A stretch of 64,000 nt of DNA, from positions 32,798-96,797 of IMG/VR virus record IMGVR_UViG_3300034066_001346, one strand, 5' to 3'. The notes under the pieces were generated by a model that ran no database searches, was not told the DNA's origin, and worked only from the letters and a program-made list of their open reading frames with translations. A program made the translations under genes and the position numbers. Source of the stretch: a virus. This document shows positions 1-64,000 of this stretch, one piece after another (positions within the stretch are counted from its first letter, which is position 1; every line of letters starts with the position of its first letter).

Positions 1-1107
1 CAACTTGTTAAATGCAGCCTTTACAGACTTAAGTGTTGCTGCATTATCTGCAGTCAACTTAGCGATCTGTGCATCTTTAGCAGCAAGTGCTGCATCAGAA
101 GCGACCTTTGCATCAGCAATAGCCTTGGCAGAAGCAGCTTTTTCAGCAGTAAGAGCCGCAGCAGATGCTGCCTTCTCTGTTGCTAGTGCAGCAGCAGCAT
201 CAGCGTTAGCCTTTACAACTGCAGCATCTGAAATTGCCTTTGCAGCAAGTGCTGCATCCTTAGCTGCAGTCTGTGCAGCAAGTTCTGATACTAGATCACG
301 AACTGCGATTTCTGCAAATGGTGCTAGCGTACGAGCAGGAAGACCAACTACATCTGCAGTTGTTGCCTGACCAGCAGTTGTTGGAGCAAACGTAATAAGT
401 GTGCGTGATCCAGTTGTAGGAAGAGTTACTTTAAACTCAGCCACACCAAAGTCAGAGAGTGCGCTACCTAGTAGTGCCGTTGCTGAATCAAGTGTTCCTG
501 TTGCAGCAAATACTGTTGCGGTAATTGTTTTTGTAACACCATCAACTGCAGCACCAGAAACCTTGTTTCCAAATACATCTACAGCAGCAACTGTAATTGT
601 TTGCTTTGTACCTGCAGCACCTGATGCTGGAGCAGTTACTGTTAGGTTGTTGATCTTACCAGCAGTTCCCTGTACATAGTATGTAAGAGTTGTTCCACCG
701 TTGTTGATTACAACTGTGCCAATTGCTGTTGTCTTTGTATAGACATAGAATGTTGCAGTTGTTCCTGTACCAGTTGCAATGCTTAGGCTTGAAGAGCCTG
801 ATGCCGATGTTACTGGTGCAGCGGTTGTGTGTAGTGCAGACACGATTGTTGCGTTTGTTGTTACTACAGAAACGACTGTTCCTGTGTCAACTGTTGCGAC
901 GAACCTAAGTGCGTCAGCAGCGTCAACTGTGTTGTCTGCTGGGACTGGCAATGATGCAGGTGTTGCGATTGCTGAGGCAGTTGTGTTAGCCGTTCCAGCG
1001 AGATCGACAGCGACTGTCATTACAGCAGCACTTGCAGGTGTTGCTACGATTGTGCCCAAAGTCATGGCTGCAACCATGGCTAGTGCGATTTTCTTAAATG
1101 AGTTCAT
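1..1107 (-). CDS. Exported Ala/Thr-rich surface (S-layer-like) protein with C-terminal coiled coil, 3' end outside window
   Basis: Not in the ORF track because it runs off the edge. Hand translation from ATG at 1107 gives MNSFKKIALAMVAAMTLGTIVATPASA|AVMTVAV..., then a beta-rich body (DVFGNKV motif) and ...AAKDAQIAKLTADNAATLKSVKAAFNKL. It is open for 369 codons, has an AAGGAG RBS and a Sec signal peptide ending A-S-A. Confidence 0.85.
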   Translation of the reverse strand, partial: MNSFKKIALAMVAAMTLGTIVATPASAAVMTVAVDLAGTANTTASAIATPASLPVPADNTVDAADALRFVATVDTGTVVSVVTTNATIVSALHTTAAPVTSASGSSSLSIATGTGTTATFYVYTKTTAIGTVVINNGGTTLTYYVQGTAGKINNLTVTAPASGAAGTKQTITVAAVDVFGNKVSGAAVDGVTKTITATVFAATGTLDSATALLGSALSDFGVAEFKVTLPTTGSRTLITFAPTTAGQATTADVVGLPARTLAPFAEIAVRDLVSELAAQTAAKDAALAAKAISDAAVVKANADAAAALATEKAASAAALTAEKAASAKAIADAKVASDAALAAKDAQIAKLTADNAATLKSVKAAFNKL

Positions 1108-1154
1108 TTAATTTATTCTCCTTATTTCCTCTGCCTCTTCATGAGAACAGAAAT

Positions 1155-1325
1155 TTAGTTTTGATCTAATAGTTTTACATGAAAGCTGCATGGATCAAAT
1201 CCAGCTTCCCATTCATCTGCTTCTTCATCTGTCATTGGAGCACCTTCATGTGTATCACAAAAGACATCTGAGATCCATTTTTTTTCATATCCAACTAGAA
1301 GCCATGCTTCAAAGTCTAGATCCAT
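1155..1325 (-). CDS. Small hypothetical protein (56 aa)
   Basis: Hand-translated MDLDFEAWLLVGYEKKWISDVFCDTHEGAPMTDEEADEWEAGFDPCSFHVKLLDQN. Overlaps the thioredoxin stop and fills the gap. Confidence 0.7.
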   Translation of the reverse strand: MDLDFEAWLLVGYEKKWISDVFCDTHEGAPMTDEEADEWEAGFDPCSFHVKLLDQN

Positions 1326-1618
1326 TTGGACAACTCCTCAACAAGTACATGCTTTGGTTTTGCTCCAATTATAGTTTTTACTGGTTTACCGCTTTCAAAT
1401 AATACCATAGTTGGTATTGATGTTACTGAGAATTCGGCAGTTTTTATTGGATTTTCATCAACATTTAACTTTGCAACCCATAAATTATTTTCTGATGATA
1501 TTTCATCTAATATGGGTGAAAGCTTTTTACAGGGACCACACCATTCAGCCCAAAAATCAACCAAAACAATCTTGTGTGAATTTATCGTGTCTTCAAATGT
1601 GGTATCTGTAATGTTCAT
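1316..1618 (-). CDS. trxA: Thioredoxin
   Basis: VDFWAEWCGPC active site and SIPT cis-Pro motif. Confidence 0.95.
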   Translation of the reverse strand: MNITDTTFEDTINSHKIVLVDFWAEWCGPCKKLSPILDEISSENNLWVAKLNVDENPIKTAEFSVTSIPTMVLFESGKPVKTIIGAKPKHVLVEELSKWI

Positions 1619-1824
1619 TAACTATCCTTTAGTTGATCTGCTGCTTCATTAAATTTAAACATAAATGTCTGAATTACCCAAATAGCTGTTTCTCCAGCAT
1701 TTTTAGCCATAGCCTTCGAAGCCTCTTCGGTTCTATCTTCAATAGCAAGACCATTGTACCATTTTTGGTATAGTTCTTCACCAATATCTTTAATGATTCC
1801 TTCTAAAACTGTAGTCTTATCCAT
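1618..1824 (-). CDS. Hypothetical protein
   Basis: ORF coupled to both neighbours by overlapping stop/start. Confidence 0.7.
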   Translation of the reverse strand: MDKTTVLEGIIKDIGEELYQKWYNGLAIEDRTEEASKAMAKNAGETAIWVIQTFMFKFNEAADQLKDS

Positions 1825-2746
1825 TAATTGCCGCCTGCAAGTTAATAATCTTATTCACAGATCCGCTATATGTTTTTGCTACAGATGCAGTTGATTTGAG
1901 CAAAGACAAGTACTGAGTGTATGATAGTCCTGGCTTTGACTGCTTAAGTGCTACCCAGTTGGCTGCCGCAATTTGAGTAGAGATAGAAGTTCCAACTCCA
2001 TATCCTGTCGATCCACCTGGATAAATAACCTTGGCTGATCCTGGTGCAAAGAAACTGAGAAGAGATGTGTCATCATTTGAATAAAATTCAGCCTCAGACT
2101 GTGTGCTTACTGCGCCAACAGATATTGCGTTTGGAACACATGAAGGCCAGTCAACCCTCTTCTTGTCTCCATTATTTCCAGAGGCAAAAAATGGTGCTAT
2201 TCCAGCAGCAACCATGCTAGCCAAAGACTTAGTAACAACAGAATTATTCGGGCAGTAATTTGCTCCAGATAAAAGGTTATGGTGTCCTTGTGCCATGGCA
2301 ACCGCTTGAATATTAAACCTATCCTTATTTTCGATTACCCAATTTAGTGCTGCGGCTATTTCTGATGGACCAGTTGTCTGTCTTTGTCCAAAAATAGAGT
2401 TACCAATAATTCTTACAAAAACGATCTGCATGTTGGGGTTTGCTTCTAAAGCAACAGAAGCCATTTGTGTTCCATGATTAAAGTTTCTGCTACTCATGAT
2501 ATTCATTGGAAGAGATGCAGAGCCTGGGCCCTCCATAAATGCTTTTCCATTAGGACATGTCATCCACTTAATTATACATACTTCGTGTGCAATCTTTCCT
2601 TGAAAAGCTGGAATTGATGAATCAAGTGCCGTATCCAAAATTGCAATTGTTGGAACGGCAGTCGTTGAAGACTTGAGCGCAGCATGTGATGCTGTTGGGA
2701 TAAGCACTATCAATGATGTTAGTGCAATTATTAGTTTTTTGTTCAT
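1817..2746 (-). CDS. Secreted subtilisin-like (S8) serine protease
   Basis: Signal peptide; catalytic motifs AILDT, HGTQMAS and GTS; oxyanion ASGNNG; AISVGA. Confidence 0.9.
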   Translation of the reverse strand: MNKKLIIALTSLIVLIPTASHAALKSSTTAVPTIAILDTALDSSIPAFQGKIAHEVCIIKWMTCPNGKAFMEGPGSASLPMNIMSSRNFNHGTQMASVALEANPNMQIVFVRIIGNSIFGQRQTTGPSEIAAALNWVIENKDRFNIQAVAMAQGHHNLLSGANYCPNNSVVTKSLASMVAAGIAPFFASGNNGDKKRVDWPSCVPNAISVGAVSTQSEAEFYSNDDTSLLSFFAPGSAKVIYPGGSTGYGVGTSISTQIAAANWVALKQSKPGLSYTQYLSLLKSTASVAKTYSGSVNKIINLQAAING

Positions 2747-2752
2747 GGCTTT

Positions 2753-2781
2753 ATTCTACTAAAATGCCACTGGTATGTCAA
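2753..2781 (-). promoter_or_regulatory. Sigma70-type promoter, leaderless, for the S8 protease
   Basis: TTGACA-17 nt-TAGAAT, then 6 nt to ATG; no SD. Confidence 0.7.
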
Positions 2782-2785
2782 TACC

Positions 2786-2947
2786 CTAGTCTACCTTCTT
2801 TTTATACCACTTTCCAGCATCCATATCTGGAACTGTTACCTGATTTTGATTTAATAACATTTCTATTGCTGTAAGTGCATACTCCATTTGGAATTGTGTA
2901 CGCAAAAGCTCCATCTCAAGGAGTCTTAGTCTTTCTGATTTTCTCAT
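2786..2947 (-). CDS. Small hypothetical protein (53 aa)
   Basis: Hand-translated MRKSERLRLLEMELLRTQFQMEY...GKWYKKKVD; TAATG coupling with the upstream gene. Confidence 0.6.
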   Translation of the reverse strand: MRKSERLRLLEMELLRTQFQMEYALTAIEMLLNQNQVTVPDMDAGKWYKKKVD

Positions 2948-3258
2948 TATTCCATATTCTCTCTATCAACTAATGTTGGTGCAGTAGCAATATTACCACA
3001 TGATGCACACAACATATCTAAGAAATAGGTAGCTATCTCATAGTTTTCAAAAACTGTCTTAACGTACCATATATTAGATCCACATACACATATGTGTGTT
3101 GGTGTACCTCGTAAATCTAATGCTGTTGGCTCTGGCTCTTCTTGTGCCAACTCTTCTTTATCAAATATCAAAACTTCATATTTATCTAAAAAGTTTCTAG
3201 CAGCAGATGCCGATACTAAGCTTAGTATTAGAATAGATAATCTATTAAGCATCTTCAT
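2947..3258 (-). CDS. Hypothetical protein, N-terminal hydrophobic segment plus Zn-ribbon
   Basis: CVCG...CASCG motif and hydrophobic N-terminus. Confidence 0.7.
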   Translation of the reverse strand: MKMLNRLSILILSLVSASAARNFLDKYEVLIFDKEELAQEEPEPTALDLRGTPTHICVCGSNIWYVKTVFENYEIATYFLDMLCASCGNIATAPTLVDRENME

Positions 3259-3273
3259 ATAATTAATTATACT

Positions 3274-3828
3274 CTAAACCTGAATATATGTAAAGGGTGG
3301 TGCTACTGACATTGAGAATTCTGACGCCGCTTCTAAAGCTAATTTTAATCTCATCTTGGGATTCTTTTGATTCTTTGTTGCATGAAGGGCTCCAAGGGCA
3401 AACATTCCGCCTGAGCCTTCAGCCATATAATTAACTACATTCTCACCAACATGGAAATCTTCATCTACAACAAAGATTCTTCCCTCTAGGCCTACTATAA
3501 AGATGCCACCAGTATCTTCATCTGTTCCGCCTATATCTCCAAAGCCGTGATCTTTAAATGCCGCTTTAACAGAATCAATAAACTTAGTTCTCATAAACTT
3601 ATCTAAGCCTGAGTTAGTCTTTGTTGGAGTATACTTTGGTGGTGTCCATGAGTATTGAAGGATCTGCCCCATGCGAAAGCTATCAGTAAATGCAATACCG
3701 TACTGTCCAACCTTAAAGCACTTTGGCTCTTTTCTAGACATCACCCATCCACTTTTATCATCAGATGCGGCATGGTCGGAACCCATGTAGACGGTTCCAT
3801 TTTGAGCTATAGCAACAATACAGGTCAT
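3274..3828 (-). CDS. HslV/proteasome-beta-like Ntn protease
   Basis: MTCIVA start (Thr1 nucleophile), GSD, K33-equivalent and GSGGMFALGAL motif. Confidence 0.85.
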   Translation of the reverse strand: MTCIVAIAQNGTVYMGSDHAASDDKSGWVMSRKEPKCFKVGQYGIAFTDSFRMGQILQYSWTPPKYTPTKTNSGLDKFMRTKFIDSVKAAFKDHGFGDIGGTDEDTGGIFIVGLEGRIFVVDEDFHVGENVVNYMAEGSGGMFALGALHATKNQKNPKMRLKLALEAASEFSMSVAPPFTYIQV

Positions 3829-3860
3829 AGCATAAGTATACTATTTATAAATTCGTAGTG

Positions 3861-4169
3861 CTAGTCCTCTTTTAAATGTATCTCAATATGTGATAATTTA
3901 ATTAATGTATTTTCAAGCTCAGCTTTAACCTCAATTAATTCCTGAATAGCCTCATAATATTTATTCTTCCACTCATGAAGGTCTTTTTCTAATTGATATA
4001 ATTTAATCTCTAAATCTTTTAATTCAAGCTTAAGGTCAGACTGAATTTTCTCTTGCCTTCTAAAGACTTCCCTTTTCTTTTCTTTAATAGAATTAAACAG
4101 GGCAGTGCCAAAACCGCTCAAAATTGAGATTAGTATAGTTATTCCTATTTGAAATGCAGATACTTCCAT
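3861..4169 (-). CDS. Membrane-anchored coiled-coil protein
   Basis: N-terminal TM helix followed by a heptad Leu/Glu/Lys pattern. Confidence 0.7.
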   Translation of the reverse strand: MEVSAFQIGITILISILSGFGTALFNSIKEKKREVFRRQEKIQSDLKLELKDLEIKLYQLEKDLHEWKNKYYEAIQELIEVKAELENTLIKLSHIEIHLKED

Positions 4170-4199
4170 TATAATGCAATTATACAGTATAAATGATTA

Positions 4200-4436
4200 T
4201 TAAACTAATAATTCAGAAGCAGATATGTCATTACCAATGTATCTTTTTTTGACTATAAATTCTCTAACATATTCTGATCCAAATTGTCTTCCAGACAAAA
4301 TTACAACCCATCTTGGTTCAAACTTAGATGTTATGCATGTCTCACAAACAAGCAAATTTATAGGCAATAGGCTAGACTTTCTTAAATTCAACTTATTTTT
4401 ATTCTTATTGCATGAATAGCATAAAATTTTTTCCAT
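4200..4436 (-). CDS. Hypothetical Zn-binding protein
   Basis: CYSC...CETC; coupled ORF. Confidence 0.7.
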   Translation of the reverse strand: MEKILCYSCNKNKNKLNLRKSSLLPINLLVCETCITSKFEPRWVVILSGRQFGSEYVREFIVKKRYIGNDISASELLV

Positions 4437-4633
4437 TAATTTTCTTCCTCAATGTGCTCAAAAACTATTTCATCTACGATAACGAAATCTTCGTTCTCTA
4501 AAAGTGCTTCGTGCTCTATTTCATCTTTCTTATACCTGACTATTGAGGCAAATGCACCTAGCTTATCTATAGTGCCAAATACCCCCTCTTCGTTTAGGAA
4601 TACAACAACTACCCTATCATAGTACTCTTTCAC
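4436..4633 (-). CDS. Hypothetical protein
   Basis: Coupled ORF in operon. Confidence 0.65.
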   Translation of the reverse strand: MKEYYDRVVVVFLNEEGVFGTIDKLGAFASIVRYKKDEIEHEALLENEDFVIVDEIVFEHIEEEN

Positions 4634-4934
4634 TTGGTGCCCCCTCTAGCTCGCATCTTACTCCATATGACTCTATCAACCTTTTTACCTTGTTGACATA
4701 ATCAATAACCATTTCTTTCTTAGTACCTTCATACTGTAAAAAATTGTCTTCATAAAGTCTTATTGCTAGAAAATCGGGATACATTACTATGTCCATTAAT
4801 AAATCAAAAACTGGCTTATTGATTTCTCTAACCCTTTGAGCCATTTCTTTTGTATAGAACACTGGCTTATTTGGCTCACCGTTCCACTGATTAATTCCGT
4901 GCTTAAAATGATTTTTGTCTTTATCAATAAACAT
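4617..4934 (-). CDS. Hypothetical protein
   Basis: Coupled ORF directly downstream of whiB. Confidence 0.7.
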   Translation of the reverse strand: MFIDKDKNHFKHGINQWNGEPNKPVFYTKEMAQRVREINKPVFDLLMDIVMYPDFLAIRLYEDNFLQYEGTKKEMVIDYVNKVKRLIESYGVRCELEGAPSERVL

Positions 4935-5235
4935 TTTTTTTCTTCAATCTTTTCCATATTTCTTGATCTTTGTGTGTATTACGAGATCTGTTTATACTTC
5001 CTGCATTTAAATATACCCCGCCCCAAACTCCATACTCTTCATTTTCCACACCTGCGTCGTAACACATTTTAATAACAGGGCAAGACAGGCAGGCCTCATC
5101 TATATTTTTTGCAACATTAACATCTGATTCATACTTATCATAAAATAAATTAGTATCCATGCCTCTGCATATACCTAGATGCCACCACTCAAAATCTTCC
5201 TGATCAACACCTAGGTTATTTAAAATATTTGACAT
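4924..5235 (-). CDS. whiB: WhiB-family Fe-S transcription factor
   Basis: Four Cys (ICRG...CLSCPVIKMC) plus GVWGG turn. Start likely ATG at 5235 rather than 5268. Confidence 0.9.
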   Translation of the reverse strand: MSNILNNLGVDQEDFEWWHLGICRGMDTNLFYDKYESDVNVAKNIDEACLSCPVIKMCYDAGVENEEYGVWGGVYLNAGSINRSRNTHKDQEIWKRLKKKNVY

Positions 5236-5446
5236 ATCGCTTTGGCAGCTTCCATAGACCCTGATCATTGACAGTAATTGTTTCTGCCAAACCCCACTCT
5301 TTTCTAAACATTCCTTTTTTATCTGAATATCCAGAAGAATTTTTGTTCCATATAACTAGGTCATAATTATTCCAAAATGACTCTTGAGTTTTAGTCTTTG
5401 ACTTATTTATAAAAACATCTACACCTAAAGATGTAAGGGTCAGCAT
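5216..5446 (-). CDS. Hypothetical protein
   Basis: ORF with AGGA RBS downstream of a strong promoter. Confidence 0.7.
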   Translation of the reverse strand: MLTLTSLGVDVFINKSKTKTQESFWNNYDLVIWNKNSSGYSDKKGMFRKEWGLAETITVNDQGLWKLPKRYVKYFK

Positions 5447-5518
5447 TTCTTTCCTATCAGTATGTCCGCCTGATTTAATTTTGTGTCATATAAAAGCATA
5501 GCCACACAACACTATATT

Positions 5519-5548
5519 ATTATACAGTAATTTGTGTGGCTATGTCAA
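5519..5548 (-). promoter_or_regulatory. Consensus sigma70 promoter of the whiB operon
   Basis: TTGACA-18 nt-(TG)TATAAT on the minus strand, straddled by a 13-bp inverted repeat. Confidence 0.7.
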
Positions 5549-5549
5549 T

Positions 5550-5693
5550 CTATTTTTGTGCTATTTTAACTATATTAATTTTTTTGATTTCATCATCTAA
5601 ATTAAATATATCATGCACATATTCAGATGCATCCTCCTGGTTAAAGGCTTCTACCTCTATTTCAACATCTAATTTAACTTTATATGTGTTCAT
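5550..5693 (-). CDS. Small hypothetical protein (47 aa)
   Basis: Hand-translated MNTYKVKLDVEIEVEAFNQEDASEYVHDIF...; TGCTATACT lies 6 nt before the ATG. Confidence 0.65.
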   Translation of the reverse strand: MNTYKVKLDVEIEVEAFNQEDASEYVHDIFNLDDEIKKINIVKIAQK

Positions 5694-5711
5694 AGTATTA
5701 GTATAGCATTT

Positions 5712-6032
5712 TTAAGGTTTAGGTGCTCTAGACGACTTTACTTTATCAGACAATTGACGCTCTTCAACTTCGACGTCTGCTACAGTTTTTGCGCCCTTGT
5801 CAACAGTTGAAAATGCTGCATTAATTTCATCTGCTGTTAGCTTGCCATCGTCCATAAATGCACGAGCAAGCTTCTCAACTACAGCTGCAACTGCTGTTAA
5901 TCCAGCAACTGTTATAGCCTTTGCTGTTGAAATTCCAGCAATTGCTCCAGCTCCAATAACGGCAAGTCCGTTAGCAGCAAAAACAGCAACAATTCTCATC
6001 AATATATTTTTAATATTCTTTACGCTATTCAT
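5712..6032 (-). CDS. Small membrane protein (holin-like)
   Basis: Two hydrophobic segments, a DDGKLTADEIN motif and a charged tail. Confidence 0.6.
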   Translation of the reverse strand: MNSVKNIKNILMRIVAVFAANGLAVIGAGAIAGISTAKAITVAGLTAVAAVVEKLARAFMDDGKLTADEINAAFSTVDKGAKTVADVEVEERQLSDKVKSSRAPKP

Positions 6033-6238
6033 TATTTATCCTTTCTTAACGGTATTGTAATTAGCCAAATTACTGTTGTTGCAAGTACTGCAATTCCAAC
6101 AATATCTCTTGCTGATCCCGTCAAAGTTAGCCATGCGATGAAGAAGCCTAGAAGCGTAAAGGCTTGTGCAATTACTTCCACCCCTGCATCTTTTAGCCAT
6201 GTAAAGAATCCCTTTACAACCTTTTTGATTATTTTCAT
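6032..6238 (-). CDS. Two-TM membrane protein
   Basis: Two hydrophobic helices; coupled to both neighbours. Confidence 0.7.
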   Translation of the reverse strand: MKIIKKVVKGFFTWLKDAGVEVIAQAFTLLGFFIAWLTLTGSARDIVGIAVLATTVIWLITIPLRKDK

Positions 6239-6239
6239 A

Positions 6240-8327
6240 TTACCTCCTCATCCCAATCATTACGTTTGCAATCTGTGAAACAATGATTACTGGGATAATG
6301 ACTTCTTGGGCTTTTTCTCTCTGATCATCTGTCATGTCCATACCCAATTCAGAGAAATTGGATAGGAGTTCTGTAACATCCACTTCAAATACTGCTCCAA
6401 GTGGGTCTGCTAAGAATGCTTCTGTTTGCACTTCTGTTACTGCATCTGCTAATGTAAATGGCATTGGGGTTTCTCCTGCATCCCCTGCTCTTTCTGCGAA
6501 CTCAACAAATGCTGATGCAAGTGCTGGGTTAGATTTCATCTGCTCAGCAATCTGTGCAACTTCTGATGCCTTGATACCAAGGTCCCCCGCAATTTCTGCT
6601 TTTGCTTCTTGGGTCAAAGAATTAAGGGTTTGGCTAACTGCTGCTATTTGCTCAGGTGAAAGTGTAACTAACTTGTTATCCTTGCTTGTAAGGTTAGCGA
6701 TAACTCCAGATAAATCTTCTGATGTTCCTGTACCCTTTTCAGGAATAAGTTCAGCCAACTCTTCATCTTCTATTTCAGGATTAGTTGTTGGTTCTGGTTC
6801 AGGAGTTGGTTCTTCTGTAGGTTCTGGAGTTGGTTCTTCAGTTGGATCTACGACTGGCTCATCTGTTGGTTCTGGATCTGGGGTAGGCTCATCAGTTGGC
6901 TCTGGCTTAGGGTCTTCTGTAGGCTCTTCTGTAGGCTCTGGAGATGGCTCTGTGGTAGGTTCTTCAGTAGGTTCTTCTGTTGGCTCAGTTGATGGTTCTG
7001 GAGAAGGCTCTGGGGTAGGCTCAACTGTAACCTCTGGTGTTGGTTCTGGCTGTGGCATGTTTGCAAGGGCAGTAGCAATGGCAGCATTAAGTTCTCTTTG
7101 TGCTTGCTCGTAGTAATATTCCCAAGCATCATTAATAGCATTATTTAAGTCAACGATTGATTGATTATATATTTCTATTCTGCTGTTCTTCAACTCTAAA
7201 GCATCTTCTGTATCTGCAACGGCATCAAGATGTTCCTGTGTCTTAGTTTGCAAGATCTGATTCATTGATGATAGTATTGCATTCTCAGAGTTGTATACGC
7301 TTAGTTTGTCATTGTATACTGCTAACTTATTATTATAATTTGTTTGTGCAGTAGTCCTTGCTGCAAGTGATTCATCATATGCATTTAACTGTGATTGAGT
7401 TGGTCCTGGTCCAGAAGAGAATGTTCCAAGGTTACAACTAAAACCTACTCCCCATCCACCAGTATAGTCACAACCTGCTCCAGTCCAACCTCCAGGAATT
7501 GCCCATCCAAGATGGTAAGAGCCTGGGCCTCCTCCGTTATACCACCATATCTCTACATCTAAAGTCTTGTCTTCACTAACATCATACACTGGAGAGTAAT
7601 CACTCCAGGTAACACCCTGTTCCACCCAGTTATTGACAGCAAGTTGTCCATCAACATACATTCTAAACCCATCATCTGTGGATCCTGCAAAATATGTTTG
7701 TGTCCAGTGGTCTGGAACAGTAATTCTTCCAGTAAACTTAACTATAATGTTTTCATATCTACCACACACTGGAAGGCTCATTGAGTTTGAGTTCCAAGTG
7801 CCAGTACATATAACAGATCCAGGAACTGCCTGGTTTCCATTTCTTAATAGGTTATAAACCGTATAGGCAAGCCCTGATCCTCCAGCACTCTGAATATTTG
7901 ATTGGGTGGTTTGAACATTTATGTTGGCTATGCTGAGAGCATCCTGTGCATCGTTTCTTTCTTCAAGGGCGTTGTCTTTATGTTCAAGGGCCAAGGCTAC
8001 TGTGGCTGTCTGACCATCTAAATTTGATTGGGCAAGATTTATTTCTTCTAAGGCTACAGCCTCTGCTTCTACTGCATCATCATAGGAATCATTGGCATCG
8101 TCTCTAAGTTCTATCGCATTTTTGGCATAGGTAAACTTATTTTCTGCTATGTCTATAAGATCTATAAAGTCATCTTGGTAACCAAGGTCATCTACGCTAT
8201 CGTTAAGTTTCTGTATTTCTTGGGCTGCAACAGTTAGAGGGTCATCGCCATTTGCGGGGGAAATAAAAAGCCAGCTGAATGCAAGAGAGATTGCAGCTGT
8301 TATTCTAAATAATTTATCCTTTTTCAA
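6240..8327 (-). CDS. Exported, membrane-anchored PA14-domain protein with coiled coil and Pro/Glu/Thr linker
   Basis: Signal peptide; PA14 motifs (VKFTGRI, STDDGFRMYVDG, WWYNGGG) inserted in a coiled coil; EPTEEPT repeats; hydrophobic C-terminus ending RR. Confidence 0.85.
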   Translation of the reverse strand: MKKDKLFRITAAISLAFSWLFISPANGDDPLTVAAQEIQKLNDSVDDLGYQDDFIDLIDIAENKFTYAKNAIELRDDANDSYDDAVEAEAVALEEINLAQSNLDGQTATVALALEHKDNALEERNDAQDALSIANINVQTTQSNIQSAGGSGLAYTVYNLLRNGNQAVPGSVICTGTWNSNSMSLPVCGRYENIIVKFTGRITVPDHWTQTYFAGSTDDGFRMYVDGQLAVNNWVEQGVTWSDYSPVYDVSEDKTLDVEIWWYNGGGPGSYHLGWAIPGGWTGAGCDYTGGWGVGFSCNLGTFSSGPGPTQSQLNAYDESLAARTTAQTNYNNKLAVYNDKLSVYNSENAILSSMNQILQTKTQEHLDAVADTEDALELKNSRIEIYNQSIVDLNNAINDAWEYYYEQAQRELNAAIATALANMPQPEPTPEVTVEPTPEPSPEPSTEPTEEPTEEPTTEPSPEPTEEPTEDPKPEPTDEPTPDPEPTDEPVVDPTEEPTPEPTEEPTPEPEPTTNPEIEDEELAELIPEKGTGTSEDLSGVIANLTSKDNKLVTLSPEQIAAVSQTLNSLTQEAKAEIAGDLGIKASEVAQIAEQMKSNPALASAFVEFAERAGDAGETPMPFTLADAVTEVQTEAFLADPLGAVFEVDVTELLSNFSELGMDMTDDQREKAQEVIIPVIIVSQIANVMIGMRR
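6780..7055 (-). repeat. Low-complexity (E/D)EPT/PEP coding repeats
   Basis: Imperfect 12-nt repeats such as ggttcttctgta encoding about 90 aa of P/E/T. Confidence 0.85.
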
Positions 8328-8371
8328 TTATAACCCCTACATAACAAATTTTGTTATGTAGTAATTATACC

Positions 8372-8560
8372 CTATTTAGGATTATCAGTTTTATAAAATC
8401 CAGTACCTTTAAATTGTATACCGAATGGACTGAAATGTCTTACCATTTCCGATTCACACTCAATACATGTATATCCTGGATCACTATCAGTTATAGAGCG
8501 ATTAACTGACATTATTGCATGTGCATCATCTTCTGTGCATTTGTATTCGTATACTGGCAT
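8372..8560 (-). CDS. FmdB-family Zn-ribbon protein
   Basis: MPVYEYKC...H...CIEC...FKGTGFYKTD signature. Confidence 0.85.
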   Translation of the reverse strand: MPVYEYKCTEDDAHAIMSVNRSITDSDPGYTCIECESEMVRHFSPFGIQFKGTGFYKTDNPK

Positions 8561-8629
8561 TATTTATCCTTAATATTAATGAGCATTTTAAAGACTTGCT
8601 CAGGTCTGCCTTCGGTAGCGAATCGAAGA

Positions 8630-9049
8630 TTATTTAACCTTAATTGTTTTAGGCTTTTTTTCTTCTGGAACAATTCGATCTACGTTAATATGCAACATAC
8701 CATCTTCAATCTTTGCTCCAGTAACTTCCATATATTCGCCAAGTGCGAATGTTCTTGTAAACTTTCTAGACGCAATTCCCTTATGCAGGTACTCTCCGTC
8801 TGTTACTTCTTGAATCTCTCCAGTTACAATTAGTGCACCATTATTTACAGATACATTTATATCGTCTTTTGTAAATCCAGCCACTGCAATTGATACTTGA
8901 AAAGTATCTTCATCTAGCTTTAAAACATCATATGGAGGATAAGTTTGTCTAGCTGCTATTTGATGCACACTATTCATTCTTTCCAGATCACGATTAAAGC
9001 CTATAAAAAATGGATCTCTAAAAAGATCCATAGCAAATTGTGTTACCAT
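8630..9049 (-). CDS. Small heat shock protein Hsp20 (IbpA-like)
   Basis: YPPYD, AVAGF, YLHKGIASRKFTRTF, DGMLHI and C-terminal IKV. Start ATG 9049 has an AGGAG SD. Confidence 0.95.
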   Translation of the reverse strand: MVTQFAMDLFRDPFFIGFNRDLERMNSVHQIAARQTYPPYDVLKLDEDTFQVSIAVAGFTKDDINVSVNNGALIVTGEIQEVTDGEYLHKGIASRKFTRTFALGEYMEVTGAKIEDGMLHINVDRIVPEEKKPKTIKVK

Positions 9050-9104
9050 TTTATTTCTCCTTTTAAGCAAGTAATATGGCCACCCCCTTTTGGCAGGTGA
9101 CCAT
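9050..9104 (-). promoter_or_regulatory. ROSE-like RNA thermometer in the hsp20 5' UTR
   Basis: GC-rich hairpin followed by CUUGCU-UAAA-AGGAG, where the UUGCU motif pairs with the SD. TGGTATAAT promoter with the hexamer at 9108-9113. Confidence 0.6.
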
Positions 9105-9137
9105 ATTATTATACCATTTAAGCAACTAGAAATGCAA

Positions 9138-9545
9138 CTACTTTTTTGATTTTGCTCTTGCCTTTGCTAAAGCATCAAAATCTTTAATCTTGGTATCTCC
9201 CATGTATCCCCAAGCATGTCCGTCTATAATCATTTGCTCATTAATAGACTTTTCTGATCCATCAAGAAACACCCAACCTAAAATTCTTCCATATTTTTCT
9301 GAAGAATCCATCTTTTCTGTTTTAATAACTACAGTCTTTGCTGAATCAATTGCATTTTTTAAATAGGACTTTGCTTCTAAGCCAAGCGCTTTCTCCATTT
9401 TATCTACAGTTCTGCTTTCTGGAGTATCAATTCCAGCTAACCTAACTCTTGAGCTAAATGAGATATCAAAACCCAAATCTATATCTACATCAATTGTATC
9501 TCCGTCTACAACCTTAGTAACTTTTTTTACATAGTATTCAAACAT
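9138..9545 (-). CDS. Thermonuclease (SNase-like) nuclease
   Basis: VVDGDT, RVRLAGIDTPE and KYGRILG motifs. Confidence 0.92.
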   Translation of the reverse strand: MFEYYVKKVTKVVDGDTIDVDIDLGFDISFSSRVRLAGIDTPESRTVDKMEKALGLEAKSYLKNAIDSAKTVVIKTEKMDSSEKYGRILGWVFLDGSEKSINEQMIIDGHAWGYMGDTKIKDFDALAKARAKSKK

Positions 9546-10159
9546 TACTTTGTTGCTGCTGGCTTTCCGCCGCCACCCTTTGCTGGCTTTGCTGGTGCTG
9601 CCTTTTTAGAAACTGGCTTATCCGTCTTTGGCTTAACTGCTTGACCAAATGTTGGGCGTCCAAATCCTACAATAAATACTGGTTGGCTCTTGCGAAGCTT
9701 TGACCCATTCTTCTTCTTATATGCACGATTCTTAAGGCATGCTTGTCCGCCATTTCTCTGATCTCCCTTTTTATCTGGACTAGTATTTCCTTCTGCAACA
9801 TCAACTGTTCCATCTGCATTAACTGCAGTAACAATTCCTACATGAGAAATTCTATCGACACCATCGTTTGGAAAATCAAAATACGCTATATCTCCAACTG
9901 CTGGTGTTGCTGTATCTACTGGCTGCCAGGTGCCTGCTTTAATAAATGCTTGTGCACCTGCTGGAGTGTAGACTGTATTAGGCATCTTTACCCCAGCCTC
10001 ATTTGCACACCACATTATATAACTTCCGCACCATGGTTGGAAGTTGGACTTTGTAAACTTACCATACTTTGTCTCGTTATCTTTTGGACCTTCAATGTAT
10101 CCAATTTCTGCCAACGCTACTTCTACTAATCTTGCTGCTGATCCTTGTACTGCTGCCAT
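9545..10159 (-). CDS. CHAP-domain peptidoglycan hydrolase (putative endolysin)
   Basis: PWCG, SHVGIV and EGNT catalytic motifs; Lys/Ala/Pro-rich tail. Confidence 0.88.
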   Translation of the reverse strand: MAAVQGSAARLVEVALAEIGYIEGPKDNETKYGKFTKSNFQPWCGSYIMWCANEAGVKMPNTVYTPAGAQAFIKAGTWQPVDTATPAVGDIAYFDFPNDGVDRISHVGIVTAVNADGTVDVAEGNTSPDKKGDQRNGGQACLKNRAYKKKNGSKLRKSQPVFIVGFGRPTFGQAVKPKTDKPVSKKAAPAKPAKGGGGKPAATK

Positions 10160-10241
10160 TTCAATTCTCCCTAATTTTCTTTATTTCAGTATTTAAACAA
10201 TACATCATTTATATTCTTATTATACCATTTCTATATTTAGA

Positions 10242-10919
10242 CTATCTAATTGAGTTATTTATGTGAAGAAGCTTAATTGACTCTACGTTTACATGCTTTG
10301 GCATAGAAACAGACCACCTAACTGCCTCAGCAACATCCTCTGGAGTCAGCCTATTTTCAGCGTCACCCTGATTTCTGCTATTAACATTACCAGGTGCGAT
10401 CTCGGTAACCCTGACATTTTGGTATAGCATTTCCATTCTTAGCAGTTCAGATAGCGCAACCTCTGCATGCTTTGCTACTGTGTATCCAGAACCTCCACGA
10501 TATACATAATGACCGCATGTCGAAGTTATAAAAATAACATGCCCATCTTCATTCTTGATCATATTTGGGACCAGGAGTCTAGTAAGATTTACTGGTGCTA
10601 GAACATTTAGATTATAAGCGTATCTCCATCTATCCAATGAGTCATTTATTATTGGAAGGTTAGTTGCTCCCCCGCCTGCATTATTTACTAAAACAGATAC
10701 ATCTTTATCACCTAAATATGAAACAAACTGGTTTACTGCGTCCTCATCAGTAATGTCTAGAGTGTAAGACTCAATGTTTGGGTCACCTGACGCTAAATCT
10801 TCAATTTCATCTGTGCTTCTAGCAACAGCAATAACATGAAAGCCGTCAGAGGAAAGAGCCTTGCAGGTGGCCTTTCCAATACCAAAACTTGCTCCAGTTA
10901 CAATTGCAATCTTTTTCAT
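10242..10919 (-). CDS. SDR-family oxidoreductase (YdfG-like)
   Basis: TGASFGIG, NNAG and YTVAK motifs. Confidence 0.92.
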   Translation of the reverse strand: MKKIAIVTGASFGIGKATCKALSSDGFHVIAVARSTDEIEDLASGDPNIESYTLDITDEDAVNQFVSYLGDKDVSVLVNNAGGGATNLPIINDSLDRWRYAYNLNVLAPVNLTRLLVPNMIKNEDGHVIFITSTCGHYVYRGGSGYTVAKHAEVALSELLRMEMLYQNVRVTEIAPGNVNSRNQGDAENRLTPEDVAEAVRWSVSMPKHVNVESIKLLHINNSIR

Positions 10920-10920
10920 A

Positions 10921-11691
10921 TTAACATTCCTTTATCTTGTTGTTTGTAAAAATTTCATCTAAAAATGGTTTATATAGATGAGGCTTTAAATGATCATTCA
11001 TAATGATTGGCATTTTTTTAGGCTGCATATGAGGCTCAATCATGTCTGTCTTCATTATATCTATGCTGCTTATTGGATCTTCAAGTCCGTATTGTCTTGA
11101 ATATTTTTTCAATGAGTCAATAAATTCATAATGGTATTCGTATCTTGTTTCAAAATCTATGTCTGGGTCGGCAGAATTTAAAACCCATCCATTTATAATG
11201 TACGTTATAAACTGAGGAAGGGGCTCCATAAATACGATGTTTGCCTTATCAAACTTCTTTATTGTTTTTTCAACATACATTTTAGCTACATCGTCAGTAT
11301 TTTTATATCTTGGAAGGTAATTTCGTATATCAACATATCCTAAAAATGGTACGATATTGCTAGACTTATTATTCCATTCATTCATATACTCATAATCTTC
11401 ATAGTTAAACCTATAGGCTGATGCTCCAGGATGATATGAAAATGATAAATTATGCTGACTATCAGAATAAGAGTATACGCCTTCTTTGTATCTTATAAAG
11501 ATCTTAACTTCCTCTTCTATGACCTTTCCGTTGTCCATCCAGCTTTCTTGATTAAATCTATAATAGTTATTTGTCATTTTATTATCTGAATCACGAAAAA
11601 CATGCTCATCATTTTGCGATCTAAAATAATCTGGCATTAGGTATGAAATCTTGGCTGTCTGTGAGTCTCCAATTATGTGTATATTTTTCAT
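10921..11691 (-). CDS. Hypothetical protein, SGNH-hydrolase-like
   Basis: N-terminal HIIGDS and C-terminal NDH. Confidence 0.55.
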   Translation of the reverse strand: MKNIHIIGDSQTAKISYLMPDYFRSQNDEHVFRDSDNKMTNNYYRFNQESWMDNGKVIEEEVKIFIRYKEGVYSYSDSQHNLSFSYHPGASAYRFNYEDYEYMNEWNNKSSNIVPFLGYVDIRNYLPRYKNTDDVAKMYVEKTIKKFDKANIVFMEPLPQFITYIINGWVLNSADPDIDFETRYEYHYEFIDSLKKYSRQYGLEDPISSIDIMKTDMIEPHMQPKKMPIIMNDHLKPHLYKPFLDEIFTNNKIKEC

Positions 11692-11710
11692 AGCCCCCTC
11701 ATTTATTAAG

Positions 11711-11783
11711 TGCCCTTGGCAGGAGTCGAACCTGCGGCCAGTCGGGTAGAAACCGAATGCTCTGTCCTCTGAGCTACAAAGGC
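11711..11783 (-). tRNA. tRNA-Arg(TCT)
   Basis: Acceptor stem GCCTTTG/CAAGGGC, anticodon loop TT-TCT-AC, T-loop GTTCGAC; no encoded CCA. Confidence 0.92.
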
Positions 11784-11797
11784 ATTTAAGAAGTATA

Positions 11798-12763
11798 TCA
11801 AATTAAAAACCTTTTGGCTATAGCATCAGTAAAAATATCCGCCACATGTTGGTGTCTGTGAGAGCCCCAGTGTGCTTCACCTAATCCGCTTTCTGCATCA
11901 AACCCTATATCGAATCTAGTTGGATCTTCATTTTTTAGATCTCTGTGGCACTCTTTATCTAAAGAATAAGTACATTTCATGTCCTCTAAATTTAAATCCC
12001 ATTCCCAGTTATAATTTTCTATATCTATAAATCCTGAAAGCCCATAACTATTCCTATCTTGAATTTTTTGAATAGATCTTGAATGACCTTCTTGCCATGT
12101 TGTCCATAATAAATTTATGCCAGAGGACTTACAATATTGCTCTAAAAGGTTTATCATTGTCATTGATAAAAAATAAGCATTATCTGGTGCAAGTATGTTT
12201 TCTATCTCGGTTGGAAGCTTTACAACCTTTGGCCCCATTCCTTCTGGGCGCACATGCTGAATATTATCCCAGTAATTAGTGTCAGTTAGTTGATCTTTCT
12301 TAAATCTATTATTGTCATACTTATTGTATCCATAATTATAATTTTTTGTTCTAGTAAATCTATAAAAATCTGGGAAAATGCATAACAATGTCTTTGGATT
12401 GCCATACATTCTACAGTATTCAAAAATGTTTGAAACTATAATAAATACTGATCCTCCTGGTGATCCCAAATTTTGATGGGACACCCCTTTTTCTTTTGCA
12501 ATTAAATTGCTCCACAAATATTTAAGAGGTATACCAGTACCAAAAACAAAAGAATCTCCAGCAAAAAGTATATCTGGGTTATCAATAAATTCATCAGACC
12601 TAAATCCAAAGGAGTTTCTCTCATAGTATTCGTTCCTGAACATTAAGTCTGTTGGTCTCTTGAGCTTGTTTAAAAATATTGAATCCACAGCAGATGAATC
12701 AAATCTATAGTTGCTAGATTGAATTTCATGATATACACAGTTATCAAAATCTAGATCTTTCAA
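11798..12763 (-). CDS. SGNH/GDSL-like protein
   Basis: NSFGFRSDEF, FAGDSFVFG, NLGSPGGS and C-terminal HWG..H. Confidence 0.7.
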   Translation of the reverse strand: MKDLDFDNCVYHEIQSSNYRFDSSAVDSIFLNKLKRPTDLMFRNEYYERNSFGFRSDEFIDNPDILFAGDSFVFGTGIPLKYLWSNLIAKEKGVSHQNLGSPGGSVFIIVSNIFEYCRMYGNPKTLLCIFPDFYRFTRTKNYNYGYNKYDNNRFKKDQLTDTNYWDNIQHVRPEGMGPKVVKLPTEIENILAPDNAYFLSMTMINLLEQYCKSSGINLLWTTWQEGHSRSIQKIQDRNSYGLSGFIDIENYNWEWDLNLEDMKCTYSLDKECHRDLKNEDPTRFDIGFDAESGLGEAHWGSHRHQHVADIFTDAIAKRFLI

Positions 12764-12849
12764 TATATATACCTGCCCCTGCTATTCTTTTTTTTAAATT
12801 TAGATTTAATCTTAAAATAAAAACTATATAAATAATACTTTATTAACAC
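12760..12849 (-). CDS. Small basic peptide downstream of the carbamoyltransferase (29 aa)
   Basis: Hand-translated from GTG: MLIKYYLYSFYFKIKSKFKKKNSRGRYIY. Its TGA overlaps the TTG start of the next gene. Confidence 0.5.
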   Translation of the reverse strand: MLIKYYLYSFYFKIKSKFKKKNSRGRYIY

Positions 12850-12869
12850 TAATCTGCCCTCAACATTCT

Positions 12870-14291
12870 TTAAGAAATTATTTCTTTATCGTAAGCTTTA
12901 TTCCATAAAATAATATCATCACTATCATTTAAAAGCGGCTGTCCTTTTATATTTAAGCTGGTGTTTAGTAATACTGGAACTCCAGTATGCCAGTACCATT
13001 GTCTTAATAAAAAATGAAGCTGTGGATGATCATATTCGTTTACTGTTTGAACCCTAGATGTTCCATCTACATGAACTACAGATGGAATTTTATCAGGCTG
13101 CTTGCATTTAACTGAATACTGCATGTATGGAGTTGATTTTGTTGGCATATCAAACCACTCATCTGCAAAATGCTCAAGAACAACTGGAGCGAAGGGCCTG
13201 AATAGCTCTCTCTGCTTAATTTGATTTACCTTATCCTTTATATCTGGATCTCTTGGGTCTGCCAATATGCTTCTATTCCCAAATGCTCTCGGCCCATACT
13301 CAGCTCTACCTGATGCTACTGCAGCAATTTTATTTTCTTTTAGTTCTGCAAGCACTCTGTCTACTGGCCACCTTTCACCAATATTAGTTCCTAGATACGG
13401 ACCCTTCCAATTCAAATGCTTACCGTATAGTGCTGCTGCTGCACCAAGGGAGCTTCCTGCGTCACCAGGATTTGGCATAATCCATATGTTATTAAATATT
13501 TTCCATAGAGCAGTATTTGCAGAACAATTTAAAGCGCAACCACCCATAAATACTAAATTGTTTTTACCAGTTATTTGCTTTGCCATGCTCATAAATTCCA
13601 TGAGTCTACTCTGATAAACAGCTTGAACGGCAGCGGCAATATCAAATTTATCTTGATCGCTGATTACTTCATTCCAATCATATATACCTTTATGAAAGTT
13701 ATATTTTTGCTTATGATATGAAGGGAAATATTCACCAACCTTTTTCAAGTATTTATTTGAATCTCCGTACCCAGCCATGCCCATCATTATGTACTCTTCT
13801 TGATTTGGCATTAGACCAATTAGCTCTGTAAATGCAGAATAAAATAATCCAAAGCTGACTGGGTAGTTTTGCTTGTATTTTAATTTGATTTTTTCATTTT
13901 CACCAGACCAAACCGTGGAGGTGTTGTACTCTCCTATAGCATCTAATACGACTACAACTGCATCCTTAAATGAGCTTGTATAGTATCCAGCTGCGGCATG
14001 TGAGTAATGATGTTTAAAATAATGAACTGGTACGTCGAGTGGTATATTTGGCTTCCAGTCTCCAGCTCCGCCCCTTAAAAATATTCTAGACCTTTTTAGC
14101 CAAGGCTTCTCGTAATAAGCAATTGCATCTGGAGTTCCATATTCTAAAGCATTCTGAATAATTTCTTCATTATTATACCAATCATTTTTTTTCTTGCTAT
14201 ATCTTTCTGCATGAGCAGCAAAAAGTATATCGCCATCTTTTATTAAAGACACCGATGCGTCATGTGAAGTTTCATTTATACCTAATATTAT
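12870..14291 (-). CDS. Carbamoyltransferase (NodU/CmcH/TobZ family)
   Basis: ILGINETSHDAS, ERYSKKKND, HHYSHAA, GGCALN, GRAEYGPRAFGNRSILA, FRPFAP and NTSLN. The conserved N-terminus extends upstream of the GTG at 14252 to an ATA at 14291. Confidence 0.93.
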   Translation of the reverse strand: MILGINETSHDASVSLIKDGDILFAAHAERYSKKKNDWYNNEEIIQNALEYGTPDAIAYYEKPWLKRSRIFLRGGAGDWKPNIPLDVPVHYFKHHYSHAAAGYYTSSFKDAVVVVLDAIGEYNTSTVWSGENEKIKLKYKQNYPVSFGLFYSAFTELIGLMPNQEEYIMMGMAGYGDSNKYLKKVGEYFPSYHKQKYNFHKGIYDWNEVISDQDKFDIAAAVQAVYQSRLMEFMSMAKQITGKNNLVFMGGCALNCSANTALWKIFNNIWIMPNPGDAGSSLGAAAALYGKHLNWKGPYLGTNIGERWPVDRVLAELKENKIAAVASGRAEYGPRAFGNRSILADPRDPDIKDKVNQIKQRELFRPFAPVVLEHFADEWFDMPTKSTPYMQYSVKCKQPDKIPSVVHVDGTSRVQTVNEYDHPQLHFLLRQWYWHTGVPVLLNTSLNIKGQPLLNDSDDIILWNKAYDKEIIS

Positions 14292-15421
14292 AATTTTTTT
14301 GACCTTTCAATAAAAGATTCGGCTATGTGTCTATGCTTGTGCACACCCCAGTGTCCTTCCCATTCAGATATTTCTACATCTTTTCCCCAATAAAAATACT
14401 CAGGGTATTTTTCTTTTAAATCTAGGTGGCAGATGTCTTCTGAATCAGAAAAAACTTTTGAGTGATTGTAGCTATCATTTGAATCTGAAAAAACATTATA
14501 CGGAACATATCTTTCGGAAACCCTAGATCCACCAGGATTCTCAACAGTTTGGGTATCAGCTTCAAATATTTTTGCTGCCCAGCTTTCAACATCTAGCTCA
14601 ACAAAAGAGTCGTACTTTAAAAAATCTTTTTGTATTTTTAAAATAGTTTTGTATACTTTTGGTTCCCATACTGACCATAAAAATTTTATACCTAAGTCTT
14701 TGCAGTACTGCTCTAGTATTAATATTTTTTTTATAGAATTAAATATAGAAAGCTCTATTCCTAAAACATCATTAATTTGGTAAGGCTTTCTAGAGTATGA
14801 TGGCTTTAAATCAATATCCTGATTCTTAGAAAAATGTGCATCAACAATAAATATCTGTCCATCAGTAGGCATTCCAAAGTAACTGAACTCGCTAACATTT
14901 ATATTTGGATTAATTGGGAATCGCATTCTTGTAAAATCGGGGAATAGGCAAAATATAAACTTTGGCTTCTTATACAATTTTAGATAAGAAAAAACAGAAT
15001 CTACAATCCAGTCTGAGCTTACGCCTGGCTTTCCTAAATTAGCATATGAGAGACCTAACTCATTTGCCAAAGATACGCCCCATATACATTCTTCTGGTAC
15101 GCCTAAGCCAAATGTGTAGGAGCACCCAGCTAATAATAAATCTGCATCATTAAATTCTGGAGAACGAAAATCTAAAGAATTATAAGAGTACTCTGTAAAC
15201 CTATCCATGACTAATTCTTTTCCTTTATAAGGCCTTGTAAAACCCTGCTTCTTTAAATTAGATCTTTTTTCAATAGACATTCCAGTTTTATTTAAATCCT
15301 CAATATTGTTATAAAAAATATCACGGATTGTTTCTTCAGATATTTTATAGTTTTTATTTTTCTTTTCTGGATAAAGAATAGCGTCATAAAAGTCATTACC
15401 GCCACTGCTTTTATTAAGCAT
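14288..15421 (-). CDS. SGNH/GDSL-like protein, paralogue of 11798..12763
   Basis: NSLDFRSPEF, LAGCSYTFG, NLGKPGVS, FPDFTR, LEQYC and HWG.H.H, all shared with the paralogue. Confidence 0.7.
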   Translation of the reverse strand: MLNKSSGGNDFYDAILYPEKKNKNYKISEETIRDIFYNNIEDLNKTGMSIEKRSNLKKQGFTRPYKGKELVMDRFTEYSYNSLDFRSPEFNDADLLLAGCSYTFGLGVPEECIWGVSLANELGLSYANLGKPGVSSDWIVDSVFSYLKLYKKPKFIFCLFPDFTRMRFPINPNINVSEFSYFGMPTDGQIFIVDAHFSKNQDIDLKPSYSRKPYQINDVLGIELSIFNSIKKILILEQYCKDLGIKFLWSVWEPKVYKTILKIQKDFLKYDSFVELDVESWAAKIFEADTQTVENPGGSRVSERYVPYNVFSDSNDSYNHSKVFSDSEDICHLDLKEKYPEYFYWGKDVEISEWEGHWGVHKHRHIAESFIERSKKL

Positions 15422-15647
15422 TACTTATTGTTCTTTCTACAATTTGCTGAACATATTCTGAAAAATGCTTTCTTATGTTACCAGAAGGTCTACTTCCTAA
15501 AGAAATCCATATTCTTTTATACTCCATTATATTTGCAAACGTGGTGGGACAAACCACAATATCGTGGTACTCTTTAAGCACAGTTGGCAGAGGCACGTGC
15601 TTGCCGCAACACTTGCATTCTTTAGCTTTTTCTTGGTACGTACTCAT
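15414..15647 (-). CDS. Hypothetical Cys-rich protein
   Basis: CKCCG...CP; ATGA-coupled to terL. Confidence 0.7.
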   Translation of the reverse strand: MSTYQEKAKECKCCGKHVPLPTVLKEYHDIVVCPTTFANIMEYKRIWISLGSRPSGNIRKHFSEYVQQIVERTISNA

Positions 15648-17440
15648 ATTATTAACATCCTATCCATTGATTCTTTTAATTCTTGTGGCATTCGTGGTGC
15701 CCTTATCATATTTTGAGCATACTCTATCTCTTCACTATCTCGATCATTTAGCATTGAGCTATAAGTATGAATATCTATTTCTTGATTATTTTCAAATCTT
15801 GTTCTGCTTATTGCATTGTATATTGATCCACATACAGCATCAGCTAAGTCTTTTGACCCTTTTCTTGGGTGATCAACTCTATCACGCATAATCTTTAGCT
15901 GAAGTAATTCATCTATTAAAAGAGGAATTCTGGGGCCAAGAAGTCTTTCTTCTAGTACTATCATAGCCATATCGTCGTAGTGTTTTTTTGCGACAGACAA
16001 AATTTCAGTGTTAATTCCATACTGCTTTAGCTGTTGCATCATGTCGTGAGAGTTCCATCGGTCAAATGTACAAACACGTATCTTAAATCCCATAGTTCTT
16101 AATGCTAAAATATAATCTTTAACCTCAGTAAAGTCTACAGACTTATCTGCTGTTGGAGTCCAATACCTTACTGCATCCACCTCAACTATTGGTGCTGGCT
16201 GAGAATATTCATTTGTTATTTTTATGTTAACCCATTTTTGCACATGAGCCAAAGACACTGCACAGTGGTCATGCTTTTGTGCTAAGTCGACATGTATAAA
16301 ATATTCTTTATCTGGGTCTGGTGCAAACCAGTTTTCAAATCTACCAAAGCCGTCTATGGCAATTGCAGTATTTCTAAATGCCGATTCTATTTTTTCTCTT
16401 GACTTAAAGAATGCATCTATTGCTTCTGCTGGCATGCAAGCAAATCTTCCTAGTGCATCAGATGGATTCTTATAGAATGCAACCTTAAAGTCTTCTATTT
16501 TTCTAACTGGATTAACATCCCATGTTGGTCTTTTAAGAGCATACATCTTTGGATACTTATAAGATATTATATGATCTTCTTCCCACTCTACGTCGAACTC
16601 ATTCCCAGCTGTTCCATCTGGAAGATCGTCGTCTAATTTAAAATGATGTGTTCTAACAACAACTTCTTTTTCAGCAACTACGTCGTCATATCTTTGCTGA
16701 ATATAATCATTTTTATAACGTGGAAATGAAAGTAGAATTACTTTGCCAAAGTCTGGGAATCTTGAGTCTACTGATGCCCTGTACATATCATAGATTGCTG
16801 ATCCAGTCTTTGCTTGCTCGTGACCAGTTGTATTTTCTATAGCAAAGCCAGAAATTTCATCAAGAATAATTACAATAACATTGTATCCTTCCCATGCCTC
16901 TCTTTCAGAGTGACCTGAGTGTACTGTGATAGCTTTATCAAACTTAATTTCAGAAGCCTTTGGGTCGTACTTTCCTGTAAACCATGGCGACTTATCTATT
17001 CGTGTTTTAAAACCTTTAAAGAAAACATTATTTGCCTGCTGAGAGTTAATTGCAATATTAATAATATCAATTGAGTCTCCAGGAGGCTTTCCATAATAAG
17101 TTGCTGGATCTTTTAGACACAATAGTAAATATACTATATAAGAAACTGCAATTGTGGAGCAGTAATCTTTTCCAGACCCCTTTCCTAATTGTGCAACGAC
17201 TTCATTAGCCGTTTGCTTAAACATTCTTTTGCCTTCTTGTTCGCCAAAAAGCTTAATGAGAGTTGACTCTTTATATATCTGGGAACTTTTTTCAATTAGA
17301 GTGTACTGATATTCAGAAAGTGGTGGTAGCCCTAAATAGTTTGGGCTCTGCACAAATGTTCTTAAATCGACTGGCTTTTCTTCAAACTCTTCGCCATCAA
17401 GTATGTCAATTAAATCATTAAAATCAAATTCCACTTGCAT
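15644..17440 (-). CDS. terL: Terminase large subunit
   Basis: Walker A-like GKGSGKD, Walker B IILDE, RNase-H-like HVDLA...KDLADA. Confidence 0.9.
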   Translation of the reverse strand: MQVEFDFNDLIDILDGEEFEEKPVDLRTFVQSPNYLGLPPLSEYQYTLIEKSSQIYKESTLIKLFGEQEGKRMFKQTANEVVAQLGKGSGKDYCSTIAVSYIVYLLLCLKDPATYYGKPPGDSIDIINIAINSQQANNVFFKGFKTRIDKSPWFTGKYDPKASEIKFDKAITVHSGHSEREAWEGYNVIVIILDEISGFAIENTTGHEQAKTGSAIYDMYRASVDSRFPDFGKVILLSFPRYKNDYIQQRYDDVVAEKEVVVRTHHFKLDDDLPDGTAGNEFDVEWEEDHIISYKYPKMYALKRPTWDVNPVRKIEDFKVAFYKNPSDALGRFACMPAEAIDAFFKSREKIESAFRNTAIAIDGFGRFENWFAPDPDKEYFIHVDLAQKHDHCAVSLAHVQKWVNIKITNEYSQPAPIVEVDAVRYWTPTADKSVDFTEVKDYILALRTMGFKIRVCTFDRWNSHDMMQQLKQYGINTEILSVAKKHYDDMAMIVLEERLLGPRIPLLIDELLQLKIMRDRVDHPRKGSKDLADAVCGSIYNAISRTRFENNQEIDIHTYSSMLNDRDSEEIEYAQNMIRAPRMPQELKESMDRMLII

Positions 17441-17960
17441 CCTCTATGACTACTGCTTCAACTATTCCAGTAATTTGAGACAATCTTTTTGCAACATCCA
17501 TCTTACATTTAGGGCAAGTAGAGGTAACCTCTTTTAATATCTTTACCAAAACCTCTTGCTTACGTTCTGCTTCTGCAATTTGTGAAGCCAATTCATTATT
17601 TTCAAGTACGCCGACATCTTGAAGCATGCCTATTCTTTTGCCCTCAATGTCCGCTATAAGCTTTAATGCGCCAGCCTTAACATTTAGTTGACCAGACTGG
17701 TCTGCGTCCTCTACGGTCTTCCAGGCCTCTTTAATGAGCATTGCATAGTGTTGGTCGGCACCTGAGATGGCTTCCTTAGCACGGTCTCTAAGGCTGCTAT
17801 CATTATGAACAACGCTCTTCCACTCATCAATAAACTCAACAACCTCTTTACGAGAAAATCCAGTTATAGAAGCAATCTGGGTAGCACTATTACCCTTTAG
17901 CAGTTCTTCAACCACCTTGTTCATTCTATCAAAATGTTGTGCGAGTTCTATTTCAGCCAT
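17424..17960 (-). CDS. Probable terminase small subunit (HTH)
   Basis: N-terminal HTH (SATQIASITGFSRKEV), helical body, directly upstream of terL. Confidence 0.65.
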   Translation of the reverse strand: MAEIELAQHFDRMNKVVEELLKGNSATQIASITGFSRKEVVEFIDEWKSVVHNDSSLRDRAKEAISGADQHYAMLIKEAWKTVEDADQSGQLNVKAGALKLIADIEGKRIGMLQDVGVLENNELASQIAEAERKQEVLVKILKEVTSTCPKCKMDVAKRLSQITGIVEAVVIEDASGI

Positions 17961-17975
17961 AGTTTAATTATACTT

Positions 17976-18320
17976 CTAGTTGACTGAAATAGCAAGTTTC
18001 TTAGCAATTTTAAGTAAGATTAAATAACCAATCATATCGTCAATATCATTATCTCCTGCAAATCCTGAGCCATTCTTGATCCTATTAATCTTGTCATCAA
18101 TTCTGATCTTAATCTGCTCCTGATTATCTGCTTGAGAAAATATACGAATAGGACTTAATGCTGAGTCTCCATAAGATATATTCTTTTTAATTAGCATCTC
18201 TGCAATATCAAGACATTCTCTAATTATTTTATGTCCAGAAGGTGCATCAGTTGCAATTAATTGCAAATCTGTTACCCAAGACTGATAGCTATCTTTATTA
18301 GGATAATCTGTTCCCGCCAT
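17976..18320 (-). CDS. DUF1599 / nucleotide-modification-associated domain protein
   Basis: KKNISYGDS...IRIDDKINRI...DMIGY pattern. Confidence 0.7.
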   Translation of the reverse strand: MAGTDYPNKDSYQSWVTDLQLIATDAPSGHKIIRECLDIAEMLIKKNISYGDSALSPIRIFSQADNQEQIKIRIDDKINRIKNGSGFAGDNDIDDMIGYLILLKIAKKLAISVN

Positions 18321-18982
18321 TATTCCATCTCCTTATATAATTGTTTAAGACCTTTTAGTGTTCCTATATCCATATACTTTCCGCCTGGCTTTACAGCCCT
18401 AATATCTAGACTCATATCAATCCATTCTTGTATTTGTTTTCCTGGATGCTCTAATTCTGGATCTATGTATCTTATCAAATTTTTGCGGAATAGCATAGTT
18501 CCCCACATGTTTGAATAGTCGCAATTATTTGTTTTATCCATAGAAGAAATAACTTTATCCCCAGATAATAACACTTGACCAACTCGACCCTTTAATTCTT
18601 CACTACATTCCCATACCCCTAAGACAAGGTCCCCAGAAACCTTATTCATTTCTTTATAAATATTATTTTGTGTTCCATGAATATATGTGTCTGGCATTCC
18701 AACTAGAACAGTATCATTATAATCACCAACCATAAACTTTACAGCATCTGACATAGTCGATGGCTCACGAACGATTAACTTAATATTCATATCCATATTC
18801 TGAATAATTGGAACCCATTCAGCTCTTGTTGAAACTCTAACCTCGTCACAAACTTCTAGCATTTGCTCAACGTGCCATTGTAAAAGAGATCTTTCATCTG
18901 AAATAGGCAGGCAAAACTTAGGTATACCGCCTACACGTGAAGCTTTTCCTGATGCAGGTAAAATTCCTATTGTTGACATCAT
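18320..18982 (-). CDS. Sugar-phosphate nucleotidyltransferase (NTP_transferase family)
   Basis: GILPASGKASR...PKFCLP, GMPDT and YMDIGT. Confidence 0.85.
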   Translation of the reverse strand: MMSTIGILPASGKASRVGGIPKFCLPISDERSLLQWHVEQMLEVCDEVRVSTRAEWVPIIQNMDMNIKLIVREPSTMSDAVKFMVGDYNDTVLVGMPDTYIHGTQNNIYKEMNKVSGDLVLGVWECSEELKGRVGQVLLSGDKVISSMDKTNNCDYSNMWGTMLFRKNLIRYIDPELEHPGKQIQEWIDMSLDIRAVKPGGKYMDIGTLKGLKQLYKEME

Positions 18983-19737
18983 TTCTCCCACTCATGAGGA
19001 TTGAATCCATTGGGATATGACTCATTAACCATTGGATCCTTTTTCCATGCAATCCATCCAGCTTCTCTATCATCGCCCCAATACAAATGAACTACATCTC
19101 TATCTAGTAAACGCCTTGCTTCTTCGCCATTTAATATCTTTACGTTATTATTTTTTAACCAGTCCATCTCCATAAGCTCTGGCGCCCAATCATTTAAATG
19201 CTTTTGATAAGGCTCAACACCAAGCTCTTTATATATAGCGTCAGTGAACATTTGAACATCTGTGTAATAATGAACCATATGATTATGTTTGATAATACCG
19301 CTTGCACATCTTTCAACGCATAGATCAATTGCTGCCTTCATTATTGGGCTACCAGCCTTTGCAGCAATCACTTGCGTGGCAAGCCATGGGGTGTCCCTCT
19401 CTATATCCAAAAGAACATCATTTTCTTCTCTTAGCCAATCTGAAATTGGTGACTTACAGTGTGTATCCATATCTGCATATACTCCACCATTAATATAAAG
19501 AATTGCAAATCTCCATAGGCCAGCCTTCATGACACCTAAAGGTAAATTGATATAAGTGTTATATACTTCTTCAGAAAAGTTTTCTTTAAAAAAGGATTCT
19601 CTATCTGGTCCACTCATATATCCGTGTTGCCAATCTGGATTATTATGCTTCCAGGTATTTATGCTTTCTTTAGCATACTGTGGTAAATCTTCGTATGATG
19701 TTTCATACGTCTGCCAAATAGTCTTTTCGATACTCAT
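18979..19737 (-). CDS. Glycosyltransferase family 32 (OCH1-like, DxD)
   Basis: IEKTIWQT, W...NPDW and RFAILYINGGVYADMD. Confidence 0.88.
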   Translation of the reverse strand: MSIEKTIWQTYETSYEDLPQYAKESINTWKHNNPDWQHGYMSGPDRESFFKENFSEEVYNTYINLPLGVMKAGLWRFAILYINGGVYADMDTHCKSPISDWLREENDVLLDIERDTPWLATQVIAAKAGSPIMKAAIDLCVERCASGIIKHNHMVHYYTDVQMFTDAIYKELGVEPYQKHLNDWAPELMEMDWLKNNNVKILNGEEARRLLDRDVVHLYWGDDREAGWIAWKKDPMVNESYPNGFNPHEWEK

Positions 19738-19880
19738 CTTTTTTTAATTAGCCCAAACTGTTCTAGGTATCTCTGAATAGTCATTGCAGAGACTTGACAC
19801 TCTTTACCTATTTCTGTAACTGTTTTCTTTTGAACTACATATCTTCTATACAGCCACTCCTTGCTTTGATACATTTTCAT
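19734..19880 (-). CDS. Small HTH DNA-binding protein (48 aa)
   Basis: Hand-translated MKMYQSKEWLYRRYVVQKKTVTEIGKECQVSAMTIQRYLEQFGLIKKR; ATGA-coupled at both ends. Confidence 0.8.
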   Translation of the reverse strand: MKMYQSKEWLYRRYVVQKKTVTEIGKECQVSAMTIQRYLEQFGLIKKR

Positions 19881-20446
19881 CGTTCTGTTAACACCTTATT
19901 TGCGTAGTGAGCAATTCCAAATGAATCTGCCACATCAAAATCATCTAAATTTAAATTATACTTATCATTAAAATAATCTACAGTTCTTTGCTTTCTCATA
20001 TTTCTTATTTGATTCTTATACCATGAGTCAGCATATCCTGGACTCTTTAATCTTATCGCTGCCTTTTCTTCTTTTGTAGGGTTTTTATTCCCAATATACG
20101 CCTGCCAAGACGTCGGAGAAATAGTAATAACACTAGCACCCGTAGACATAAGTTCAGCAATGACAACGCCATATACATACGACAATTTTATCACAGCATC
20201 TGGTGATCTGACAAGGATGGCTCCTTCTACAACAATGTAATCAGACTTTAATTCATCTAACATCATAGCCATTTTTCTTTTAGCATCATATATCTTTTCA
20301 TATATATCAATTCCTTCAAGGTTAACCTTACCCCATTTAAGAGGAACATCATTTTCCATTAAACAAAATGCTATGGAATTAGTTGATGCATCTATGCCTA
20401 AAACTCTATTTGCTTGGGTCTTCTTTAAACTAGCTAATGTCATCAA
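19877..20446 (-). CDS. RuvC-like Holliday junction resolvase
   Basis: VLGIDAS, VVEG and DVADS acidic triad. Confidence 0.85.
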   Translation of the reverse strand: MMTLASLKKTQANRVLGIDASTNSIAFCLMENDVPLKWGKVNLEGIDIYEKIYDAKRKMAMMLDELKSDYIVVEGAILVRSPDAVIKLSYVYGVVIAELMSTGASVITISPTSWQAYIGNKNPTKEEKAAIRLKSPGYADSWYKNQIRNMRKQRTVDYFNDKYNLNLDDFDVADSFGIAHYANKVLTER

Positions 20447-20705
20447 TCATTCCTAGCAATCTGGATCTTGATGAATCACTATTCTTTTTTTCACAACCAG
20501 AGCAAACAGAGCCTTGATTATATCTACTTAGTCTAACTCCGCATTTGCAAGCTCGATAAGCGCCATTTCGTATAGACTTTTTTTCATAATACTTCTCCAT
20601 TATTCTTCTATTTGTTGCAATTCTGCAACATTCATCTGTGCAGTATTTTTGGTTGTGTGTCTTTGCTTCAAATTCTTTTGAGCATTCTTTATTATGACAT
20701 ATCAT
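20430..20705 (-). CDS. Cys-rich hypothetical (Zn-finger) protein
   Basis: Multiple CxxC/CxC pairs; coupled ORF. Confidence 0.7.
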   Translation of the reverse strand: MICHNKECSKEFEAKTHNQKYCTDECCRIATNRRIMEKYYEKKSIRNGAYRACKCGVRLSRYNQGSVCSGCEKKNSDSSRSRLLGMIDDIS

Positions 20706-21493
20706 AAAGAAGGAACCTTAAATAATTCAATCTGAACTTCACCAACTGGGGTTTCTTTGCTATAGCATTCCTTTTTAATTGGGCAGTATGTGCATGGCAT
20801 TTTAGATTTAGTTGATCCTGCTGGTCGCATTGGTAGACCGCCATCTTGAAAGTTATCCCACACTTCCTGCATCCATAAAAATGTATCTTCAATTATCTTT
20901 TTGTTTTTATCATTCATAGAGATTGGTATTACAAGTATCTCCTGGGTGTTTTTATTCTCATAAAGAAAAAATCCTTCTTTCGCATTCTTAAGCTTCATGT
21001 ATGTCAGAAGTTGTAGTATGTGATTTGCAGATGGTTTCATCTCGGCCTGTCTTGTATCCCAGACTTCTTGCTTTGCCGTTTTAATTTCGCCTATTACCGT
21101 CTCACCATCATACTCCATAATTAAATCTATAAATCCACGAATTGGCGGATACTCGTTAATTATTTCTTCTTCTTCTGCCCTGAATTCTGGCATAGTGGCA
21201 ATTAGCTTTTGCAATCTTTCATGAGCCTGTGTTCCTTGTGACATATTTGCAACAGCAACTGCATCATTATTATCAATGAACATAGCACCACTAAAAGCCA
21301 TATACCAATATCTTGGGCATGTTCCGTGTCCGTATCCCAATGAGCTTGGACTAAACGACTTCTTTGTCATGTCGCCATCTGCACGCTTTGTATTTCTGTA
21401 AGACTCATCAAGTAGCTCGGCAAATCTTTCTGGATCAAAATACTTTCCAGTATGCTTCTTAAACTTAAGGTTCTTTACTATATCTCTACCCAT
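20702..21493 (-). CDS. Cas4-like PD-(D/E)XK exonuclease
   Basis: CPR, G...H, GFID...EIKT, QLLTY and C-terminal CTYCPIKKEC Fe-S cysteines. Confidence 0.85.
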   Translation of the reverse strand: MGRDIVKNLKFKKHTGKYFDPERFAELLDESYRNTKRADGDMTKKSFSPSSLGYGHGTCPRYWYMAFSGAMFIDNNDAVAVANMSQGTQAHERLQKLIATMPEFRAEEEEIINEYPPIRGFIDLIMEYDGETVIGEIKTAKQEVWDTRQAEMKPSANHILQLLTYMKLKNAKEGFFLYENKNTQEILVIPISMNDKNKKIIEDTFLWMQEVWDNFQDGGLPMRPAGSTKSKMPCTYCPIKKECYSKETPVGEVQIELFKVPSL

Positions 21494-21831
21494 TATGAGT
21501 TATACCTAACAACATACTTAAGTGCATCTACAAGTTTGTCTATGGACTCCTTTAGTGAATAATATACATTTTTCTTATTATTGTTTTCAGTGCCAGCTTT
21601 ATCTTTTGCAATTGTTGAATAGTATGAAGCCATCACAGCAAACTTAGTTGACATTGCTTGAAGCTCCATAATAAGCATTGGAGATTTTGCTGAAGGAACA
21701 TCTGGATTCATTAAAAGCTTTACAACAATAGCCAGAGCCTTGTCTAAGTGCTCATCCTTCATGAACTCATGAAGGTCATTAAACTCAGTTATATTGCTAA
21801 TAAGTTCTAATGTATTTTTATCTTCTGCCAT
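21493..21831 (-). CDS. Hypothetical protein
   Basis: Coupled ORF; ATG at 21831 with AAGGA RBS. Confidence 0.7.
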   Translation of the reverse strand: MAEDKNTLELISNITEFNDLHEFMKDEHLDKALAIVVKLLMNPDVPSAKSPMLIMELQAMSTKFAVMASYYSTIAKDKAGTENNNKKNVYYSLKESIDKLVDALKYVVRYNS

Positions 21832-21898
21832 CTTTTGTTCCTTTGTTAATTTTATCAATAAAAAGTCCTATTGAGTAACCTAATGCTAATCTTATCAT
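21818..21898 (-). CDS. Possible tiny membrane peptide (26 aa)
   Basis: MIRLALGYSIGLFIDKINKGTKDGRR fills the gap; may be a remnant. Confidence 0.3.
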   Translation of the reverse strand: MIRLALGYSIGLFIDKINKGTKDGRR

Positions 21899-21921
21899 AA
21901 ACTTTAAAAAATAGATATAGT

Positions 21922-22710
21922 TTAAAATGTTAATCTCCATATGCCGTCACATTTAATACCGAAGGCCTGAACAGTTATTCTTTGATCTCCGTCTTCTATA
22001 TCTATTCCATGAGATATAGCATGAACAACTTTACTGTCCATGTGCAACATATCTCCAACAGAATACTCTACTAATTCTGGAGTATAGTTTGATACATGGT
22101 CTTCCATAAAACTTTTGTTGTAGTCTTTATTTTTAAACTCTATTTGCTTTATATAATCAGAATAAGAGTTGTTTGAGTAAATTCCTATATCTGGCTGGTC
22201 CCAAAGTATCATGCCAGCACCGCCAGCTGGCAGACTTATTGATAAAGTAAGAGAGATATAATTGCTATGATCAACCTCTGAATATCTTGATAAAGTATGT
22301 CTTATTCTGCCAAAAGAGTTGTCTATGTGGACATTTACATTTTCTTTAAATAAATTATTGACAGTAAATCCATCTTTACCTCCATATATAAAAAATCCAG
22401 GGATAGGCGAATCATCTAAAAATTGAGCAGCACCATAAATATCGCTAACTTTATTTATTATAGCATTGTAAAGAAAATCAAAATTTTTGCTAAGTAGGTT
22501 ATTATATAAAGCAACACTGGATAGGTACTCGTTGGATGGCGCCTCTCCGTTTTTAGGACCGTCTGCAAAAGCTGAAACTCCAAGGGTGTGCAGATTCTGT
22601 CCAGCAATAGTTCTTTCTATCCAGTATTCTTTTAGAGAGTTTACTGTGCTGGAAATACTTTTACACTCTTCTTTACTTAATATATTAACTTTTCCATACA
22701 GTGGATCCAT
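21922..22710 (-). CDS. 2OG-Fe(II) oxygenase superfamily protein
   Basis: HxD (VHID), distal His (VHAI) and Arg (QRITVQ). Confidence 0.75.
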   Translation of the reverse strand: MDPLYGKVNILSKEECKSISSTVNSLKEYWIERTIAGQNLHTLGVSAFADGPKNGEAPSNEYLSSVALYNNLLSKNFDFLYNAIINKVSDIYGAAQFLDDSPIPGFFIYGGKDGFTVNNLFKENVNVHIDNSFGRIRHTLSRYSEVDHSNYISLTLSISLPAGGAGMILWDQPDIGIYSNNSYSDYIKQIEFKNKDYNKSFMEDHVSNYTPELVEYSVGDMLHMDSKVVHAISHGIDIEDGDQRITVQAFGIKCDGIWRLTF

Positions 22711-23675
22711 TACATTGTTCTGCCGTCTACGTAAGAATCATCCTCTGCTTTAATAAACACCTTAATTGCTGGTGCTGTTGGCATTAACTTTTTACCCTCA
22801 ATATGTACTTCTCTATCTCTTTTACCTGCACTAACATCAATCTGTATGGCCTCTTCATTAATTCTATTCCACTCTTCGGCACCGTACTTTTCAACATTAT
22901 CAAACCATTCCTTTGATCCTGGGTGATCCCATAATGCAAATACACGTACAAAAACTTTGTGGTTACCTTCCTTTACAGCAAGTGCTGAGTGGAAGTAGGG
23001 TTCTCCTGAAGGGAAAACTGTGAGGTCTCCAAACTTTGGCTTGTATGTTATAAGTTTATTATCAACTTCACTTAAAAATTGAAGGTCTCCACCTTCGTAA
23101 TCATCGTTGACATACATTGTTATTGTAATAATTTGCTGAGTTCGTGGGCTTCCGTTTCTGTGCTCATGAGTATCTGTATGGAAACCAATTGCAAAATCTT
23201 TTTCTGGCTTGTTATCATGCTTTAATATCTCAATAACACTGTAGAACATCCTTGTTGCCTTATCATTGTTAATGTTCCAATTATCAATATACTCAGGCCA
23301 GTATCCTGAATCTGACCATTCATCAATATAGTCTTTAAAGACTTCTCCAAATACCTGGTAAAGCTTTTCTCTGAAGTCATATAAGAATATAAGGTTTTCG
23401 TCTTCTAGGCCTTCTGGCTTTTTTGTAAAATTAAAAAAAGTTTTCTTGCCAAACGTATGCCATGGGACCCAATTGTTTAATGGACTATCCTTTTGCTCTT
23501 CTAGTGGAAGAACGCCATGATCATCTTTTCTCATTGACTCTTCTTCATTTGTTATTTCTATTCCAGAAATATCTGTATCATACATCTGTAGTAATGAGTA
23601 GAATCTCTGAAGCTCTTCTTTACTAAACAAATCTTTATAAACTACAACTTGTGGCATTACTGTATATTTTTTCAT
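22710..23675 (-). CDS. 2OG-Fe(II) oxygenase (prolyl-hydroxylase-like)
   Basis: FHTD, YVNDDYEGGDL and FPS...FH...K. Confidence 0.85.
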   Translation of the reverse strand: MKKYTVMPQVVVYKDLFSKEELQRFYSLLQMYDTDISGIEITNEEESMRKDDHGVLPLEEQKDSPLNNWVPWHTFGKKTFFNFTKKPEGLEDENLIFLYDFREKLYQVFGEVFKDYIDEWSDSGYWPEYIDNWNINNDKATRMFYSVIEILKHDNKPEKDFAIGFHTDTHEHRNGSPRTQQIITITMYVNDDYEGGDLQFLSEVDNKLITYKPKFGDLTVFPSGEPYFHSALAVKEGNHKVFVRVFALWDHPGSKEWFDNVEKYGAEEWNRINEEAIQIDVSAGKRDREVHIEGKKLMPTAPAIKVFIKAEDDSYVDGRTM

Positions 23676-23974
23676 TGATTTTCCTCCCAGAAATTTATTA
23701 ATTCTTCTAAAACTGACCACTCTATTATACCAAGCCTTACTTTAGACTGTTCGCCAAGTATTACTTTTAGGGCTGGGTGCATGTCTCTATTTACCTTAAA
23801 CGTATCAGTGCAAATCTTTGCCCATACGTCTTTATTTAAAGCAAAGGATCTTGAAGCCTCTTTATAGTCTACTAAGAACTGATTCCATTGGGCATCACCT
23901 TTTTGATAATCCCCACGTCCGCTATTTTTTTGAGCTTTTGCCCCATCACGTTTTACCTCTGCTCTTTCTGACAT
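23672..23974 (-). CDS. PD-(D/E)XK nuclease / Hjc-like resolvase
   Basis: E...SG...KGD...DYK motif; beside recA. Confidence 0.6.
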   Translation of the reverse strand: MSERAEVKRDGAKAQKNSGRGDYQKGDAQWNQFLVDYKEASRSFALNKDVWAKICTDTFKVNRDMHPALKVILGEQSKVRLGIIEWSVLEELINFWEENQ

Positions 23975-24171
23975 TATCCAACCTGTATTGAATTCTCATG
24001 CCCATCGCTGCATTTCCATGTCAGCAAAAGTTTTTTTGAGTCCCATAGAGCACCGTCAACATTTAGATCACACTTAGAGCATGGCCTAATCCCATCCAGA
24101 CTCTCAATATCTGCGTTATCTGGAACAAATTGTTTGTCTGGCTTATTTAAAAACTCATTAAGATTTGGCAT
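23974..24171 (-). CDS. Hypothetical Zn-ribbon protein
   Basis: CSKC...C..GH. Confidence 0.65.
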   Translation of the reverse strand: MPNLNEFLNKPDKQFVPDNADIESLDGIRPCSKCDLNVDGALWDSKKLLLTWKCSDGHENSIQVG

Positions 24172-25162
24172 TTATTTCCTTAATTAATTTTTCTACCACA
24201 TCTGGGTTTTCTCTAAGATAAGCGACAGCTTTTGCTCTACCCTGGAATCTTTCCTCATTAATGGTATACCATGCACCACCCTTTTCAATTATTCCACACA
24301 TCTCTGCAACATCTAGGGTTTCTCCGACCTGATCTACACCCAAAGACTCGCCTTGGTAATAAAAATCATACTGACCTGAAAGATTTGGTGGACCCAACTT
24401 ATTGTAATCTATAATCCAATTTACTGGCCTACCTACTCTTTGCTCAATAATTTTATCTCCAACTTTAACGCCTGACTTAATAGCATTAGCCTCAGCTTCG
24501 CTAGACCAAAGTTTAATGACAGTAGAGGAGAAAAATTTAACCGCCATGCCGCCCGTAGGGATATGGCTTGCATGCATGCTGCCAAACTGATTGCGCTGCT
24601 GAGAAATAAGAACGAGTAGCGTATTTTTATTTGCGTAATTAAGCATCTTAACTGCATGAGTCATGTCCTTTGCTTCTGCACCGATTTGCTTAGTATCCTG
24701 CAAATCTTTCATTTCATTGCCGTCTTTTTCAAAATAGATCGCTGGGAGAAGTGCAGAAATAGAATCAACAACAATTATATCTACGCCAGCATTCATAAGC
24801 TTTGTTGCAACATCAACCATATCATTTACTGTTTTTGCTGGAGAGTGTATTAATGACTTTGAGTCTACTCCCAAAGACTCTGCCCAGTCTGGATCATATG
24901 AATCTTCAGAGTCAATCCAAGCACAAGTCTTTCCTTCTTTTTGAGCAAGTGCAATCATTTGTAAACAAAATGAAGACTTTCCAGCAGATTTATTTCCCCA
25001 TATAAGGGTTTGTCTTCCGTAGCCAAGGCCTCCCTTTAATGCCATGTTAAGGCCAATGCTTGGGGTTTTCTGTCTATCTACTTTAACATTTTGTGCTGAT
25101 TGAACTCTTGCTCTAGTTTTTGGATCTAGTTTTGCTAGTATATCGTCTATCAAAATTGTCAT
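24158..25162 (-). CDS. recA: RecA-like recombinase
   Basis: GNKSAGKS, IVVDS, TGGMAVKF and KGGAWY...QG. Confidence 0.93.
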   Translation of the reverse strand: MTILIDDILAKLDPKTRARVQSAQNVKVDRQKTPSIGLNMALKGGLGYGRQTLIWGNKSAGKSSFCLQMIALAQKEGKTCAWIDSEDSYDPDWAESLGVDSKSLIHSPAKTVNDMVDVATKLMNAGVDIIVVDSISALLPAIYFEKDGNEMKDLQDTKQIGAEAKDMTHAVKMLNYANKNTLLVLISQQRNQFGSMHASHIPTGGMAVKFFSSTVIKLWSSEAEANAIKSGVKVGDKIIEQRVGRPVNWIIDYNKLGPPNLSGQYDFYYQGESLGVDQVGETLDVAEMCGIIEKGGAWYTINEERFQGRAKAVAYLRENPDVVEKLIKEINAKS

Positions 25163-25191
25163 ATTAACCTTCTCTTTGTATCAGTATATCA

Positions 25192-25560
25192 TTAAAATAA
25201 ATTGCCGTGAAGTCTTGGTCTGTTAGAATTTATATCCATCTTCTTAAATAGCTGTTCGTCTAAGCTTGTATCTATTAGTCCGCCGTTCATCATTGCTGCA
25301 TATAAATCTAAAAGACGAATAATTACATCAGCCATTTCTTCTACAATCTTTTCAGACCCATGATTTTTTCGAATAGCCTCTAAAACTTCAGTTACTTCGG
25401 AATGAACTAAAGCAAGTTTGTTACCTAGCTTATCGTGATTTACTGGGCCTTCCCAAAAACCTTTTTCTATTGCTGTCTCGTGAAGTACAGCTGCCAAGGC
25501 ATCGAGACCATTGTCTGTAACCATGTATACGCCGTGATCACCATTATTCATTTGCTGCAT
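25192..25560 (-). CDS. MazG-like nucleotide pyrophosphohydrolase
   Basis: KLALVHSEVTEVLEA...EEMADVIIR...N..RP..HG. Confidence 0.85.
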   Translation of the reverse strand: MQQMNNGDHGVYMVTDNGLDALAAVLHETAIEKGFWEGPVNHDKLGNKLALVHSEVTEVLEAIRKNHGSEKIVEEMADVIIRLLDLYAAMMNGGLIDTSLDEQLFKKMDINSNRPRLHGNLF

Positions 25561-25771
25561 TCTTTTCCTTAAGCTTAAACACAAATGTCTGTTCATCTGA
25601 ATTATATTCAACCTCTAGCTCTTTATCTTCATTTGCTGAATCTAAAAAGGTTAGAACTGGTATTTTTATCTCTTTAACTGTTTCCATTATTGCAACCAAA
25701 ACTTTACTAAGGCTCATTTCTTGAAACAGTTCTTCGGGGGTCTTACTTGTATCGTTAGTCATTTCTATCAC
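25544..25771 (-). CDS. Hypothetical protein (short member of a tandem family)
   Basis: Shares the S..L..I...IKIP...VEY...F.FKL pattern with the two upstream ORFs. Confidence 0.7.
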   Translation of the reverse strand: MIEMTNDTSKTPEELFQEMSLSKVLVAIMETVKEIKIPVLTFLDSANEDKELEVEYNSDEQTFVFKLKEKNAANE

Positions 25772-26111
25772 TCCATTTTGATCTTATACAAACGTATCCA
25801 AATACGCCGTCGTCTTGCATGTTTCTTTCACCTTCTTCTTTTGAAACAATCTTCATTGTAATTTCGTCATTTTTATTTTCATAGTATTCAACTTGGACAT
25901 AGCCTCCAGTTGATTTAATGTAATCCATATAGCCATCTTCATATGGCCAGTACTTTACATTCTCACGTATCTCATCATATTTAATAAGCATGTCAAACGA
26001 CTCCCTTGGAATTTTAACTCCGTCAAGGCTTTTTAAAATCAAAGACAGCATGCTAGAACTATTAAATCTATCTTTTATAGATATTACTGTTTGAAGAGGG
26101 CTTTCGCTCAC
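25755..26111 (-). CDS. Hypothetical protein (tandem paralogue)
   Basis: NSSSMLS, YWPYEDG, EEGER and GYVCIRSKWS. Confidence 0.75.
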   Translation of the reverse strand: MSESPLQTVISIKDRFNSSSMLSLILKSLDGVKIPRESFDMLIKYDEIRENVKYWPYEDGYMDYIKSTGGYVQVEYYENKNDEITMKIVSKEEGERNMQDDGVFGYVCIRSKWSDRND

Positions 26112-26479
26112 TGGTTACTCCACTTTGATCTAATAGGAATATATCCCATGTATTGTCCAGTCTGAATTAATCTTTCTCCCTCTTCTCTGGAAGCTAAATG
26201 AAAATAAAACGAATCGGTTTCTTGGTCAAATTTAACCATTACCGCCTCGCCATTTTCTTTTAAGTAATCAATAAATCCAGCCTCGTACGGATACTGCTTA
26301 ATATTCTTATCAACCATAGGATAGTCTAGCATCCCAAGAGCAGACTCTCTTGAAATATTTACCGTCTTCAGATGATTAAGTATTCCAGAAAGCATTGTTG
26401 AGCTATTTAATCTATGAAATATTTCAGTAGCAGAATCTTGTCGCTCTTCATAAATTTCTCTAGTTGTCTTTTCTGTCAT
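26108..26479 (-). CDS. Hypothetical protein (tandem paralogue)
   Basis: NSSTMLS, YPYEAG, EEGER and GYIPIRSKWS. Confidence 0.75.
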   Translation of the reverse strand: MTEKTTREIYEERQDSATEIFHRLNSSTMLSGILNHLKTVNISRESALGMLDYPMVDKNIKQYPYEAGFIDYLKENGEAVMVKFDQETDSFYFHLASREEGERLIQTGQYMGYIPIRSKWSNQ

Positions 26480-29400
26480 TTTATTTCCTTTACATTTAAT
26501 GTGCCATCATCTAATTTAGCTAGCACAACCTTACATTTCATACCTTCACGCATTTTTGCAAGTGACATCTTATACATTGTTGGGAATGCAATAACTCGTG
26601 TTAATTCTTTTTCACCGTTAGATAATACTATATGGCTCATCATTTTACCAGCCTTAGTTTTATACGGAGTAAAGTTAATAACCATGTACTCATCTTCCTC
26701 TAAGTCATATTCTTTTCTATATAAATAATCTACAAAGAGGTCTGGGGCATCTGGACTAATATCTTTAACATTAACATATCTAGCAATGCGATTATCTCCA
26801 ACTAATATAAAGTACATTTGGTTTGGCTCAATTTGAGTATCCTCATGATGGAATAATCCAACAGTACCGCTTTCATCTACAAGCTCTACTCTTGCCCAGC
26901 CAGCTCCACGTTTAATGCTCTTAACCATTCCAAACATAACAAATGATCCAAGATCATCGAAGTCCTCGATAGGCCTTGCCTGTGCTTTAATTCTTGGTGG
27001 TATTCCCTCTAAATTAAAAGTAGGTATGCCCAAATATTCATAGTAATTATCTTTCTCATTGCCACCTCTAGGATTATCAGTAAAAGCAGCACCACCAATT
27101 GAATTTAATGCGGCAATTGCTCTGCTATTAATTCCACTTCCTTTTTTAGAAGCCTTGTCAATAAAATCTGAGTAGTCTGCAAATGGTCTTTTATCTAGTA
27201 TCTTGTTAGCAATACTGTCTGAAATAAATTTAATTTCAGCCAAGCCAAATATAATTGAATTATCTTTTAAAGAAAAATATATGTCTGATTCATTTACATG
27301 TGGCAACTTAATTTTAAGACCCAGGCGCTTAGCCTCAATTAAATATTCTGTTCTTGCGTCTTTGTCATTTTCGTTTTTAAGAATTGAAAACATAAACTCA
27401 AGAGGATAATAGGACTTAAGCCAAGCAGTATAATAACTAAGCATAGAGTAAGCAACAGCATGGGAGCGGTTAAAAGAATAACCAGCATGAGCCTCAAAGT
27501 CATGCCAAAGCTGCTCTGCTTTTTTCTGAGTAATTTGCTTTGAAGCCCCAGCAATAAACTGATCTTTGAATTGGTCAAACTCTTTTGCATCTTTTTTCTT
27601 TCCAATAATCTTGCGGACCTTATCAGCCTCTGACCAAGACATACCTCCTAGGTATACGCAGGCTTGCATAACCTGCTCCTGATATATAATAACACCATAT
27701 GTATTCTCAGTAAACTCTTTCATAATCACATGGCTATAATCAACTGCTTCTTTACCGTGCTTACGGTTAATGTATGCAGCACCCACTGTATTCATGGCTC
27801 CTGGGCGAACTAAAGCATTTGATGCAACTAAGTCTTCAAACTTATCTACGCCCATCTTCATTAAAAGATTTGTATACGGAGTTGCTTCCGCCTGAAATAC
27901 ACCCTTGGTGTATCCTTCGCTTAACATTTTATAAACTTTGGGGTCATCCATAGTAAGATCGGAAAGGTTGATGTCTTTACCAGATCTTTCCTTAATAGAT
28001 TGAAGCGTATCTGAGATTACTGATAAAGTCTTAAGTCCTAGCGCATCTAGTTTAATAAGACCTATATCGGCAACCGTATCCATATCGTATGCGACGACTG
28101 GAATTCTTCCAGATACTTTATCTTGTGAATCTTCACGAGACTCAACTGGCGCATAGTTTCTTAAATCATCTTTTGCTACAACCACTCCAGCTGCGTGTAC
28201 TCCAACTGATCTGATGCGGCCACGCAATCTTTCGGCAAGCCAGACTACCTCTGGGTACCTTGCTCTAAAATCTTTTGTATTCGGGGAATCCATAAAATCT
28301 TCGAAGGTGTCTACAGTTTTTAGTGCACGGTTTACTTCTTGAAGTGGAACCATGAATACACGAGCAGCATCACGAACAACACCCTTATCTTTAAAATAAG
28401 TGTAAGTTGAAATTGAAGCTACGTGCTTAAACTTTTTCTTTAGATATTCTTTAACTTCTTTTCTGCGACGGTCTTCAAAGTCGGTATCAATATCTGGAAA
28501 ATCATTTCGCTCTGGATTAATGAATCGAAAGAAAAGTAAGTCATATTTAATTGGGTCAACATCTGTAATTCCTAATGAATAACAAACTAAAGATCCAGCA
28601 GCAGAACCACGTCCTGGCCCAACCTTAATATTATTTTCTTTAGCCCAATTAATCATATCGGCGATTACTAAGAAATATGAGGCGAAGTTCTTTGAGGCAA
28701 TTACGGCTAGCTCTTCTTCTACACGAGCCACATAAATATCATCTGAAGCCTTCTGAAGCCTCTCTAAGCCCCGATAAGCCAACTCCCTAAGCTTCTCATC
28801 GGCATCTGTTTTTGGGACGGGCAGAAGGTCAAGATTTTGATTAAAGTCATAATCACTAACCTTATTAGCAATCTCCATAGTATTTTCATATATATCAGTA
28901 CGGCTAATTCCAGCCTTATTAAAGTCAGATTCAATTTCTGAGCGTGACTGAATAAATAGATTATAATCTTGAAATGAAATTCTACGATCTGGATAAAGAT
29001 AATTAAATCTATCTAACATATCCTTCATATTACGAGACATATCAAAGTCAGCATCTTTATCAAACTTAGGAGATGTGGATAGAATCAATAATGCTTCTTC
29101 TAATATTCTATCCTCTTCTTTAGCAAAGTGAGCGTCTCCTGTCGCTACCGCCTTAATTTTTAATTCATCTGCTAATTTTAATAAGGTCGAGTTGATTTCA
29201 TGGGGGTTATGTGATTGTACTTCCACGTAGAAATCTTCCATAAAGATTTGTTTAAAATCTTGAAGTATAAGCTTGGCTTCTGATAGTTCGCCCTTTTCGA
29301 TGCATTTACTAATAAGTCCATTAAGACATCCACTAAGTACAATAATACCTTCCGCATATTCTTTTAAAACCTCTCTGTCAATTCTTGGCTTGTGATAAAA

Positions 29401-29745
29401 TCCTTCGTTCCATGCAAGTTCCTGCAAAATATTTATATTCTCTAAGCCCTTTTTATTTTTAGCTAGAAGAATAATATGATTGTATGCCTGAATAGATTTA
29501 TCTGTTTTTGATGAACGGTCAAATCTATCTGTTGGAGATATGTATGCTTCTACTCCAAGTATGGGTTTTATCCCCAATTCTTTTGCAGCAATCTGCATAT
29601 CTCTATGGGAAGATAAAGTTCCATGATCTGTAATTGCAATTGCTGTCTGACCAGCATCCAATGCTGCTTGGCATAGTTCTTTTGGAGAATTTAGTCCATC
29701 CATTAATGAATAATAAGAGTGGACGTGCAAGTGTGTAAAACTCAT
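26476..29745 (-). CDS. dnaE: DNA polymerase III alpha subunit
   Basis: PHP HLHVHS..SLMDG, GRGSAAGS, FPDIDTD and GYSFNRSHA. Confidence 0.97.
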   Translation of the reverse strand: MSFTHLHVHSYYSLMDGLNSPKELCQAALDAGQTAIAITDHGTLSSHRDMQIAAKELGIKPILGVEAYISPTDRFDRSSKTDKSIQAYNHIILLAKNKKGLENINILQELAWNEGFYHKPRIDREVLKEYAEGIIVLSGCLNGLISKCIEKGELSEAKLILQDFKQIFMEDFYVEVQSHNPHEINSTLLKLADELKIKAVATGDAHFAKEEDRILEEALLILSTSPKFDKDADFDMSRNMKDMLDRFNYLYPDRRISFQDYNLFIQSRSEIESDFNKAGISRTDIYENTMEIANKVSDYDFNQNLDLLPVPKTDADEKLRELAYRGLERLQKASDDIYVARVEEELAVIASKNFASYFLVIADMINWAKENNIKVGPGRGSAAGSLVCYSLGITDVDPIKYDLLFFRFINPERNDFPDIDTDFEDRRRKEVKEYLKKKFKHVASISTYTYFKDKGVVRDAARVFMVPLQEVNRALKTVDTFEDFMDSPNTKDFRARYPEVVWLAERLRGRIRSVGVHAAGVVVAKDDLRNYAPVESREDSQDKVSGRIPVVAYDMDTVADIGLIKLDALGLKTLSVISDTLQSIKERSGKDINLSDLTMDDPKVYKMLSEGYTKGVFQAEATPYTNLLMKMGVDKFEDLVASNALVRPGAMNTVGAAYINRKHGKEAVDYSHVIMKEFTENTYGVIIYQEQVMQACVYLGGMSWSEADKVRKIIGKKKDAKEFDQFKDQFIAGASKQITQKKAEQLWHDFEAHAGYSFNRSHAVAYSMLSYYTAWLKSYYPLEFMFSILKNENDKDARTEYLIEAKRLGLKIKLPHVNESDIYFSLKDNSIIFGLAEIKFISDSIANKILDKRPFADYSDFIDKASKKGSGINSRAIAALNSIGGAAFTDNPRGGNEKDNYYEYLGIPTFNLEGIPPRIKAQARPIEDFDDLGSFVMFGMVKSIKRGAGWARVELVDESGTVGLFHHEDTQIEPNQMYFILVGDNRIARYVNVKDISPDAPDLFVDYLYRKEYDLEEDEYMVINFTPYKTKAGKMMSHIVLSNGEKELTRVIAFPTMYKMSLAKMREGMKCKVVLAKLDDGTLNVKEIK

Positions 29746-29952
29746 TTAGTATCCGCCCTGACATTCATTTCTAGTATGATAAAGTCTAATCTTTGTCATA
29801 ACCTTTTTATTTGGTGCATATAAATCTTCATTACAGCATAAGCAATTCATGTGCCACTCTTGTGCAAAGAAATCGTAGAGCATGCCTTTAAAATCTTTAT
29901 ACTTGTTTGACACAAATGTATCAAATGGGTCTGGTATCTCTAAGTTAATCAT
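29746..29952 (-). CDS. Hypothetical protein
   Basis: ORF abutting dnaE; Cys/His motif. Confidence 0.65.
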   Translation of the reverse strand: MINLEIPDPFDTFVSNKYKDFKGMLYDFFAQEWHMNCLCCNEDLYAPNKKVMTKIRLYHTRNECQGGY

Positions 29953-29972
29953 TTCCGCCGTTTTCTATTATG

Positions 29973-30045
29973 TACCAAAGGTGGGATTCGAACCCACGCT
30001 GTATAGATTTTAAGTCTACCGCCTCTACCGCTGGGCTACTCTGGC
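29973..30045 (-). tRNA. tRNA-Leu(TAA), short variable arm
   Basis: Acceptor stem GCCAGAG/CTTTGGT plus discriminator A, anticodon loop CT-TAA-AA, T-loop GTTCGAA; 73 nt. Confidence 0.9.
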
Positions 30046-30049
30046 CTAA

Positions 30050-30071
30050 GAGGGCAGATTGCTCTGCCCTC
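30050..30071 (-). terminator. GC-rich hairpin after ssb (terminator or processing site)
   Basis: GAGGGCAGA/TCTGCCCTC 9-bp stem with no strong U-tract. Confidence 0.5.
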
Positions 30072-30078
30072 CGCCAAA

Positions 30079-30753
30079 TTATAACCAGTCTAGGCTACTG
30101 TTTGTTGATGAGTCAGAAGACTCTTGTCCAGATTCTCCGTTAAAGAAAGCTTCCTGTTCAGTATAAGGCATATCACGAACAGCGGTTTCTTCAAGCTTAT
30201 ACAACTCTAATGAAGATGAGTCAAAGTCTGATTCATCTTTTGCTAAAGGAATGATAGTATAGCTTGTATCTGTCTTTGTGCCAGAACGTTTAATACGCCA
30301 CATTAGGTTTGTAATGCTACCCATTTCTCCAGCGTATTCAATTAATGTTGGTGTTACTGTCTTTCCGCTAGAACCCTGTGAAAGAATTGCAACATAAGGT
30401 TCCTCTTTGCCATCGTCTACTAAAACATTAATGTAAAGTCGTGAACGACCTTTCCAACCTGCCTTGTAATCTTTGCGATGTTGTTCACAGCCATAGCACT
30501 TGCCCTGATCTTCCATTGAGCATAGCGCCTTGCGGCGATAGTCTTTAGGGTTTGTGTGTTCTACTGCAATAAAGCCAAGTCCGTTCTTTTCATTGTAACT
30601 TGGTGAATCTGGATCAAGCTCCTGTAAGAAGCGAATCTTAACGCTTTCTGTATCTTCTAGCTTAACCCAACGTGCTTTAGTTCCTTCGCCACCTGATGAC
30701 TGTGGCTTATCCATTACTTTGTTTAGGTCTTTTAATCCCTTAACGATACCCAT
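30079..30753 (-). CDS. Single-stranded DNA-binding protein (gp32-like)
   Basis: KIRFL, H...C...CYGC, acidic C-terminal tail; located between primase and polymerase. Confidence 0.75.
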   Translation of the reverse strand: MGIVKGLKDLNKVMDKPQSSGGEGTKARWVKLEDTESVKIRFLQELDPDSPSYNEKNGLGFIAVEHTNPKDYRRKALCSMEDQGKCYGCEQHRKDYKAGWKGRSRLYINVLVDDGKEEPYVAILSQGSSGKTVTPTLIEYAGEMGSITNLMWRIKRSGTKTDTSYTIIPLAKDESDFDSSSLELYKLEETAVRDMPYTEQEAFFNGESGQESSDSSTNSSLDWL

Positions 30754-30808
30754 TTATATCCTCTTTTCATATAGTTGACAGTATATATCTGTCTGTATTG
30801 CTATTATA

Positions 30809-31807
30809 TCATGGGTTCCAAGATCGATATTCGATATCGGAAACTGCGTTTTTTATACAAGCTTTTATCTCATCTTCTGACATATCGCCTGCATCTTTTG
30901 CTGCATGTGGATATATCTTACCATATTCATAAGAAGCCCACAAGATGTCTTTATTCTTTAATTTATTAGCAATGCTCATTCCTAATGCTCTTCCAGCTTC
31001 ATCTGCATCAGTCATTATTGTTATTCGATTAAAATATCTATTTAAAAGGTGGTGCTGTTCATTTGAAATAAATCCTCCAAGGGTTGCAACCACATTTGGG
31101 AATCCAGCCTGATGAACACGAATAGCGTCAAAGCTGGACTCAACTACGACTACATGATCACCGATTTTTTTTGCTCTATGAACATTAAATAAAGTTTTGC
31201 TCTTTGGAAGATTTGTACTGTTCTTAAAGGACTTGCCTTCTATTGATCTACCAACAATTCCAATAGGCATTCCGTCTGGACTATGAACTGGAACTGTAAC
31301 CATATCCATATTCTTTGAATATCCTAAATTAAAATATTTACCAGAAGTCATATTAATTCCTCTGGACTCAAAATACTTCTGTGCTTTCCATTCCGTAACT
31401 AGATCATCATTTAGTTTAACTAAAGTATCTTGTGAGAATTCCTCAAACACTGGTTTATCCTCTAGCATCTCCGCCATCAATTCATCAAAGTTATTAAGGG
31501 ACTCTGTTTCCTTAGCGGCAATATACCTCATAGCCTCGAAGTCATTCTTGTTGAGAACTTTTTTGATTAACTCAATTAACGTTCCAGCTTCACCGCAGGC
31601 AGGATTAAAACAAATAAAGGCGCCTTTATCACGACTTACGCTAAAGCTTGACGTATGTCTGTTTGAATGAAATGGACAATAGCATAGAAAATCGTTTGAT
31701 GTTTCTCCAACTATATCTAACCCTAAAGACTTTAAGATCGATTTGATATGGTTGGGCGCATATTGCGTGAGATCAGTTTTCCCTGAGACATTCCCTCTGA
31801 TAGCCAT
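30809..31807 (-). CDS. dnaG: DNA primase (CHC2 Zn finger + TOPRIM)
   Basis: CPFH...CFNPAC, VVESSFD and DADEAG. Confidence 0.9.
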   Translation of the reverse strand: MAIRGNVSGKTDLTQYAPNHIKSILKSLGLDIVGETSNDFLCYCPFHSNRHTSSFSVSRDKGAFICFNPACGEAGTLIELIKKVLNKNDFEAMRYIAAKETESLNNFDELMAEMLEDKPVFEEFSQDTLVKLNDDLVTEWKAQKYFESRGINMTSGKYFNLGYSKNMDMVTVPVHSPDGMPIGIVGRSIEGKSFKNSTNLPKSKTLFNVHRAKKIGDHVVVVESSFDAIRVHQAGFPNVVATLGGFISNEQHHLLNRYFNRITIMTDADEAGRALGMSIANKLKNKDILWASYEYGKIYPHAAKDAGDMSEDEIKACIKNAVSDIEYRSWNP

Positions 31808-32034
31808 GCCTTCTTCTTTCCTACGTAAACTCCATGCAAGGTCATTAAGAACTTCCATGTTTCTCCTGTGAATTCTACTGCAAAGGCTGGATCTATGTCA
31901 AGTACCCTTGCATATCCCTTGTCACGCATTTGATGCGTGAGCATGCTTTCATACTGATGCTTAATTTTAATAATTTCAGAATCATCTAAAAACTCAACAT
32001 TAATTTGAAACCTTTTAATTTTTTTGTGAGTCAT
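31732..32034 (-). CDS. Hypothetical protein
   Basis: ORF between helicase and primase. Confidence 0.7.
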   Translation of the reverse strand: MTHKKIKRFQINVEFLDDSEIIKIKHQYESMLTHQMRDKGYARVLDIDPAFAVEFTGETWKFLMTLHGVYVGKKKAWLSEGMSQGKLISRNMRPTISNRS

Positions 32035-33259
32035 TTTGGAAAGGATTCTCATAAATCTCTTTGATGATACCTCTGTTGATATCCCAATCTAAGAAGACAT
32101 TAAAGTCTTGTCCATGTCTATTTTTTCGGCTAACCACTTCAACCATATTTGTATTAGTGTATTTGTGAATTGCAATAGCCATATCTGCATCATACTCAAT
32201 GGCTTTAGACCATGCAACCTGAGACAGCATTGGAGGGGCATCTTGATCTGTAATGTCATCCATTGTTGCTGCTGTAATATCAATAACTGGAATTCCATTT
32301 GTCATTGCTAACATTTTAAACTCACGAGATATGTTCATATTACGTTCTGTTGCACCTGAGCTACGCTTTGTGTCTGAGAACAACTGATGATAGTCAAGGA
32401 TTACTAGGTCTGGTTTATGTTGATCTATTTTTGCCTGAACTGTATTTGCGCTTACATCAGACATTCCTTCGCTTGACACCAACACAAAACCATTTTTGTT
32501 TTCAAACTTTTTAGATCCCCAAGACTTGAGGTCATCTATATTAACATCTCCCTTTGCAAAATCGCTTGCACGGAATAAACCTGAACCCATCATTGTATAG
32601 ATACGGTTACGCATATCTTCTGGGGACATTTCAAGAGAAACAATCATTGGCTTGAATCCTTGCTCCCAAGCCTTGCATGCAAGGTAGGAAGTAAACCAAG
32701 TCTTACCACGCCCTGGCCAACCAATAGCAACAATTAAATGCCCTGGAGCCATTCCAGTAGGATAAGCTTTATCAATTGCATCGAATCCAGTTAAGATTCC
32801 AGGACTGCCACCCATTGCTGCAGAACGCTCTTTTACTGAAGCAAAGTGTGTGGCTGCGGACTCAAGGTCTGTGACATCTAAATCTCTTACGTTATTAGTA
32901 AATTTAGAAAGCTGAGATAGCTTTGCCTGCATATCAGCGATAACTCTACCTGCTGCATCTTCCTTTAAGGCCGACCCAGATTGAATTAATATGCTTTTAA
33001 GTCTGCTACTTAAATATTCATTCTTAAGTTTATCTAAATAATATCCTGTTTCAGCCTTTGTATTGACTGGCTCAAAGTCTTTAAATCTTTCTGACAGGAT
33101 ACCTACTTCTGGAACAGCCTTGAACTTATAATAGTATGACTTTAAAGATTCCCAGATATCTCTGTGTGATGTAAATATCTCATCTACGTTATCTGCTAGT
33201 AATGTACTAATGTCTTTATTCTTACATACTGCGGAGATTACTTCTGCTTCTGTATTCAT
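32015..33259 (-). CDS. dnaB: DnaB-like replicative helicase
   Basis: GWPGRGKT, SLEM, ILDY, IEYDAD and KNRHG. Confidence 0.93.
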   Translation of the reverse strand: MNTEAEVISAVCKNKDISTLLADNVDEIFTSHRDIWESLKSYYYKFKAVPEVGILSERFKDFEPVNTKAETGYYLDKLKNEYLSSRLKSILIQSGSALKEDAAGRVIADMQAKLSQLSKFTNNVRDLDVTDLESAATHFASVKERSAAMGGSPGILTGFDAIDKAYPTGMAPGHLIVAIGWPGRGKTWFTSYLACKAWEQGFKPMIVSLEMSPEDMRNRIYTMMGSGLFRASDFAKGDVNIDDLKSWGSKKFENKNGFVLVSSEGMSDVSANTVQAKIDQHKPDLVILDYHQLFSDTKRSSGATERNMNISREFKMLAMTNGIPVIDITAATMDDITDQDAPPMLSQVAWSKAIEYDADMAIAIHKYTNTNMVEVVSRKNRHGQDFNVFLDWDINRGIIKEIYENPFQNDSQKN

Positions 33260-33576
33260 TGCTCCCCGCCTTCAACTAATTTCTTCGTTGCTTCTAATAG
33301 CATACGACGATTCTCTACATCTTTTTCCATTGCAACTCTTAAATGATCAATCTTATCAAAGTTGTAAAAGAAAAAGTTTAATGGGTGACCAGACTTGCTT
33401 GTCTTAAAATAGTATATCAATAGATCTTTGGCACAATCAAACCCAACGCTATCGATTACATCTTGCATTGCCCATTTTTCCCTAAACTTATTTAGCTTTG
33501 GCTTTCGGCCATACTTTTCTAAGTATAAAGACTCATACAGTCCAATTAGGACATACGGCTCTTTCTCATTTGCCAC
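33256..33576 (-). CDS. Hypothetical protein
   Basis: Coupled ORF upstream of the helicase. Confidence 0.7.
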   Translation of the reverse strand: MANEKEPYVLIGLYESLYLEKYGRKPKLNKFREKWAMQDVIDSVGFDCAKDLLIYYFKTSKSGHPLNFFFYNFDKIDHLRVAMEKDVENRRMLLEATKKLVEGGEQ

Positions 33577-33778
33577 TAGGCTTCTTCAATTCTTCTTCAA
33601 CTTCACGAGTCTTTTCAATAAGCTTTTCTTCTACAAACTTATAGACACGCTCTGTTGCAGCCTCAACGCCTTCGCCTTGACGAACTGAATCTTCTATTCC
33701 AATACCAATCTTAATACTTTCGTAATTGCCAAGGTTGCGAGTAAACGATAAGTCTACCTTAACTCTAGTGTCTGACAT
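33566..33778 (-). CDS. Hypothetical protein
   Basis: TRNLGNYES motif, common in phage proteins. Confidence 0.7.
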   Translation of the reverse strand: MSDTRVKVDLSFTRNLGNYESIKIGIGIEDSVRQGEGVEAATERVYKFVEEKLIEKTREVEEELKKPSGK

Positions 33779-34260
33779 TATTCCGCCTTCCATACAGGGA
33801 CAAACTTTCCTTCTTCGGTCTTAGTATACAATATTAAGTTGTGTTTGAGAAGTGCCAATATCTCAGCTCTTGATGGAACCTTTGACGAGTGACCAGCTTC
33901 TAAGATAAACTCATGTAAGTCTAGGATGTCTTTATGACTAAACATAAACTTAGACCACGAGCTATCTGGATTACCAATTGGATATATTCTGGCAGGAACT
34001 TTAATCTTGCCTTCTAATATATAATCTTCTATAGTAACCTTATGCTTATTTAAAAGAGCTGATACATCTTTGATTGAATAAGCATTCTCCATAGATTTTT
34101 CTACCTGAGTGTATGAGTATAACATTCTTTTTTTATCTTCATACGACCAAGCAATTAATTCATCTTTGGCTCTTGATGATTTTAATACTTTATGTATCTT
34201 CCCGTTTAAGAAGAAATAAAGAAACTTTTTGCGTGTCTTTGATCTTGTTTTTCTAGCCAT
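33778..34260 (-). CDS. HTH DNA-binding protein (MerR/excisionase-like)
   Basis: YSIKDVSALLNKHKVTIEDYILEGKI. Confidence 0.7.
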   Translation of the reverse strand: MARKTRSKTRKKFLYFFLNGKIHKVLKSSRAKDELIAWSYEDKKRMLYSYTQVEKSMENAYSIKDVSALLNKHKVTIEDYILEGKIKVPARIYPIGNPDSSWSKFMFSHKDILDLHEFILEAGHSSKVPSRAEILALLKHNLILYTKTEEGKFVPVWKAE

Positions 34261-34391
34261 CTACCTAATGCACTCGTTTCTTTATTAATCATCCAGCGTT
34301 TACCACACATGACACAAAATAGTTCCATGTGTAGCTTCTGAGAGAATACTCTATCAATAAATACTCTACCGTTACATTTCTGACAATACAT
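34206..34391 (-). CDS. Zn-ribbon hypothetical protein
   Basis: CQKC...CVMCG. Confidence 0.7.
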   Translation of the reverse strand: MYCQKCNGRVFIDRVFSQKLHMELFCVMCGKRWMINKETSALGRWLEKQDQRHAKSFFISS

Positions 34392-35191
34392 TATAAAGTA
34401 AATACCTTTCCGTCTACCACGCAAGAATAGTCTGGGGAGACATGAATCATTTGTATATGAGGATAATCATTTACGATATGTGCAATAGCAAATCCCTTTT
34501 GCCAATCATGATGCTGGGTGTATTTCATTCCTGGCCCCTTTTCATCACACATGTGACCTATTTCATAGCCACGCAATGTCTCGCCTTCGCCATTGTTTCT
34601 AAGCTCGTATGTTACCATGTGTGAAGCAATTCTATGTGAGTGACCACGAATTAAAGATATCTGAAGATCTTCCATGTCTTTTCTTACTGCTCCAGTAGCT
34701 GAAACAGAAAGCCCGTGATGCACATGGATATCTCCAAAGCGTCGCTTTGGCAACTGATCATAATAAATATATTCATATCCTAGTGAGTCTAAAGACCAAA
34801 GAGCTTCTGGCGTAACTTCTTTTGCATAATCTGGTAGCTTCTTATCAATATAATCAAATATTCTAACATCGTGATTTCCAAGTGCTGAGAATAGCTGTGC
34901 GTCTGGAAGCATCTCTCGTGTCTTAGCGTAAAAGTCTCTTGCACCTTTTGCCTCATGGCGCATCATTGGAACAATTAAATCTCTGCTATCATCCTTATGC
35001 AATTGCATAAATTCTGCAGAACGCCCTTCTGTATACTTGCTATAGCAAGCTTGGTCGTCGGTATCTCCTAAATAGTCAACCACATCTGGCTTAAACCATT
35101 TCATTACTTTAAACCATAGTGCAATCATCTTATCATCTTGATACGGGAATTGCTGATCAGAAGATAGCATCCATTTTAAGTCGTTTGACAT
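34391..35191 (-). CDS. Calcineurin-like metallophosphoesterase
   Basis: SD, GD..D, GNHD, HHG and GHSH motifs. Confidence 0.88.
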   Translation of the reverse strand: MSNDLKWMLSSDQQFPYQDDKMIALWFKVMKWFKPDVVDYLGDTDDQACYSKYTEGRSAEFMQLHKDDSRDLIVPMMRHEAKGARDFYAKTREMLPDAQLFSALGNHDVRIFDYIDKKLPDYAKEVTPEALWSLDSLGYEYIYYDQLPKRRFGDIHVHHGLSVSATGAVRKDMEDLQISLIRGHSHRIASHMVTYELRNNGEGETLRGYEIGHMCDEKGPGMKYTQHHDWQKGFAIAHIVNDYPHIQMIHVSPDYSCVVDGKVFTL

Positions 35192-35206
35192 TATTTACCT
35201 TAATAC

Positions 35207-35232
35207 GAAAAAAGTCACGGGTACGTGACTTT
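35207..35232 (-). terminator. Intrinsic terminator ending the tail operon
   Basis: AAAGTCACG-TACC-CGTGACTTT followed by a U-tract. Confidence 0.7.
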
Positions 35233-35274
35233 AATGTTACAGTAATTGTAACATATTATATAGATGTGTCAATA

Positions 35275-35697
35275 CTAGCTATTGCTAATAGGTCTTAAAT
35301 ATACTGCAATCCAAAATATGCCGAAGTTGTTCTTGTTTACGTTAGATGTAACGTATATAGTTTTTTGCAATCCTGTACCATGAACACTTGCAGACACAAC
35401 TTCCTTAGCATTTAGCTTTCCGCCAAGACCTACTATGATCCAAGGATTTTCTGTTTTTCCAGTGTACTTTTTACTTAATTGATCGGATATATTTATAGTA
35501 ACAACGTTGTTTGCTTTTAAATCTACGGACTCTCTATTTCCAGAAATAACTGGAACAGTTGTTCCGAGCAAAGAATCGACAATGTCTCCAGCAGTTGACA
35601 TTGCTCCAAAATTTCCTCTAAGCTTAACAAGCTCAGTATACATCTCATTTAGGGATGTAACATTTAATGGTTCACCTTCTTGGAATATATTTGCCAT
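35275..35697 (-). CDS. Hypothetical protein (tail region)
   Basis: ORF at the end of the structural operon. Confidence 0.65.
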   Translation of the reverse strand: MANIFQEGEPLNVTSLNEMYTELVKLRGNFGAMSTAGDIVDSLLGTTVPVISGNRESVDLKANNVVTINISDQLSKKYTGKTENPWIIVGLGGKLNAKEVVSASVHGTGLQKTIYVTSNVNKNNFGIFWIAVYLRPISNS

Positions 35698-36101
35698 TAT
35701 AAGTTTTCTCCTAATTCGTGCATATTTGTTTCTGCTTCACTTACCTCTATTAACATAGATCTATTTAATCCATATCTATCAAAGACATCTGGGCTCAATA
35801 TATGTCGTCTCTTATTTTGAGATATTAAATACATTTTACCATCTGCTATGTTTTTTATCAAGGTGCCGTCCCTGAATCCCAATTTGCCTGCCGACTTAAT
35901 GGTAGACAGTGCGTGATCAGTTGCTAGCACTTCAACAAATCTCCAAGATTCGGCAGCTCTTTCAGATATAAGTTTATACCTTTTATTATCTTTAATCCAG
36001 TATATACCACTATCTGTTTTAACAGCTATTCCTGATGGGAAATTAGTTGGTGATGTTATCAAGACTGATTGAATAGTCTTTGATTGCTTCTTCTTTAGCA
36101 T
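35697..36101 (-). CDS. Hypothetical protein with two internal repeats
   Basis: SGIAVK...YWI....RY and DGTLIK...YLI...RR repeats. Confidence 0.7.
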   Translation of the reverse strand: MLKKKQSKTIQSVLITSPTNFPSGIAVKTDSGIYWIKDNKRYKLISERAAESWRFVEVLATDHALSTIKSAGKLGFRDGTLIKNIADGKMYLISQNKRRHILSPDVFDRYGLNRSMLIEVSEAETNMHELGENL

Positions 36102-36225
36102 TCTTCTCGTCTACTAACTGTGTTAAATCAGCTCGCAAAACTGCAATCTGAGTTTCGTAATTTGATACTAATTCGCCTATACGTTGCTGTAGAGCGGCTA
36201 TGATTAGCTCCGCTTTTTCTACCAT
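36043..36225 (-). CDS. Small coiled-coil protein
   Basis: GAGG RBS and heptad pattern. Confidence 0.65.
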   Translation of the reverse strand: MVEKAELIIAALQQRIGELVSNYETQIAVLRADLTQLVDEKNAKEEAIKDYSISLDNITN

Positions 36226-36234
36226 CTTTTACCT

Positions 36235-36453
36235 CTATGCTGTAAGTGATGCTAGCTCTGTTGTAAGAGCAGCTTTCTTTGCATTTAATTCTGCAATATC
36301 AGAATTAAGATTAGAAATTTTTTCAGAATCTGGAGTAGACACAGCCTCTTCTTCAATAACAGAAACTTCTAAGTTATAGATTGAATACTCAAGGTTCTTC
36401 ATATGCTGATTTACAATTGCTGTTTTTTCTTCATTTGTTAAAATTGTTGTCAT
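36235..36453 (-). CDS. Small coiled-coil protein downstream of the fibre (possible chaperone)
   Basis: AGGAGG RBS; resembles the neighbour (N.EK..I...K..AL..EL). Confidence 0.7.
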   Translation of the reverse strand: MTTILTNEEKTAIVNQHMKNLEYSIYNLEVSVIEEEAVSTPDSEKISNLNSDIAELNAKKAALTTELASLTA

Positions 36454-36489
36454 TTTATTCCTCCTTTCATATTATAACATAAATATAGA

Positions 36490-36702
36490 TTACTTGTAAA
36501 GACTTAATTCTGCTTCTAAAGCCTGCCTTTTTAAATTTTGATCTATTATAAACTGGTATATTTCTTGCTTTTTTGCTTCGGTAAAGGTTTCAAAGTACTC
36601 TATGTCTTCTGGCTCAGTATATTTAAGATGAGATATCGATATATCTATTAAATCGATTCTTTGCTGTAAAACTTGAGCCTTTTCATTATTATTCATATTC
36701 AT
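36490..36702 (-). CDS. Small coiled-coil protein downstream of the fibre (possible chaperone)
   Basis: AAGGA RBS; NNEKAQVL...KRQALEAEL. Confidence 0.65.
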   Translation of the reverse strand: MNMNNNEKAQVLQQRIDLIDISISHLKYTEPEDIEYFETFTEAKKQEIYQFIIDQNLKRQALEAELSLYK

Positions 36703-36710
36703 CCTTTCTT

Positions 36711-39700
36711 TTATGCAAACGACAATAAGGCATTATTTACTGGAGTTGTTGTGTTTCTAACGCTTGAACTAGTTTTTATTCCAGTGCTATTTCCAGTTTG
36801 GGTTGCCCCAGACCAGGCGTTTACTCTAGCTCTGTAGTAAAAGTTTCCAGAAGTGCTTGTAGTTCCAGACGGTAGGCTTGTTGATAAGCTTATTGCATTA
36901 TTGCTTACAGCCAAATTATTTGCAACACCTTCGGTCCAGGTTATTCCATCAGCAGATCTATCTAAATAAATCGTACATGATGTGGTGTTTGTAAAAGTAA
37001 AGTTGAATGTTGCTTTTGGGTTAGCAAAAACAAAGTTGGGGCTTGATCCAGATCTTCCAGTTGTAGATGCTCTTATTGTAGAAACAGTCGGAGTTGGCTG
37101 AACTGCGGTCCATTGGGCAAAGAAGTTTAGACTTGATGTCGGTGTAAATGTTCCTTGGCTGCCTACCGAATAAAGCAAATCACCAGATGCTGGGTGCCTC
37201 CATGATGAAAAAGTAAATCCACCTCTAGTGACTAGTGGAGCTGTGTGTGCAAGACCTCTGGCTCTTGTAGTGTCAGCTCCGCCAGTTCCACCGTTAGCAT
37301 TCCAGGTTATTGTCCAGGTTAGAGTTGTTTCTGTCCACTGAGCGAATAAACTAAGCGCTGCGTTTAATGTATAAGTTGCTCCAGCTGCATAGCTTGTTCC
37401 AGTTCCATTGGCTGCAGTGTTCCAACCTGCAAATGTGTACTGGGTACTGCCGACTGTTGCACGAGTTGGTGCTGTTGAACTTAAAGTCAAGTTCGTACCG
37501 TGTATCTTAGTTTGGCTTGCTGGTGCTCCTGTGCCACCGTTAGCGTTATATGTAACAGCATAAGTTTTAGCTGACCACACAGCCCCAAAAGTAAGATCGC
37601 CTGTTGGATTAAAAGTTCCTCCATCATTTACAGTATACAAAACATCAAATCCAGTGGCTGGGTTTCTCCAGTTAGAAAAATTAAATCCCTCTCTGGTTCC
37701 TGGGGAAGGTGCGGTGTGTGAAACTCCACGATTCTGTGTTGTGCTTCCTCCGCCAGTTCCACCGTTAGCATTCCAGGTTATTGTCCAGGTTAAATTTGTT
37801 ACTGTCCACTGAGCAAACAAACTAAGTGGTGCGTTTAATGTATAAGTTGCTCCAGCTGCATAGCTTGTTCCAGTTCCATTGGCTGCAGTGTTCCAACCTG
37901 CAAATGTGTACTGGGTACTGCCGACTGTTGCACGAGTTGGTGCTGTTGAACTTAAAGTCAAGTTCGTACCGTGTATCTTAGTTTGGCTTGCTGGTGCTCC
38001 TGTGCCACCGTTAGCGTTATATGTAACAGCATAAGTTTTAGCTGTCCACACAGCGGCGAAAGTAAGGTCGCTGTCTGGATTAAAAGTTCCCCCATCGCTT
38101 ACGGTATATAAAATATCAATTCCAGTGGCTGGGTTTCTGTAATGTACAAAATCAAAACCGTCTCTGGTTCCTGGGGAAGGTGCGGTGTGCGAAACTCCAC
38201 GATTCTGTGTTGTGCTTCCTCCGCCAGTTCCACCGTTGGCACTCCAGGTTATTGTCCACTGCTCTAATATTGTGCTAAATGTTCCAGTTTTAATTACTCC
38301 AGATGTTCCTTCACCATTTTTAGGAGTTATGGAATAAGTGTAATCTCTTGGTGCGGTTAGCCCACTAACAGAAATTGGTGTAGAAGGAGAAGTTACAACC
38401 CTAGGGTAAGTGCTTATTGATGTGCCTGCATATTTTATATCTATATCATATGATGTCATATAAGAATGAGTATATGGTATTGATGCTGTTGTAGATCCAG
38501 CAGTAATTGTTCCAACTGTTATTACTGGAACCCCATATACTAATTTGTATACTGAATATTCTGATGGAGATAAAGTTGCTGGGTTATATGCCTTAACTGC
38601 AAAGTACAGCGCTTTGTCAATCATATTTAACTGACTTCTATAATCAACTGTTGGTGTTACTAAAGAAAAAGATTGTGAAGATAAAGATGATCCTTCATAA
38701 TAATTTGGAGCAGTTGTTGTTCCAGATGCAGATGTGCCAGAAAAAGATTGAATTGTCCAATATGAAGAATTGTTAGGATTTGCATTTGCCCAGTAAGAAG
38801 TACTGGAAAGACGCACATTTATTTCCGACCAATATGTTGTGTTAGTGCTAGAAGGTGTCTGTGCACCTACTGGTGTAGAAGTACCTGGGATCACGTATCC
38901 CATACCAGAATTTTGTTCAGCTCTCCATCTTGTTCCATTATGGCTTACTATAGATCCAGTAGGGTAGTTTGAAGATGAAGACCATGCTGAAACAGCAGAC
39001 ATTGCTTGTATACATCTATATCTTGTAAATCCATCCCACGCATTATCCCCTACATTATAAGCACTACTAGCAGAAAACAATGTTGGGGCTGGCATTGATA
39101 TTGATGCATAATATGCATTACCTGAAAATGAAACTAACGATCCAATAGAATATGCTGTTGATGCAGACCAGGCTGTTGGTGTTGGTAATGTAAATGATAC
39201 AGTGCTATTTGTTCTTGAAGTTATAGTGTGTGTTCCATTAAATAAAGAATCCATGCCAGAAATTATTAATTGATCATTTACTTTATAGCCATGATTGGTT
39301 GATGTTAATAACGATGCAGAAAATCCAGACAAAGTTTTATTAGAAACTGATCTTGCTTGAGCAAATGTCAATGGATAGCTTGTGGAGCCGCTCATAAAAT
39401 ACCATCTGTAATCATACGATGTTGGAGAGTTTGTCCATACACCTATATTTCCAAATGCATTATTACCTACTGTAGTGCTTCCAGTAATTTCTGGATATGG
39501 CGACTGTGGAATTGGTGTTCCATAATATGAAACAAGTTTTGACAAGCTCTCTGAGCTTGCATTTGTTCCATAAGTAGAATTTGTTGCCATAAACTTAAAT
39601 CTAAAATACATGTCTGGCCCAGATGTAAAATAAGAAGGAGAAAGGGTTAATGCGAGGGAGGATGAGGATGAGCCAGATGCTGGATTTGTTGTAGATTGAG

Positions 39701-40037
39701 CTGTTCCAATATCTGACCAATTAGAGTCATCTGGTGAACTTTGCCAAACATATGTAACTCCAGTTGCATTGTTCCAAGAGTATCTGGTAGATGTTATTGT
39801 AACGAATGTGGAATCATTCATTATATTATTAGATGCATTTATTCCGCCGCTTAAAGATATTGTTGATCTTGATTGCACTGTTGGCGTTATAACAGCTGTA
39901 AAAAAATCTGACCATACATTAGCTGCAGTCTTTACTCTTCCCTTTATTACATCTGACCATGTGCTTATAGCAGTTTTAACTCTTAACTCAGTAACATTAG
40001 CCCAGGTAGAAGATCCAGTTTTAACTCTTATCGGCAT
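36711..40037 (-). CDS. Tail fibre / receptor-binding protein with Ig-like, CBM5/12-like, FN3-like and InlB-B (Flg_new)-type repeats
   Basis: N-terminal VKT...W triplet repeats; (W/F)S....Y..G modules; five YNANGGTG/WNANGGTG...GF/YTF..W...L.AQW repeats. Confidence 0.8.
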   Translation of the reverse strand: MPIRVKTGSSTWANVTELRVKTAISTWSDVIKGRVKTAANVWSDFFTAVITPTVQSRSTISLSGGINASNNIMNDSTFVTITSTRYSWNNATGVTYVWQSSPDDSNWSDIGTAQSTTNPASGSSSSSLALTLSPSYFTSGPDMYFRFKFMATNSTYGTNASSESLSKLVSYYGTPIPQSPYPEITGSTTVGNNAFGNIGVWTNSPTSYDYRWYFMSGSTSYPLTFAQARSVSNKTLSGFSASLLTSTNHGYKVNDQLIISGMDSLFNGTHTITSRTNSTVSFTLPTPTAWSASTAYSIGSLVSFSGNAYYASISMPAPTLFSASSAYNVGDNAWDGFTRYRCIQAMSAVSAWSSSSNYPTGSIVSHNGTRWRAEQNSGMGYVIPGTSTPVGAQTPSSTNTTYWSEINVRLSSTSYWANANPNNSSYWTIQSFSGTSASGTTTAPNYYEGSSLSSQSFSLVTPTVDYRSQLNMIDKALYFAVKAYNPATLSPSEYSVYKLVYGVPVITVGTITAGSTTASIPYTHSYMTSYDIDIKYAGTSISTYPRVVTSPSTPISVSGLTAPRDYTYSITPKNGEGTSGVIKTGTFSTILEQWTITWSANGGTGGGSTTQNRGVSHTAPSPGTRDGFDFVHYRNPATGIDILYTVSDGGTFNPDSDLTFAAVWTAKTYAVTYNANGGTGAPASQTKIHGTNLTLSSTAPTRATVGSTQYTFAGWNTAANGTGTSYAAGATYTLNAPLSLFAQWTVTNLTWTITWNANGGTGGGSTTQNRGVSHTAPSPGTREGFNFSNWRNPATGFDVLYTVNDGGTFNPTGDLTFGAVWSAKTYAVTYNANGGTGAPASQTKIHGTNLTLSSTAPTRATVGSTQYTFAGWNTAANGTGTSYAAGATYTLNAALSLFAQWTETTLTWTITWNANGGTGGADTTRARGLAHTAPLVTRGGFTFSSWRHPASGDLLYSVGSQGTFTPTSSLNFFAQWTAVQPTPTVSTIRASTTGRSGSSPNFVFANPKATFNFTFTNTTSCTIYLDRSADGITWTEGVANNLAVSNNAISLSTSLPSGTTSTSGNFYYRARVNAWSGATQTGNSTGIKTSSSVRNTTTPVNNALLSFA
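37277..38260 (-). repeat. 471-bp tandem direct repeat within the fibre gene
   Basis: ccgccagttccaccgtt...ccaggttattgtcca recurs at about 37280, 37750 and 38221. Confidence 0.9.
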
Positions 40038-40046
40038 ATATTTAAC

Positions 40047-42059
40047 CTAAGCATATTGCAGCCAAACATCTCCTATGTTGCCAGTACCAGAGGTGGCTCC
40101 GATTAATGTATTTCTAATCCATATATTTCTAATATTTTTTGTTGAAGTTCCGCCTACTTCTGTATCTATGTTAACAGAATTATTTGTACCAGAAAGAGTT
40201 AGGTTTCCAGTAACCCTTAAAGATGAGTCTATCAGAACGCCGTTTAGTGCAGTTATATCTACATATCCTGCTGTTTCCATGTAAATACTTTTATCAGCAG
40301 ATATCTTTCCACCGCTAATAGTTATCGTGTTATTAGAGTATGCACCTGGCGATCCAATTGCTGAAAATGAACCAGATGCAATAATGTTATTTGCCCTAAT
40401 AGAAGCATCTGATGCATTGATTAAAACATATTTACCAGTTGTGTCATATGCATAAATACCATGTGTAGATGTAACTCCACCAGCTGTTACCGCTGAGGAA
40501 AATGCTCCAATTTCAATCGCAGCGTTTGGAGTTACTCCATCTACTGCATAACTTTTGATAACTCTGAGCTGTCCAGTAACTGTTGGTGAACCAACACTTA
40601 TTGCTCCAGTAAAGTTACCCGCTTTAGCATTAATAGTTCCAGTTACTGATAAAGTTGTGCCATTCCATGATAGATTATCTGTTGCGCTGCCAATTTTTAT
40701 AACAGCCGCATTATCTGCCACCGTATTACCAGATACATACCAATAGTTATTTGTACTTAAATATAAACCCTTGTTAACATTGTTTCCGCCAATTCCATAA
40801 CCAAGCTTCATGTCTCCAGCAGTTAAAGCCTTTGTTCCAGTTATTGATCCCGTAAATGATGGTACAGTTACTGTTGTATTAGACCAAGTAGAAGAAACAT
40901 TATCGTATTCATCATAAACCGACAAGCCAACTTCATATGTTTGTCCAGCAAGAAGTCCGTACAAAAATGTAGACGTAGTTGTTCTTCCTGGAATAGACAT
41001 AAATGTATACCCACCAGAACTTCCATTTATTCTAAATCTTATTTTATATCCAAGGGTTGTGGTATCAGAATTTTGAGTCCATGTAAAAGGAACTTTATAG
41101 TTAAAGTCAAAAAGCCCGTCGCCATCAACCGATGGTGTGCCAGGAGTTATTACGCTACTATTTGATGGAGCAGTGGCATCGTAGCCACTTGGACTTAGCG
41201 ATGCAACAGATTTTACATTAGAGTATAAAGAGTATGTTCCATCCTTTACCTTATGTCTTATTCTTACATACTTTGTATTTAAATCAGAAACATAGTATGC
41301 GCTTATTGGGCTTTGTCCATAAGTCATTAACGAGTAAGTGCCGCCGAGTGTGGTTGATTGATAAACTTCTGTATAAAGATATGACTCTGATTCGCCTGGG
41401 TCTGTAAATGGATTTACGTAAACAAAGTACCCGTCAAGTCTTGCTGATAGATTCCATGAAGCGTCATCAATTGCCTTATCAGTTAATGTACTTCCGTTAG
41501 ATGCCGTTGTAAAAGATAGACCTGAGCTGACGCCATCATCATTTACTGTTTTAATAACTCCAGAAAAAGCTTTAGGAACATGCTTTGAATTTCCAGAACT
41601 TCTCCAAGTATCCATCCTTGCTTCTGTTAATTCAAACTTTTGTCTAGTTTGAGATGGATCCACATTCTGAGTAAATTTACCAGTAGTCAAAACTCCGCTA
41701 CCATTTAGAGCAGACAAAGATATCTCAAAACTTTTAGCTCTGTTTGCCAGTACACCATCAACTAACTCTTCTGGCCTGTCGAAACTTATAAATAGAGTGT
41801 TGCCTTTCCACTCACTGGATATATTTGCAACATTTGGTACTGAGACTCCAGGTGTTGTAACTTCAAACACAGCAGAATAATCGCTTATAGTTTTATCTTC
41901 ATACACCCATGCAAATTGCATCTTGTAATCGGTGTCTAGGTTTAAGTCAGTTAATACTACGTCAATATAATCTTTATCGTCTTGAATTTGACTAACATCA
42001 TTTAAGAGGTCTGGCGGAACATATCCCGCACCTCCATTCTTAACGATTGGGTTTGCCAT
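40047..42059 (-). CDS. Minor tail protein with FN3-like domains
   Basis: GLLAGQTYEVGLSVYD FN3 signature and C-terminal GDVWLQY fibre-attachment-like motif. Confidence 0.75.
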   Translation of the reverse strand: MANPIVKNGGAGYVPPDLLNDVSQIQDDKDYIDVVLTDLNLDTDYKMQFAWVYEDKTISDYSAVFEVTTPGVSVPNVANISSEWKGNTLFISFDRPEELVDGVLANRAKSFEISLSALNGSGVLTTGKFTQNVDPSQTRQKFELTEARMDTWRSSGNSKHVPKAFSGVIKTVNDDGVSSGLSFTTASNGSTLTDKAIDDASWNLSARLDGYFVYVNPFTDPGESESYLYTEVYQSTTLGGTYSLMTYGQSPISAYYVSDLNTKYVRIRHKVKDGTYSLYSNVKSVASLSPSGYDATAPSNSSVITPGTPSVDGDGLFDFNYKVPFTWTQNSDTTTLGYKIRFRINGSSGGYTFMSIPGRTTTSTFLYGLLAGQTYEVGLSVYDEYDNVSSTWSNTTVTVPSFTGSITGTKALTAGDMKLGYGIGGNNVNKGLYLSTNNYWYVSGNTVADNAAVIKIGSATDNLSWNGTTLSVTGTINAKAGNFTGAISVGSPTVTGQLRVIKSYAVDGVTPNAAIEIGAFSSAVTAGGVTSTHGIYAYDTTGKYVLINASDASIRANNIIASGSFSAIGSPGAYSNNTITISGGKISADKSIYMETAGYVDITALNGVLIDSSLRVTGNLTLSGTNNSVNIDTEVGGTSTKNIRNIWIRNTLIGATSGTGNIGDVWLQYA

Positions 42060-43012
42060 TAGAAGGATAGATCCAATCTATACTCTATGTCGACTTGTCT
42101 TCCAGCTAATTTGTTTAATGGCGTTGCAAGAGATGATCTACTTATTAATCCATATGAAGGATCAAATGTGTCCTCATCATTAATTCTAATTCCATCAAAA
42201 TATGCAGAAGTTGCTCCGCCTGAATCTGATGTAACAACTATTCCAATTTTAGATATTGCTTTTGCGTCTGGATTATTGATAGGATTATTCAACATTGTTC
42301 CTAGGGCAACTGATTTAATTCTATCTCCAGCAGACCCATCTCCAGTAACTTGTGCCTCATAGTAATCTGTTGCTGAGCTATAAAATCTAATTTTAATATT
42401 TGCAAGATTGGCGTCTGCTTCATAAAATGCAAACGACAGCGTATCATTTACGCTATATCCAGATATATCTAAATTGTTTACAGATGTATTATATTGAATA
42501 GAAGATGATGATCCAGATGTAGACATCTGAACTAAATACTTTCCAATTCTTGGATTGTTAGATGTTACTATTGGCGGGAATGTTACTCCATCTGAAGATA
42601 GAGTCCATAATGTATTATCTTCAAAGTCTGCCAGGAACTTGTCATCATAGTTATTTACTGATGATCTGAGTCCTGGATATATACCGACTTCCTTTACAAT
42701 TCCCTCCACATCTTGAGGAATAGTTGTTTTATAAATAACAGAATAATTAAATCCACCTAATCCATCAGATTGTATATCTATTCCTCCATATGAAATTGGT
42801 AGTCTATAAAATTCAAATCCAAGTCTGCTGTTGCTGGGGGATACTGCATAGTCTGAATCATTTGCTATTCCCAGGGCCATATCTTTAGAATCAAACGGCA
42901 CGTTTCCAGCGATATAGCTGGTTAGGAATCGCTTGCCGAACTTTGTTATTATGTTATCTGAACGATAAATTTCTTTTCCGTCTTCATAAAATATATATGT
43001 GCCCTTTATCAT
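42059..43012 (-). CDS. Minor tail / baseplate protein
   Basis: N.IT..G, EVGI...K....IEY pattern; position in the tail operon. Confidence 0.65.
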   Translation of the reverse strand: MIKGTYIFYEDGKEIYRSDNIITKFGKRFLTSYIAGNVPFDSKDMALGIANDSDYAVSPSNSRLGFEFYRLPISYGGIDIQSDGLGGFNYSVIYKTTIPQDVEGIVKEVGIYPGLRSSVNNYDDKFLADFEDNTLWTLSSDGVTFPPIVTSNNPRIGKYLVQMSTSGSSSSIQYNTSVNNLDISGYSVNDTLSFAFYEADANLANIKIRFYSSATDYYEAQVTGDGSAGDRIKSVALGTMLNNPINNPDAKAISKIGIVVTSDSGGATSAYFDGIRINDEDTFDPSYGLISRSSLATPLNKLAGRQVDIEYRLDLSF

Positions 43013-43362
43013 TACTCTCCACCACTTCCTGTTGGAACTGCAATTCTTGCATCCATTCCAGACAAAACCTGACCACTACTATTTCTAATTCTAATAACTA
43101 ATTTAGCTTTTGTTTTATTTGTCTTTGTATCCACATAAACACTTTTTGTGACAGACTCTATATCTGACAGCTGAGGTATTTTATTAGGCTCTCCTGGGCC
43201 TCCTGTGCCCTCTATCAAGCCTTCTACTGCGCCACCTAAAGGCAGCGGAGTATATCTAATATACTTCTGATTCATATAATATGCATCTGAAGTACCTGGA
43301 GAAATAACTGGTTCAGAGTTTTGGGTTATATCTAAATTACTTATTCTTGGTGTGGTAGCCAT
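43012..43362 (-). CDS. Hypothetical tail-region protein
   Basis: Position in the tail operon; leaderless promoter. Confidence 0.65.
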   Translation of the reverse strand: MATTPRISNLDITQNSEPVISPGTSDAYYMNQKYIRYTPLPLGGAVEGLIEGTGGPGEPNKIPQLSDIESVTKSVYVDTKTNKTKAKLVIRIRNSSGQVLSGMDARIAVPTGSGGE

Positions 43363-43385
43363 TTATTTATTATACCATTTATCAA

Positions 43386-46300
43386 CTATAGTGTTCTACA
43401 CACTATTGAAGTTGACAGCCCCTCTGAATATGAATGATCTACATTCGTTACTATAAATTTTTGTGTTGTGCCATCTAAGCCATGATAGTCATACTTTATT
43501 GATATTACATCTCCAACAGAAATAAGTGGGTTGCCAAACATTTCTAAAGACGAGACCATCTGTTTTTTAGCCCACTGTGTTTTAATCCACTTCGCAAGGT
43601 TAATGACATCAGTATTATTTTGAAGCCATTGAGAAGAAAATATAACTGGCTCTTCTGATGTAAATTCATTTGAAGAGTCATCTACATATTCTAATACGCC
43701 TGACTTAGTAACAGTCTTGCCGCCTACATAAAAAGAATATGTGTCTCCATCATCTAGCGGTATATATGTTCCAGAATTATTTAAAACATATGCCTCTGCA
43801 GAAAATGGAGTGGTTCTTGAACCAATAACTGTAGCAAACTTATTTGCTCCAGTTGAAGGCCAAAGTGGGTAGGCTGGCCTACTGCTATATTTAATATCGA
43901 CTTTTCTTATTTCTCTTGCAATTATTCCAAACTCTTCTACCTGACCCTTTATCGGCTCAGTGTCTGTTGATTGGTTTAAAACCTTTTCTCCATATAAGAA
44001 TTGAAGAGAATTGCTTGAAAACTTTCCACTATACAGATTATATGTGTACTTCGCATTATATTGTGGCTCTGTGGTTTTTATTCCATAAACATAATCAAAT
44101 TTAGTTGTTCCAGTTGTAGATATCATAGCAAGTATGTTTGTTGGAGATAGTATTGGATTTTCTGTAGTCTTTGTATCTATTGCATCGACTTGATATCCAT
44201 TTACATAAACTGTTATTGTATTTGCCAAACTAGTTGACTTTACTCTTATATCTAATCTGTATGAATCTCCGCCATAAATTCCAGAAAGCTTAACCTGCTC
44301 TGTCTGACTATCATCTAATCTTTGTATTGTGTTGTTGCTAACCTTTAATATTGAAAGCTCATTTTTTGAAGACATTGCTGAAGATTTTGCGCTTGTATCA
44401 ATTTTTACTATATATCCAGAGCTTGCATTAGAAGACATAAAGAAACCAAATGCTCCGCCAGCAATTGGATCATTTATATTGTTTTCCATAAACATTGTTG
44501 TTCCAAATGTATAGTACTGGTCGGTACCAGAAGTTGGCATAGATGTAAAAGCCTTATATGCTAAAGAGTAGTCAGTTTTTGAAGGAGAATTGTTTGTGAC
44601 ACAGAATAAAGATCTTGCTGCAGCTACACTATTTTTATCATTAAGAACTCCCTTTTGCAAGAATCCGCTTGCTGCATTAATTCCTTCTATAGTATTTGTG
44701 TTTACTGCTCCTGGTAATCCATACTTTATAGATGAATTATTTGATGCAGTTGAAGTTCCAGTACCATCCCATGCCTTGTCTACTGTTGTCCATGAAGATA
44801 TGATATCTTTTGAACCAACCTTGTGATCTCCTAGTGGTGTTGAAAATGCTTGTCTTGCTTTAATTCTATATCGCCCTGTTGGTCTAAAAAATGCCGTCTC
44901 TGGCTTTGTGTAATCTTGTGCGCCAGCTTTTGCTAGTGCTCTGTATTTAAATACATCGCTTTCATTTTCAATTACAACATCTACCCAATTTGTGCTACCA
45001 ATTGGCTGGTAAGTATATTCAACAGCATCGTATTCAATTATCTCTGAGTTAATCAGTAGGTAGCCGTTAAATGAGAAAAGAGACTGTATGTTAGTGTTAT
45101 CGTCTGTCACTATTGGAAGAAGCTTAACCCAGCTATTTGGTCCAGCCGCTTGGGAAGATAAAAGATCTTCGTCTAAAGATAATGCGCCTAGATAGGCTGT
45201 TGGAGATTTCCAAATCGGACTGTTGTCTTGAATGTAATTTGATGTAAGTGCGCTTTGCCATCTTACAATAACTTTATTTGCAGAAGGAAGATCTTGTTTT
45301 GACATAGATACTATGTTTGGAAGAATTGTAATTATATTTGGAGATGACCCTTCTTGTAGATCATCATATGTTGCTTTCCAATCAACGTCTCTATCTCTGT
45401 ATAAAAAATCTCTAGTGTAAAATTGAAGAACGTTGTTTTCATCAAATACAGCAGTCATCTGAGTATCTCTACATATTTGTTGCAATGTTTCCCAAACAGT
45501 TGTAGAGTCGTCTGTCCACCAGTAGGCTGGAGATATTATACTTTTTTCTAAATTTAAATCTGGGTGAATATTAATATTGTAATTAGTAAATCCAATATTA
45601 TCTAGAAGTCTTCTAATAATAGCAGTAACAGAATATCCCTCACAAAATATATCTGGGCAAACAATCTCCTGTAATATCTTTGCTCCGTCTAAACATTCTA
45701 CATCTACATTTCCATATTCAGATATAGACCAGCTATCCATAAAGAATTTGCCCTGATTAATGATGTCATACTTTTCAGATGTTCCATATGCTCCATCTGC
45801 ATGATAAACTTTAAAATGTGGCTTAACTTCAGCTAGCTTATAAAAATAAATTTTACCATCTTCAAATTCTGTAGTTGACTTTATGTAAGATACAGACTTT
45901 ATAGAATCTTCATTATACCTATTCATTTGCATTGAAAGAGAGTTTGCGGATATATATCCTACTGGCAATGTATCTCTTGATGAAGATGAGCTTTCTTTTA
46001 ATATATCAAATGCCTCTACGTCTGATGATACGTCAATAACATACTTTGGTGCCACCTCAATTATTCCAACATACTCGTTTGAAGAAACATCAATTGATAG
46101 CCCAACTTTATTTATTGCAATCCGTGCTGATGTATTTAGGTCTGCTTCATTTTTTGACCACCCAGTGCCAGTATAATATATAGTTAAAGAACCAGCATCA
46201 TAATTCTTTTTATTATCTGTTTTAAATGGCTTTATGTCTGAAGACGTTCCAGTAAGAAGTGTTTGAGATGATCCACCTGGCACTGTTCCACTAATTGTCC

Positions 46301-46745
46301 ATGAGGCTGGAAGTGAATGAGATATTTCAAACTTAACAACTATCTTATTTACAAAAATAGTTTTAGGATATGAAATAGATAAGGTTGTATCTTGTCCAAT
46401 TGGAGTTATAAAGTATTTATAATATGTGTTCGCTCCTGGAATATAAACTCTATAGTCTTTTGAATAGGATACATTTACTGGATTAGCCCATTCTTGAGAA
46501 TTAACATCTCCGTTTATATAATATTTAATTCCTGCAAGTTCTGGTCTAATTGGCTTTACAATTGTATCTACTGGGAAAAGCTTTTGAAATGGCTTAGCAT
46601 TATTAATTGTTTTATACTCTGCTCCAGTAACAACTATATTGTTAACCATAGAGTTAAGATTATATTCTATTAAACAACCCGCATTTATTTTTATTGCATG
46701 GTTTGTTTTCAATACTTTTTTTAATGCATCTGAGGCGGGAATCAT
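43386..46745 (-). CDS. Large minor tail (hub/Tal-like) protein
   Basis: Second gene after the TMP; C-terminal GNPLISVGDVI motif. Confidence 0.75.
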   Translation of the reverse strand: MIPASDALKKVLKTNHAIKINAGCLIEYNLNSMVNNIVVTGAEYKTINNAKPFQKLFPVDTIVKPIRPELAGIKYYINGDVNSQEWANPVNVSYSKDYRVYIPGANTYYKYFITPIGQDTTLSISYPKTIFVNKIVVKFEISHSLPASWTISGTVPGGSSQTLLTGTSSDIKPFKTDNKKNYDAGSLTIYYTGTGWSKNEADLNTSARIAINKVGLSIDVSSNEYVGIIEVAPKYVIDVSSDVEAFDILKESSSSSRDTLPVGYISANSLSMQMNRYNEDSIKSVSYIKSTTEFEDGKIYFYKLAEVKPHFKVYHADGAYGTSEKYDIINQGKFFMDSWSISEYGNVDVECLDGAKILQEIVCPDIFCEGYSVTAIIRRLLDNIGFTNYNINIHPDLNLEKSIISPAYWWTDDSTTVWETLQQICRDTQMTAVFDENNVLQFYTRDFLYRDRDVDWKATYDDLQEGSSPNIITILPNIVSMSKQDLPSANKVIVRWQSALTSNYIQDNSPIWKSPTAYLGALSLDEDLLSSQAAGPNSWVKLLPIVTDDNTNIQSLFSFNGYLLINSEIIEYDAVEYTYQPIGSTNWVDVVIENESDVFKYRALAKAGAQDYTKPETAFFRPTGRYRIKARQAFSTPLGDHKVGSKDIISSWTTVDKAWDGTGTSTASNNSSIKYGLPGAVNTNTIEGINAASGFLQKGVLNDKNSVAAARSLFCVTNNSPSKTDYSLAYKAFTSMPTSGTDQYYTFGTTMFMENNINDPIAGGAFGFFMSSNASSGYIVKIDTSAKSSAMSSKNELSILKVSNNTIQRLDDSQTEQVKLSGIYGGDSYRLDIRVKSTSLANTITVYVNGYQVDAIDTKTTENPILSPTNILAMISTTGTTKFDYVYGIKTTEPQYNAKYTYNLYSGKFSSNSLQFLYGEKVLNQSTDTEPIKGQVEEFGIIAREIRKVDIKYSSRPAYPLWPSTGANKFATVIGSRTTPFSAEAYVLNNSGTYIPLDDGDTYSFYVGGKTVTKSGVLEYVDDSSNEFTSEEPVIFSSQWLQNNTDVINLAKWIKTQWAKKQMVSSLEMFGNPLISVGDVISIKYDYHGLDGTTQKFIVTNVDHSYSEGLSTSIVCRTL

Positions 46746-47213
46746 TTAAACCTCTTCCAGAGATAAAGACACATTCCAATGAGGTTGTATACCACGCTTT
46801 ACAATTGTAAAAGTTGCTTCTGTACATGAAACATTATATTCTTCATAACCAGATGACTCTTGGCTTGTTCCAGTCTTTGCCATATTTACTCTTATTTTAA
46901 AGGTTCCCGTTCCGCCATTTTTATAAAATTCTCTTAAATCTTCTGCTCCCCATGCACCATCAACGGTTAAAGTTCTATATGAAGGAAGCATTTCCCAACT
47001 TAGATTAAATGATTTCTTATCTGCAACATGGTACTTTCTTAAAGTACCATTTGACATTCTTCTTTTAGATTCAATTCTTTGTGTTCCAATTGTAAATTCT
47101 GATCTATTGTGCTCTGTAACTTTGTTCCAAGCTAATGAAGTTCCAGCTGGAGTTGCTAATAAATCTTTAGCTTCAATTAATAATATTGAGCCTCTTGGCA
47201 TCATCATGCTCAT
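46746..47213 (-). CDS. Distal tail protein-like
   Basis: Immediately after the TMP; RRMSNGTLR...WNVSLSLEEV. Confidence 0.65.
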   Translation of the reverse strand: MSMMMPRGSILLIEAKDLLATPAGTSLAWNKVTEHNRSEFTIGTQRIESKRRMSNGTLRKYHVADKKSFNLSWEMLPSYRTLTVDGAWGAEDLREFYKNGGTGTFKIRVNMAKTGTSQESSGYEEYNVSCTEATFTIVKRGIQPHWNVSLSLEEV

Positions 47214-50200
47214 ACTGTAATTCCTCCACCAGTCATGCTCTGTCTTCTTGCTCCACGGGCATCCATTATATTAACTATATGGTTTGCAAGCTCTTTAACA
47301 TCTTGTCCCTGTGCGCCATTAACAACAATTCCTCCAGCATTATAGTGGTGAATTGATCCACCTTTATTATACCCTGGAACTTGATTGCTAGCAATACCTA
47401 CCGTGCTTGTTGGAATGTTATATGTAGGAGAAGCCATTCCTCCGTTGGCAAATCCTGGTATAGACATTTTTGGATTAAATGAGGTGTTTACAATTCCCCC
47501 ATTGGCAAATTTAGGAATTTGTATTTTGCCATTGTTAACAAATCCCCCGCCTGCTGCTTCTTCCACATTTTTTAGCTGTTCTTTGATATCAGAAATTATT
47601 GACATAAAATCTTTTTCAGATAAAGCTCCCCTAGCATATAGACCTACAGCTGATTTTTGAACTGCTAAAAGATCTTTTTCATCTGCATAAGTTTTTCCAC
47701 TTGTATATTTGCCAAAACGTGTAAACATTAAAAGTGCGCCTAAAGCTTTTTGCGTATCACTTATTCCAACACCTATATCTCCTGTTTGAGCTCTTTGTGC
47801 ATTTAAAATATATTCAAATGGGTTGTGTCCTGAGCCATGAGCTAAGTTGTCTATGTCGCTAGCATTATGTCCGCCATCAAACCTGACTCCAAGATTCGCA
47901 GCCATTTCTGCTATCTCTTCTTTGTTTAAAGAGCTAAATTCTCCTCTAACGGCATACCTGTATTTTTCATCTATTCCAATTTGTTTCTTTGCTTTATCTA
48001 TTGCTAGTATTTGCAAAATTCTTGAAGCGCTTAAATACTCATCAGATTCATAATTGCTTCGTGCTGGCATGTAAAATTCTTCTGAGTGACTACCTCCCAT
48101 AGCATTGTCTGTACGTGCTATAGGTTTTAAATTACCATTTTCGTTAACTGCTTGTAATATTTGAGCAAGCTCTGATTGAGAATATTTTTCTTTTGCTAAA
48201 TAAAATATTTCTTTTGCTGAAAAATCTTCTGCAATTATTGGAGGTTCTTCTCCATCTTTATACAAATTAAGTTCTTTTAATTTTGCTATATAATCAGATT
48301 CTTCAAGTGGAAAGCCTGAGCTTAGCTCTCCTTCTTTTTTACTGTAGTGAAAAGGCTTTCCAAATCTTTGCAAGAAATAACTGTCTACTGAATGAAGCTG
48401 TTCTGGTTTTCCATTGTACTTCATTAAATTAGAAAGTGTGCTTACTATAAATGGTCTATCTGGCTTCCATTCACCCTGCATATGTGACTGAACTGCGTCA
48501 TAAATTCCAAAGTGTCTTGATGTTCTAGCTGCGGCTAATTGTTCTAGAGTGCCGACAGTTCCTTCAGGGAGGCCTTTTGGACCAAAAAATCTAGAAAGTA
48601 TGTGGGTCGCTGCATCTTTTTCAAAAAGATCTCCCTTGCCATCTGTTGATGGGAAATCGTCATTAAATATTCTTATCATAGGAATATCTCTTGGTGTTAA
48701 AGGAGTGTAAGAAGGATCCCAGCCTCTTGCTTTCAGGTCTGCAATTTCTTTTTTAGTTAAAGGCTTTTCTCCACGCACCCCATGCAAGCCACCTCTTGGG
48801 CCGCCTTGTCGTGCAATATTGGCAGCTACCGCTTCTTGTTGTAGTCTGACATTTTCTATATATTCCTGAACCATTTTTGTAAGTAGTGGTGAAATTGCTT
48901 TTGTTTTAGTTTTAATAGCAACATCATCTCTTGTATTGCCACGCATTGCAGAAATTAATTGTGCAAGCCCTGCTGGATCTAGTGACTCTGAAAGCTCTGG
49001 CCTTCTAAGGCCAAAAAGATGTGGGGATGCTAAATCTTGTGGATCAACCTTTTTTAAATTTATGCTACCTGATGCTAGCATATTCATTAAAAATTCTTTT
49101 ACTTCTCTATCGCCCCATTGGTATCCTGAATCCATTTTATCTAATAATCTTCTAGCTTTTGTATGGTTTGGATCTTTTTTCAAAATATAGGATAGGATTC
49201 CTTCTGGTGTTGTAGGAATAATATCAGTTACCTGATGGCTTGCTAATAATGAGCTTAAATTTTCAGTACGACCTTGAAAAACAACTGCGTCATTTCCAAA
49301 ACCGCTTCCTGAATGCACTGGTACATTTTTCCCTTCATGAATTACAAATGGCGGGTAAACGTTATTTGGCTTAAAATCATCTGAAGAAATTTTTACTTGT
49401 GGTTTTTGAATCATTGAAGATATTTTATTTTCGGCAAATGGTCTTGATGCGCCGATGATTGCTGCAGTTATAGCATTAGATGTAAATTTTGGAACTGCTG
49501 ATGTTGCATATGGTATAGAACCCTTTGGAAGAAGAGAGCCTAATCCAGGAAGTCCTTTTGACAATCCATATCCTTCAGCTAGTCCTCTTATCGAAGCGTT
49601 TCCAGCTGCTGCTGGCAATAAGAATGAACCAAAATCTAATCCAACTTGTGCAGCAATTTCTGGAAGTACAGACTTAACTCCTTGTTGTTTTATTTTTTCT
49701 TGTTGTGATTTTAATCCTTCTATGTTTGTAGAAGCAATTGGGTTTGTACCAGTAAAGGCTGCTTGTACTCTGTCTAAAGATAATATTGCTGGAAATAAAA
49801 AGTTGTCATAAATTTTTTGAGCAACAGATTTTGGAGCTTTATAATTACTTGCCATGTGTCCAGCAGGCAAACGTCTGCGGCCTGATCTTCTACCTGATGA
49901 AGATTCCATTTTTTGTTTTAGGGCAGCTGATACAGAGCCCATTGATGACATTCCTAAACTATGTGGGGCGCCTGAATGAGTATGTCCTACTGGTCCGCCA
50001 GCATGGAACATTAGCGGTCCTAAACCGTAAGCACCATTGCCAATGCCACCCGTAGAGGCGCCAGAGCCTGCAAGACGCATAGGGTCTCTGTCTATGCCCA
50101 TTCCTGGGCTTGCAAATGGCTTGCGTGGCTGCTCAAGCATCTGATGCATGTAGTCTGAATGCTGTGGGACCGAACCGCTAAATTTAAGTCCTGGTATTTC

Positions 50201-53200
50201 TGTTCCGCCCCAAATATCCATGCCTGGGCTGCGTGGCCCAATAAATCTTGAAAGTTCTCCCCAATATTGACCGAAAGGATTACCTATAGGTCTTCCAGAT
50301 CTAGAGTAAGGAACACCTGGCTTTCTTTGTCTTGGTACTGTTAGTGGCCCCTTAATCCAATTTCCAGAATCAGTTAAGCTGTTTACAACTTTTCCACCTT
50401 CTGCAAACTTCTTTATGTTTACCTTTGTGCCTGCAAAAATTCTTGACCCGCCCATATATTTTGGATCATTTAGCTGTGGATTCATTTCCATTAATTGCTT
50501 GACGCTAATACCATACTTTGCAGCAATTGCAGATAATGTATCTCCTCTGCCTACTGTGTATCTATCATTTTCATAATCTGACTTAGCATCATCTGCGCTG
50601 TAATATTCTGGTGTGCCATATCCATACTTAATAGTATCTACTGGCTTATATGAAGGTCTTCCAAATCCTACAACTGGAGCATTCTTCATATTGTATTGTC
50701 TTACTTTTGCATGTACTCCGCCGCCGCTTCTTTGACTTCCAGAACCTGATGTATTTCCTTCTATAGTTGAAACTGCATTGCTACTTAAAACATTTCTTAC
50801 TAACCCTACGTGAGAAATTCTATTAACGCCATCTCCTGGGAAATCCATGAAAGCTAGATCTCCACGCTTTGGATTCATCTTTGTCCACTTGCCACTCTTC
50901 ATAAATGACTGAGCTCCACCAGGAGTCCAAATCATGCTTGCTAAATCTACCCCAGCATTTTTTGCTGCCCAATTTATGAATGCTCCGCACCATGCTATGT
51001 ATCTGCTCTGCAGATCATAAGCCTTTTGTGCAAATCTACCAAATATAGTGTCGTTGTTCTTTCCTTCTTTATATCCAAGCATAGACTCAGCTGCTTTAAT
51101 CATTGAGTCTACTGTGCCTAGAGTGCTTTCTTTTCCGCCTCTCATCTTACTTACTTTTCCGCCATTTGCAAATCTACCAGCATTTAAATCATGAAGGAAT
51201 GATGGACCAAATTCTTTTTCAGCTTTTTTAACTGAGTCTGCTTTTATTACCCACTCACCGTCTGAAAGCATTGCAGGAATTGAATCAGATGTTGAAGTTC
51301 CTGGACCACTTACATTTCCTCCGCCATCATAATTAGTTGCATAGCCGCCCATAGCAAGTTTTCGGGCTCTTGATGGGAATATCTTTGCATCATATCCAGA
51401 CTCAACAACATATTTAACTCCATCAACTTCAAAATATTTACCCTTTTGATATTTATTTGTATTAATAATATATGTCAGCCCTGCTTTAGTTATTGTTCCA
51501 TCTTTAGACTTTAGTGGTGCTGCTTCTGCGGCAGTTGTTCCCCCTGGTGCAACTTTAGGAAGAGTTGCGGCGTTAACCTTAAATGGATCCTCTTTTGTTC
51601 CACTTCCAGTTCCTGATGTCGCTCCAGCAAATTTATCTACTGCAAGAATAAACTTATCTACAGCTGATGCAAATGCTACATTTTTATTATCATTTACTGC
51701 CTTTGCTAAAGCCTGTGCAAGCTGAAGTTCTGGAGACATAGCAACTGGCTTGCCACCAGCTTGTGAAGGAGGCTGGTTAATTGCAGGATAGTTGCTAAGC
51801 ATTTCATCTGCAGCTTTTTTAATTGATCCGCCAGCTTCTCTCATTTCATTAAAGATTTGAATTAGAAGCTTTTCGTCTGACTTAGAGAAGTTGCCCCCTG
51901 GATTTCTTGTTACAATATCATTTATTCTTGCTCTAAAGTCAGCAATAGTGGCAAGGTCTGCAGACTTTTTAGCAGCTGCTGAGCCTGCTGTGGCGTTATT
52001 GTCTGCTGCATCATCTATTATTTTTTGCAATCTTTCAATTTCTTTATTTTGTTGCTCAATGCGCTTTTCATAATCATTTGTAATTGATTCTCTTGTAATC
52101 TGTCTTTGTCTATCTTCTTGCAATTTCTTTATGTTAAGTTGAGATTGAGCAGCAGCAGCAAGATCACCAGCAGCCAAGAACTCCTGATATCTTATCTGCT
52201 CTTCCTTTAAAGATTTAGCAAAGTCGGCTTCAGCCTGCTGAACATCCAAAAGCTTTAATCTAGTATTTCTTTCTTTTTCTAACTGATTTATAACCTTCTG
52301 GATTGACTTTATTTTATCCTTGTAATAATCGGCATCAAACTTTGCAGCAGCCTTTTGAGCCTTAATTGCATTTTCAGAGGCTTTCTTTGCTGCATCATAA
52401 AGTTTTGCTAAAGCAGAGAGGGGGTTATTTGAATCTGTTGATGAAGTTACTTCATTTAAAGCACCTTGGTATGCAGCAAGTTGTCTGGCAAATTCTACAG
52501 CTTCCTTTCCAGTCATAGCTGCAATATTTATTTTATCTGCTAAACCAGCTGCGTATATCGCTGTTTTTGCATAAATACTTTGAAGGGTTTCTCCATTTTT
52601 TAATATAGTTGCATAAACTAAATTTTGTTGTTTAAGACCATCTAAAGTCTTTTTATCTATTTCATTTGTTGCGCCTTTTATTTTTCCTATTTCATCCAGG
52701 GTCTGCTTAAGTGCATCAGCTTCTGTTAATTCTGTTTTACCATCTTCTCCGCCTTTTGATCCAACCAAAGAATCTTGGTAGGTAGAAAGAACATTAATCA
52801 TATTCTCTACACCAGTATTTAGCTCTTCTAAGAATCCCTTACTTGTGCTACCGTTCATTGCTACTATTGCATTTGAAACCATTTTAACTGATGCTGCGGC
52901 AGCAGATGCTCTGTCTGTAATTTGTTTAAATGAATCAGAAGATATTGCTGAAACTGACTGACCTGATTTATTTGATGCAGCAATTAAAGCATAAATTTTA
53001 TTTGTTGCTTGTTGCACAGACATTCCCATAGATACATATTGAGACTTAAGCGATGTAGCTAATTGATTAACCTTAGATGAATCTATATTATTAAACGCTG
53101 CTAAAGTTTCTGGCATTTCTTTTTTAACTCTAGCAGTTTCTTCTCTTAATTCTTTAATTGTAAAAGTTAATCCACTTATACCAGTTTTTGTATTTGAGTC

Positions 53201-56200
53201 ATACGATGCACTTGCTTTAGCACGCTGCAAATCTAGCTGAGCATTTATATCTTTTAATCTAGTAGATAGGTCTTTGTACTTTCCAGAAAGACCCGCCTCT
53301 CCTAAAGTTTTTTCATTAGCTCCAAATGCTAGTCTATTTGCCTTACCAGCATCTTCATACTTTTTCTTTAGATCTAATAATACTTTTCCTAAAGCTATTG
53401 CAGATGTTACTGCTAATCCAAACCCAGCAAACTTCATAACTTTTGATAATGTAAGTGTTCCTTTTATTAAAAATGGCAAAATTGATGCTACTTGTCCTAA
53501 CATAGAGCCAATCATAAAGCCCGTGTTTCCACCCATAGCTTGTCCAGCCACTCCTCCGCCAACTGCTGTTGCCATGCTAAATACTTGAGCTTTAGCTCCG
53601 TATGGATTTATCCCTGACGAACCTTTTGTTATTGGAGTCATTCCCATTTGAGTTGCTAAAGGGGTTTCGTATCCAGGCATAGTAGGAATAGCAGGAAGTC
53701 CATATCCTGTTCTGTTCTTAACAATATCTCCGCCTGGAATTATTCCGCCTGAATTTCTAGGAACAAATATTTCTGGTCCGTTTTCTCCAACAAGGTAAGG
53801 TCTGTTTGCATTAACTGGACCACCCATGGCACGTGTACCGTCAACAACTGTTTCTAATTTCAATGTTCCATTTTCATATCCAACTACTCTAAACTTTCCA
53901 CCAAAAATAGATTCTTGTTCGGATCTTGAGTTATGTCCAGCTACCTTTTGTCCAAATGGCGCTGAGAATTTTGCATCTGGGAATATGTCAGAAGCTGGAA
54001 CAACATTTCTATTTTTTACAGATGCCTCTATAAGTATTGATGACCCATCTGCGGATGCTCCGTGTCCTGGCGCAAATAGGGAAGCAATATCTCTATTTTT
54101 ACTCCATGATGAACGGCGCATAATAAATTCTTGACCAATAAGTCCAGATGGATCTCCACTTAATCTTGCCTGATCAATTGCCTCTATAATATTTTGAGGA
54201 AGAGGGTTTGCTCTATTTTTGCTTAGTTTTAATCCTCTATAAAGAGTTCCGCTAAACTTTCTAGACAACTTCTTCATTAATTCTGTAGCGCCTGGAGTCT
54301 GTAATATTCCATAGTTACCAGCCATGTATTGACGAAGTATATACTTCCCACGCTCTTCTTCAGATCCAATTGGGAACTGTCGCATAACATTTTGTCTTGC
54401 GAATCTATCGTCTTGATAAATTACTTCTCTTGTCCACTCATAATCATCTTGTCTATCTTTTGGAACCATGGTTCTACCAATTTGAAGTGGACCATGAAGT
54501 GGATCTTGATTTCCTAATGTGTATTGATACCCTGGCATTCTAAAGCGTTCTTGTGGCTTCCACCTTGCAGTTAATCTGGCAATTGCACTAGATGCTAATG
54601 ATGGAACTCCATAGCCGTATCTTCCTCTTTGTATATTGCCTCCTGGAATCATTCCTCCAAGATTTGCAGCAAACGGTGTGGCTGATGAATTTCTGGAGAA
54701 TCTGGTCATTGCTCCAATTTCTGCAGAGTTTACTAGTTGTCCCCACATGGCTTCATTCATTAAGCCATTTCTTCTTTCTACGAGAGCATTTAGTCTGCTA
54801 GCTGCGAGCTCTGCAACTTGTTGTGCTTGAGCCTCTGGAACACCAATATCTTTTAGTTTTCCTAAAAGACTTTGCATGTCTTGCCAGCCTACTTCTCTCC
54901 ATGAATCTTTCCAGCCTTTTCCATCTGAAGTTCTTGCTGGAGATCCGTCGCCCTTAATTCTTTGATTAAATTTTGAAGTGTTTTTTACCCATGTCGTTGA
55001 CAATGCAGTAAGTGTTGATAATTTACTGCCTTGAGGTACTGATACGCCTAAAGATCTTAATACTGATACTGGAATCTGATCTTCTGGACCGTACCCTAAA
55101 GATTCAAGTCTTCTTACAAATGCAGGAGGAAAAGCATGAACTAATACATCTCCCCTTTTTGTTGGAGTAATTCCATATCTCTTATTAGTCTCATCAGAAT
55201 AAATTGCACTAGATCTTGAACGTGCTGAAGAATATTGTATAGAACCTGATCCTGGCTCTGAAACAGATTGTGTATTAGAACCAGTTGTATCCCATCTATT
55301 TCTGCTAGCTCTCCAGTATCTTGTTCCTGGAGATCTACCTCCTCCTATCATGGAAGATCTAGCTAAATAGTTGGCGATTAAAGATGCTGGATTTAGACCG
55401 TAGTTCTTTTTATTTCTAGATACATCTCCACCGAATGCGTATCCATTATTAGCTGCGTCAACTGCAGCATACAGTTCTGGATCTCTATGTATACCTGGGC
55501 CAAAAATAGTTTCTTTTGGAGTTAGCATAGCCTTCATTGTAGATCCGCTATTACTAAATGTTGAAGGTGCAGCATCTACTAAATCTTTATTGCGTGGATC
55601 TAGCGAAGCTTGTTGATTTAAAACATATCCGTTTAACGGAACATTTCCAAACCTATCGTCATAGTTAATAGATGACGGACCTGATACTACTGTCTTATTT
55701 GGCCCAAAGCTCTCAATGTCTCCACCGACATTAAATCTTTTTGGTCTTGTTGTTTCAATACTATAAGGAGCACCATATGTTTTAACTCCAAGCACTCTGG
55801 CAATGGAATTAAATAATGTTCTTGTTCTTCCTGGACGAGTAAGCTCTTTCATGTTTGCCTTACCAGTAACAGGATCAAACGCTGGTTGGTCTACGAGGGG
55901 TAGCTGTGTTAAGTTTATTGTTCTTCCTTGTGCAGTAGCAACTTCTGTTGCTGCCTGCCCCATCATCATTTCAATCTGTCTATTTAAAGCAACAACTCTT
56001 GCTCTTGCTTGATCAACAGTTATTTTTGATGCTTGCAGCTGTGCAACAATTTCAGCAGATTCTGTTGCAGCTAAAGTTGTTATTCTTGACATTTGAGGAA
56101 GAAGGGCTTGATATGAATCTGATAATGAAGTTGTAATTAATCCAGTTGCTGCAACTTCACGCTTTAGTAAAGCAATTTCTGCTTCCGACTGCATTGCAAG

Positions 56201-58447
56201 TGCGCCAGTCATTGCGTGCCACTTTGCTGCTTCTCCTGCAACTATTCCAGTAGAAACACCCTTTATTGCAGATACTCCAGCAACCTTTGGCAGGTCTGAG
56301 CTCATGTACATCTGCGGATTATTGCTAATCGCATTGTTTACTTTAGGTGCTCCTGGAACAATTCCAAATATAGTCTGGGCTTCTCTTTCAGCTGGGGTCA
56401 TAGCTGAAACAGGATTTGGGTGAGAATAAGCTCTTGTATCCCTTGGAGAGATGTATCTACTTGTAGGATCTACTTCTCTTATAGCTGTGCCAGTCATAAC
56501 AACTTGACCAGCAACAGTTGAAATTGTAGGAGCTGCGCTTACGCCAGAATTTGCTCTTGCCTGCAATATTCTAAATTCTTCATTTAAGTTATGTAGTGCT
56601 GTAGATAAAACCGTAGCTGCTTTTGCATCACTATAGAATGTTGTTTCTAATAGGTTACCAGCTTTGTTGGCAGCTAAAATTTCTGGAGTTAATAATTTCC
56701 ATCCTTCTCCGCCTTTAAATAACGCTCTAAAGTGTGCAGCACCTTTAACAACATACCCAAGGAAGTTTGCAAGCACACCAGTTAACATAATTATTGGGCC
56801 AGTTAATGCTGTAAATCCTGCCGCAAATGTTAATAGTTTTTTGATTGGGTCTGGCAGCTTGTTAGCAAATTGAACTACCTTGTCGATAATATTTATAAAA
56901 AATGTTCCGATGTTTAAGAACTGCTCTCCTACTCCAGCTAAGCTGGCCTTTAAAGATTCTAGCGCTCTCTTATATTTACCAGATGCAGACTCTGTAATCT
57001 GAGTTAATTCTCGGTTAGCAATATTGGCTAAATCTTGTGTACTAGTTTTCATTAAGTCTAGTACTTGTAATGTCTGACTTCCTTCTTTACCTAAGTTTTC
57101 AAATAAGGCAGATAGTCTTGCAAACTGAAATTTTCCAAAAAGCTGCTCAATCGCCTTTGATTTACTTAATGGGTCAAGTTTGTCTAGAGCAGATTGAAGC
57201 TCTAACATCATTCCAGTTAAATTGCCAGCATTTGAAGTAACTATATTTTCAAGATCTATTCCAAATCCTTGGAACATTTCTTTAGCTACCTTGGTTGGGT
57301 TAATAAGGGATGCTAATGAGGACTTGATTGCATTTGCACCTTCAGATGCATTTACTCCGCCCTCTTTCATTGCAGTTAAATATAATGCTAAATCTTGGAC
57401 TGATCCGCCAAGACTTTGAATTACTGGTCCTGCTTTTGGAATCGCTTCTACTAAATCTGCAAGAGATGTGGATGTCTGGTTTTCAACTGCGTTTAAAAAG
57501 TTAATTGATTCAGAAAGTTCTGTTGTATTTTGCTTAAAAGCTGTCTGAATTGCAAGTGTGGCTTTCATTGCTTCTTGCCTATCAACTTCACCAAGTATGG
57601 AAAGTCTTGTAGTTTCTTGAGTTGATCTGATTAGATCATCTCCCTGCTTTCCTGTTGCAGCAATATCCGCAGCTAGTGCGATTGTTTCTTTGTAAGAAGC
57701 TCCGTAAGCAGCTGCTAATTCTCTTGCTGTGGCAGAAACTTCTTTTCTTACTTTTGCTAACTCTGTTGCAGAAGTTTGTGCTACCCCACCATAAACTTTT
57801 GTTAATCTTACAAGTTGCTCGTCTGCTTCTCTAAATGCTTTTGATGCAGCAATCCCAAAAGCTGTTATTGGTACGGTTAGTCCTACAGTTAACTGGCGTC
57901 CTGCCCACTGAGTATTTTTACCCCAGTTAATTAGTTGGACTCCGCCATCTTGAATAACTTTATTAAATATCTGCATCTCTTGCTTGAGAAGAGCTGTTCT
58001 ATTTTTAGTAGCATCCAGACCTCTTGGTATCTGAACGTTAAACTGCATTAAGCCTTCGGCATTTCTACCTAGGGGCTGAAGTATTGCATTTTGTAATTGA
58101 ACTTGCTGTCTTGCTAACTCCCTAATCATTCCACCAGAAGTTCTAGTGTGATCTTGGAATGTTCTATAGTAATCTTTAAGCTTAAGTCTTCCCTGATCTA
58201 AGTTTTTACCAAATTTTTCTACATCAGAAGAAAGACTTACGAAGTGGGTTGAGAACTGACCAGTGCTTCTAAGTGTTGCTGAAAAGCCTTGCTGTATCTT
58301 TGCTGCATCCATCGCAAGTGCTTTGTTCGTTGTTGCTAAAGCACCTTTTAATTGAGCGAGCTCTGCCGTAGCCTTTTGCACATTAGCAATAAGACTTGAG
58401 AAATTAGCATTAGCTACTATATTCGTAACTATTGTCTCATTGGCCAT
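47210..58447 (-). CDS. Tape measure protein with embedded ADP-ribosyltransferase, CHAP and LysM domains
   Basis: TP901-type TMP core in the N-terminal ~600 aa, downstream of the chaperones. ART motifs LYRG/SSWS/SEQE; CHAP WCG/SHVG/EGNT; LysM YTVGRGDTLSAIA. Confidence 0.92.
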   Translation of the reverse strand: MANETIVTNIVANANFSSLIANVQKATAELAQLKGALATTNKALAMDAAKIQQGFSATLRSTGQFSTHFVSLSSDVEKFGKNLDQGRLKLKDYYRTFQDHTRTSGGMIRELARQQVQLQNAILQPLGRNAEGLMQFNVQIPRGLDATKNRTALLKQEMQIFNKVIQDGGVQLINWGKNTQWAGRQLTVGLTVPITAFGIAASKAFREADEQLVRLTKVYGGVAQTSATELAKVRKEVSATARELAAAYGASYKETIALAADIAATGKQGDDLIRSTQETTRLSILGEVDRQEAMKATLAIQTAFKQNTTELSESINFLNAVENQTSTSLADLVEAIPKAGPVIQSLGGSVQDLALYLTAMKEGGVNASEGANAIKSSLASLINPTKVAKEMFQGFGIDLENIVTSNAGNLTGMMLELQSALDKLDPLSKSKAIEQLFGKFQFARLSALFENLGKEGSQTLQVLDLMKTSTQDLANIANRELTQITESASGKYKRALESLKASLAGVGEQFLNIGTFFINIIDKVVQFANKLPDPIKKLLTFAAGFTALTGPIIMLTGVLANFLGYVVKGAAHFRALFKGGEGWKLLTPEILAANKAGNLLETTFYSDAKAATVLSTALHNLNEEFRILQARANSGVSAAPTISTVAGQVVMTGTAIREVDPTSRYISPRDTRAYSHPNPVSAMTPAEREAQTIFGIVPGAPKVNNAISNNPQMYMSSDLPKVAGVSAIKGVSTGIVAGEAAKWHAMTGALAMQSEAEIALLKREVAATGLITTSLSDSYQALLPQMSRITTLAATESAEIVAQLQASKITVDQARARVVALNRQIEMMMGQAATEVATAQGRTINLTQLPLVDQPAFDPVTGKANMKELTRPGRTRTLFNSIARVLGVKTYGAPYSIETTRPKRFNVGGDIESFGPNKTVVSGPSSINYDDRFGNVPLNGYVLNQQASLDPRNKDLVDAAPSTFSNSGSTMKAMLTPKETIFGPGIHRDPELYAAVDAANNGYAFGGDVSRNKKNYGLNPASLIANYLARSSMIGGGRSPGTRYWRASRNRWDTTGSNTQSVSEPGSGSIQYSSARSRSSAIYSDETNKRYGITPTKRGDVLVHAFPPAFVRRLESLGYGPEDQIPVSVLRSLGVSVPQGSKLSTLTALSTTWVKNTSKFNQRIKGDGSPARTSDGKGWKDSWREVGWQDMQSLLGKLKDIGVPEAQAQQVAELAASRLNALVERRNGLMNEAMWGQLVNSAEIGAMTRFSRNSSATPFAANLGGMIPGGNIQRGRYGYGVPSLASSAIARLTARWKPQERFRMPGYQYTLGNQDPLHGPLQIGRTMVPKDRQDDYEWTREVIYQDDRFARQNVMRQFPIGSEEERGKYILRQYMAGNYGILQTPGATELMKKLSRKFSGTLYRGLKLSKNRANPLPQNIIEAIDQARLSGDPSGLIGQEFIMRRSSWSKNRDIASLFAPGHGASADGSSILIEASVKNRNVVPASDIFPDAKFSAPFGQKVAGHNSRSEQESIFGGKFRVVGYENGTLKLETVVDGTRAMGGPVNANRPYLVGENGPEIFVPRNSGGIIPGGDIVKNRTGYGLPAIPTMPGYETPLATQMGMTPITKGSSGINPYGAKAQVFSMATAVGGGVAGQAMGGNTGFMIGSMLGQVASILPFLIKGTLTLSKVMKFAGFGLAVTSAIALGKVLLDLKKKYEDAGKANRLAFGANEKTLGEAGLSGKYKDLSTRLKDINAQLDLQRAKASASYDSNTKTGISGLTFTIKELREETARVKKEMPETLAAFNNIDSSKVNQLATSLKSQYVSMGMSVQQATNKIYALIAASNKSGQSVSAISSDSFKQITDRASAAAASVKMVSNAIVAMNGSTSKGFLEELNTGVENMINVLSTYQDSLVGSKGGEDGKTELTEADALKQTLDEIGKIKGATNEIDKKTLDGLKQQNLVYATILKNGETLQSIYAKTAIYAAGLADKINIAAMTGKEAVEFARQLAAYQGALNEVTSSTDSNNPLSALAKLYDAAKKASENAIKAQKAAAKFDADYYKDKIKSIQKVINQLEKERNTRLKLLDVQQAEADFAKSLKEEQIRYQEFLAAGDLAAAAQSQLNIKKLQEDRQRQITRESITNDYEKRIEQQNKEIERLQKIIDDAADNNATAGSAAAKKSADLATIADFRARINDIVTRNPGGNFSKSDEKLLIQIFNEMREAGGSIKKAADEMLSNYPAINQPPSQAGGKPVAMSPELQLAQALAKAVNDNKNVAFASAVDKFILAVDKFAGATSGTGSGTKEDPFKVNAATLPKVAPGGTTAAEAAPLKSKDGTITKAGLTYIINTNKYQKGKYFEVDGVKYVVESGYDAKIFPSRARKLAMGGYATNYDGGGNVSGPGTSTSDSIPAMLSDGEWVIKADSVKKAEKEFGPSFLHDLNAGRFANGGKVSKMRGGKESTLGTVDSMIKAAESMLGYKEGKNNDTIFGRFAQKAYDLQSRYIAWCGAFINWAAKNAGVDLASMIWTPGGAQSFMKSGKWTKMNPKRGDLAFMDFPGDGVNRISHVGLVRNVLSSNAVSTIEGNTSGSGSQRSGGGVHAKVRQYNMKNAPVVGFGRPSYKPVDTIKYGYGTPEYYSADDAKSDYENDRYTVGRGDTLSAIAAKYGISVKQLMEMNPQLNDPKYMGGSRIFAGTKVNIKKFAEGGKVVNSLTDSGNWIKGPLTVPRQRKPGVPYSRSGRPIGNPFGQYWGELSRFIGPRSPGMDIWGGTEIPGLKFSGSVPQHSDYMHQMLEQPRKPFASPGMGIDRDPMRLAGSGASTGGIGNGAYGLGPLMFHAGGPVGHTHSGAPHSLGMSSMGSVSAALKQKMESSSGRRSGRRRLPAGHMASNYKAPKSVAQKIYDNFLFPAILSLDRVQAAFTGTNPIASTNIEGLKSQQEKIKQQGVKSVLPEIAAQVGLDFGSFLLPAAAGNASIRGLAEGYGLSKGLPGLGSLLPKGSIPYATSAVPKFTSNAITAAIIGASRPFAENKISSMIQKPQVKISSDDFKPNNVYPPFVIHEGKNVPVHSGSGFGNDAVVFQGRTENLSSLLASHQVTDIIPTTPEGILSYILKKDPNHTKARRLLDKMDSGYQWGDREVKEFLMNMLASGSINLKKVDPQDLASPHLFGLRRPELSESLDPAGLAQLISAMRGNTRDDVAIKTKTKAISPLLTKMVQEYIENVRLQQEAVAANIARQGGPRGGLHGVRGEKPLTKKEIADLKARGWDPSYTPLTPRDIPMIRIFNDDFPSTDGKGDLFEKDAATHILSRFFGPKGLPEGTVGTLEQLAAARTSRHFGIYDAVQSHMQGEWKPDRPFIVSTLSNLMKYNGKPEQLHSVDSYFLQRFGKPFHYSKKEGELSSGFPLEESDYIAKLKELNLYKDGEEPPIIAEDFSAKEIFYLAKEKYSQSELAQILQAVNENGNLKPIARTDNAMGGSHSEEFYMPARSNYESDEYLSASRILQILAIDKAKKQIGIDEKYRYAVRGEFSSLNKEEIAEMAANLGVRFDGGHNASDIDNLAHGSGHNPFEYILNAQRAQTGDIGVGISDTQKALGALLMFTRFGKYTSGKTYADEKDLLAVQKSAVGLYARGALSEKDFMSIISDIKEQLKNVEEAAGGGFVNNGKIQIPKFANGGIVNTSFNPKMSIPGFANGGMASPTYNIPTSTVGIASNQVPGYNKGGSIHHYNAGGIVVNGAQGQDVKELANHIVNIMDARGARRQSMTGGGITV

Positions 58448-58457
58448 ATATTATATG

Positions 58458-58826
58458 TTACCCCACTTCGTATCCCAAACCTGCTCCGATTCCAAATCCA
58501 TTCTCTGCGGCAATTGATCCTTGTAGTGAAACAACATCGTCACCACTTGCATTTATTCCTAGAGCTCTTCTTTGAATATCTTCAAAAGTTGGGCCTTCTT
58601 TTTCTTCTTCGGATTCAAGGTTGATGCCTTGAAGTCCTGCTAAGAATTTTCTTTCTTTTTCTTCTTTCTTATTCATTGATTGCAAGGTTTGAATAAGTTC
58701 TGGCATTGAAAGGTTTTCTTCTAGCTGCTCATAGTTTTTCCAATGACCTAGAAGAAAAACCTCTCCAAGTAAAGCGGCTAAATCTAGTTCTGACCAGCCA
58801 GAACCGCTGCCGCTAGAAGGTTTGGG
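58458..58826 (-). CDS. Tail assembly chaperone, -1 frameshift extension (gpGT-like)
   Basis: The -1 frame is open from the slippery site through SSGSGSGWSELDLAALLGEVFLLGHWKNYEQLEENLSMPEL to the stop at 58458. Confidence 0.8.
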   Translation of the reverse strand, partial: PKPSSGSGSGWSELDLAALLGEVFLLGHWKNYEQLEENLSMPELIQTLQSMNKKEEKERKFLAGLQGINLESEEEKEGPTFEDIQRRALGINASGDDVVSLQGSIAAENGFGIGAGLGYEVG

Positions 58827-59116
58827 TCATCCATCTTTATCCCACCACATACTTCTAGAATACGATTAATTGTAGGAACATCTAATGCATCTTCTAGTGC
58901 ATCTCTATCTGCTACCAACTCTGGTAACTGCTTTTCTAATGCTACTGCACATGCATCAATAAGGATGTCTAATGTCTCATCTTCTGATGTTGTATTTGCT
59001 GTTTTTTGAATAGCGATCATAAACTTGCGAAGCTCTTTAATTGTTAAAGGCTTTAGCTTTACGGTTGCGCCATTTTGTAGTTGAATTTCTTCTACGTCAT
59101 AGATTGTAGTTGCCAA
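58784..59116 (-). CDS. Tail assembly chaperone (gpG-like)
   Basis: Between the major tail protein and the TMP; AGGAGG RBS with TTG start. Confidence 0.85.
   Translation of the reverse strand: MATTIYDVEEIQLQNGATVKLKPLTIKELRKFMIAIQKTANTTSEDETLDILIDACAVALEKQLPELVADRDALEDALDVPTINRILEVCGGIKMDDPNLLAAAVLAGQN
58820..58826 (-). other. Programmed -1 frameshift slippery heptamer C CCA AAC
   Basis: X XXY YYZ heptamer in the correct phase; the -1 frame has a TGA immediately before it and is open after it. Confidence 0.8.
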
Positions 59117-59174
59117 TTTATCCTCCTAGGATTGTCTTAATTATTATAACAAAACACCTTTACTAATACAAGCA

Positions 59175-59200
59175 GAAAGCCCCCATTTCTGGGGGCCTTC
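59175..59200 (-). terminator. Intrinsic terminator after the major tail gene
   Basis: GCCCCCA-GAAA-TGGGGGC-TTTCT. Confidence 0.8.
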
Positions 59201-59225
59201 CAATTAATTTAAATTAATTAAATTA

Positions 59226-59948
59226 TTATGCTAGTGTCCAAGTACGGTCAATAATCTTACCGTATTCCTGTCCTGCGTATGCAGAATCTCCTGATGGGAG
59301 AAGGCGGAATGTTACTGGGAATGTTGATGCTGCGTTACGAGCAAGTGAGAATTGTGACTGCTGTACAGACAAAACTCTACGTGCATAATAAACACGCTCT
59401 GAAGTTGCGCTTGTTGTAGTTGGTGCTTGGCCTACTGCAATAAGCTGGCGCTCTGTTGGAGCTGATCCAAGAGCACCTGCCTCAAGTCCTAGAACTCCAC
59501 CATTTAGTGTTGACTTTCCTTGGCCGAATACAACTAGAATATTTTCTAGAGTACCTTCTGCCATTTCTGTTGCAATCATAACTTCCATTGACTCCTTGAA
59601 CAGCTTTGCTGTGTCAAGAAGCTGATCTACTGTTACTGAACCGTATGATGGGTTGTAAGTAATCTGAAGACCATTGTTTGTGTAACCTACGTTACGGTAT
59701 GCTGCTGCATCTGTTCCACCTGCTGCATTAGTATCTAATGCATTCAGTGTTGGAATATATGATGTACCTGTGTTGAAAGCTGGTACCTTTGTAGATGGCT
59801 TGACTGCGCCATTTGCAGCTGTTCCTGCTCTTGCAACTCCTGGCTCCATGTTATCTACATAACCTGCTGCTGTTGAGTCGTCTACTGAAAGAAATAGTGG
59901 TGAAGCACCAACTAGAATATTCTTGGCATTACCTGTGTTTTGTGCCAT
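59226..59948 (-). CDS. Major tail protein
   Basis: NILVGA...VGYT..G...VDQ pattern; AGGAGG RBS; highly biased codons; position. Confidence 0.85.
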   Translation of the reverse strand: MAQNTGNAKNILVGASPLFLSVDDSTAAGYVDNMEPGVARAGTAANGAVKPSTKVPAFNTGTSYIPTLNALDTNAAGGTDAAAYRNVGYTNNGLQITYNPSYGSVTVDQLLDTAKLFKESMEVMIATEMAEGTLENILVVFGQGKSTLNGGVLGLEAGALGSAPTERQLIAVGQAPTTTSATSERVYYARRVLSVQQSQFSLARNAASTFPVTFRLLPSGDSAYAGQEYGKIIDRTWTLA

Positions 59949-60059
59949 AATTTAAAACCTCCTGTTTATAATATCAATATTAAATTGTAAAACATAATTT
60001 GGCTGGCTAGGCCAATTCCTCTAGATCCAATTTTAGTGTATAATGCCCCAAAAGGCAAA

Positions 60060-60572
60060 CTAAATGAATCGACCAGAATTATCTGTTATTCTGGAATACT
60101 TTATTTCTAGGACTACGTCTGAAGACAAAAATCCCTGAATTTCCTCAGAGGGTGATGTTGGGGATATGTCAGCAACAAATATGTTATGGAACTTAAATAG
60201 GTCTGATACTAGGTCTGAGTTTCTGACATCCCTTGCTGATTCATCCATTCTCCTAAACTCATCAATCATGAAGTTTCTTATCTCATTAATCTCTGATATG
60301 TCTGTTGAATATATGGTAAATAAAATTTGTTCACAGCATATTAGCCAATTGTCCTCATAGGACATTCCTATCTTGTCATAGACTATATGCTTCTTGCCGC
60401 TCAAGAATTGATTTAATTCCGCCGACTGCTGTACTGGAATTATAGGAATAATCTCTTTACCTATATTGTCTGAATAATAGTCACTGGCATCAAATATCTC
60501 GTAGTTTAAAAGCTGAGACCATAAAAACTTTCTTATCTCAGATGATGCATCTAATTTATAATTTGCCGTCAT
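60060..60572 (-). CDS. Tail terminator-like protein
   Basis: Position directly upstream of the major tail gene; size. Confidence 0.55.
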   Translation of the reverse strand: MTANYKLDASSEIRKFLWSQLLNYEIFDASDYYSDNIGKEIIPIIPVQQSAELNQFLSGKKHIVYDKIGMSYEDNWLICCEQILFTIYSTDISEINEIRNFMIDEFRRMDESARDVRNSDLVSDLFKFHNIFVADISPTSPSEEIQGFLSSDVVLEIKYSRITDNSGRFI

Positions 60573-61357
60573 AGCATTGAACCTCCAAATGATGAAGCCA
60601 ATGCAACGTCTGCTTGTGCCCTGACAGCATTTGGCGAAAATGAATATTGAACCTTTTTAATATTTGATGGAATTCCAAGTGCTTTTGACATTGCACCATT
60701 AAATATATTTTGAAAGCCAGATTTTTTAATTGATAAATTAACTAAATCGCTTTTAAAAAAATGTGCATATGCCATCTTAAAGGATCCAGTTGTAGCAGCC
60801 CCTCCAGGCCTTCTGACGACCACTGAGGCCCCTTTGGGCATAAAGACGGTATAACCGTTAACCTCAAATACAAGGCGCTTAGAAGCCTTTGGAGAGATTG
60901 TTATGGGGTTTCCTAGTTCCATTACAGAAGCTTTGTTTGCAAATACATAGGAGTTCTTAGATCTTTTATCTTTAGGGACTTTAGTTTTTGAAAGCTTAAA
61001 ATCATATCCTATTCTAAAGGATAGTCCGTCTGAACCCATTCTATTTAATTTAAATAGTCTTGCAGACTCTTGCCCTGTTTTTTTCCATTCATAAACATGG
61101 TGAAAGGACTTGGGCTTTGTTCTTGCCTTAGCATCTATATAATTACCAAAATCTTTATCTATCTGATTATAGATCATTGTTTGAAATTTATTCTTAAATC
61201 CAGTATTGCTCATAAGCTTTGCTATTACATTTGATTGATAATATAAAGCAGCAGATATTTGTGCAACAGTTGTATCTTGTAAGTTTGTACCTACAGTGCC
61301 AACCATTAATTTTTCTAGTCCGCTTGCGGCTTGAAGTAAAGCAACATTAGATTCCAA
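60569..61357 (-). CDS. Neck / tail completion protein
   Basis: Position; HVYEW and KASVMELG.PITI.P motifs. Confidence 0.55.
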   Translation of the reverse strand: MESNVALLQAASGLEKLMVGTVGTNLQDTTVAQISAALYYQSNVIAKLMSNTGFKNKFQTMIYNQIDKDFGNYIDAKARTKPKSFHHVYEWKKTGQESARLFKLNRMGSDGLSFRIGYDFKLSKTKVPKDKRSKNSYVFANKASVMELGNPITISPKASKRLVFEVNGYTVFMPKGASVVVRRPGGAATTGSFKMAYAHFFKSDLVNLSIKKSGFQNIFNGAMSKALGIPSNIKKVQYSFSPNAVRAQADVALASSFGGSML

Positions 61358-61775
61358 TTGTCTGATTCTCCGACCTTAGAGCCATAGAGTTATATCCAAT
61401 AACCTTTCCGAATGGGTCGGTTATAGGTGTCGTGCCAGATATCTCAAACACCGTTGGAGTGTTAGAAGGGAAATTTATTTCTGTCCATATTGGGTTATTT
61501 TTGTTATCCCTAATGTTAGTTATTTTCTCTCTAGAAGTAAGCCTGTCAGATGTTCTAATTTGTATTACCTGCTCGTTAGAATATTTATTATTAAACACCT
61601 GTTTGTCTCCAGACCTAGAGGTGCTTGAGTTTGATATGATTCCCTTTGCATGGCACTGTAGTGTTTTATAATAATGCCATTCTTTTTTGATAGCCCCAGT
61701 GTCTGGATCTTGTTCGTCAAACTGTCTGTAGACATCTAATTTCATCAAAAGAACTGCGTCTATAATTCCTTGCAT
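61347..61775 (-). CDS. Head-to-tail stopper-like protein
   Basis: Position after the adaptor; QDPDTG...W start; beta-rich. Confidence 0.6.
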   Translation of the reverse strand: MQGIIDAVLLMKLDVYRQFDEQDPDTGAIKKEWHYYKTLQCHAKGIISNSSTSRSGDKQVFNNKYSNEQVIQIRTSDRLTSREKITNIRDNKNNPIWTEINFPSNTPTVFEISGTTPITDPFGKVIGYNSMALRSENQTIGI

Positions 61776-61776
61776 T

Positions 61777-62763
61777 TTATATTACCATTGCCTGATTAAT
61801 AACATAATCTGATAAAAGCTTATCTGCATAAGAGCATCCAGTTCCAGTGTGAATATCAGAAGAGTAATCAAATTTCCAGTCAAATGTTTGAACTGACTTT
61901 AAATACTGATCTTTCCAATGTCTATCCTTGTCAAAGAAGTGGCCCATAAGCTGTATGCATGCTTGCTCAACTTCATCTGGAACGCTAGCCCAACCAAATC
62001 TTCCAGAAACTCTATACCTTGAGTTGTTTTTAAATACTCCATTAAATGAAATATCGTTTACCGTAGGTGGAACCATTCCATTTGCAGTGTATACAGTGTT
62101 GTCAGTCATAAGAGCGGTATCAACTCTTATTCCAAATCCGCTTTCTGAAACTACTGTAGAAAGACCCCAATTGTTTACTTCATTAATGTTGTCTACTAAA
62201 AGGTAATCTCCTACATGCAATGTATACAGGCTGTTAATTTTTGCTGGAAGTGGAAGAGAGTATGAGCCTGAGCCATAAACAACTTCTGTTGAGTTGTAAA
62301 GATAGAACTTCTGTCCACAATAATTTTCAATTATTTTTCTAGCGTACTTCTCTGCCATTTGAAGATCATGATAAGTTTTATATTCAGGATCAGATTGATC
62401 TGTTCCAAAATTTAAATCCTCAATTGCTTCTGCAAGATTAGCATAGGGAGTAACTACATCCGTATAAGATATATGATAAGAGCTGCTTCCACCAACCACA
62501 TATCTCCAAACCATTTTAAATTTTCTATTTCTATCAGAGTATGCCGTTGGCAATACTATCTGGTAGGTACCAAAATCATTTTCTAGTTTTGTGGCTGTAA
62601 GGTTTAGAAGAAGGCTAGTTGGGTTAATGGCTGGAAACACCAATGGGTCTTCGGTAATATCATAGACTTCAACGGAAACATTTCCGTCAGGGTCTACAAT
62701 TTCACCTGCCCAAAATATTTTAGTTTTGATTGGTGCATTACTATTAACATAAATCTCTGCCAT
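61777..62763 (-). CDS. Head-to-tail adaptor
   Basis: A..IIENYCGQKF, G.FGWASVPDEVEQA...L..Y. Confidence 0.75.
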   Translation of the reverse strand: MAEIYVNSNAPIKTKIFWAGEIVDPDGNVSVEVYDITEDPLVFPAINPTSLLLNLTATKLENDFGTYQIVLPTAYSDRNRKFKMVWRYVVGGSSSYHISYTDVVTPYANLAEAIEDLNFGTDQSDPEYKTYHDLQMAEKYARKIIENYCGQKFYLYNSTEVVYGSGSYSLPLPAKINSLYTLHVGDYLLVDNINEVNNWGLSTVVSESGFGIRVDTALMTDNTVYTANGMVPPTVNDISFNGVFKNNSRYRVSGRFGWASVPDEVEQACIQLMGHFFDKDRHWKDQYLKSVQTFDWKFDYSSDIHTGTGCSYADKLLSDYVINQAMVI

Positions 62764-62775
62764 ATTACATAGGGC

Positions 62776-63171
62776 TTAGTTGTAGTACTCTTGAACTTCC
62801 TTTGGAGTAGCTAATCTAAAACCCTCCTCCTTATCAAAAATTTCTTGTGCTGTCTTTGGATCCATTGCCACAAAAGGGTGTTCCTTTGTAAATGTGTGAC
62901 CTTGAATATCGTATCTGAAGTTAGCTCTTGTCATTCTAACAAGCACGTCGTCTTCGTCTAGTTCTTTCTTTGAATCAAATCTAGGCAAGACTTCAATCTC
63001 TTCTGAATCTTCTTCAATATCTTTAATTGTCTTCTGGTACACTGACCATGTGACGCCTTCTTCTGTGAAAGCTGCAATTATATCGTTCTTATTCTTTAAA
63101 CCTTCTGTATCAACGCCGAAATCTTCTGCGATTTTCTTTAACTCAGATACCTTTAATGTATCAAATGACAT
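62776..63171 (-). CDS. Hypothetical head-region protein with N-terminal HeH/Rho-N-like motif
   Basis: LKVSELKKIAEDFGV...KNDII. Confidence 0.7.
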   Translation of the reverse strand: MSFDTLKVSELKKIAEDFGVDTEGLKNKNDIIAAFTEEGVTWSVYQKTIKDIEEDSEEIEVLPRFDSKKELDEDDVLVRMTRANFRYDIQGHTFTKEHPFVAMDPKTAQEIFDKEEGFRLATPKEVQEYYN

Positions 63172-63221
63172 AAAATCTCCTTAGTCTAAGTTATTTAATT
63201 ATAGCATTAGTCAATTAAAAT

Positions 63222-63253
63222 GAAAAGCCCCTAAAATTAATTAGGGGCCTTTC
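63222..63253 (-). terminator. Intrinsic terminator after the major capsid gene
   Basis: GCCCCTAA...TTAGGGGC-TTTTC. Confidence 0.8.
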
Positions 63254-63278
63254 TTGCAAGTCTTCTTAATAAATTAAA

Positions 63279-64000
63279 TTATGAAGCGACTTTAACGTTC
63301 TTAACTACAACCCAAGCATCTGCTTGCTCGATCTGGACGCCAACACGAGTATACATTGTGTACTCAATTGAGTCCTTACGTGGCCAGAAGAATCGGTATA
63401 CAGTTACGTCACGCTTAACACCAATAACAACGTTATTTGGGAATGTTAAGTGGATATCACCGTGTGAACCTGATGCTGCTGAATAGTCACCAGTCTGTGT
63501 CTCTGGTAGCAGTGGAACTTCAACGATTGGAATACCAAATGCGTATGGAGCTACATATCCTGCTGGACCTGAAACTGGAGCAACCTCACCACGGATGATG
63601 CCTGAAGCAATATCCTGTGGGTTGACGTTCTGGATGTTTTGTGATGTTGAGTATAAGTAATCCTGAATCAAGTTTGAACCTGAGAGGAAGCGAAGATCTG
63701 TTCTACGCTGCTTGTACTTACGTGGGAGTGCCTTAAGAGCTGAGTTAAATACTGCACGAGAGATACCAGCACCTGCTGCGTCTACTACGTGTGCATCTGA
63801 CTTTGCCTTCTTTACAACGCCATCAAATGCCTTGTATAGGTTATCTGATGATAGTGATGTATTTCCGTTAAGTACTACATCTTCAATGTCATTACCTGCC
63901 TGTGTTGCCATCATGCGTGCAATGTGATCTTCTAGATCTGGACCTTCAATGTTGTCTTCTAGAGACTCTGTTGAAAGCTCCCAATCCAAGCGAAGCTTCT
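63279..64000 (-). CDS. Major capsid protein (HK97 fold), 5' part outside window
   Basis: KLRLDWELSTESLEDNIEG, NGN...FDG and GIPIVEVP; the frame stays open to the window edge. Confidence 0.9.
   Translation of the reverse strand, partial: KLRLDWELSTESLEDNIEGPDLEDHIARMMATQAGNDIEDVVLNGNTSLSSDNLYKAFDGVVKKAKSDAHVVDAAGAGISRAVFNSALKALPRKYKQRRTDLRFLSGSNLIQDYLYSTSQNIQNVNPQDIASGIIRGEVAPVSGPAGYVAPYAFGIPIVEVPLLPETQTGDYSAASGSHGDIHLTFPNNVVIGVKRDVTVYRFFWPRKDSIEYTMYTRVGVQIEQADAWVVVKNVKVAS

What the first reader, a model, noticed from the sequence alone, without database searches (positions are those of the whole stretch)
47210..58447. Tape measure protein built as a modular cargo carrier, with domains bounded by recurring 'GG' motifs
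Seen: after the TMP core the 3745-aa protein has about 13 copies of a motif close to [FY]-x-x-G-G-x-[VI]. They are FNVGGDI (~55725), YAFGGDV (~55430), NLGGMI (~54655), RAMGGPV (~53820), LAMGG and YDGGGNV (~51330-51350), FANGGKV (~51160), FAEGGKV (~50395), FHAGGPV (~50000), and AAGGGFV, FANGGIV, FANGGMA, YNKGGSI, YNAGGIV (47325-47557). They fall at domain boundaries: one pair brackets an ART domain, one brackets CHAP+LysM, and others bracket unknown segments. Known: TMPs are ejected during infection, often carry muralytic domains, and single 'FA.GG.V' motifs are common in them. Inference: this TMP acts as an injected polyprotein whose cassettes can be swapped, and possibly released by cleavage, at the GG motifs. 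That would make it a polymorphic effector-delivery system built into the tail.
Basis: partly seen in the sequence, partly recalled or inferred. Interest (0 to 1): 0.88.

Follow-up and report, generated by a model that had tools for sequence, protein, structure and literature searches.

The report
Giant tape measure with swappable cassettes
The 3,745-residue tail "ruler" protein of this uncultured phage is built from modules, including a toxin-type NAD-using enzyme fold and a cell-wall hydrolase, that are joined by a short Gly-Gly motif; related phages swap modules at this motif, and phage T5 cuts its own ruler at the same motif, but cutting has not been shown here.

Summary
Observation confirmed. 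ORF 47210-58447(-) encodes a 3,745-aa tape measure protein (TMP). The strict motif [FY]xxGGx[VI] occurs 9 times against 0.25 expected.

Cassette exchange is strongly supported. Among 120 relatives, 57% of internal homology endpoints lie within 15 aa of a listed motif (9.7% expected). Identity jumps from block to block within single pairs (for example 99 / 16 / 95 / 70 / 18 %). DNA junctions are sharp. One relative (P0012) lacks 1,233 aa exactly between two joints.

The motifs flank folded units. An R-S-E ADP-ribosyltransferase (ART) fold (aa 1361-1535; Z 9.9; invariant R, SxS, ExE) ends 4 aa before RAMGG. CHAP+LysM sits between FANGGKV and FAEGGKV.

Cleavage was not tested, but there is a precedent. 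The mapped T5 pb2 site (FVPR|AEGG) aligns with FVPR-NSGG at aa 1560-1567. Lambda gpH carries FATGG where its roughly 14-kDa end is removed.

Two qualifications. The ART is a conserved family part (94/120 relatives), not swapped cargo. All Pfam-recognisable swapped cargo acts on the cell wall. "Polymorphic effector system" is therefore only partly supported.

This scan has already noted the same Gly-Gly joint theme on other DNA (39 notes, at least 36 genomes).

The parts
47210..58447 (-). Whole tape measure gene, 3,745 codons plus stop (402.5 kDa)
   Evidence: 1,186 relatives of 2,059-6,554 aa, many named TP901-family TMP by their sources
55736..58447 (-). Conserved N-terminal TMP core, aa 1-904. 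It holds PhageMin_Tail (aa 239-438) and a hydrophobic hairpin (aa 537-570).
   Evidence: Pfam PF10145 E 1.8e-26; TMP PHROGs cover aa 1 to about 835; present in 119-120 of 120 relatives; hydrophobic segments
55715..55735 (-). Joint FNVGGDI (aa 905-911)
   Evidence: homology of 11 relatives and of MAG locus L019 ends here
55442..55714 (-). Small module, aa 912-1002, no family match
   Evidence: No Pfam hit at E<=10; replaced in P0005/P0008/P0009 (20-22% identity against 78% in the core)
55388..55441 (-). Joint YAFGGDVSRNKKNYGL (aa 1003-1020)
   Evidence: DNA identity to L005 and L008 stops right after the NYG codons; 36+20 homology endpoints fall here
54668..55387 (-). Slot-1 cassette (aa 1021-1260), unknown function. 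This is the most often exchanged segment.
   Evidence: Covered by only 24 of 120 relatives; at least 8 unrelated cassette families occupy this slot; no Pfam hit
54605..54667 (-). Joint ANLGGMIPGGNIQRGRYGYGV (aa 1261-1281)
   Evidence: Homology resumes exactly at the GG; 14+34 endpoints
53834..54604 (-). ART module (aa 1282-1538). A conserved leader of about 80 aa with no confident predicted structure is followed by the R-S-E ADP-ribosyltransferase fold at aa 1361-1535 (window 53843-54367). Candidate catalytic residues are R1404, S1447/S1449 and E1510/E1512.
   Evidence: AF2 model pLDDT 67.6; Foldseek top hits are all R-S-E ARTs, best E 3.6e-5; VIA Z 9.9, rmsd 3.2 A over 137 aa; catalytic residues invariant in 13 sequences; Atlas lead
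53693..53833 (-). Composite joint RAMGGPVNANRPYLVGENGPEIFVPRNSGGIIPGGDIVKNRTGYGLP (aa 1539-1585). It contains the counterpart of the T5 pb2 cleavage site (after R1563).
   Evidence: BLASTP against T5 pb2 1111-1133, E 0.006; T5 site after R1127; phrog_30701 match at 1537-1573
53369..53521 (-). Second hydrophobic hairpin (aa 1643-1693)
   Evidence: Kyte-Doolittle 19-aa means of 1.7-1.8
51359..53368 (-). Long helix-rich region (aa 1694-2363), the likely ruler part
   Evidence: Helix-former-rich and Gly/Pro-poor; present in about all relatives but only 25-75% identical
51152..51358 (-). Canonical TMP end element (aa 2364-2432): LAMGG, YDGGGNVSGPGTSTSDSIPAMLSDGEWV ... RFANGGKV
   Evidence: Matches mycobacteriophage Douge TMP (8zdo, two copies, E 9.4e-12) and JBD30 TMP (8rk3, E 4e-4); lambda gpH has the same element; 60 homology endpoints at about 2430
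50408..51151 (-). CHAP + LysM cassette (aa 2433-2680)
   Evidence: PF05257 30.2 bits (cut-off 26) and PF01476 E 2.9e-12; endolysin PHROGs; present in 34 of 120 relatives; P0013 has OmpA in this slot; 41% identical to the phage's stand-alone lysin
50387..50407 (-). Joint FAEGGKV (aa 2681-2687)
   Evidence: block boundary in P0030/P0031/P0015
50009..50386 (-). Gly/Pro-rich 126-aa module (aa 2688-2813), unknown function
   Evidence: No Pfam hit; present in about 30 of 120 relatives; varies independently of its neighbours
49988..50008 (-). Joint FHAGGPV (aa 2814-2820)
   Evidence: homology of many relatives ends at 2818-2845
47558..49987 (-). Large cargo (aa 2821-3630, 89 kDa) of unknown fold, probably two sub-blocks split near aa 2949-2991. 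Invariant residues are R3308, H3312, H3322, W3327, D3355 and H3527.
   Evidence: AF2 model of aa 2950-3630: pLDDT 67.7, pTM 0.67, core near 90; no fold match; no stand-alone homologue; Atlas scores <=0.78; 92-96% identical in P0005, whose helix-rich region is 25% identical; invariant columns
47213..47557 (-). Terminal run of five joints (AAGGGFV, FANGGIV, FANGGMA, YNKGGSI, YNAGGIV) and the C-terminal end piece (aa 3631-3745)
   Evidence: homology resumes at 3636-3666 in 40 relatives; shared with minimal 2,380-2,507-aa relatives

Best explanation
This is the tape measure protein of an uncultured siphophage of about 100-120 kb. A conserved ruler and channel core (aa 1-904, 1540-2432, and the last 80 aa or so) has been interrupted and extended by independently folding modules.

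Each module is fenced by a short joint with consensus [KRG]-[FYR]-[AN]-x-G-G-x-[VI]. The joint is often extended by K-x-N-Y-G or by Y-x-V-G-E-x-G-P-E-x-F-V-P. It is not special to this phage. It is the ancient end element of TMPs, found once or twice in lambda gpH, T5 pb2, Douge gp16 and JBD30 gp46, and it has been multiplied here.

Shown: related phages have replaced, inserted and deleted modules with crossovers at or within about 20 aa of these joints.

Inferred: because the joint is the place where T5 cuts pb2, at least some joints are probably cut during tail maturation. The tail lumen would then hold a train of polypeptides expelled C-terminus first. The order would be the end piece, the 89-kDa unknown module, a 14-kDa module, the CHAP-LysM wall hydrolase, the membrane-inserting helical part, and last the ART and the N-terminal core. 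If the chain is not cut, the same modules are delivered tethered.

The ART most likely ADP-ribosylates a host protein at the envelope or in the cytoplasm early in infection, as T4 Alt does. This too is inferred.
For: - TMP identity: PF10145 and TMP PHROGs; a tail-gene neighbourhood; 1,186 giant relatives; an end element shared with solved TMPs.
- Motif enrichment: 9 copies against 0.25 expected, and the same across the family.
- Exchange at joints:
  - 57% of endpoints lie within 15 aa of a joint against 9.7% expected.
  - Coverage steps fall at about 1017, 1262, 2432, 2818 and 3636-3666.
  - At least 8 cassette families occupy slot 1.
  - DNA breakpoints are sharp.
  - Block identities are mosaic: P0004 gives 99/97/16/95/98/63/70/88/86/64/26/18/83 %; P0005 has a core at 78%, a helix-rich region at 25% and cargo at 89-96%.
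  - P0012 joins RFAMGG to ISGPSYTIP, which equals the left half of joint 2426 plus the right half of joint 3666.
  - MAG relative L019 breaks at its own joints 906 and 1222.
- Modules fold between joints: ART Z 9.9 over model residues 92-266, with disordered flanks; CHAP and LysM coordinates; cargo model pTM 0.67.
- Cleavage precedent: T5 pb2 is cut after R1127, and the fragment stays in the tail and is expelled (PMC10038345). The sequence there is FVPR|AEGGMM and aligns to our FVPR-NSGGII. In lambda, about 14 kDa is cut from the glycine-rich C-end, with site and catalyst unknown (PMC12617516). A cut at F733|ATGG would give 79.8 + 12.5 kDa.
- TMP C-termini sit in the tail tip.
- A TMP can carry a cytoplasm-acting enzyme: P23-45 gp96 (PMC10770324).
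Against: - No proteomic or N-terminal data exist for this phage or any relative, so cleavage rests on one mapped site (T5) and one approximate site (lambda).
- Minimal relatives without cargo keep all core joints. The joint therefore has a function independent of cargo release.
- The residue before the putative cut varies (F, Y, L, R, A), which is loose for a protease site.
- Some breakpoints are not at joints.
- The ART is conserved rather than swapped and has no Pfam match even at E<=10.
- The two large cargo modules have no assigned function.
- There are no DNA-level repeats at the joints inside the gene. The joints are therefore selected as protein linkers, not demonstrated recombination sites.
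- Homology endpoints are not independent, because relatives share ancestry.
Confidence: 0.6

Rival explanations
1. The joints are never cut. They are flexible or anchoring linkers, for instance the 'hook' that holds the TMP in the baseplate, or contact points for the tail chaperone or tube. The protein stays as one 402-kDa chain with its modules tethered, as proposed for the P23-45 TMP-RNA polymerase fusion. Cassette exchange maps to the joints only because in-frame junctions are tolerated there.
For: - Joints are kept in minimal, cargo-free relatives.
- JBD30 authors predict the homologous element folds into a hook that anchors the TMP.
- The P23-45 paper reports no processing of gp96.
- There are no DNA repeats at the joints.
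- P1 residues are variable.
- The lambda paper states that only T5 and lambda TMPs are known to be cleaved.
Against: - The one TMP with a mapped site is cut inside this very motif.
- Lambda is cut in the region that holds it.
- It is hard to see how three copies of folded 28-89-kDa modules could thread through a narrow tail lumen as a single chain. This point rests on general knowledge and was not tested.
Confidence: 0.33
2. The inter-motif segments are not exchanged cassettes. They are fast-evolving parts of one collinear protein, and the motifs are simply slow-evolving islands where BLAST alignments stop.
For: Alignment endpoints must fall where conservation ends, so some clustering at conserved islands is expected. 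The helix-rich region 1701-2363 does look like graded divergence (25-75% identity).
Against: - Within single pairs, identity goes 99% to 16% to 95% (P0004), or 25% to 89-96% (P0005).
- Slot-1 cassettes fall into at least 8 unrelated families of different lengths, 132-336 aa.
- Different Pfam domains occupy one slot: CHAP-LysM against OmpA.
- The part after joint 2426 ranges from 42 to 1,619 aa.
- DNA identity drops from about 85% to random within a few codons.
Confidence: 0.04
3. The motif count is a by-product of glycine-rich, low-complexity sequence, or an assembly artefact joining several genes.
For: Glycine makes up 9.7% of residues, and GG pairs are somewhat over-represented (49 against 35).
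Against: The full motif is 36-fold enriched over shuffles. Flanking positions are specifically biased. A 99%-identical 3,745-aa protein is seen on 3 contigs, and hundreds of relatives share the architecture.
Confidence: 0.01

Closest known systems
Phage T5 tape measure pb2 and its maturation into pb2* + pb2C (Linares et al. 2023, PMC10038345)
   Same: It has the same joint. T5 YLRGDKGIGNANSFVPR|AEGGMM aligns with our YLVGENGPEIFVPR-NSGGII. In T5 the cut separates the channel-forming part from a C-terminal piece credited with wall-degrading activity. That piece stays in the tail and is expelled first.
   Different: T5 has one joint and a 92-aa C-fragment. This protein has about 15 joints and about 1,450 aa of extra modules. 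Cutting is not shown here. Sequence similarity is confined to the joint (pairwise E 0.006).
Phage lambda gpH (gpH* + gpHC; PMC12617516)
   Same: gpH ends with KFHFATGG...PAGIVHRGEFVF...RGYATGGYV, the same end element as our aa 2364-2432. About 14 kDa is removed from this glycine-rich region.
   Different: The lambda site and its catalyst are unknown. Lambda carries no enzyme module. The match of a cut at F733|A734 to the reported sizes is my calculation, not a measurement.
TMPs with embedded wall-acting domains (P1 Sit with an SLT domain, PMC9024508; mycobacteriophage TMPs such as Douge gp16, PDB 8zdo)
   Same: A muralytic or wall-binding domain is inserted near the TMP C-end. Douge gp16 carries two copies of the GGG-x-LSGPGT-x-SDS element.
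   Different: Those have one or two insertions. Here there are 6-7 modules, systematic joints and documented cassette exchange.
Thermus phage P23-45 gp96, a 5,002-aa TMP fused to a virion RNA polymerase (PMC10770324)
   Same: It is a giant TMP that brings a cytoplasm-acting enzyme into the host.
   Different: The enzyme is N-terminal there, and no joints or exchange are described. There is no sequence relation to this protein.
Polyvalent proteins of phages and conjugative elements (Iyer et al. 2017, PMC5512222)
   Same: They are very large, virion-delivered proteins combining unrelated enzymatic domains, with ARTs the commonest protein modifier.
   Different: That paper never mentions tape measure proteins. 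Its ARTs are of the H-Y-D type, and processing is ascribed to zincin peptidases, which are absent here. Those proteins travel in the head, not the tail lumen.
R-S-E ADP-ribosyltransferases (C3, iota Ia/CDTa, Vis, Certhrax, Tre1; phage T4 Alt/ModA/ModB)
   Same: They share the fold (Z 8.4-9.9) and the ordered R, S-x-S, E-x-E residues.
   Different: There is no Pfam or PDB sequence-level match. Homologues are found only inside giant TMPs. The target and the activity are unknown.

Membership tests
Phage tail tape measure protein (PF10145 / TP901 family) | PhageMin_Tail domain above the Pfam threshold | tested here: met
   93.7 bits against a cut-off of 33.2, aa 239-438; nine TMP PHROGs, best E 3.6e-122
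Phage tail tape measure protein (PF10145 / TP901 family) | Gene sits in the tail module, between the tube/chaperone genes and the distal or minor tail genes | tested here: met
   Downstream is a 1,119-aa minor tail protein (phrog_10359, E 2.1e-68). Upstream are two small ORFs in the chaperone position, an Ig-domain protein and a head-tail adaptor. The chaperone identity itself is not shown.
Phage tail tape measure protein (PF10145 / TP901 family) | C-terminal end element shared with structurally studied TMPs | tested here: met
   aa 2364-2432 match Douge gp16 (E 9.4e-12) and JBD30 gp46 (E 4e-4); the same element is seen in lambda gpH
Phage tail tape measure protein (PF10145 / TP901 family) | Sets tail length and occupies the tail lumen | not testable with these tools
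   Needs electron microscopy and proteomics of virions
Processed TMPs (T5 pb2, lambda gpH type) | Carries the sequence element at which T5 pb2 is cut | tested here: met
   FVPR|AEGG against FVPR-NSGG, pairwise E 0.006
Processed TMPs (T5 pb2, lambda gpH type) | The protein is found cleaved in mature virions | not testable with these tools
   No proteomic data for this uncultured phage
R-S-E ADP-ribosyltransferases | ART fold | tested here: met
   Foldseek top 50 hits are all ARTs, best E 3.6e-5; VIA Z 9.9, rmsd 3.2 A, 137 aa. The model is only of moderate confidence (pLDDT 67.6).
R-S-E ADP-ribosyltransferases | Ordered catalytic R, S-x-S and E-x-E residues | tested here: met
   LYRG (R1404), SSWS (S1447/S1449) and EQES (E1510/E1512) are invariant in 13 sequences down to 41% identity
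R-S-E ADP-ribosyltransferases | Match to a curated ART sequence family (for example PF03496, PF26816) | tested here: not met
   No Pfam hit at E<=10; profile against PDB sequences found no ART; only an Atlas feature-similarity lead
R-S-E ADP-ribosyltransferases | NAD-dependent transfer activity | not testable with these tools
   Needs an enzyme assay
CHAP peptidoglycan hydrolase + LysM | Pfam matches above threshold | tested here: met
   CHAP 30.2 bits (cut-off 26); LysM 46.8 bits (cut-off 20.9); 41% identical to the stand-alone lysin at 9545-10159, including the WCG and SHVG motifs
Polyvalent proteins (Iyer et al. 2017) | Several unrelated effector domains in one delivered protein, with zincin (MPTase) or similar processing peptidase | tested here: inconclusive
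   Several modules are present (ART, CHAP), but no peptidase of those families was found. The best such hit is Zincin_2 at E 0.28, below threshold. The source paper does not cover TMPs.
Polymorphic toxin systems | Conserved delivery part, a demarcating motif, and a variable C-terminal toxin with a cognate immunity gene | tested here: inconclusive
   A demarcating motif and variable cassettes are present. No toxin domain was identified in the variable cassettes. An immunity gene was not searched for.

The most novel reading that the evidence does not exclude
The Gly-Gly joint is a general processing code of siphophage tape measure proteins. Each [FYR]|[AN]-x-G-G-x-[VI] is cut, by the TMP itself or by a host factor, two residues before the GG. 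Giant TMPs like this one would then be polyproteins that load the tail lumen with an ordered train of separate effectors: wall hydrolase, unknown 89-kDa and 28-kDa modules, and an ADP-ribosyltransferase. These would be injected ahead of the DNA. The same rule predicts that the still-unmapped lambda gpH site lies at F733|A734.
Probability: 0.3. Interest if true: 0.85.

Novelty: new variant of a known kind. Interest (0 to 1): 0.64.

Why it matters
TMPs that carry a wall-degrading domain, and TMPs that are cut during maturation, are both known, but only as isolated cases. A 2025 lambda paper (PMC12617516) states that the site and the catalyst of gpH cleavage are still unknown.

This protein and its more than 1,000 relatives tie three things to one short motif: module boundaries, evolutionary crossover points, and the one mapped cleavage site (T5). 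That gives a concrete and cheap test, namely N-terminomics of any cultured relative, or of lambda itself.

If the motif is a cut site, long phage tails are containers for ordered, exchangeable protein cargo, including an ART that is otherwise undetectable by sequence. Such a container could be a natural scaffold for delivering chosen proteins into bacteria. If the motif is not cut, these remain the clearest example of linker-guided domain shuffling in a phage structural protein.

Tried and rejected
- **Close isolates:** a megablast of the TMP 5' part against 50,697 phage records found nothing. The nearest isolates are Streptomyces phages of about 131 kb at 32-36% identity over the first 600-680 aa.
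- **Pfam on ten separate segments at E<=10:** nothing beyond the four known hits. KIF21A_4th, Zincin_2, RXLR_WY and similar are below threshold and treated as noise.
- **Profile of the ART module against PDB sequences:** only a chance-level CptN match (E 0.74).
- **DNA repeats inside the gene:** none at the joints. The idea that the joints are nucleotide-level recombination sites within the gene is dropped.
- **810-aa cargo:**
  - No stand-alone homologue was found; the 2 hits are both TMP fragments.
  - Atlas scores were <=0.78, with weak HNH-type toxin leads that are not trusted.
  - Foldseek found no hit with E<=0.001.
  - VIA-wide matched only a trivial helical hairpin, Z 7.1.
  - The model is too large for that search, so no claim of a new fold is made.
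- **Further loci:** two extra scans of viral contigs with alignments A5 and A6 returned the same five loci.
- **Literature:** the 'FANGG' search hit only unrelated words. The 'polyvalent' plus 'tape measure' search gave host-range papers only.
- **Tool availability:** DNA of most relatives could therefore not be sliced, and full-length proteins were used in alignment A7 instead.
- **Not used:** Complex prediction, read laying and the look-up of sequencing runs, because no binding or expression claim is made.
Full report
**1. What is there**

The window is the right-hand 64 kb of a 96.8-kb IMG/VR virus record estimated at 81% complete. ORF 47210-58447 on the minus strand is open for 3,745 codons, giving a protein of 402.5 kDa.

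It is a tape measure protein (TMP). Pfam PhageMin_Tail matches aa 239-438 (E 1.8e-26), and nine TMP PHROGs cover aa 1 to about 835. Downstream lies a 1,119-aa minor tail protein. Upstream lie two small ORFs in the chaperone position, an Ig-domain protein and a head-tail adaptor.

The protein database holds 1,186 relatives of 2,059-6,554 aa. One is 99% identical and seen on three contigs, so the ORF is not an assembly artefact. The nearest cultured phages are Streptomyces phages of about 131 kb, at only 32-36% identity over the first 600-680 aa.

**2. The observation**

Nine fit [FY]xxGGx[VI]. Shuffles give a mean of 0.25 and never more than 4 in 5,000.

The motif is a property of the family, not of this one protein:
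- 142 giant relatives carry 5.5 strict copies on average, against 0.19 expected.
- Longer proteins carry more copies (rho 0.55).
- An unbiased tally of 3,676 distinct GG contexts recovers Y/F/R at -3, A/N at -2, M at -1 and V/I at +3, counted from the first G.

Several copies are parts of longer joints:
- GG-x-[IV]-x(3-5)-K-x-NYG at aa 1003, 1266 and 1569.
- RAMGGPV-x5-YLVGENGPEIFVPR-NSGGIIPGG at aa 1539-1573.
- The element LAMGG...YDGGGNVSGPGTSTSDSIPAMLSDGEWV...RFANGGKV at aa 2364-2432.

**3. The joints bound folded modules**

CHAP (Pfam 2484-2565; endolysin PHROGs 2445-2601) and LysM (2630-2678) fill the space between joints 2426-2432 and 2681-2687.

For the segment between joints 1261-1272 and 1539-1545 I built a 13-sequence alignment and an AlphaFold2 model (pLDDT 67.6).
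- All of Foldseek's best matches are R-S-E ADP-ribosyltransferases: Vis, C2-I, HopU1, Tre1, Certhrax and C3 (best E 3.6e-5).
- VIA-align gives Z 9.9, rmsd 3.2 A over 137 residues, for model residues 92-266. These are TMP aa 1361-1535, ending four residues before RAMGG.
- R1404 (LYRG), S1447/S1449 (SSWS) and E1510/E1512 (EQES) are invariant down to 41% identity.
- No Pfam family matches even at E<=10. It is therefore an ART by fold and catalytic residues, not a member of a curated sequence family.

The 681-aa piece of the C-terminal cargo (aa 2950-3630) folds with pTM 0.67 and a core pLDDT near 90. It finds no convincing structural neighbour. The model is too large for those searches to say the fold is new. 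In both models the residues next to the joints are disordered, so no predicted domain spans a joint.

**4. Relatives exchange modules at the joints**

BLASTP of the protein against 120 relatives shows step-like coverage:

| Region (aa) | Relatives covering it (of 120) |
|---|---|
| 1 to about 1010 | all |
| 1018-1261 | 24 |
| 1262-1540 | 94 |
| 1700-2430 | nearly all |
| 2433-2680 | 34 |
| 2681-2818 | 30 |
| 2821-3630 | 15 |
| the last 80 aa | rises again (to about 41) |

Of 483 internal alignment endpoints, 57% lie within 15 aa of a listed motif, against 9.7% for random positions. Clusters sit at about 911, 1017, 1262, 1535, 2365, 2432, 2676, 2818 and 3636-3666. These endpoints are not independent, so four further checks were made.

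(a) Block identities within single pairs are mosaic. The blocks are, in order: 1-904, 912-1017, 1018-1261, 1262-1540, 1541-1600, 1601-1700, 1701-2363, 2364-2432, 2433-2680, 2681-2820, 2821-2948, 2949-3630 and 3631-3745.
- P0004 gives 99 / 97 / 16 / 95 / 98 / 63 / 70 / 88 / 86 / 64 / 26 / 18 / 83 %.
- P0005 has a core at 78% and a helix-rich region at 25%, but its cargo 2433-3630 is 89-96% identical.

(b) Slot 1 holds at least eight unrelated cassette families of 132-336 aa.

(c) At the DNA level, identity to L005 and L008 runs at about 85% up to the NYG codons, then falls to random within a few bases. It resumes exactly at the next GG.

(d) The part after joint 2426 ranges from 42 to 1,619 aa.
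- The 2,507-aa relative P0012 reads RFAMGG-ISGPSYTIP. This is the left half of our joint 2426 fused to the right half of our joint 3666, a clean 1,233-aa insertion or deletion between two joints.
- P0013 has an OmpA domain where ours has CHAP-LysM.
- A relative on a contig binned as a Bacteroidia MAG breaks homology at its own joints 906 and 1222.

Divergence alone cannot explain these patterns.

Some breakpoints lie away from joints, near 1620-1690, 2140-2170 and 2930-2990. There are no nucleotide repeats at the joints within the gene. I therefore read the joints as protein-level linkers at which recombinants remain functional, not as demonstrated recombination signals.

**5. What the joint is**

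The element at aa 2364-2432 matches the TMPs of mycobacteriophage Douge (PDB 8zdo, two copies, E 9.4e-12) and Pseudomonas phage JBD30 (8rk3, E 4e-4). That part is not resolved in either structure. JBD30's authors predict that it forms a hook and speculate about a cut just after it.

Lambda gpH ends with KFHFATGG...PAGIVHRGEFVF...RGYATGGYV.

Most telling is T5. Its pb2 is cut after R1127 during tail maturation, and the C-fragment stays in the tail and is expelled first (PMC10038345). I read the T5 sequence there as NSFVPR|AEGGMMYPG...YQMGEHGTEVVTP. BLASTP aligns T5 YLRGDKGIGNANSFVPRAEGGMM with our YLVGENGPEIFVPRNSGGII (aa 1551-1570; pairwise E 0.006).

For lambda, a 2025 paper states that about 14 kDa is removed from the glycine-rich C-end, that the exact site is unknown, and that the catalyst is unknown (PMC12617516). 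A cut at F733|ATGG would give 79.8 + 12.5 kDa.

So the joint is the ancestral TMP end element, multiplied in this family. It coincides with the only mapped TMP cleavage site.

**6. Mechanism**

Shown:
- a modular TMP;
- joints at module borders;
- cassette exchange at the joints;
- an ART fold with intact catalytic residues;
- a CHAP-LysM module 41% identical to the phage's own stand-alone lysin at 9545-10159.

Inferred, at roughly 40%: some joints are cut during maturation, so the lumen holds separate polypeptides. Because TMP C-termini sit in the tail tip, the modules would leave in reverse order: end piece, 89-kDa module, 14-kDa module, wall hydrolase, membrane-inserting helical part (hydrophobic hairpins at 537-570 and 1643-1693), then ART and the N-terminal core.

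The main rival, at roughly one third, is that the chain stays whole and the modules act tethered. This has been suggested for the P23-45 TMP-RNA polymerase fusion.

Three points count against a pure cargo-release role:
- Cargo-free relatives keep the core joints.
- The residue before the putative cut varies.
- No proteomic data exist.

**7. How far the 'effector system' reading goes**

The ART is not swapped cargo. It is present at the same place in 94 of 120 relatives. In 1.84 billion representative proteins it has only 44 homologous clusters, nearly all of them giant TMPs.

The only Pfam-recognisable exchanged modules in 12 diverse relatives are OmpA, CHAP, LysM and NlpC/P60. These are envelope tools, which is what TMP insertions classically are. 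The other exchanged modules have no assigned function.

The polyvalent-protein paper does not mention tape measure proteins, and its hallmark processing peptidases are absent here.

**8. Novelty and standing**

The following are all published:
- TMPs with muralytic insertions;
- mosaic TMPs;
- processed TMPs (T5, lambda);
- one TMP-enzyme fusion (P23-45).

I did not find in the searched literature the link of one multiplied joint to module borders, exchange points and the T5 cut site. Nor did I find an R-S-E ART embedded in a TMP family. I rate this a new variant of a known kind.

This scan has already recorded the same Gly-Gly joint theme on other DNA: 39 notes in at least 36 genomes, several citing T5 and lambda. 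I reached the T5 and lambda comparisons before reading those notes. They are not independent evidence.

**9. Limits**

- The host is unknown. The only leads are a G+C content of about 37%, the OmpA-type modules in relatives, and two relatives on contigs binned as Bacteroidia.

Noticed in passing
window 9545-10159 (-) versus 50408-51151 (-): The stand-alone 204-aa CHAP lysin of this phage is 41% identical (E 4e-42) to the CHAP part of the TMP cassette. The phage therefore uses paralogous hydrolases for entry and exit.
   Followed up: yes
window 54368-54604 (-), TMP aa 1282-1360: The ART fold is preceded by a leader of about 80 aa with the invariant stretch GNQDPLHGPLQIG. AlphaFold gives it no confident structure (pLDDT below 50 for much of it). 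Its role is unknown.
   Followed up: partly
window 47558-49600 (-), TMP aa 2950-3630: The large cargo has residues invariant across 14 sequences down to 25% identity. They include R3308, H3312, H3322, W3327 and D3355 (around RTSRHFGIYDAVQSHMQGEWKP) and H3527 (GGHNASD). This pattern looks like an enzyme active site, but no fold or family match was found.
   Followed up: partly
window 53369-53521 and 56738-56839 (-): The protein has two separate hydrophobic hairpins (aa 537-570 and 1643-1693), each followed by a helix-rich stretch. It looks as if two TMP-like units had been joined in series.
   Followed up: no
L019 and L020 (JBBALJ010000003.1 and JBBALJ010000006.1, MAG Bacteroidia bacterium): Two relatives of the TMP core (69% and 45% identity) lie on contigs of 78 and 68 kb binned into one Bacteroidia MAG. 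This is a weak host lead. They may be phage contigs mis-binned into the MAG.
   Followed up: partly
window 11710-11783 and 29972-30045 (-): The phage carries tRNA-Arg(TCT) and tRNA-Leu(TAA).
   Followed up: no
L011 (phage T5, NC_005859) 12122-15781 (-), pb2 aa 1111-1160: T5 pb2 holds two tandem copies of the Y-x-x-G-[ED]-x-G...V-x-P unit, with the cut AEGG joint between them. The HGTE stretch credited as a metallopeptidase signature sits in the position of our histidine-free VGENGPE, so the peptidase assignment may deserve a second look.
   Followed up: no
P0152 (4,210 aa): An unrelated giant protein made of MBG_2 repeats (E 3.8e-138) matches a 64-aa stretch of the ART module in eight places at 33% identity. 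This is probably a shared short repeat motif rather than an ART.
   Followed up: no

Follow-up and report, generated by a model that had tools for sequence, protein, structure and literature searches.

[quoted passage not shown]

Tape measure proteins (TMPs) can carry enzymes that act on the cell wall, examples being mycobacteriophage TMPs, with their Rpf-like and peptidase motifs, and T5 Pb2, with its muralytic domain, and to our knowledge cell-wall enzymes are the only ones that they are known to carry. Heads are the known source of phage ADP-ribosyltransferases (ARTs) that enter the cell together with the genome, in the form of T4 Alt, fusions to MuF or portal proteins, and polyvalent proteins. 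Alt is carried in the T4 virion and acts ahead of phage gene expression (PMC9503650). Other phage ARTs are fused to MuF, portal or minor capsid proteins or belong to polyvalent proteins (PMC9503650, PMC5512222, PMC7302621); they include the MuF-VIP2 fusions of Microbacterium phages (PMC9503650, PMC5512222, PMC7302621), and those of the polyvalent proteins are of the H-Y-D type (PMC5512222). The NAD/ADP-ribose toolkit is scarce in phages with long, non-contractile tails (PMC9503650), and the word 'tape' is absent from both of the surveys PMC9503650 and PMC5512222.

We analysed a window of 64,000 nucleotides (positions 32,798 to 96,797 of the IMG/VR virus record IMGVR_UViG_3300034066_001346), for which a preliminary description had proposed an ART of the R-S-E class embedded in a TMP. 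By its Pfam and PHROG matches and the position of its gene, the carrier protein is a TMP. A Pfam search of the whole protein gave PhageMin_Tail (PF10145, E 1.8e-26), CHAP and LysM only, with no MuF or portal domain, and TMP PHROGs covered residues 1-835 (best phrog_10030, E 3.6e-122). Downstream of the gene lie a minor tail protein (phrog_10359) and a tail protein (phrog_9983), and upstream two small open reading frames and an Ig-domain protein, a synteny like that of Streptomyces BE-type phages. The source databases call the homologues TP901-family TMPs and say only 'TP901 family tape measure', so that the module is nowhere annotated there as an ART. The features of the gene and of the module are collected in Table 1.

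Table 1. Features of the TMP gene and its predicted ART module (positions in the 64,000-nucleotide window; residues of the TMP unless marked as model).
Feature	Residues	Position	Strand	Basis
TMP gene (P0001), 3,745 aa		47210..58447	-	lone ORF
PhageMin_Tail core	239-438	57134..57733	-	Pfam
First hydrophobic region	537-570	56738..56839	-	Kyte-Doolittle
Upstream Gly-Gly linker, LGGMIPGGNIQRGRYGYGVP	1263-1283	54599..54661	-	
ART module (P0002), ~240 aa	1310-1549	53801..54520	-	alignment A2, AF2
ART fold core	1361-1535 (model 52-226)	53843..54367	-	VIA, Foldseek
QYMAGNY, helical in AF2 model		54311-54331	-	TMP frame
TLYRG motif		54233-54247	-	TMP frame
Predicted catalytic Arg (LYRG)	R1404 (model strand 87-98)	54236..54238	-	invariant
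RSSWS motif		54101-54115	-	TMP frame
S-x-S	S1447-W-S1449 (end of model strand 131-140, then helix)	54101..54109	-	
RSEQES motif		53909-53926	-	TMP frame
E-x-E	E1510-Q-E1512 (start of model strand 203-216)	53912..53920	-	
GKFRVV		53882-53899	-	TMP frame
Module-closing motif GGPV...PYLVGENGPE	1540-1565	53753..53830	-	
Downstream Gly-Gly linker, SGGIIPGGDIVKNRTGYGLP	1566-1586	53690..53752	-	
Second hydrophobic, Gly-rich region	1643-1693	53369..53521	-	Kyte-Doolittle
CHAP peptidoglycan hydrolase domain	2484-2565	50753..50998	-	Pfam; endolysin PHROGs
LysM peptidoglycan-binding domain	2630-2678	50414..50560	-	Pfam

The proposal had been built on three ordered motifs, TLYRG, RSSWS and RSEQES, and all three were found where the preliminary description had placed them, in one frame of the TMP, with GKFRVV following RSEQES and the QYM.G.Y segment, helical in the model, lying ahead of the motifs. 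The module begins with a beta sub-domain that precedes the ART fold and carries an invariant N-x-D-P-x-H-G-x-L-x-I-G motif. Near-repeats, the linkers LGGMIPGGNIQRGRYGYGVP and SGGIIPGGDIVKNRTGYGLP, stand on either side of the module, and TMP PHROGs match residues 1512-1573, a stretch spanning the module-closing GGPV...PYLVGENGPE motif. No second copy of the ART was found in the TMP (hmmsearch, E up to 100). The placement of the ART between two hydrophobic TMP regions, also claimed at the outset, was borne out (Kyte-Doolittle, window 19, score >=1.5): the first region keeps a near-constant position across nearly all homologues, and the order hydrophobic-ART-hydrophobic was found again in most full-length homologues. 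CHAP and LysM do lie past the second hydrophobic region, as had been noted, but they vary among TMP homologues (only ~5/47 have them), and an argument from their placement holds for a few family members only.

Conservation of the putative catalytic residues was followed in an alignment of 44 module homologues with identity down to 41% (alignment A2). The Arg, the S-x-S and the E-x-E were invariant throughout it, and the Arg, the S-x-S and both Glu residues were retained in all of 76 further ART-bearing TMPs (76/76), so the co-occurrence of the three motifs is not due to chance. Within these 76 proteins the pattern MR[RT][SA]S[WF][ST] was present in 75, the lone variant reading MDDASWS, and the middle residue of E-x-E was free (Q, E, K, H, R, S or N). 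The loop ahead of E-x-E is long, and its length varies among homologues.

Searches at the level of sequence assigned the module to no curated ART family. The ART segment (residues 1310-1549) had no Pfam match, no PHROG match to an ART (the only PHROGs being the TMP ones mentioned above) and nothing meaningful among PDB sequences by phmmer or profile search. PF03496 (ADPrib_exo_Tox) gave no hit above its gathering threshold in the whole 96.8-kb record, and it touched only 3 of the 44 module homologues, with a best E of 0.066. When alignment A2 was compared by hhalign with an eight-sequence alignment of T4-type ModA/ModB proteins, E was 1.7e-4 and the probability 49.6%, with LYRG, S-x-S and E-x-E lying against ModB R73, S99 and E171/E173; in this register the S-x-S stands opposite SFS of the Mod proteins, which are invariant at E171/E173. 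The R73A mutant of T4 ModB is catalytically dead. Against single ModA and ModB sequences hhalign gave no significant match (probability <2%), and the sequence kinship of the module to the T4 Mod family is best described as borderline.

An AF2 model of the module, computed template-free from the 44 homologues, reached a pLDDT of 82.6 and a pTM of 0.77. Every PDB match listed by Foldseek was an ART, nearly all of them keeping the R-S-E triad: Vis (the best, E 8.6e-5), HopU1, C2-I, Tre1, CDTa, C3, Certhrax, Ia and ExoS. VIA likewise returned only ARTs among its best 50 entries, over model residues 52-226, and its matches include the catalytic domains of Ia, CDTa, C3, Vis, Tre1 and ExoS. The best 40 had Z of 8-9.2, with ~140 aligned residues and an rmsd of ~3 A in most; TM-scores were modest (0.3-0.5), and a Z of ~9 barely exceeds the range that VIA calls common. 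In the model the Arg lies on a strand, the S-x-S ends the next strand and is followed by a helix, and the E-x-E opens a later strand after the long loop, which is the canonical R-S-E layout, as in C3 and Ia. Because the model superposes on Ia, Vis and C3 with bound NAD, its R, S and E residues are assumed to converge on the NAD cleft. The best viral matches in BFVD were phage ARTs, many of them as fusions with portal, MuF or minor capsid proteins, and the nearest named clusters in the ESM Atlas carry PF03496, PF26816 and PF01129 (a lead only). An ART fold, the outcome on which the preliminary description hung, was thus predicted by AF2, Foldseek and VIA, and the proposal stood. Because the fold is confident, the top matches are all ARTs, the catalytic residues are invariant and the motifs fall in register with ModB, we identify the embedded domain as a predicted R-S-E ART. 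It would be distantly related to the C3, VIP2, ExoS, Tre1 and T4 Alt/Mod enzymes, and is probably arginine-specific.

A search of 1.84 billion representative proteins with the module gave 46 matches. Nearly all of these were long, TMP-sized proteins or fragments cut by contig ends, and a whole stand-alone ART was demonstrated for none of the 46. A profile search for stand-alone forms (116-441 aa) found one protein of 399 aa, whose completeness is uncertain, and three short fragments. Viral loci with the ART module numbered 53, and the open frames that contain it had a median length of 2,500 aa. No match was found among 50,697 isolated phage records (blastn, tblastn); the module was encountered only within giant TMPs, in phages that are uncultured. 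Among 185,579 species genomes a pattern scan detected no relative, and therefore no prophage or host clue was obtained.

Related giant TMPs form a family of 920, and 76 of the 120 best-matching ones have the ART. It is missing from the other 44, in which other sequence fills the same slot, and the TMP tree requires at least eight gains or losses. The GGPV...PYLVGENGPE motif also follows the alternative cargo in ART-less relatives. One such cargo module (A4) had no Pfam match, was modelled by AF2 with a pLDDT of only 63.5, and the model had no Foldseek match in the PDB. The ART module is therefore optional and has been repeatedly swapped. It occupies a cargo slot bounded by Gly-Gly linkers, between a conserved N-terminal block with the first hydrophobic region and the second hydrophobic region. 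A search of the 96.8-kb record for an ADP-ribose hydrolase that might partner the ART (families ARH, Macro and NADAR) gave nothing, which speaks neither for nor against the main reading.

Taken as a whole, the best explanation is that the TMP cargo slot holds an active R-S-E mono-ART that is delivered before phage expression, a reading to which we give a probability of about 0.6. Given the predicted C3/VIP2-type fold and the retention of the catalytic residues, the phage probably takes a host-modifying enzyme into the cell with the contents of its tail. The TMP would sit in the tail lumen and exit the tail before the DNA, its hydrophobic regions would insert in the cytoplasmic membrane, and the ART segment would get to the NAD+-containing cytoplasm and fold or refold there, possibly after cleavage of the linkers. 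It would then ADP-ribosylate at least one host protein ahead of any phage gene expression, and this early modification would favour takeover or blunt defence, as with head-borne T4 Alt. The preliminary description had already suggested that the ART is delivered at entry, that it modifies RNA polymerase, translation or defence proteins of the host, and that the ART and CHAP/LysM may lie in the cytoplasm and at the cell wall, respectively; each of these ideas is plausible. Phage ARTs delivered by the virion provide a precedent (PMC9503650, PMC5512222), and the phage protein that TurboID-ManZ labelled in the course of lambda injection was the TMP (PMC13190303), by analogy with which it is plausible that the TMP here reaches the cytoplasmic face.

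The passage itself would make demands that count against delivery, as a folded domain of 22 kDa, in at least three copies, must fit or unfold in the narrow tail lumen. The C-terminus of a TMP is expected to leave the tail first, and an exit in this direction complicates the final topology of a module in the middle of the protein.

A wider version of the proposal, which we regard as possible but hold to be on the doubtful side of even odds, makes the slot in the middle of the TMP a polymorphic effector bay between membrane-inserting regions, in which phages would swap ready-to-use effectors of the cytoplasm; these would travel unfolded through the tail lumen, pass the membrane together with the TMP, refold and act before phage expression. 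Some two thirds of the nearest relatives would have the R-S-E ART as occupant and the rest other modules, and the whole might be a siphophage counterpart of the T6SS/Rhs polymorphic toxins and of T4 Alt.

The alternatives differ from an ART delivered at entry in the time of action, in the substrate or in the nature of the domain. The ART might be active late, in the producer cell, while still part of unassembled TMP, its presence in the virion being incidental; it would then act on host or phage proteins or on itself, for example in host shutdown or as an aid to tail assembly. A TMP is made late, in an NAD+-rich cytoplasm where an ART would be active as soon as it had folded; T4 ARTs modify themselves and act on many proteins, and the lack of an immunity or hydrolase gene would be tolerable in a cell about to lyse. 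We nevertheless consider late action unlikely: it does not explain why the enzyme should be part of a structural protein, in a constant slot flanked by two membrane-type segments, the cargo-like swapping with other modules would be unexpected, and the known early or late phage ARTs with such a site of action, ModA and ModB, are free proteins.

It is a little less likely still that the fold is that of an active enzyme with a substrate other than host protein arginine, such as DNA or RNA (as for pierisin, ScARP and DarT), attachment of NAD-capped RNA, a small molecule, or NAD+ itself through hydrolysis. In the ARTT loop the first Glu of E-x-E goes with arginine specificity, guanine-specific relatives having Q-x-E, and in the module this Glu is invariant; the nearest structures (Vis, HopU1, Tre1, Ia and ExoS) modify arginines or other protein residues. 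However, the R-S-E fold is common to nucleic-acid-modifying and NADase-active relatives, ModB can transfer NAD-capped RNA too, and both the additional conserved N-terminal beta sub-domain with its invariant N-x-DP-x-HG and the long pre-E-x-E loop of variable length would be in keeping with such a substrate.

The domain could also be a structural relic that has the shape of an ART but no catalysis and serves the tail lumen as a spacer or plug; this we think very improbable. Since TMP length sets tail length, a globular insert could be selected as bulk, and inactive ART-like N-terminal domains of binary toxins (6x6w, 6x41) are among the structural matches; but inactive ART domains lose their catalytic residues, whereas here the three motifs are invariant in at least 120 sequences, down to ~35-41% identity, while their surroundings and loop lengths vary. 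That there is no ART at all, three short motifs having come together by chance and the fold prediction being an artefact, would agree with the missing Pfam, PHROG and PDB sequence matches, yet is barely credible, being contradicted by a confident template-free model, by top matches that were all ARTs with two aligners and two libraries, and by three invariant motifs, each of which lines up with its counterpart in the Mod family profile.

If the preferred reading of an active mono-ART delivered from the TMP cargo slot is true, an NAD+-dependent enzyme within a TMP would mean that part of this protein enters the cytoplasm and folds there, which would bear on the role of TMPs at the inner membrane (cf. 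PMC13190303), and siphophages would have a route to host takeover or counter-defence before their own genes are expressed. As the ART module escapes Pfam, its description would fill an annotation gap, and the pattern of swapping points to further cargo modules worth study.

Compared with the toxin enzymes, the fold predicted for the module is that of C3, Ia, CDTa, C2-I/VIP2, Certhrax, Vis, HopU1, ExoS/ExoT and Serratia Tre1. These ARTs have the same order of R, S-x-S and E-x-E on equivalent secondary-structure elements, but identity to them is only 10-19%, and the module is without a PF03496 match. It differs from the toxins also in an additional beta sub-domain at the N-terminus, which has an invariant motif of its own, in a longer loop ahead of E-x-E, and in being embedded in the middle of a phage TMP with no bacterial secretion or injection system. 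The polymorphic toxins and Rhs/T6SS effectors, such as Tre1, resemble the TMPs in that the delivery scaffold is conserved while what stands at the cargo position varies; in the TMPs, however, the cargo is internal and not C-terminal, the scaffold is a phage tail protein, and no immunity gene of the ADP-ribose hydrolase type was found in the 96.8-kb record.

T4 Alt, ModA and ModB are, like the module, phage-encoded enzymes with the R-S-ExE signature, and the module is predicted to be of the arginine type. Alt is a separate protein inside the head, and ModA and ModB are made early as free proteins, whereas the module is an in-frame part of a TMP, in the tail of a phage of the long-tailed, non-contractile type. 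The MuF, portal and minor capsid fusions come closer, as in them too an ART is joined to a structural protein of the virion and enters with the genome, but these carriers are head proteins and the carrier here is the TMP; the polyvalent-protein ARTs are H-Y-D enzymes and the module is R-S-E. TMPs with cell-wall enzymes share with this one, which itself has CHAP and LysM, the use of the TMP as a vehicle for an enzyme of entry. Those enzymes work without a cofactor on peptidoglycan, external to the membrane, whereas an ART needs NAD+, and exposure to the cytoplasm is therefore implied. A virion-borne phage ART is thus known as a kind, and what sets this predicted one apart is its carriage by a TMP instead of the head.

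The 3,745-residue product of a single minus-strand ORF is assigned as a tape measure protein (TMP) from its Pfam and PHROG matches and its gene position (Table); nearly all the ORFs in the window lie on this strand. The source IMG/VR virus record is linear, 96,797 bp long and an estimated 81% complete, and the window is its final 64 kb. Downstream of the TMP gene lie genes for minor tail proteins, and upstream two small ORFs and a gene for an Ig-domain protein; the N-terminal third of the TMP and the adjoining minor tail protein are 23-34% identical to those of the ~130-kb Streptomyces BE-type siphophages. The small ORFs (58458-58706 and 58784-59116, minus strand, in differing frames) occupy the position of G/GT-type tail assembly chaperones, directly upstream of the TMP gene, and their PHROG matches are only to families of unknown function. 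The minus strand also carries tRNA genes for Arg(TCT) and Leu(TAA), at 11710-11783 and 29972-30045.

Features of the TMP and of the alternative module (window coordinates unless stated)
Feature	Position	Strand	Remarks
TMP ORF	47210-58447	minus	single ORF, 3,745 residues
PhageMin_Tail	TMP residues 239-438	minus	Pfam, E 1.8e-26
Matches to TMP PHROGs	TMP residues 1-835	minus	best E 3.6e-122
CHAP	TMP residues 2484-2565	minus	Pfam
LysM	TMP residues 2630-2678	minus	Pfam
TLYRG, R1404	54236-54238	minus	in TMP frame
RSSWS, S1447/S1449	54101-54109	minus	in TMP frame
RSEQES, E1510/E1512	53912-53920	minus	in TMP frame
Hydrophobic segments	TMP residues 537-570 and 1643-1693	minus	
Near-repeat linkers LGGMIPGGNIQRGRYGYGVP and SGGIIPGGDIVKNRTGYGLP	54599-54661 and 53690-53752	minus	~20 residues; bracket the ART module
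Beta-hairpin sub-domain	54370-54520 (model residues 1-50)	minus	invariant N-x-D-P-x-H-G-x-L-x-I-G; always precedes the ART fold
Alternative module	L075:4245-4754 (a homologous locus)		~140 residues, AGFGPTG...APWGV.SLSI...EKPYGYVK...LSPID.DIL; conserved in A4 (alignment from ART-less relatives); occupies the ART's slot

TMP residues 1310-1549, in which the preliminary description had recognised an ADP-ribosyltransferase (ART) of the R-S-E class, contained every motif attributed to them (TLYRG, RSSWS, RSEQES, GKFRVV and the QYMAGNY helix), each in frame and where it had been placed. Judged by sequence alone, the segment is an orphan: it gave no match in Pfam or PHROG, nor against PDB sequences by phmmer or profile search. 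PF03496 had no match anywhere in the 96,797-bp record and was touched by only 3 of 44 homologues of the module, at E 0.066. When 1.84 billion representative proteins were searched exhaustively with HMMER, 46 relatives emerged; almost all were long proteins of TMP size or fragments cut by contig ends, the domain usually lying near residues 1200-1600, and no complete stand-alone ART was demonstrated among them. The domain was encoded in 53 IMG/VR loci, in open frames with a median of 2,500 aa, and searches of isolated phages and of 185,579 species genomes turned up no relatives. Partial or repeated matches were seen in a few homologues: in P0044 (4,210 aa) eight stretches in tandem each match only module residues 106-169, P0047 has repeats matching residues 182-236, and P0005 and P0010 have non-significant second ART-like matches. 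A 102-aa plus-strand ORF (53826-54134) runs antisense to the ART coding region and is most likely spurious, as the minus-strand frame is strongly conserved.

The fold was predicted with AlphaFold2, run without templates on an alignment of 44 relatives (A2), giving a model with pLDDT 82.6 and pTM 0.77. The proposed ART fold was supported by Foldseek, in which the PDB matches were exclusively ADP-ribosyltransferases, nearly all with the R-S-E triad: Vis (8.6e-5), HopU1, C2-I, Tre1, CDTa, C3bot, Certhrax, iota Ia, ExoS and the SidE mART, together with the ART-fold effector XopAI. With VIA-align, ARTs made up all 50 of the matches listed, Z was 8-9.2 in the top 40 entries (~130-150 residues aligned, rmsd ~3 A in most), and the aligned part of the model, residues 52-226, fell on just the catalytic domains (Ia 234-413, CDTa 240-420, C3 67-245). 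The best BFVD matches were ARTs from phages, and in many of these the enzyme is joined to a portal, MuF or minor-capsid protein. In the model R1404 lies on a strand, S-x-S ends the next strand and is followed by a helix, and E-x-E opens a strand that comes after a long loop, which is the canonical R-S-E topology known from C3 and iota toxin. ESM Atlas neighbours, used as a lead only, included clusters with PF03496, PF26816 (Mod) and PF01129. A profile-profile comparison of A2 with eight T4-type ModA/ModB sequences was borderline (E 1.7e-4, probability 49.6%), and in it LYRG paired with LYRG (ModB R73), SSWS with SFS (S99) and E-Q-E with the invariant E171-x-E173; a ModB R73A mutant is catalytically dead (bioRxiv 10.1101/2021.06.04.446905). 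An N-terminal beta-hairpin sub-domain, for which no counterpart was identified among known domains, is part of the same conserved unit.

Across A2, in which identity falls as low as 41%, R1404, S1447, E1510 and E1512 never vary. Among 76 further ART-bearing TMPs the Arg and E-x-E motifs were present in all 76 and the Ser motif in 75, the single exception still having S-W-S. Because these residues are fixed while the central position of E-x-E (occupied by Q, E, K, H, R, S or N in the 76) and the lengths of the surrounding loops vary, the pattern indicates selection on catalysis, not bulk. By the ARTT-loop rule, the first Glu of E-x-E goes with arginine specificity, and its invariance suggests that the predicted enzyme is arginine-specific. 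Modelling, alignment and the searches together show a conserved predicted R-S-E fold with an intact catalytic residue set, confined to TMPs.

As the preliminary description had also proposed, the ART is flanked by two hydrophobic regions, given the segments at residues 537-570 and 1643-1693, and CHAP and LysM lie past the second; the hydrophobic-ART-hydrophobic order recurs in most full-length members. When TMP residues 600-1000 were used as the query, 920 related giant TMPs were found. The ART was carried by 76 of the best 120, and the ART profile failed to match the other 44 even at E 10. P0062 lacks the ART, yet is 84% identical to the TMP across residues 1-1017, and in it unrelated sequence separates the N-terminal block from the GGPV/VGExGPE motif region and the second hydrophobic segment. 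The sequences that fill the slot in place of the ART are of several classes (about 760, 380-650 and 330 aa), and a ~140-residue module is common to most of them; in one ART-bearing contig, which has the N-terminal part of such an alternative slot, the ART replaces only this module. In a FastTree phylogeny of TMP residues 1-1000 (midpoint root, 121/121 rows kept), ART presence needed at least 8 changes, all 8 forced by well-supported branches, against an average of 36 for label shuffles. The ART module is thus cargo and not TMP core, held in an exchangeable slot between the two hydrophobic regions. The ~140-residue module, which had no Pfam match and gave a low-confidence helical model (pLDDT 63.5) with no PDB match, may be another effector.

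Comparison of 47 ART-bearing homologues showed a conserved backbone of TMP residues 1-1000 and 1250-2450, with CHAP/LysM in only a handful. The homologue P0058 has an OmpA-type domain (PF00691) where others have CHAP/LysM. Residues ~2800-3650 (window 47500-50050) and ~1020-1250 (54700-55390), common to only 1-7 of the 47 and without a Pfam match, are likely to be further variable cargo. The near-identical linkers may mark points of recombination or act as hinges or cleavage sites; GG-x-[IVLM] motifs occur about 20 times along the TMP, and the exact double form is found in few homologues only.

As ARTs need NAD+, the enzyme could work only in a cytoplasm. That of the producer cell would meet this need, and the ART might act there before tail assembly. 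We favour delivery into the next host, because the ART sits at a fixed position in a protein that would leave the tail ahead of the DNA, because it behaves as swappable cargo, and because there are precedents: during injection the lambda TMP is the phage protein that becomes labelled from the cytoplasmic face of ManYZ (PMC13190303), and carrying ARTs in the virion is a well-established strategy of phages (PMC9503650, PMC5512222). On delivery, the ART would be ejected along with the TMP, whose C-terminus should exit first, and would then act in the cytoplasm of the next host. At least three copies of the 22-kDa domain would have to lie in the tail lumen, probably unfolded or metastable. The 96,797-bp record encodes no ADP-ribose hydrolase (ARH, Macro or NADAR).

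In its predicted fold and motifs the module resembles the R-S-E ART toxins and T4 Alt/Mod and would be expected to work alike, although it did not qualify as a member of PF03496. Alt is a free-standing protein of the head, whereas this module is part of a TMP; nor is the module fused to MuF or portal proteins, and the ARTs of polyvalent proteins are H-Y-D, against R-S-E here. Tape measure proteins are mentioned in neither of two broad surveys that deal with phage ARTs and polyvalent proteins (PMC9503650, PMC5512222), and a full-text literature search found no description of the combination. For these reasons we rate as new not the class of enzyme, which is already known, but its carriage inside a tape measure protein.
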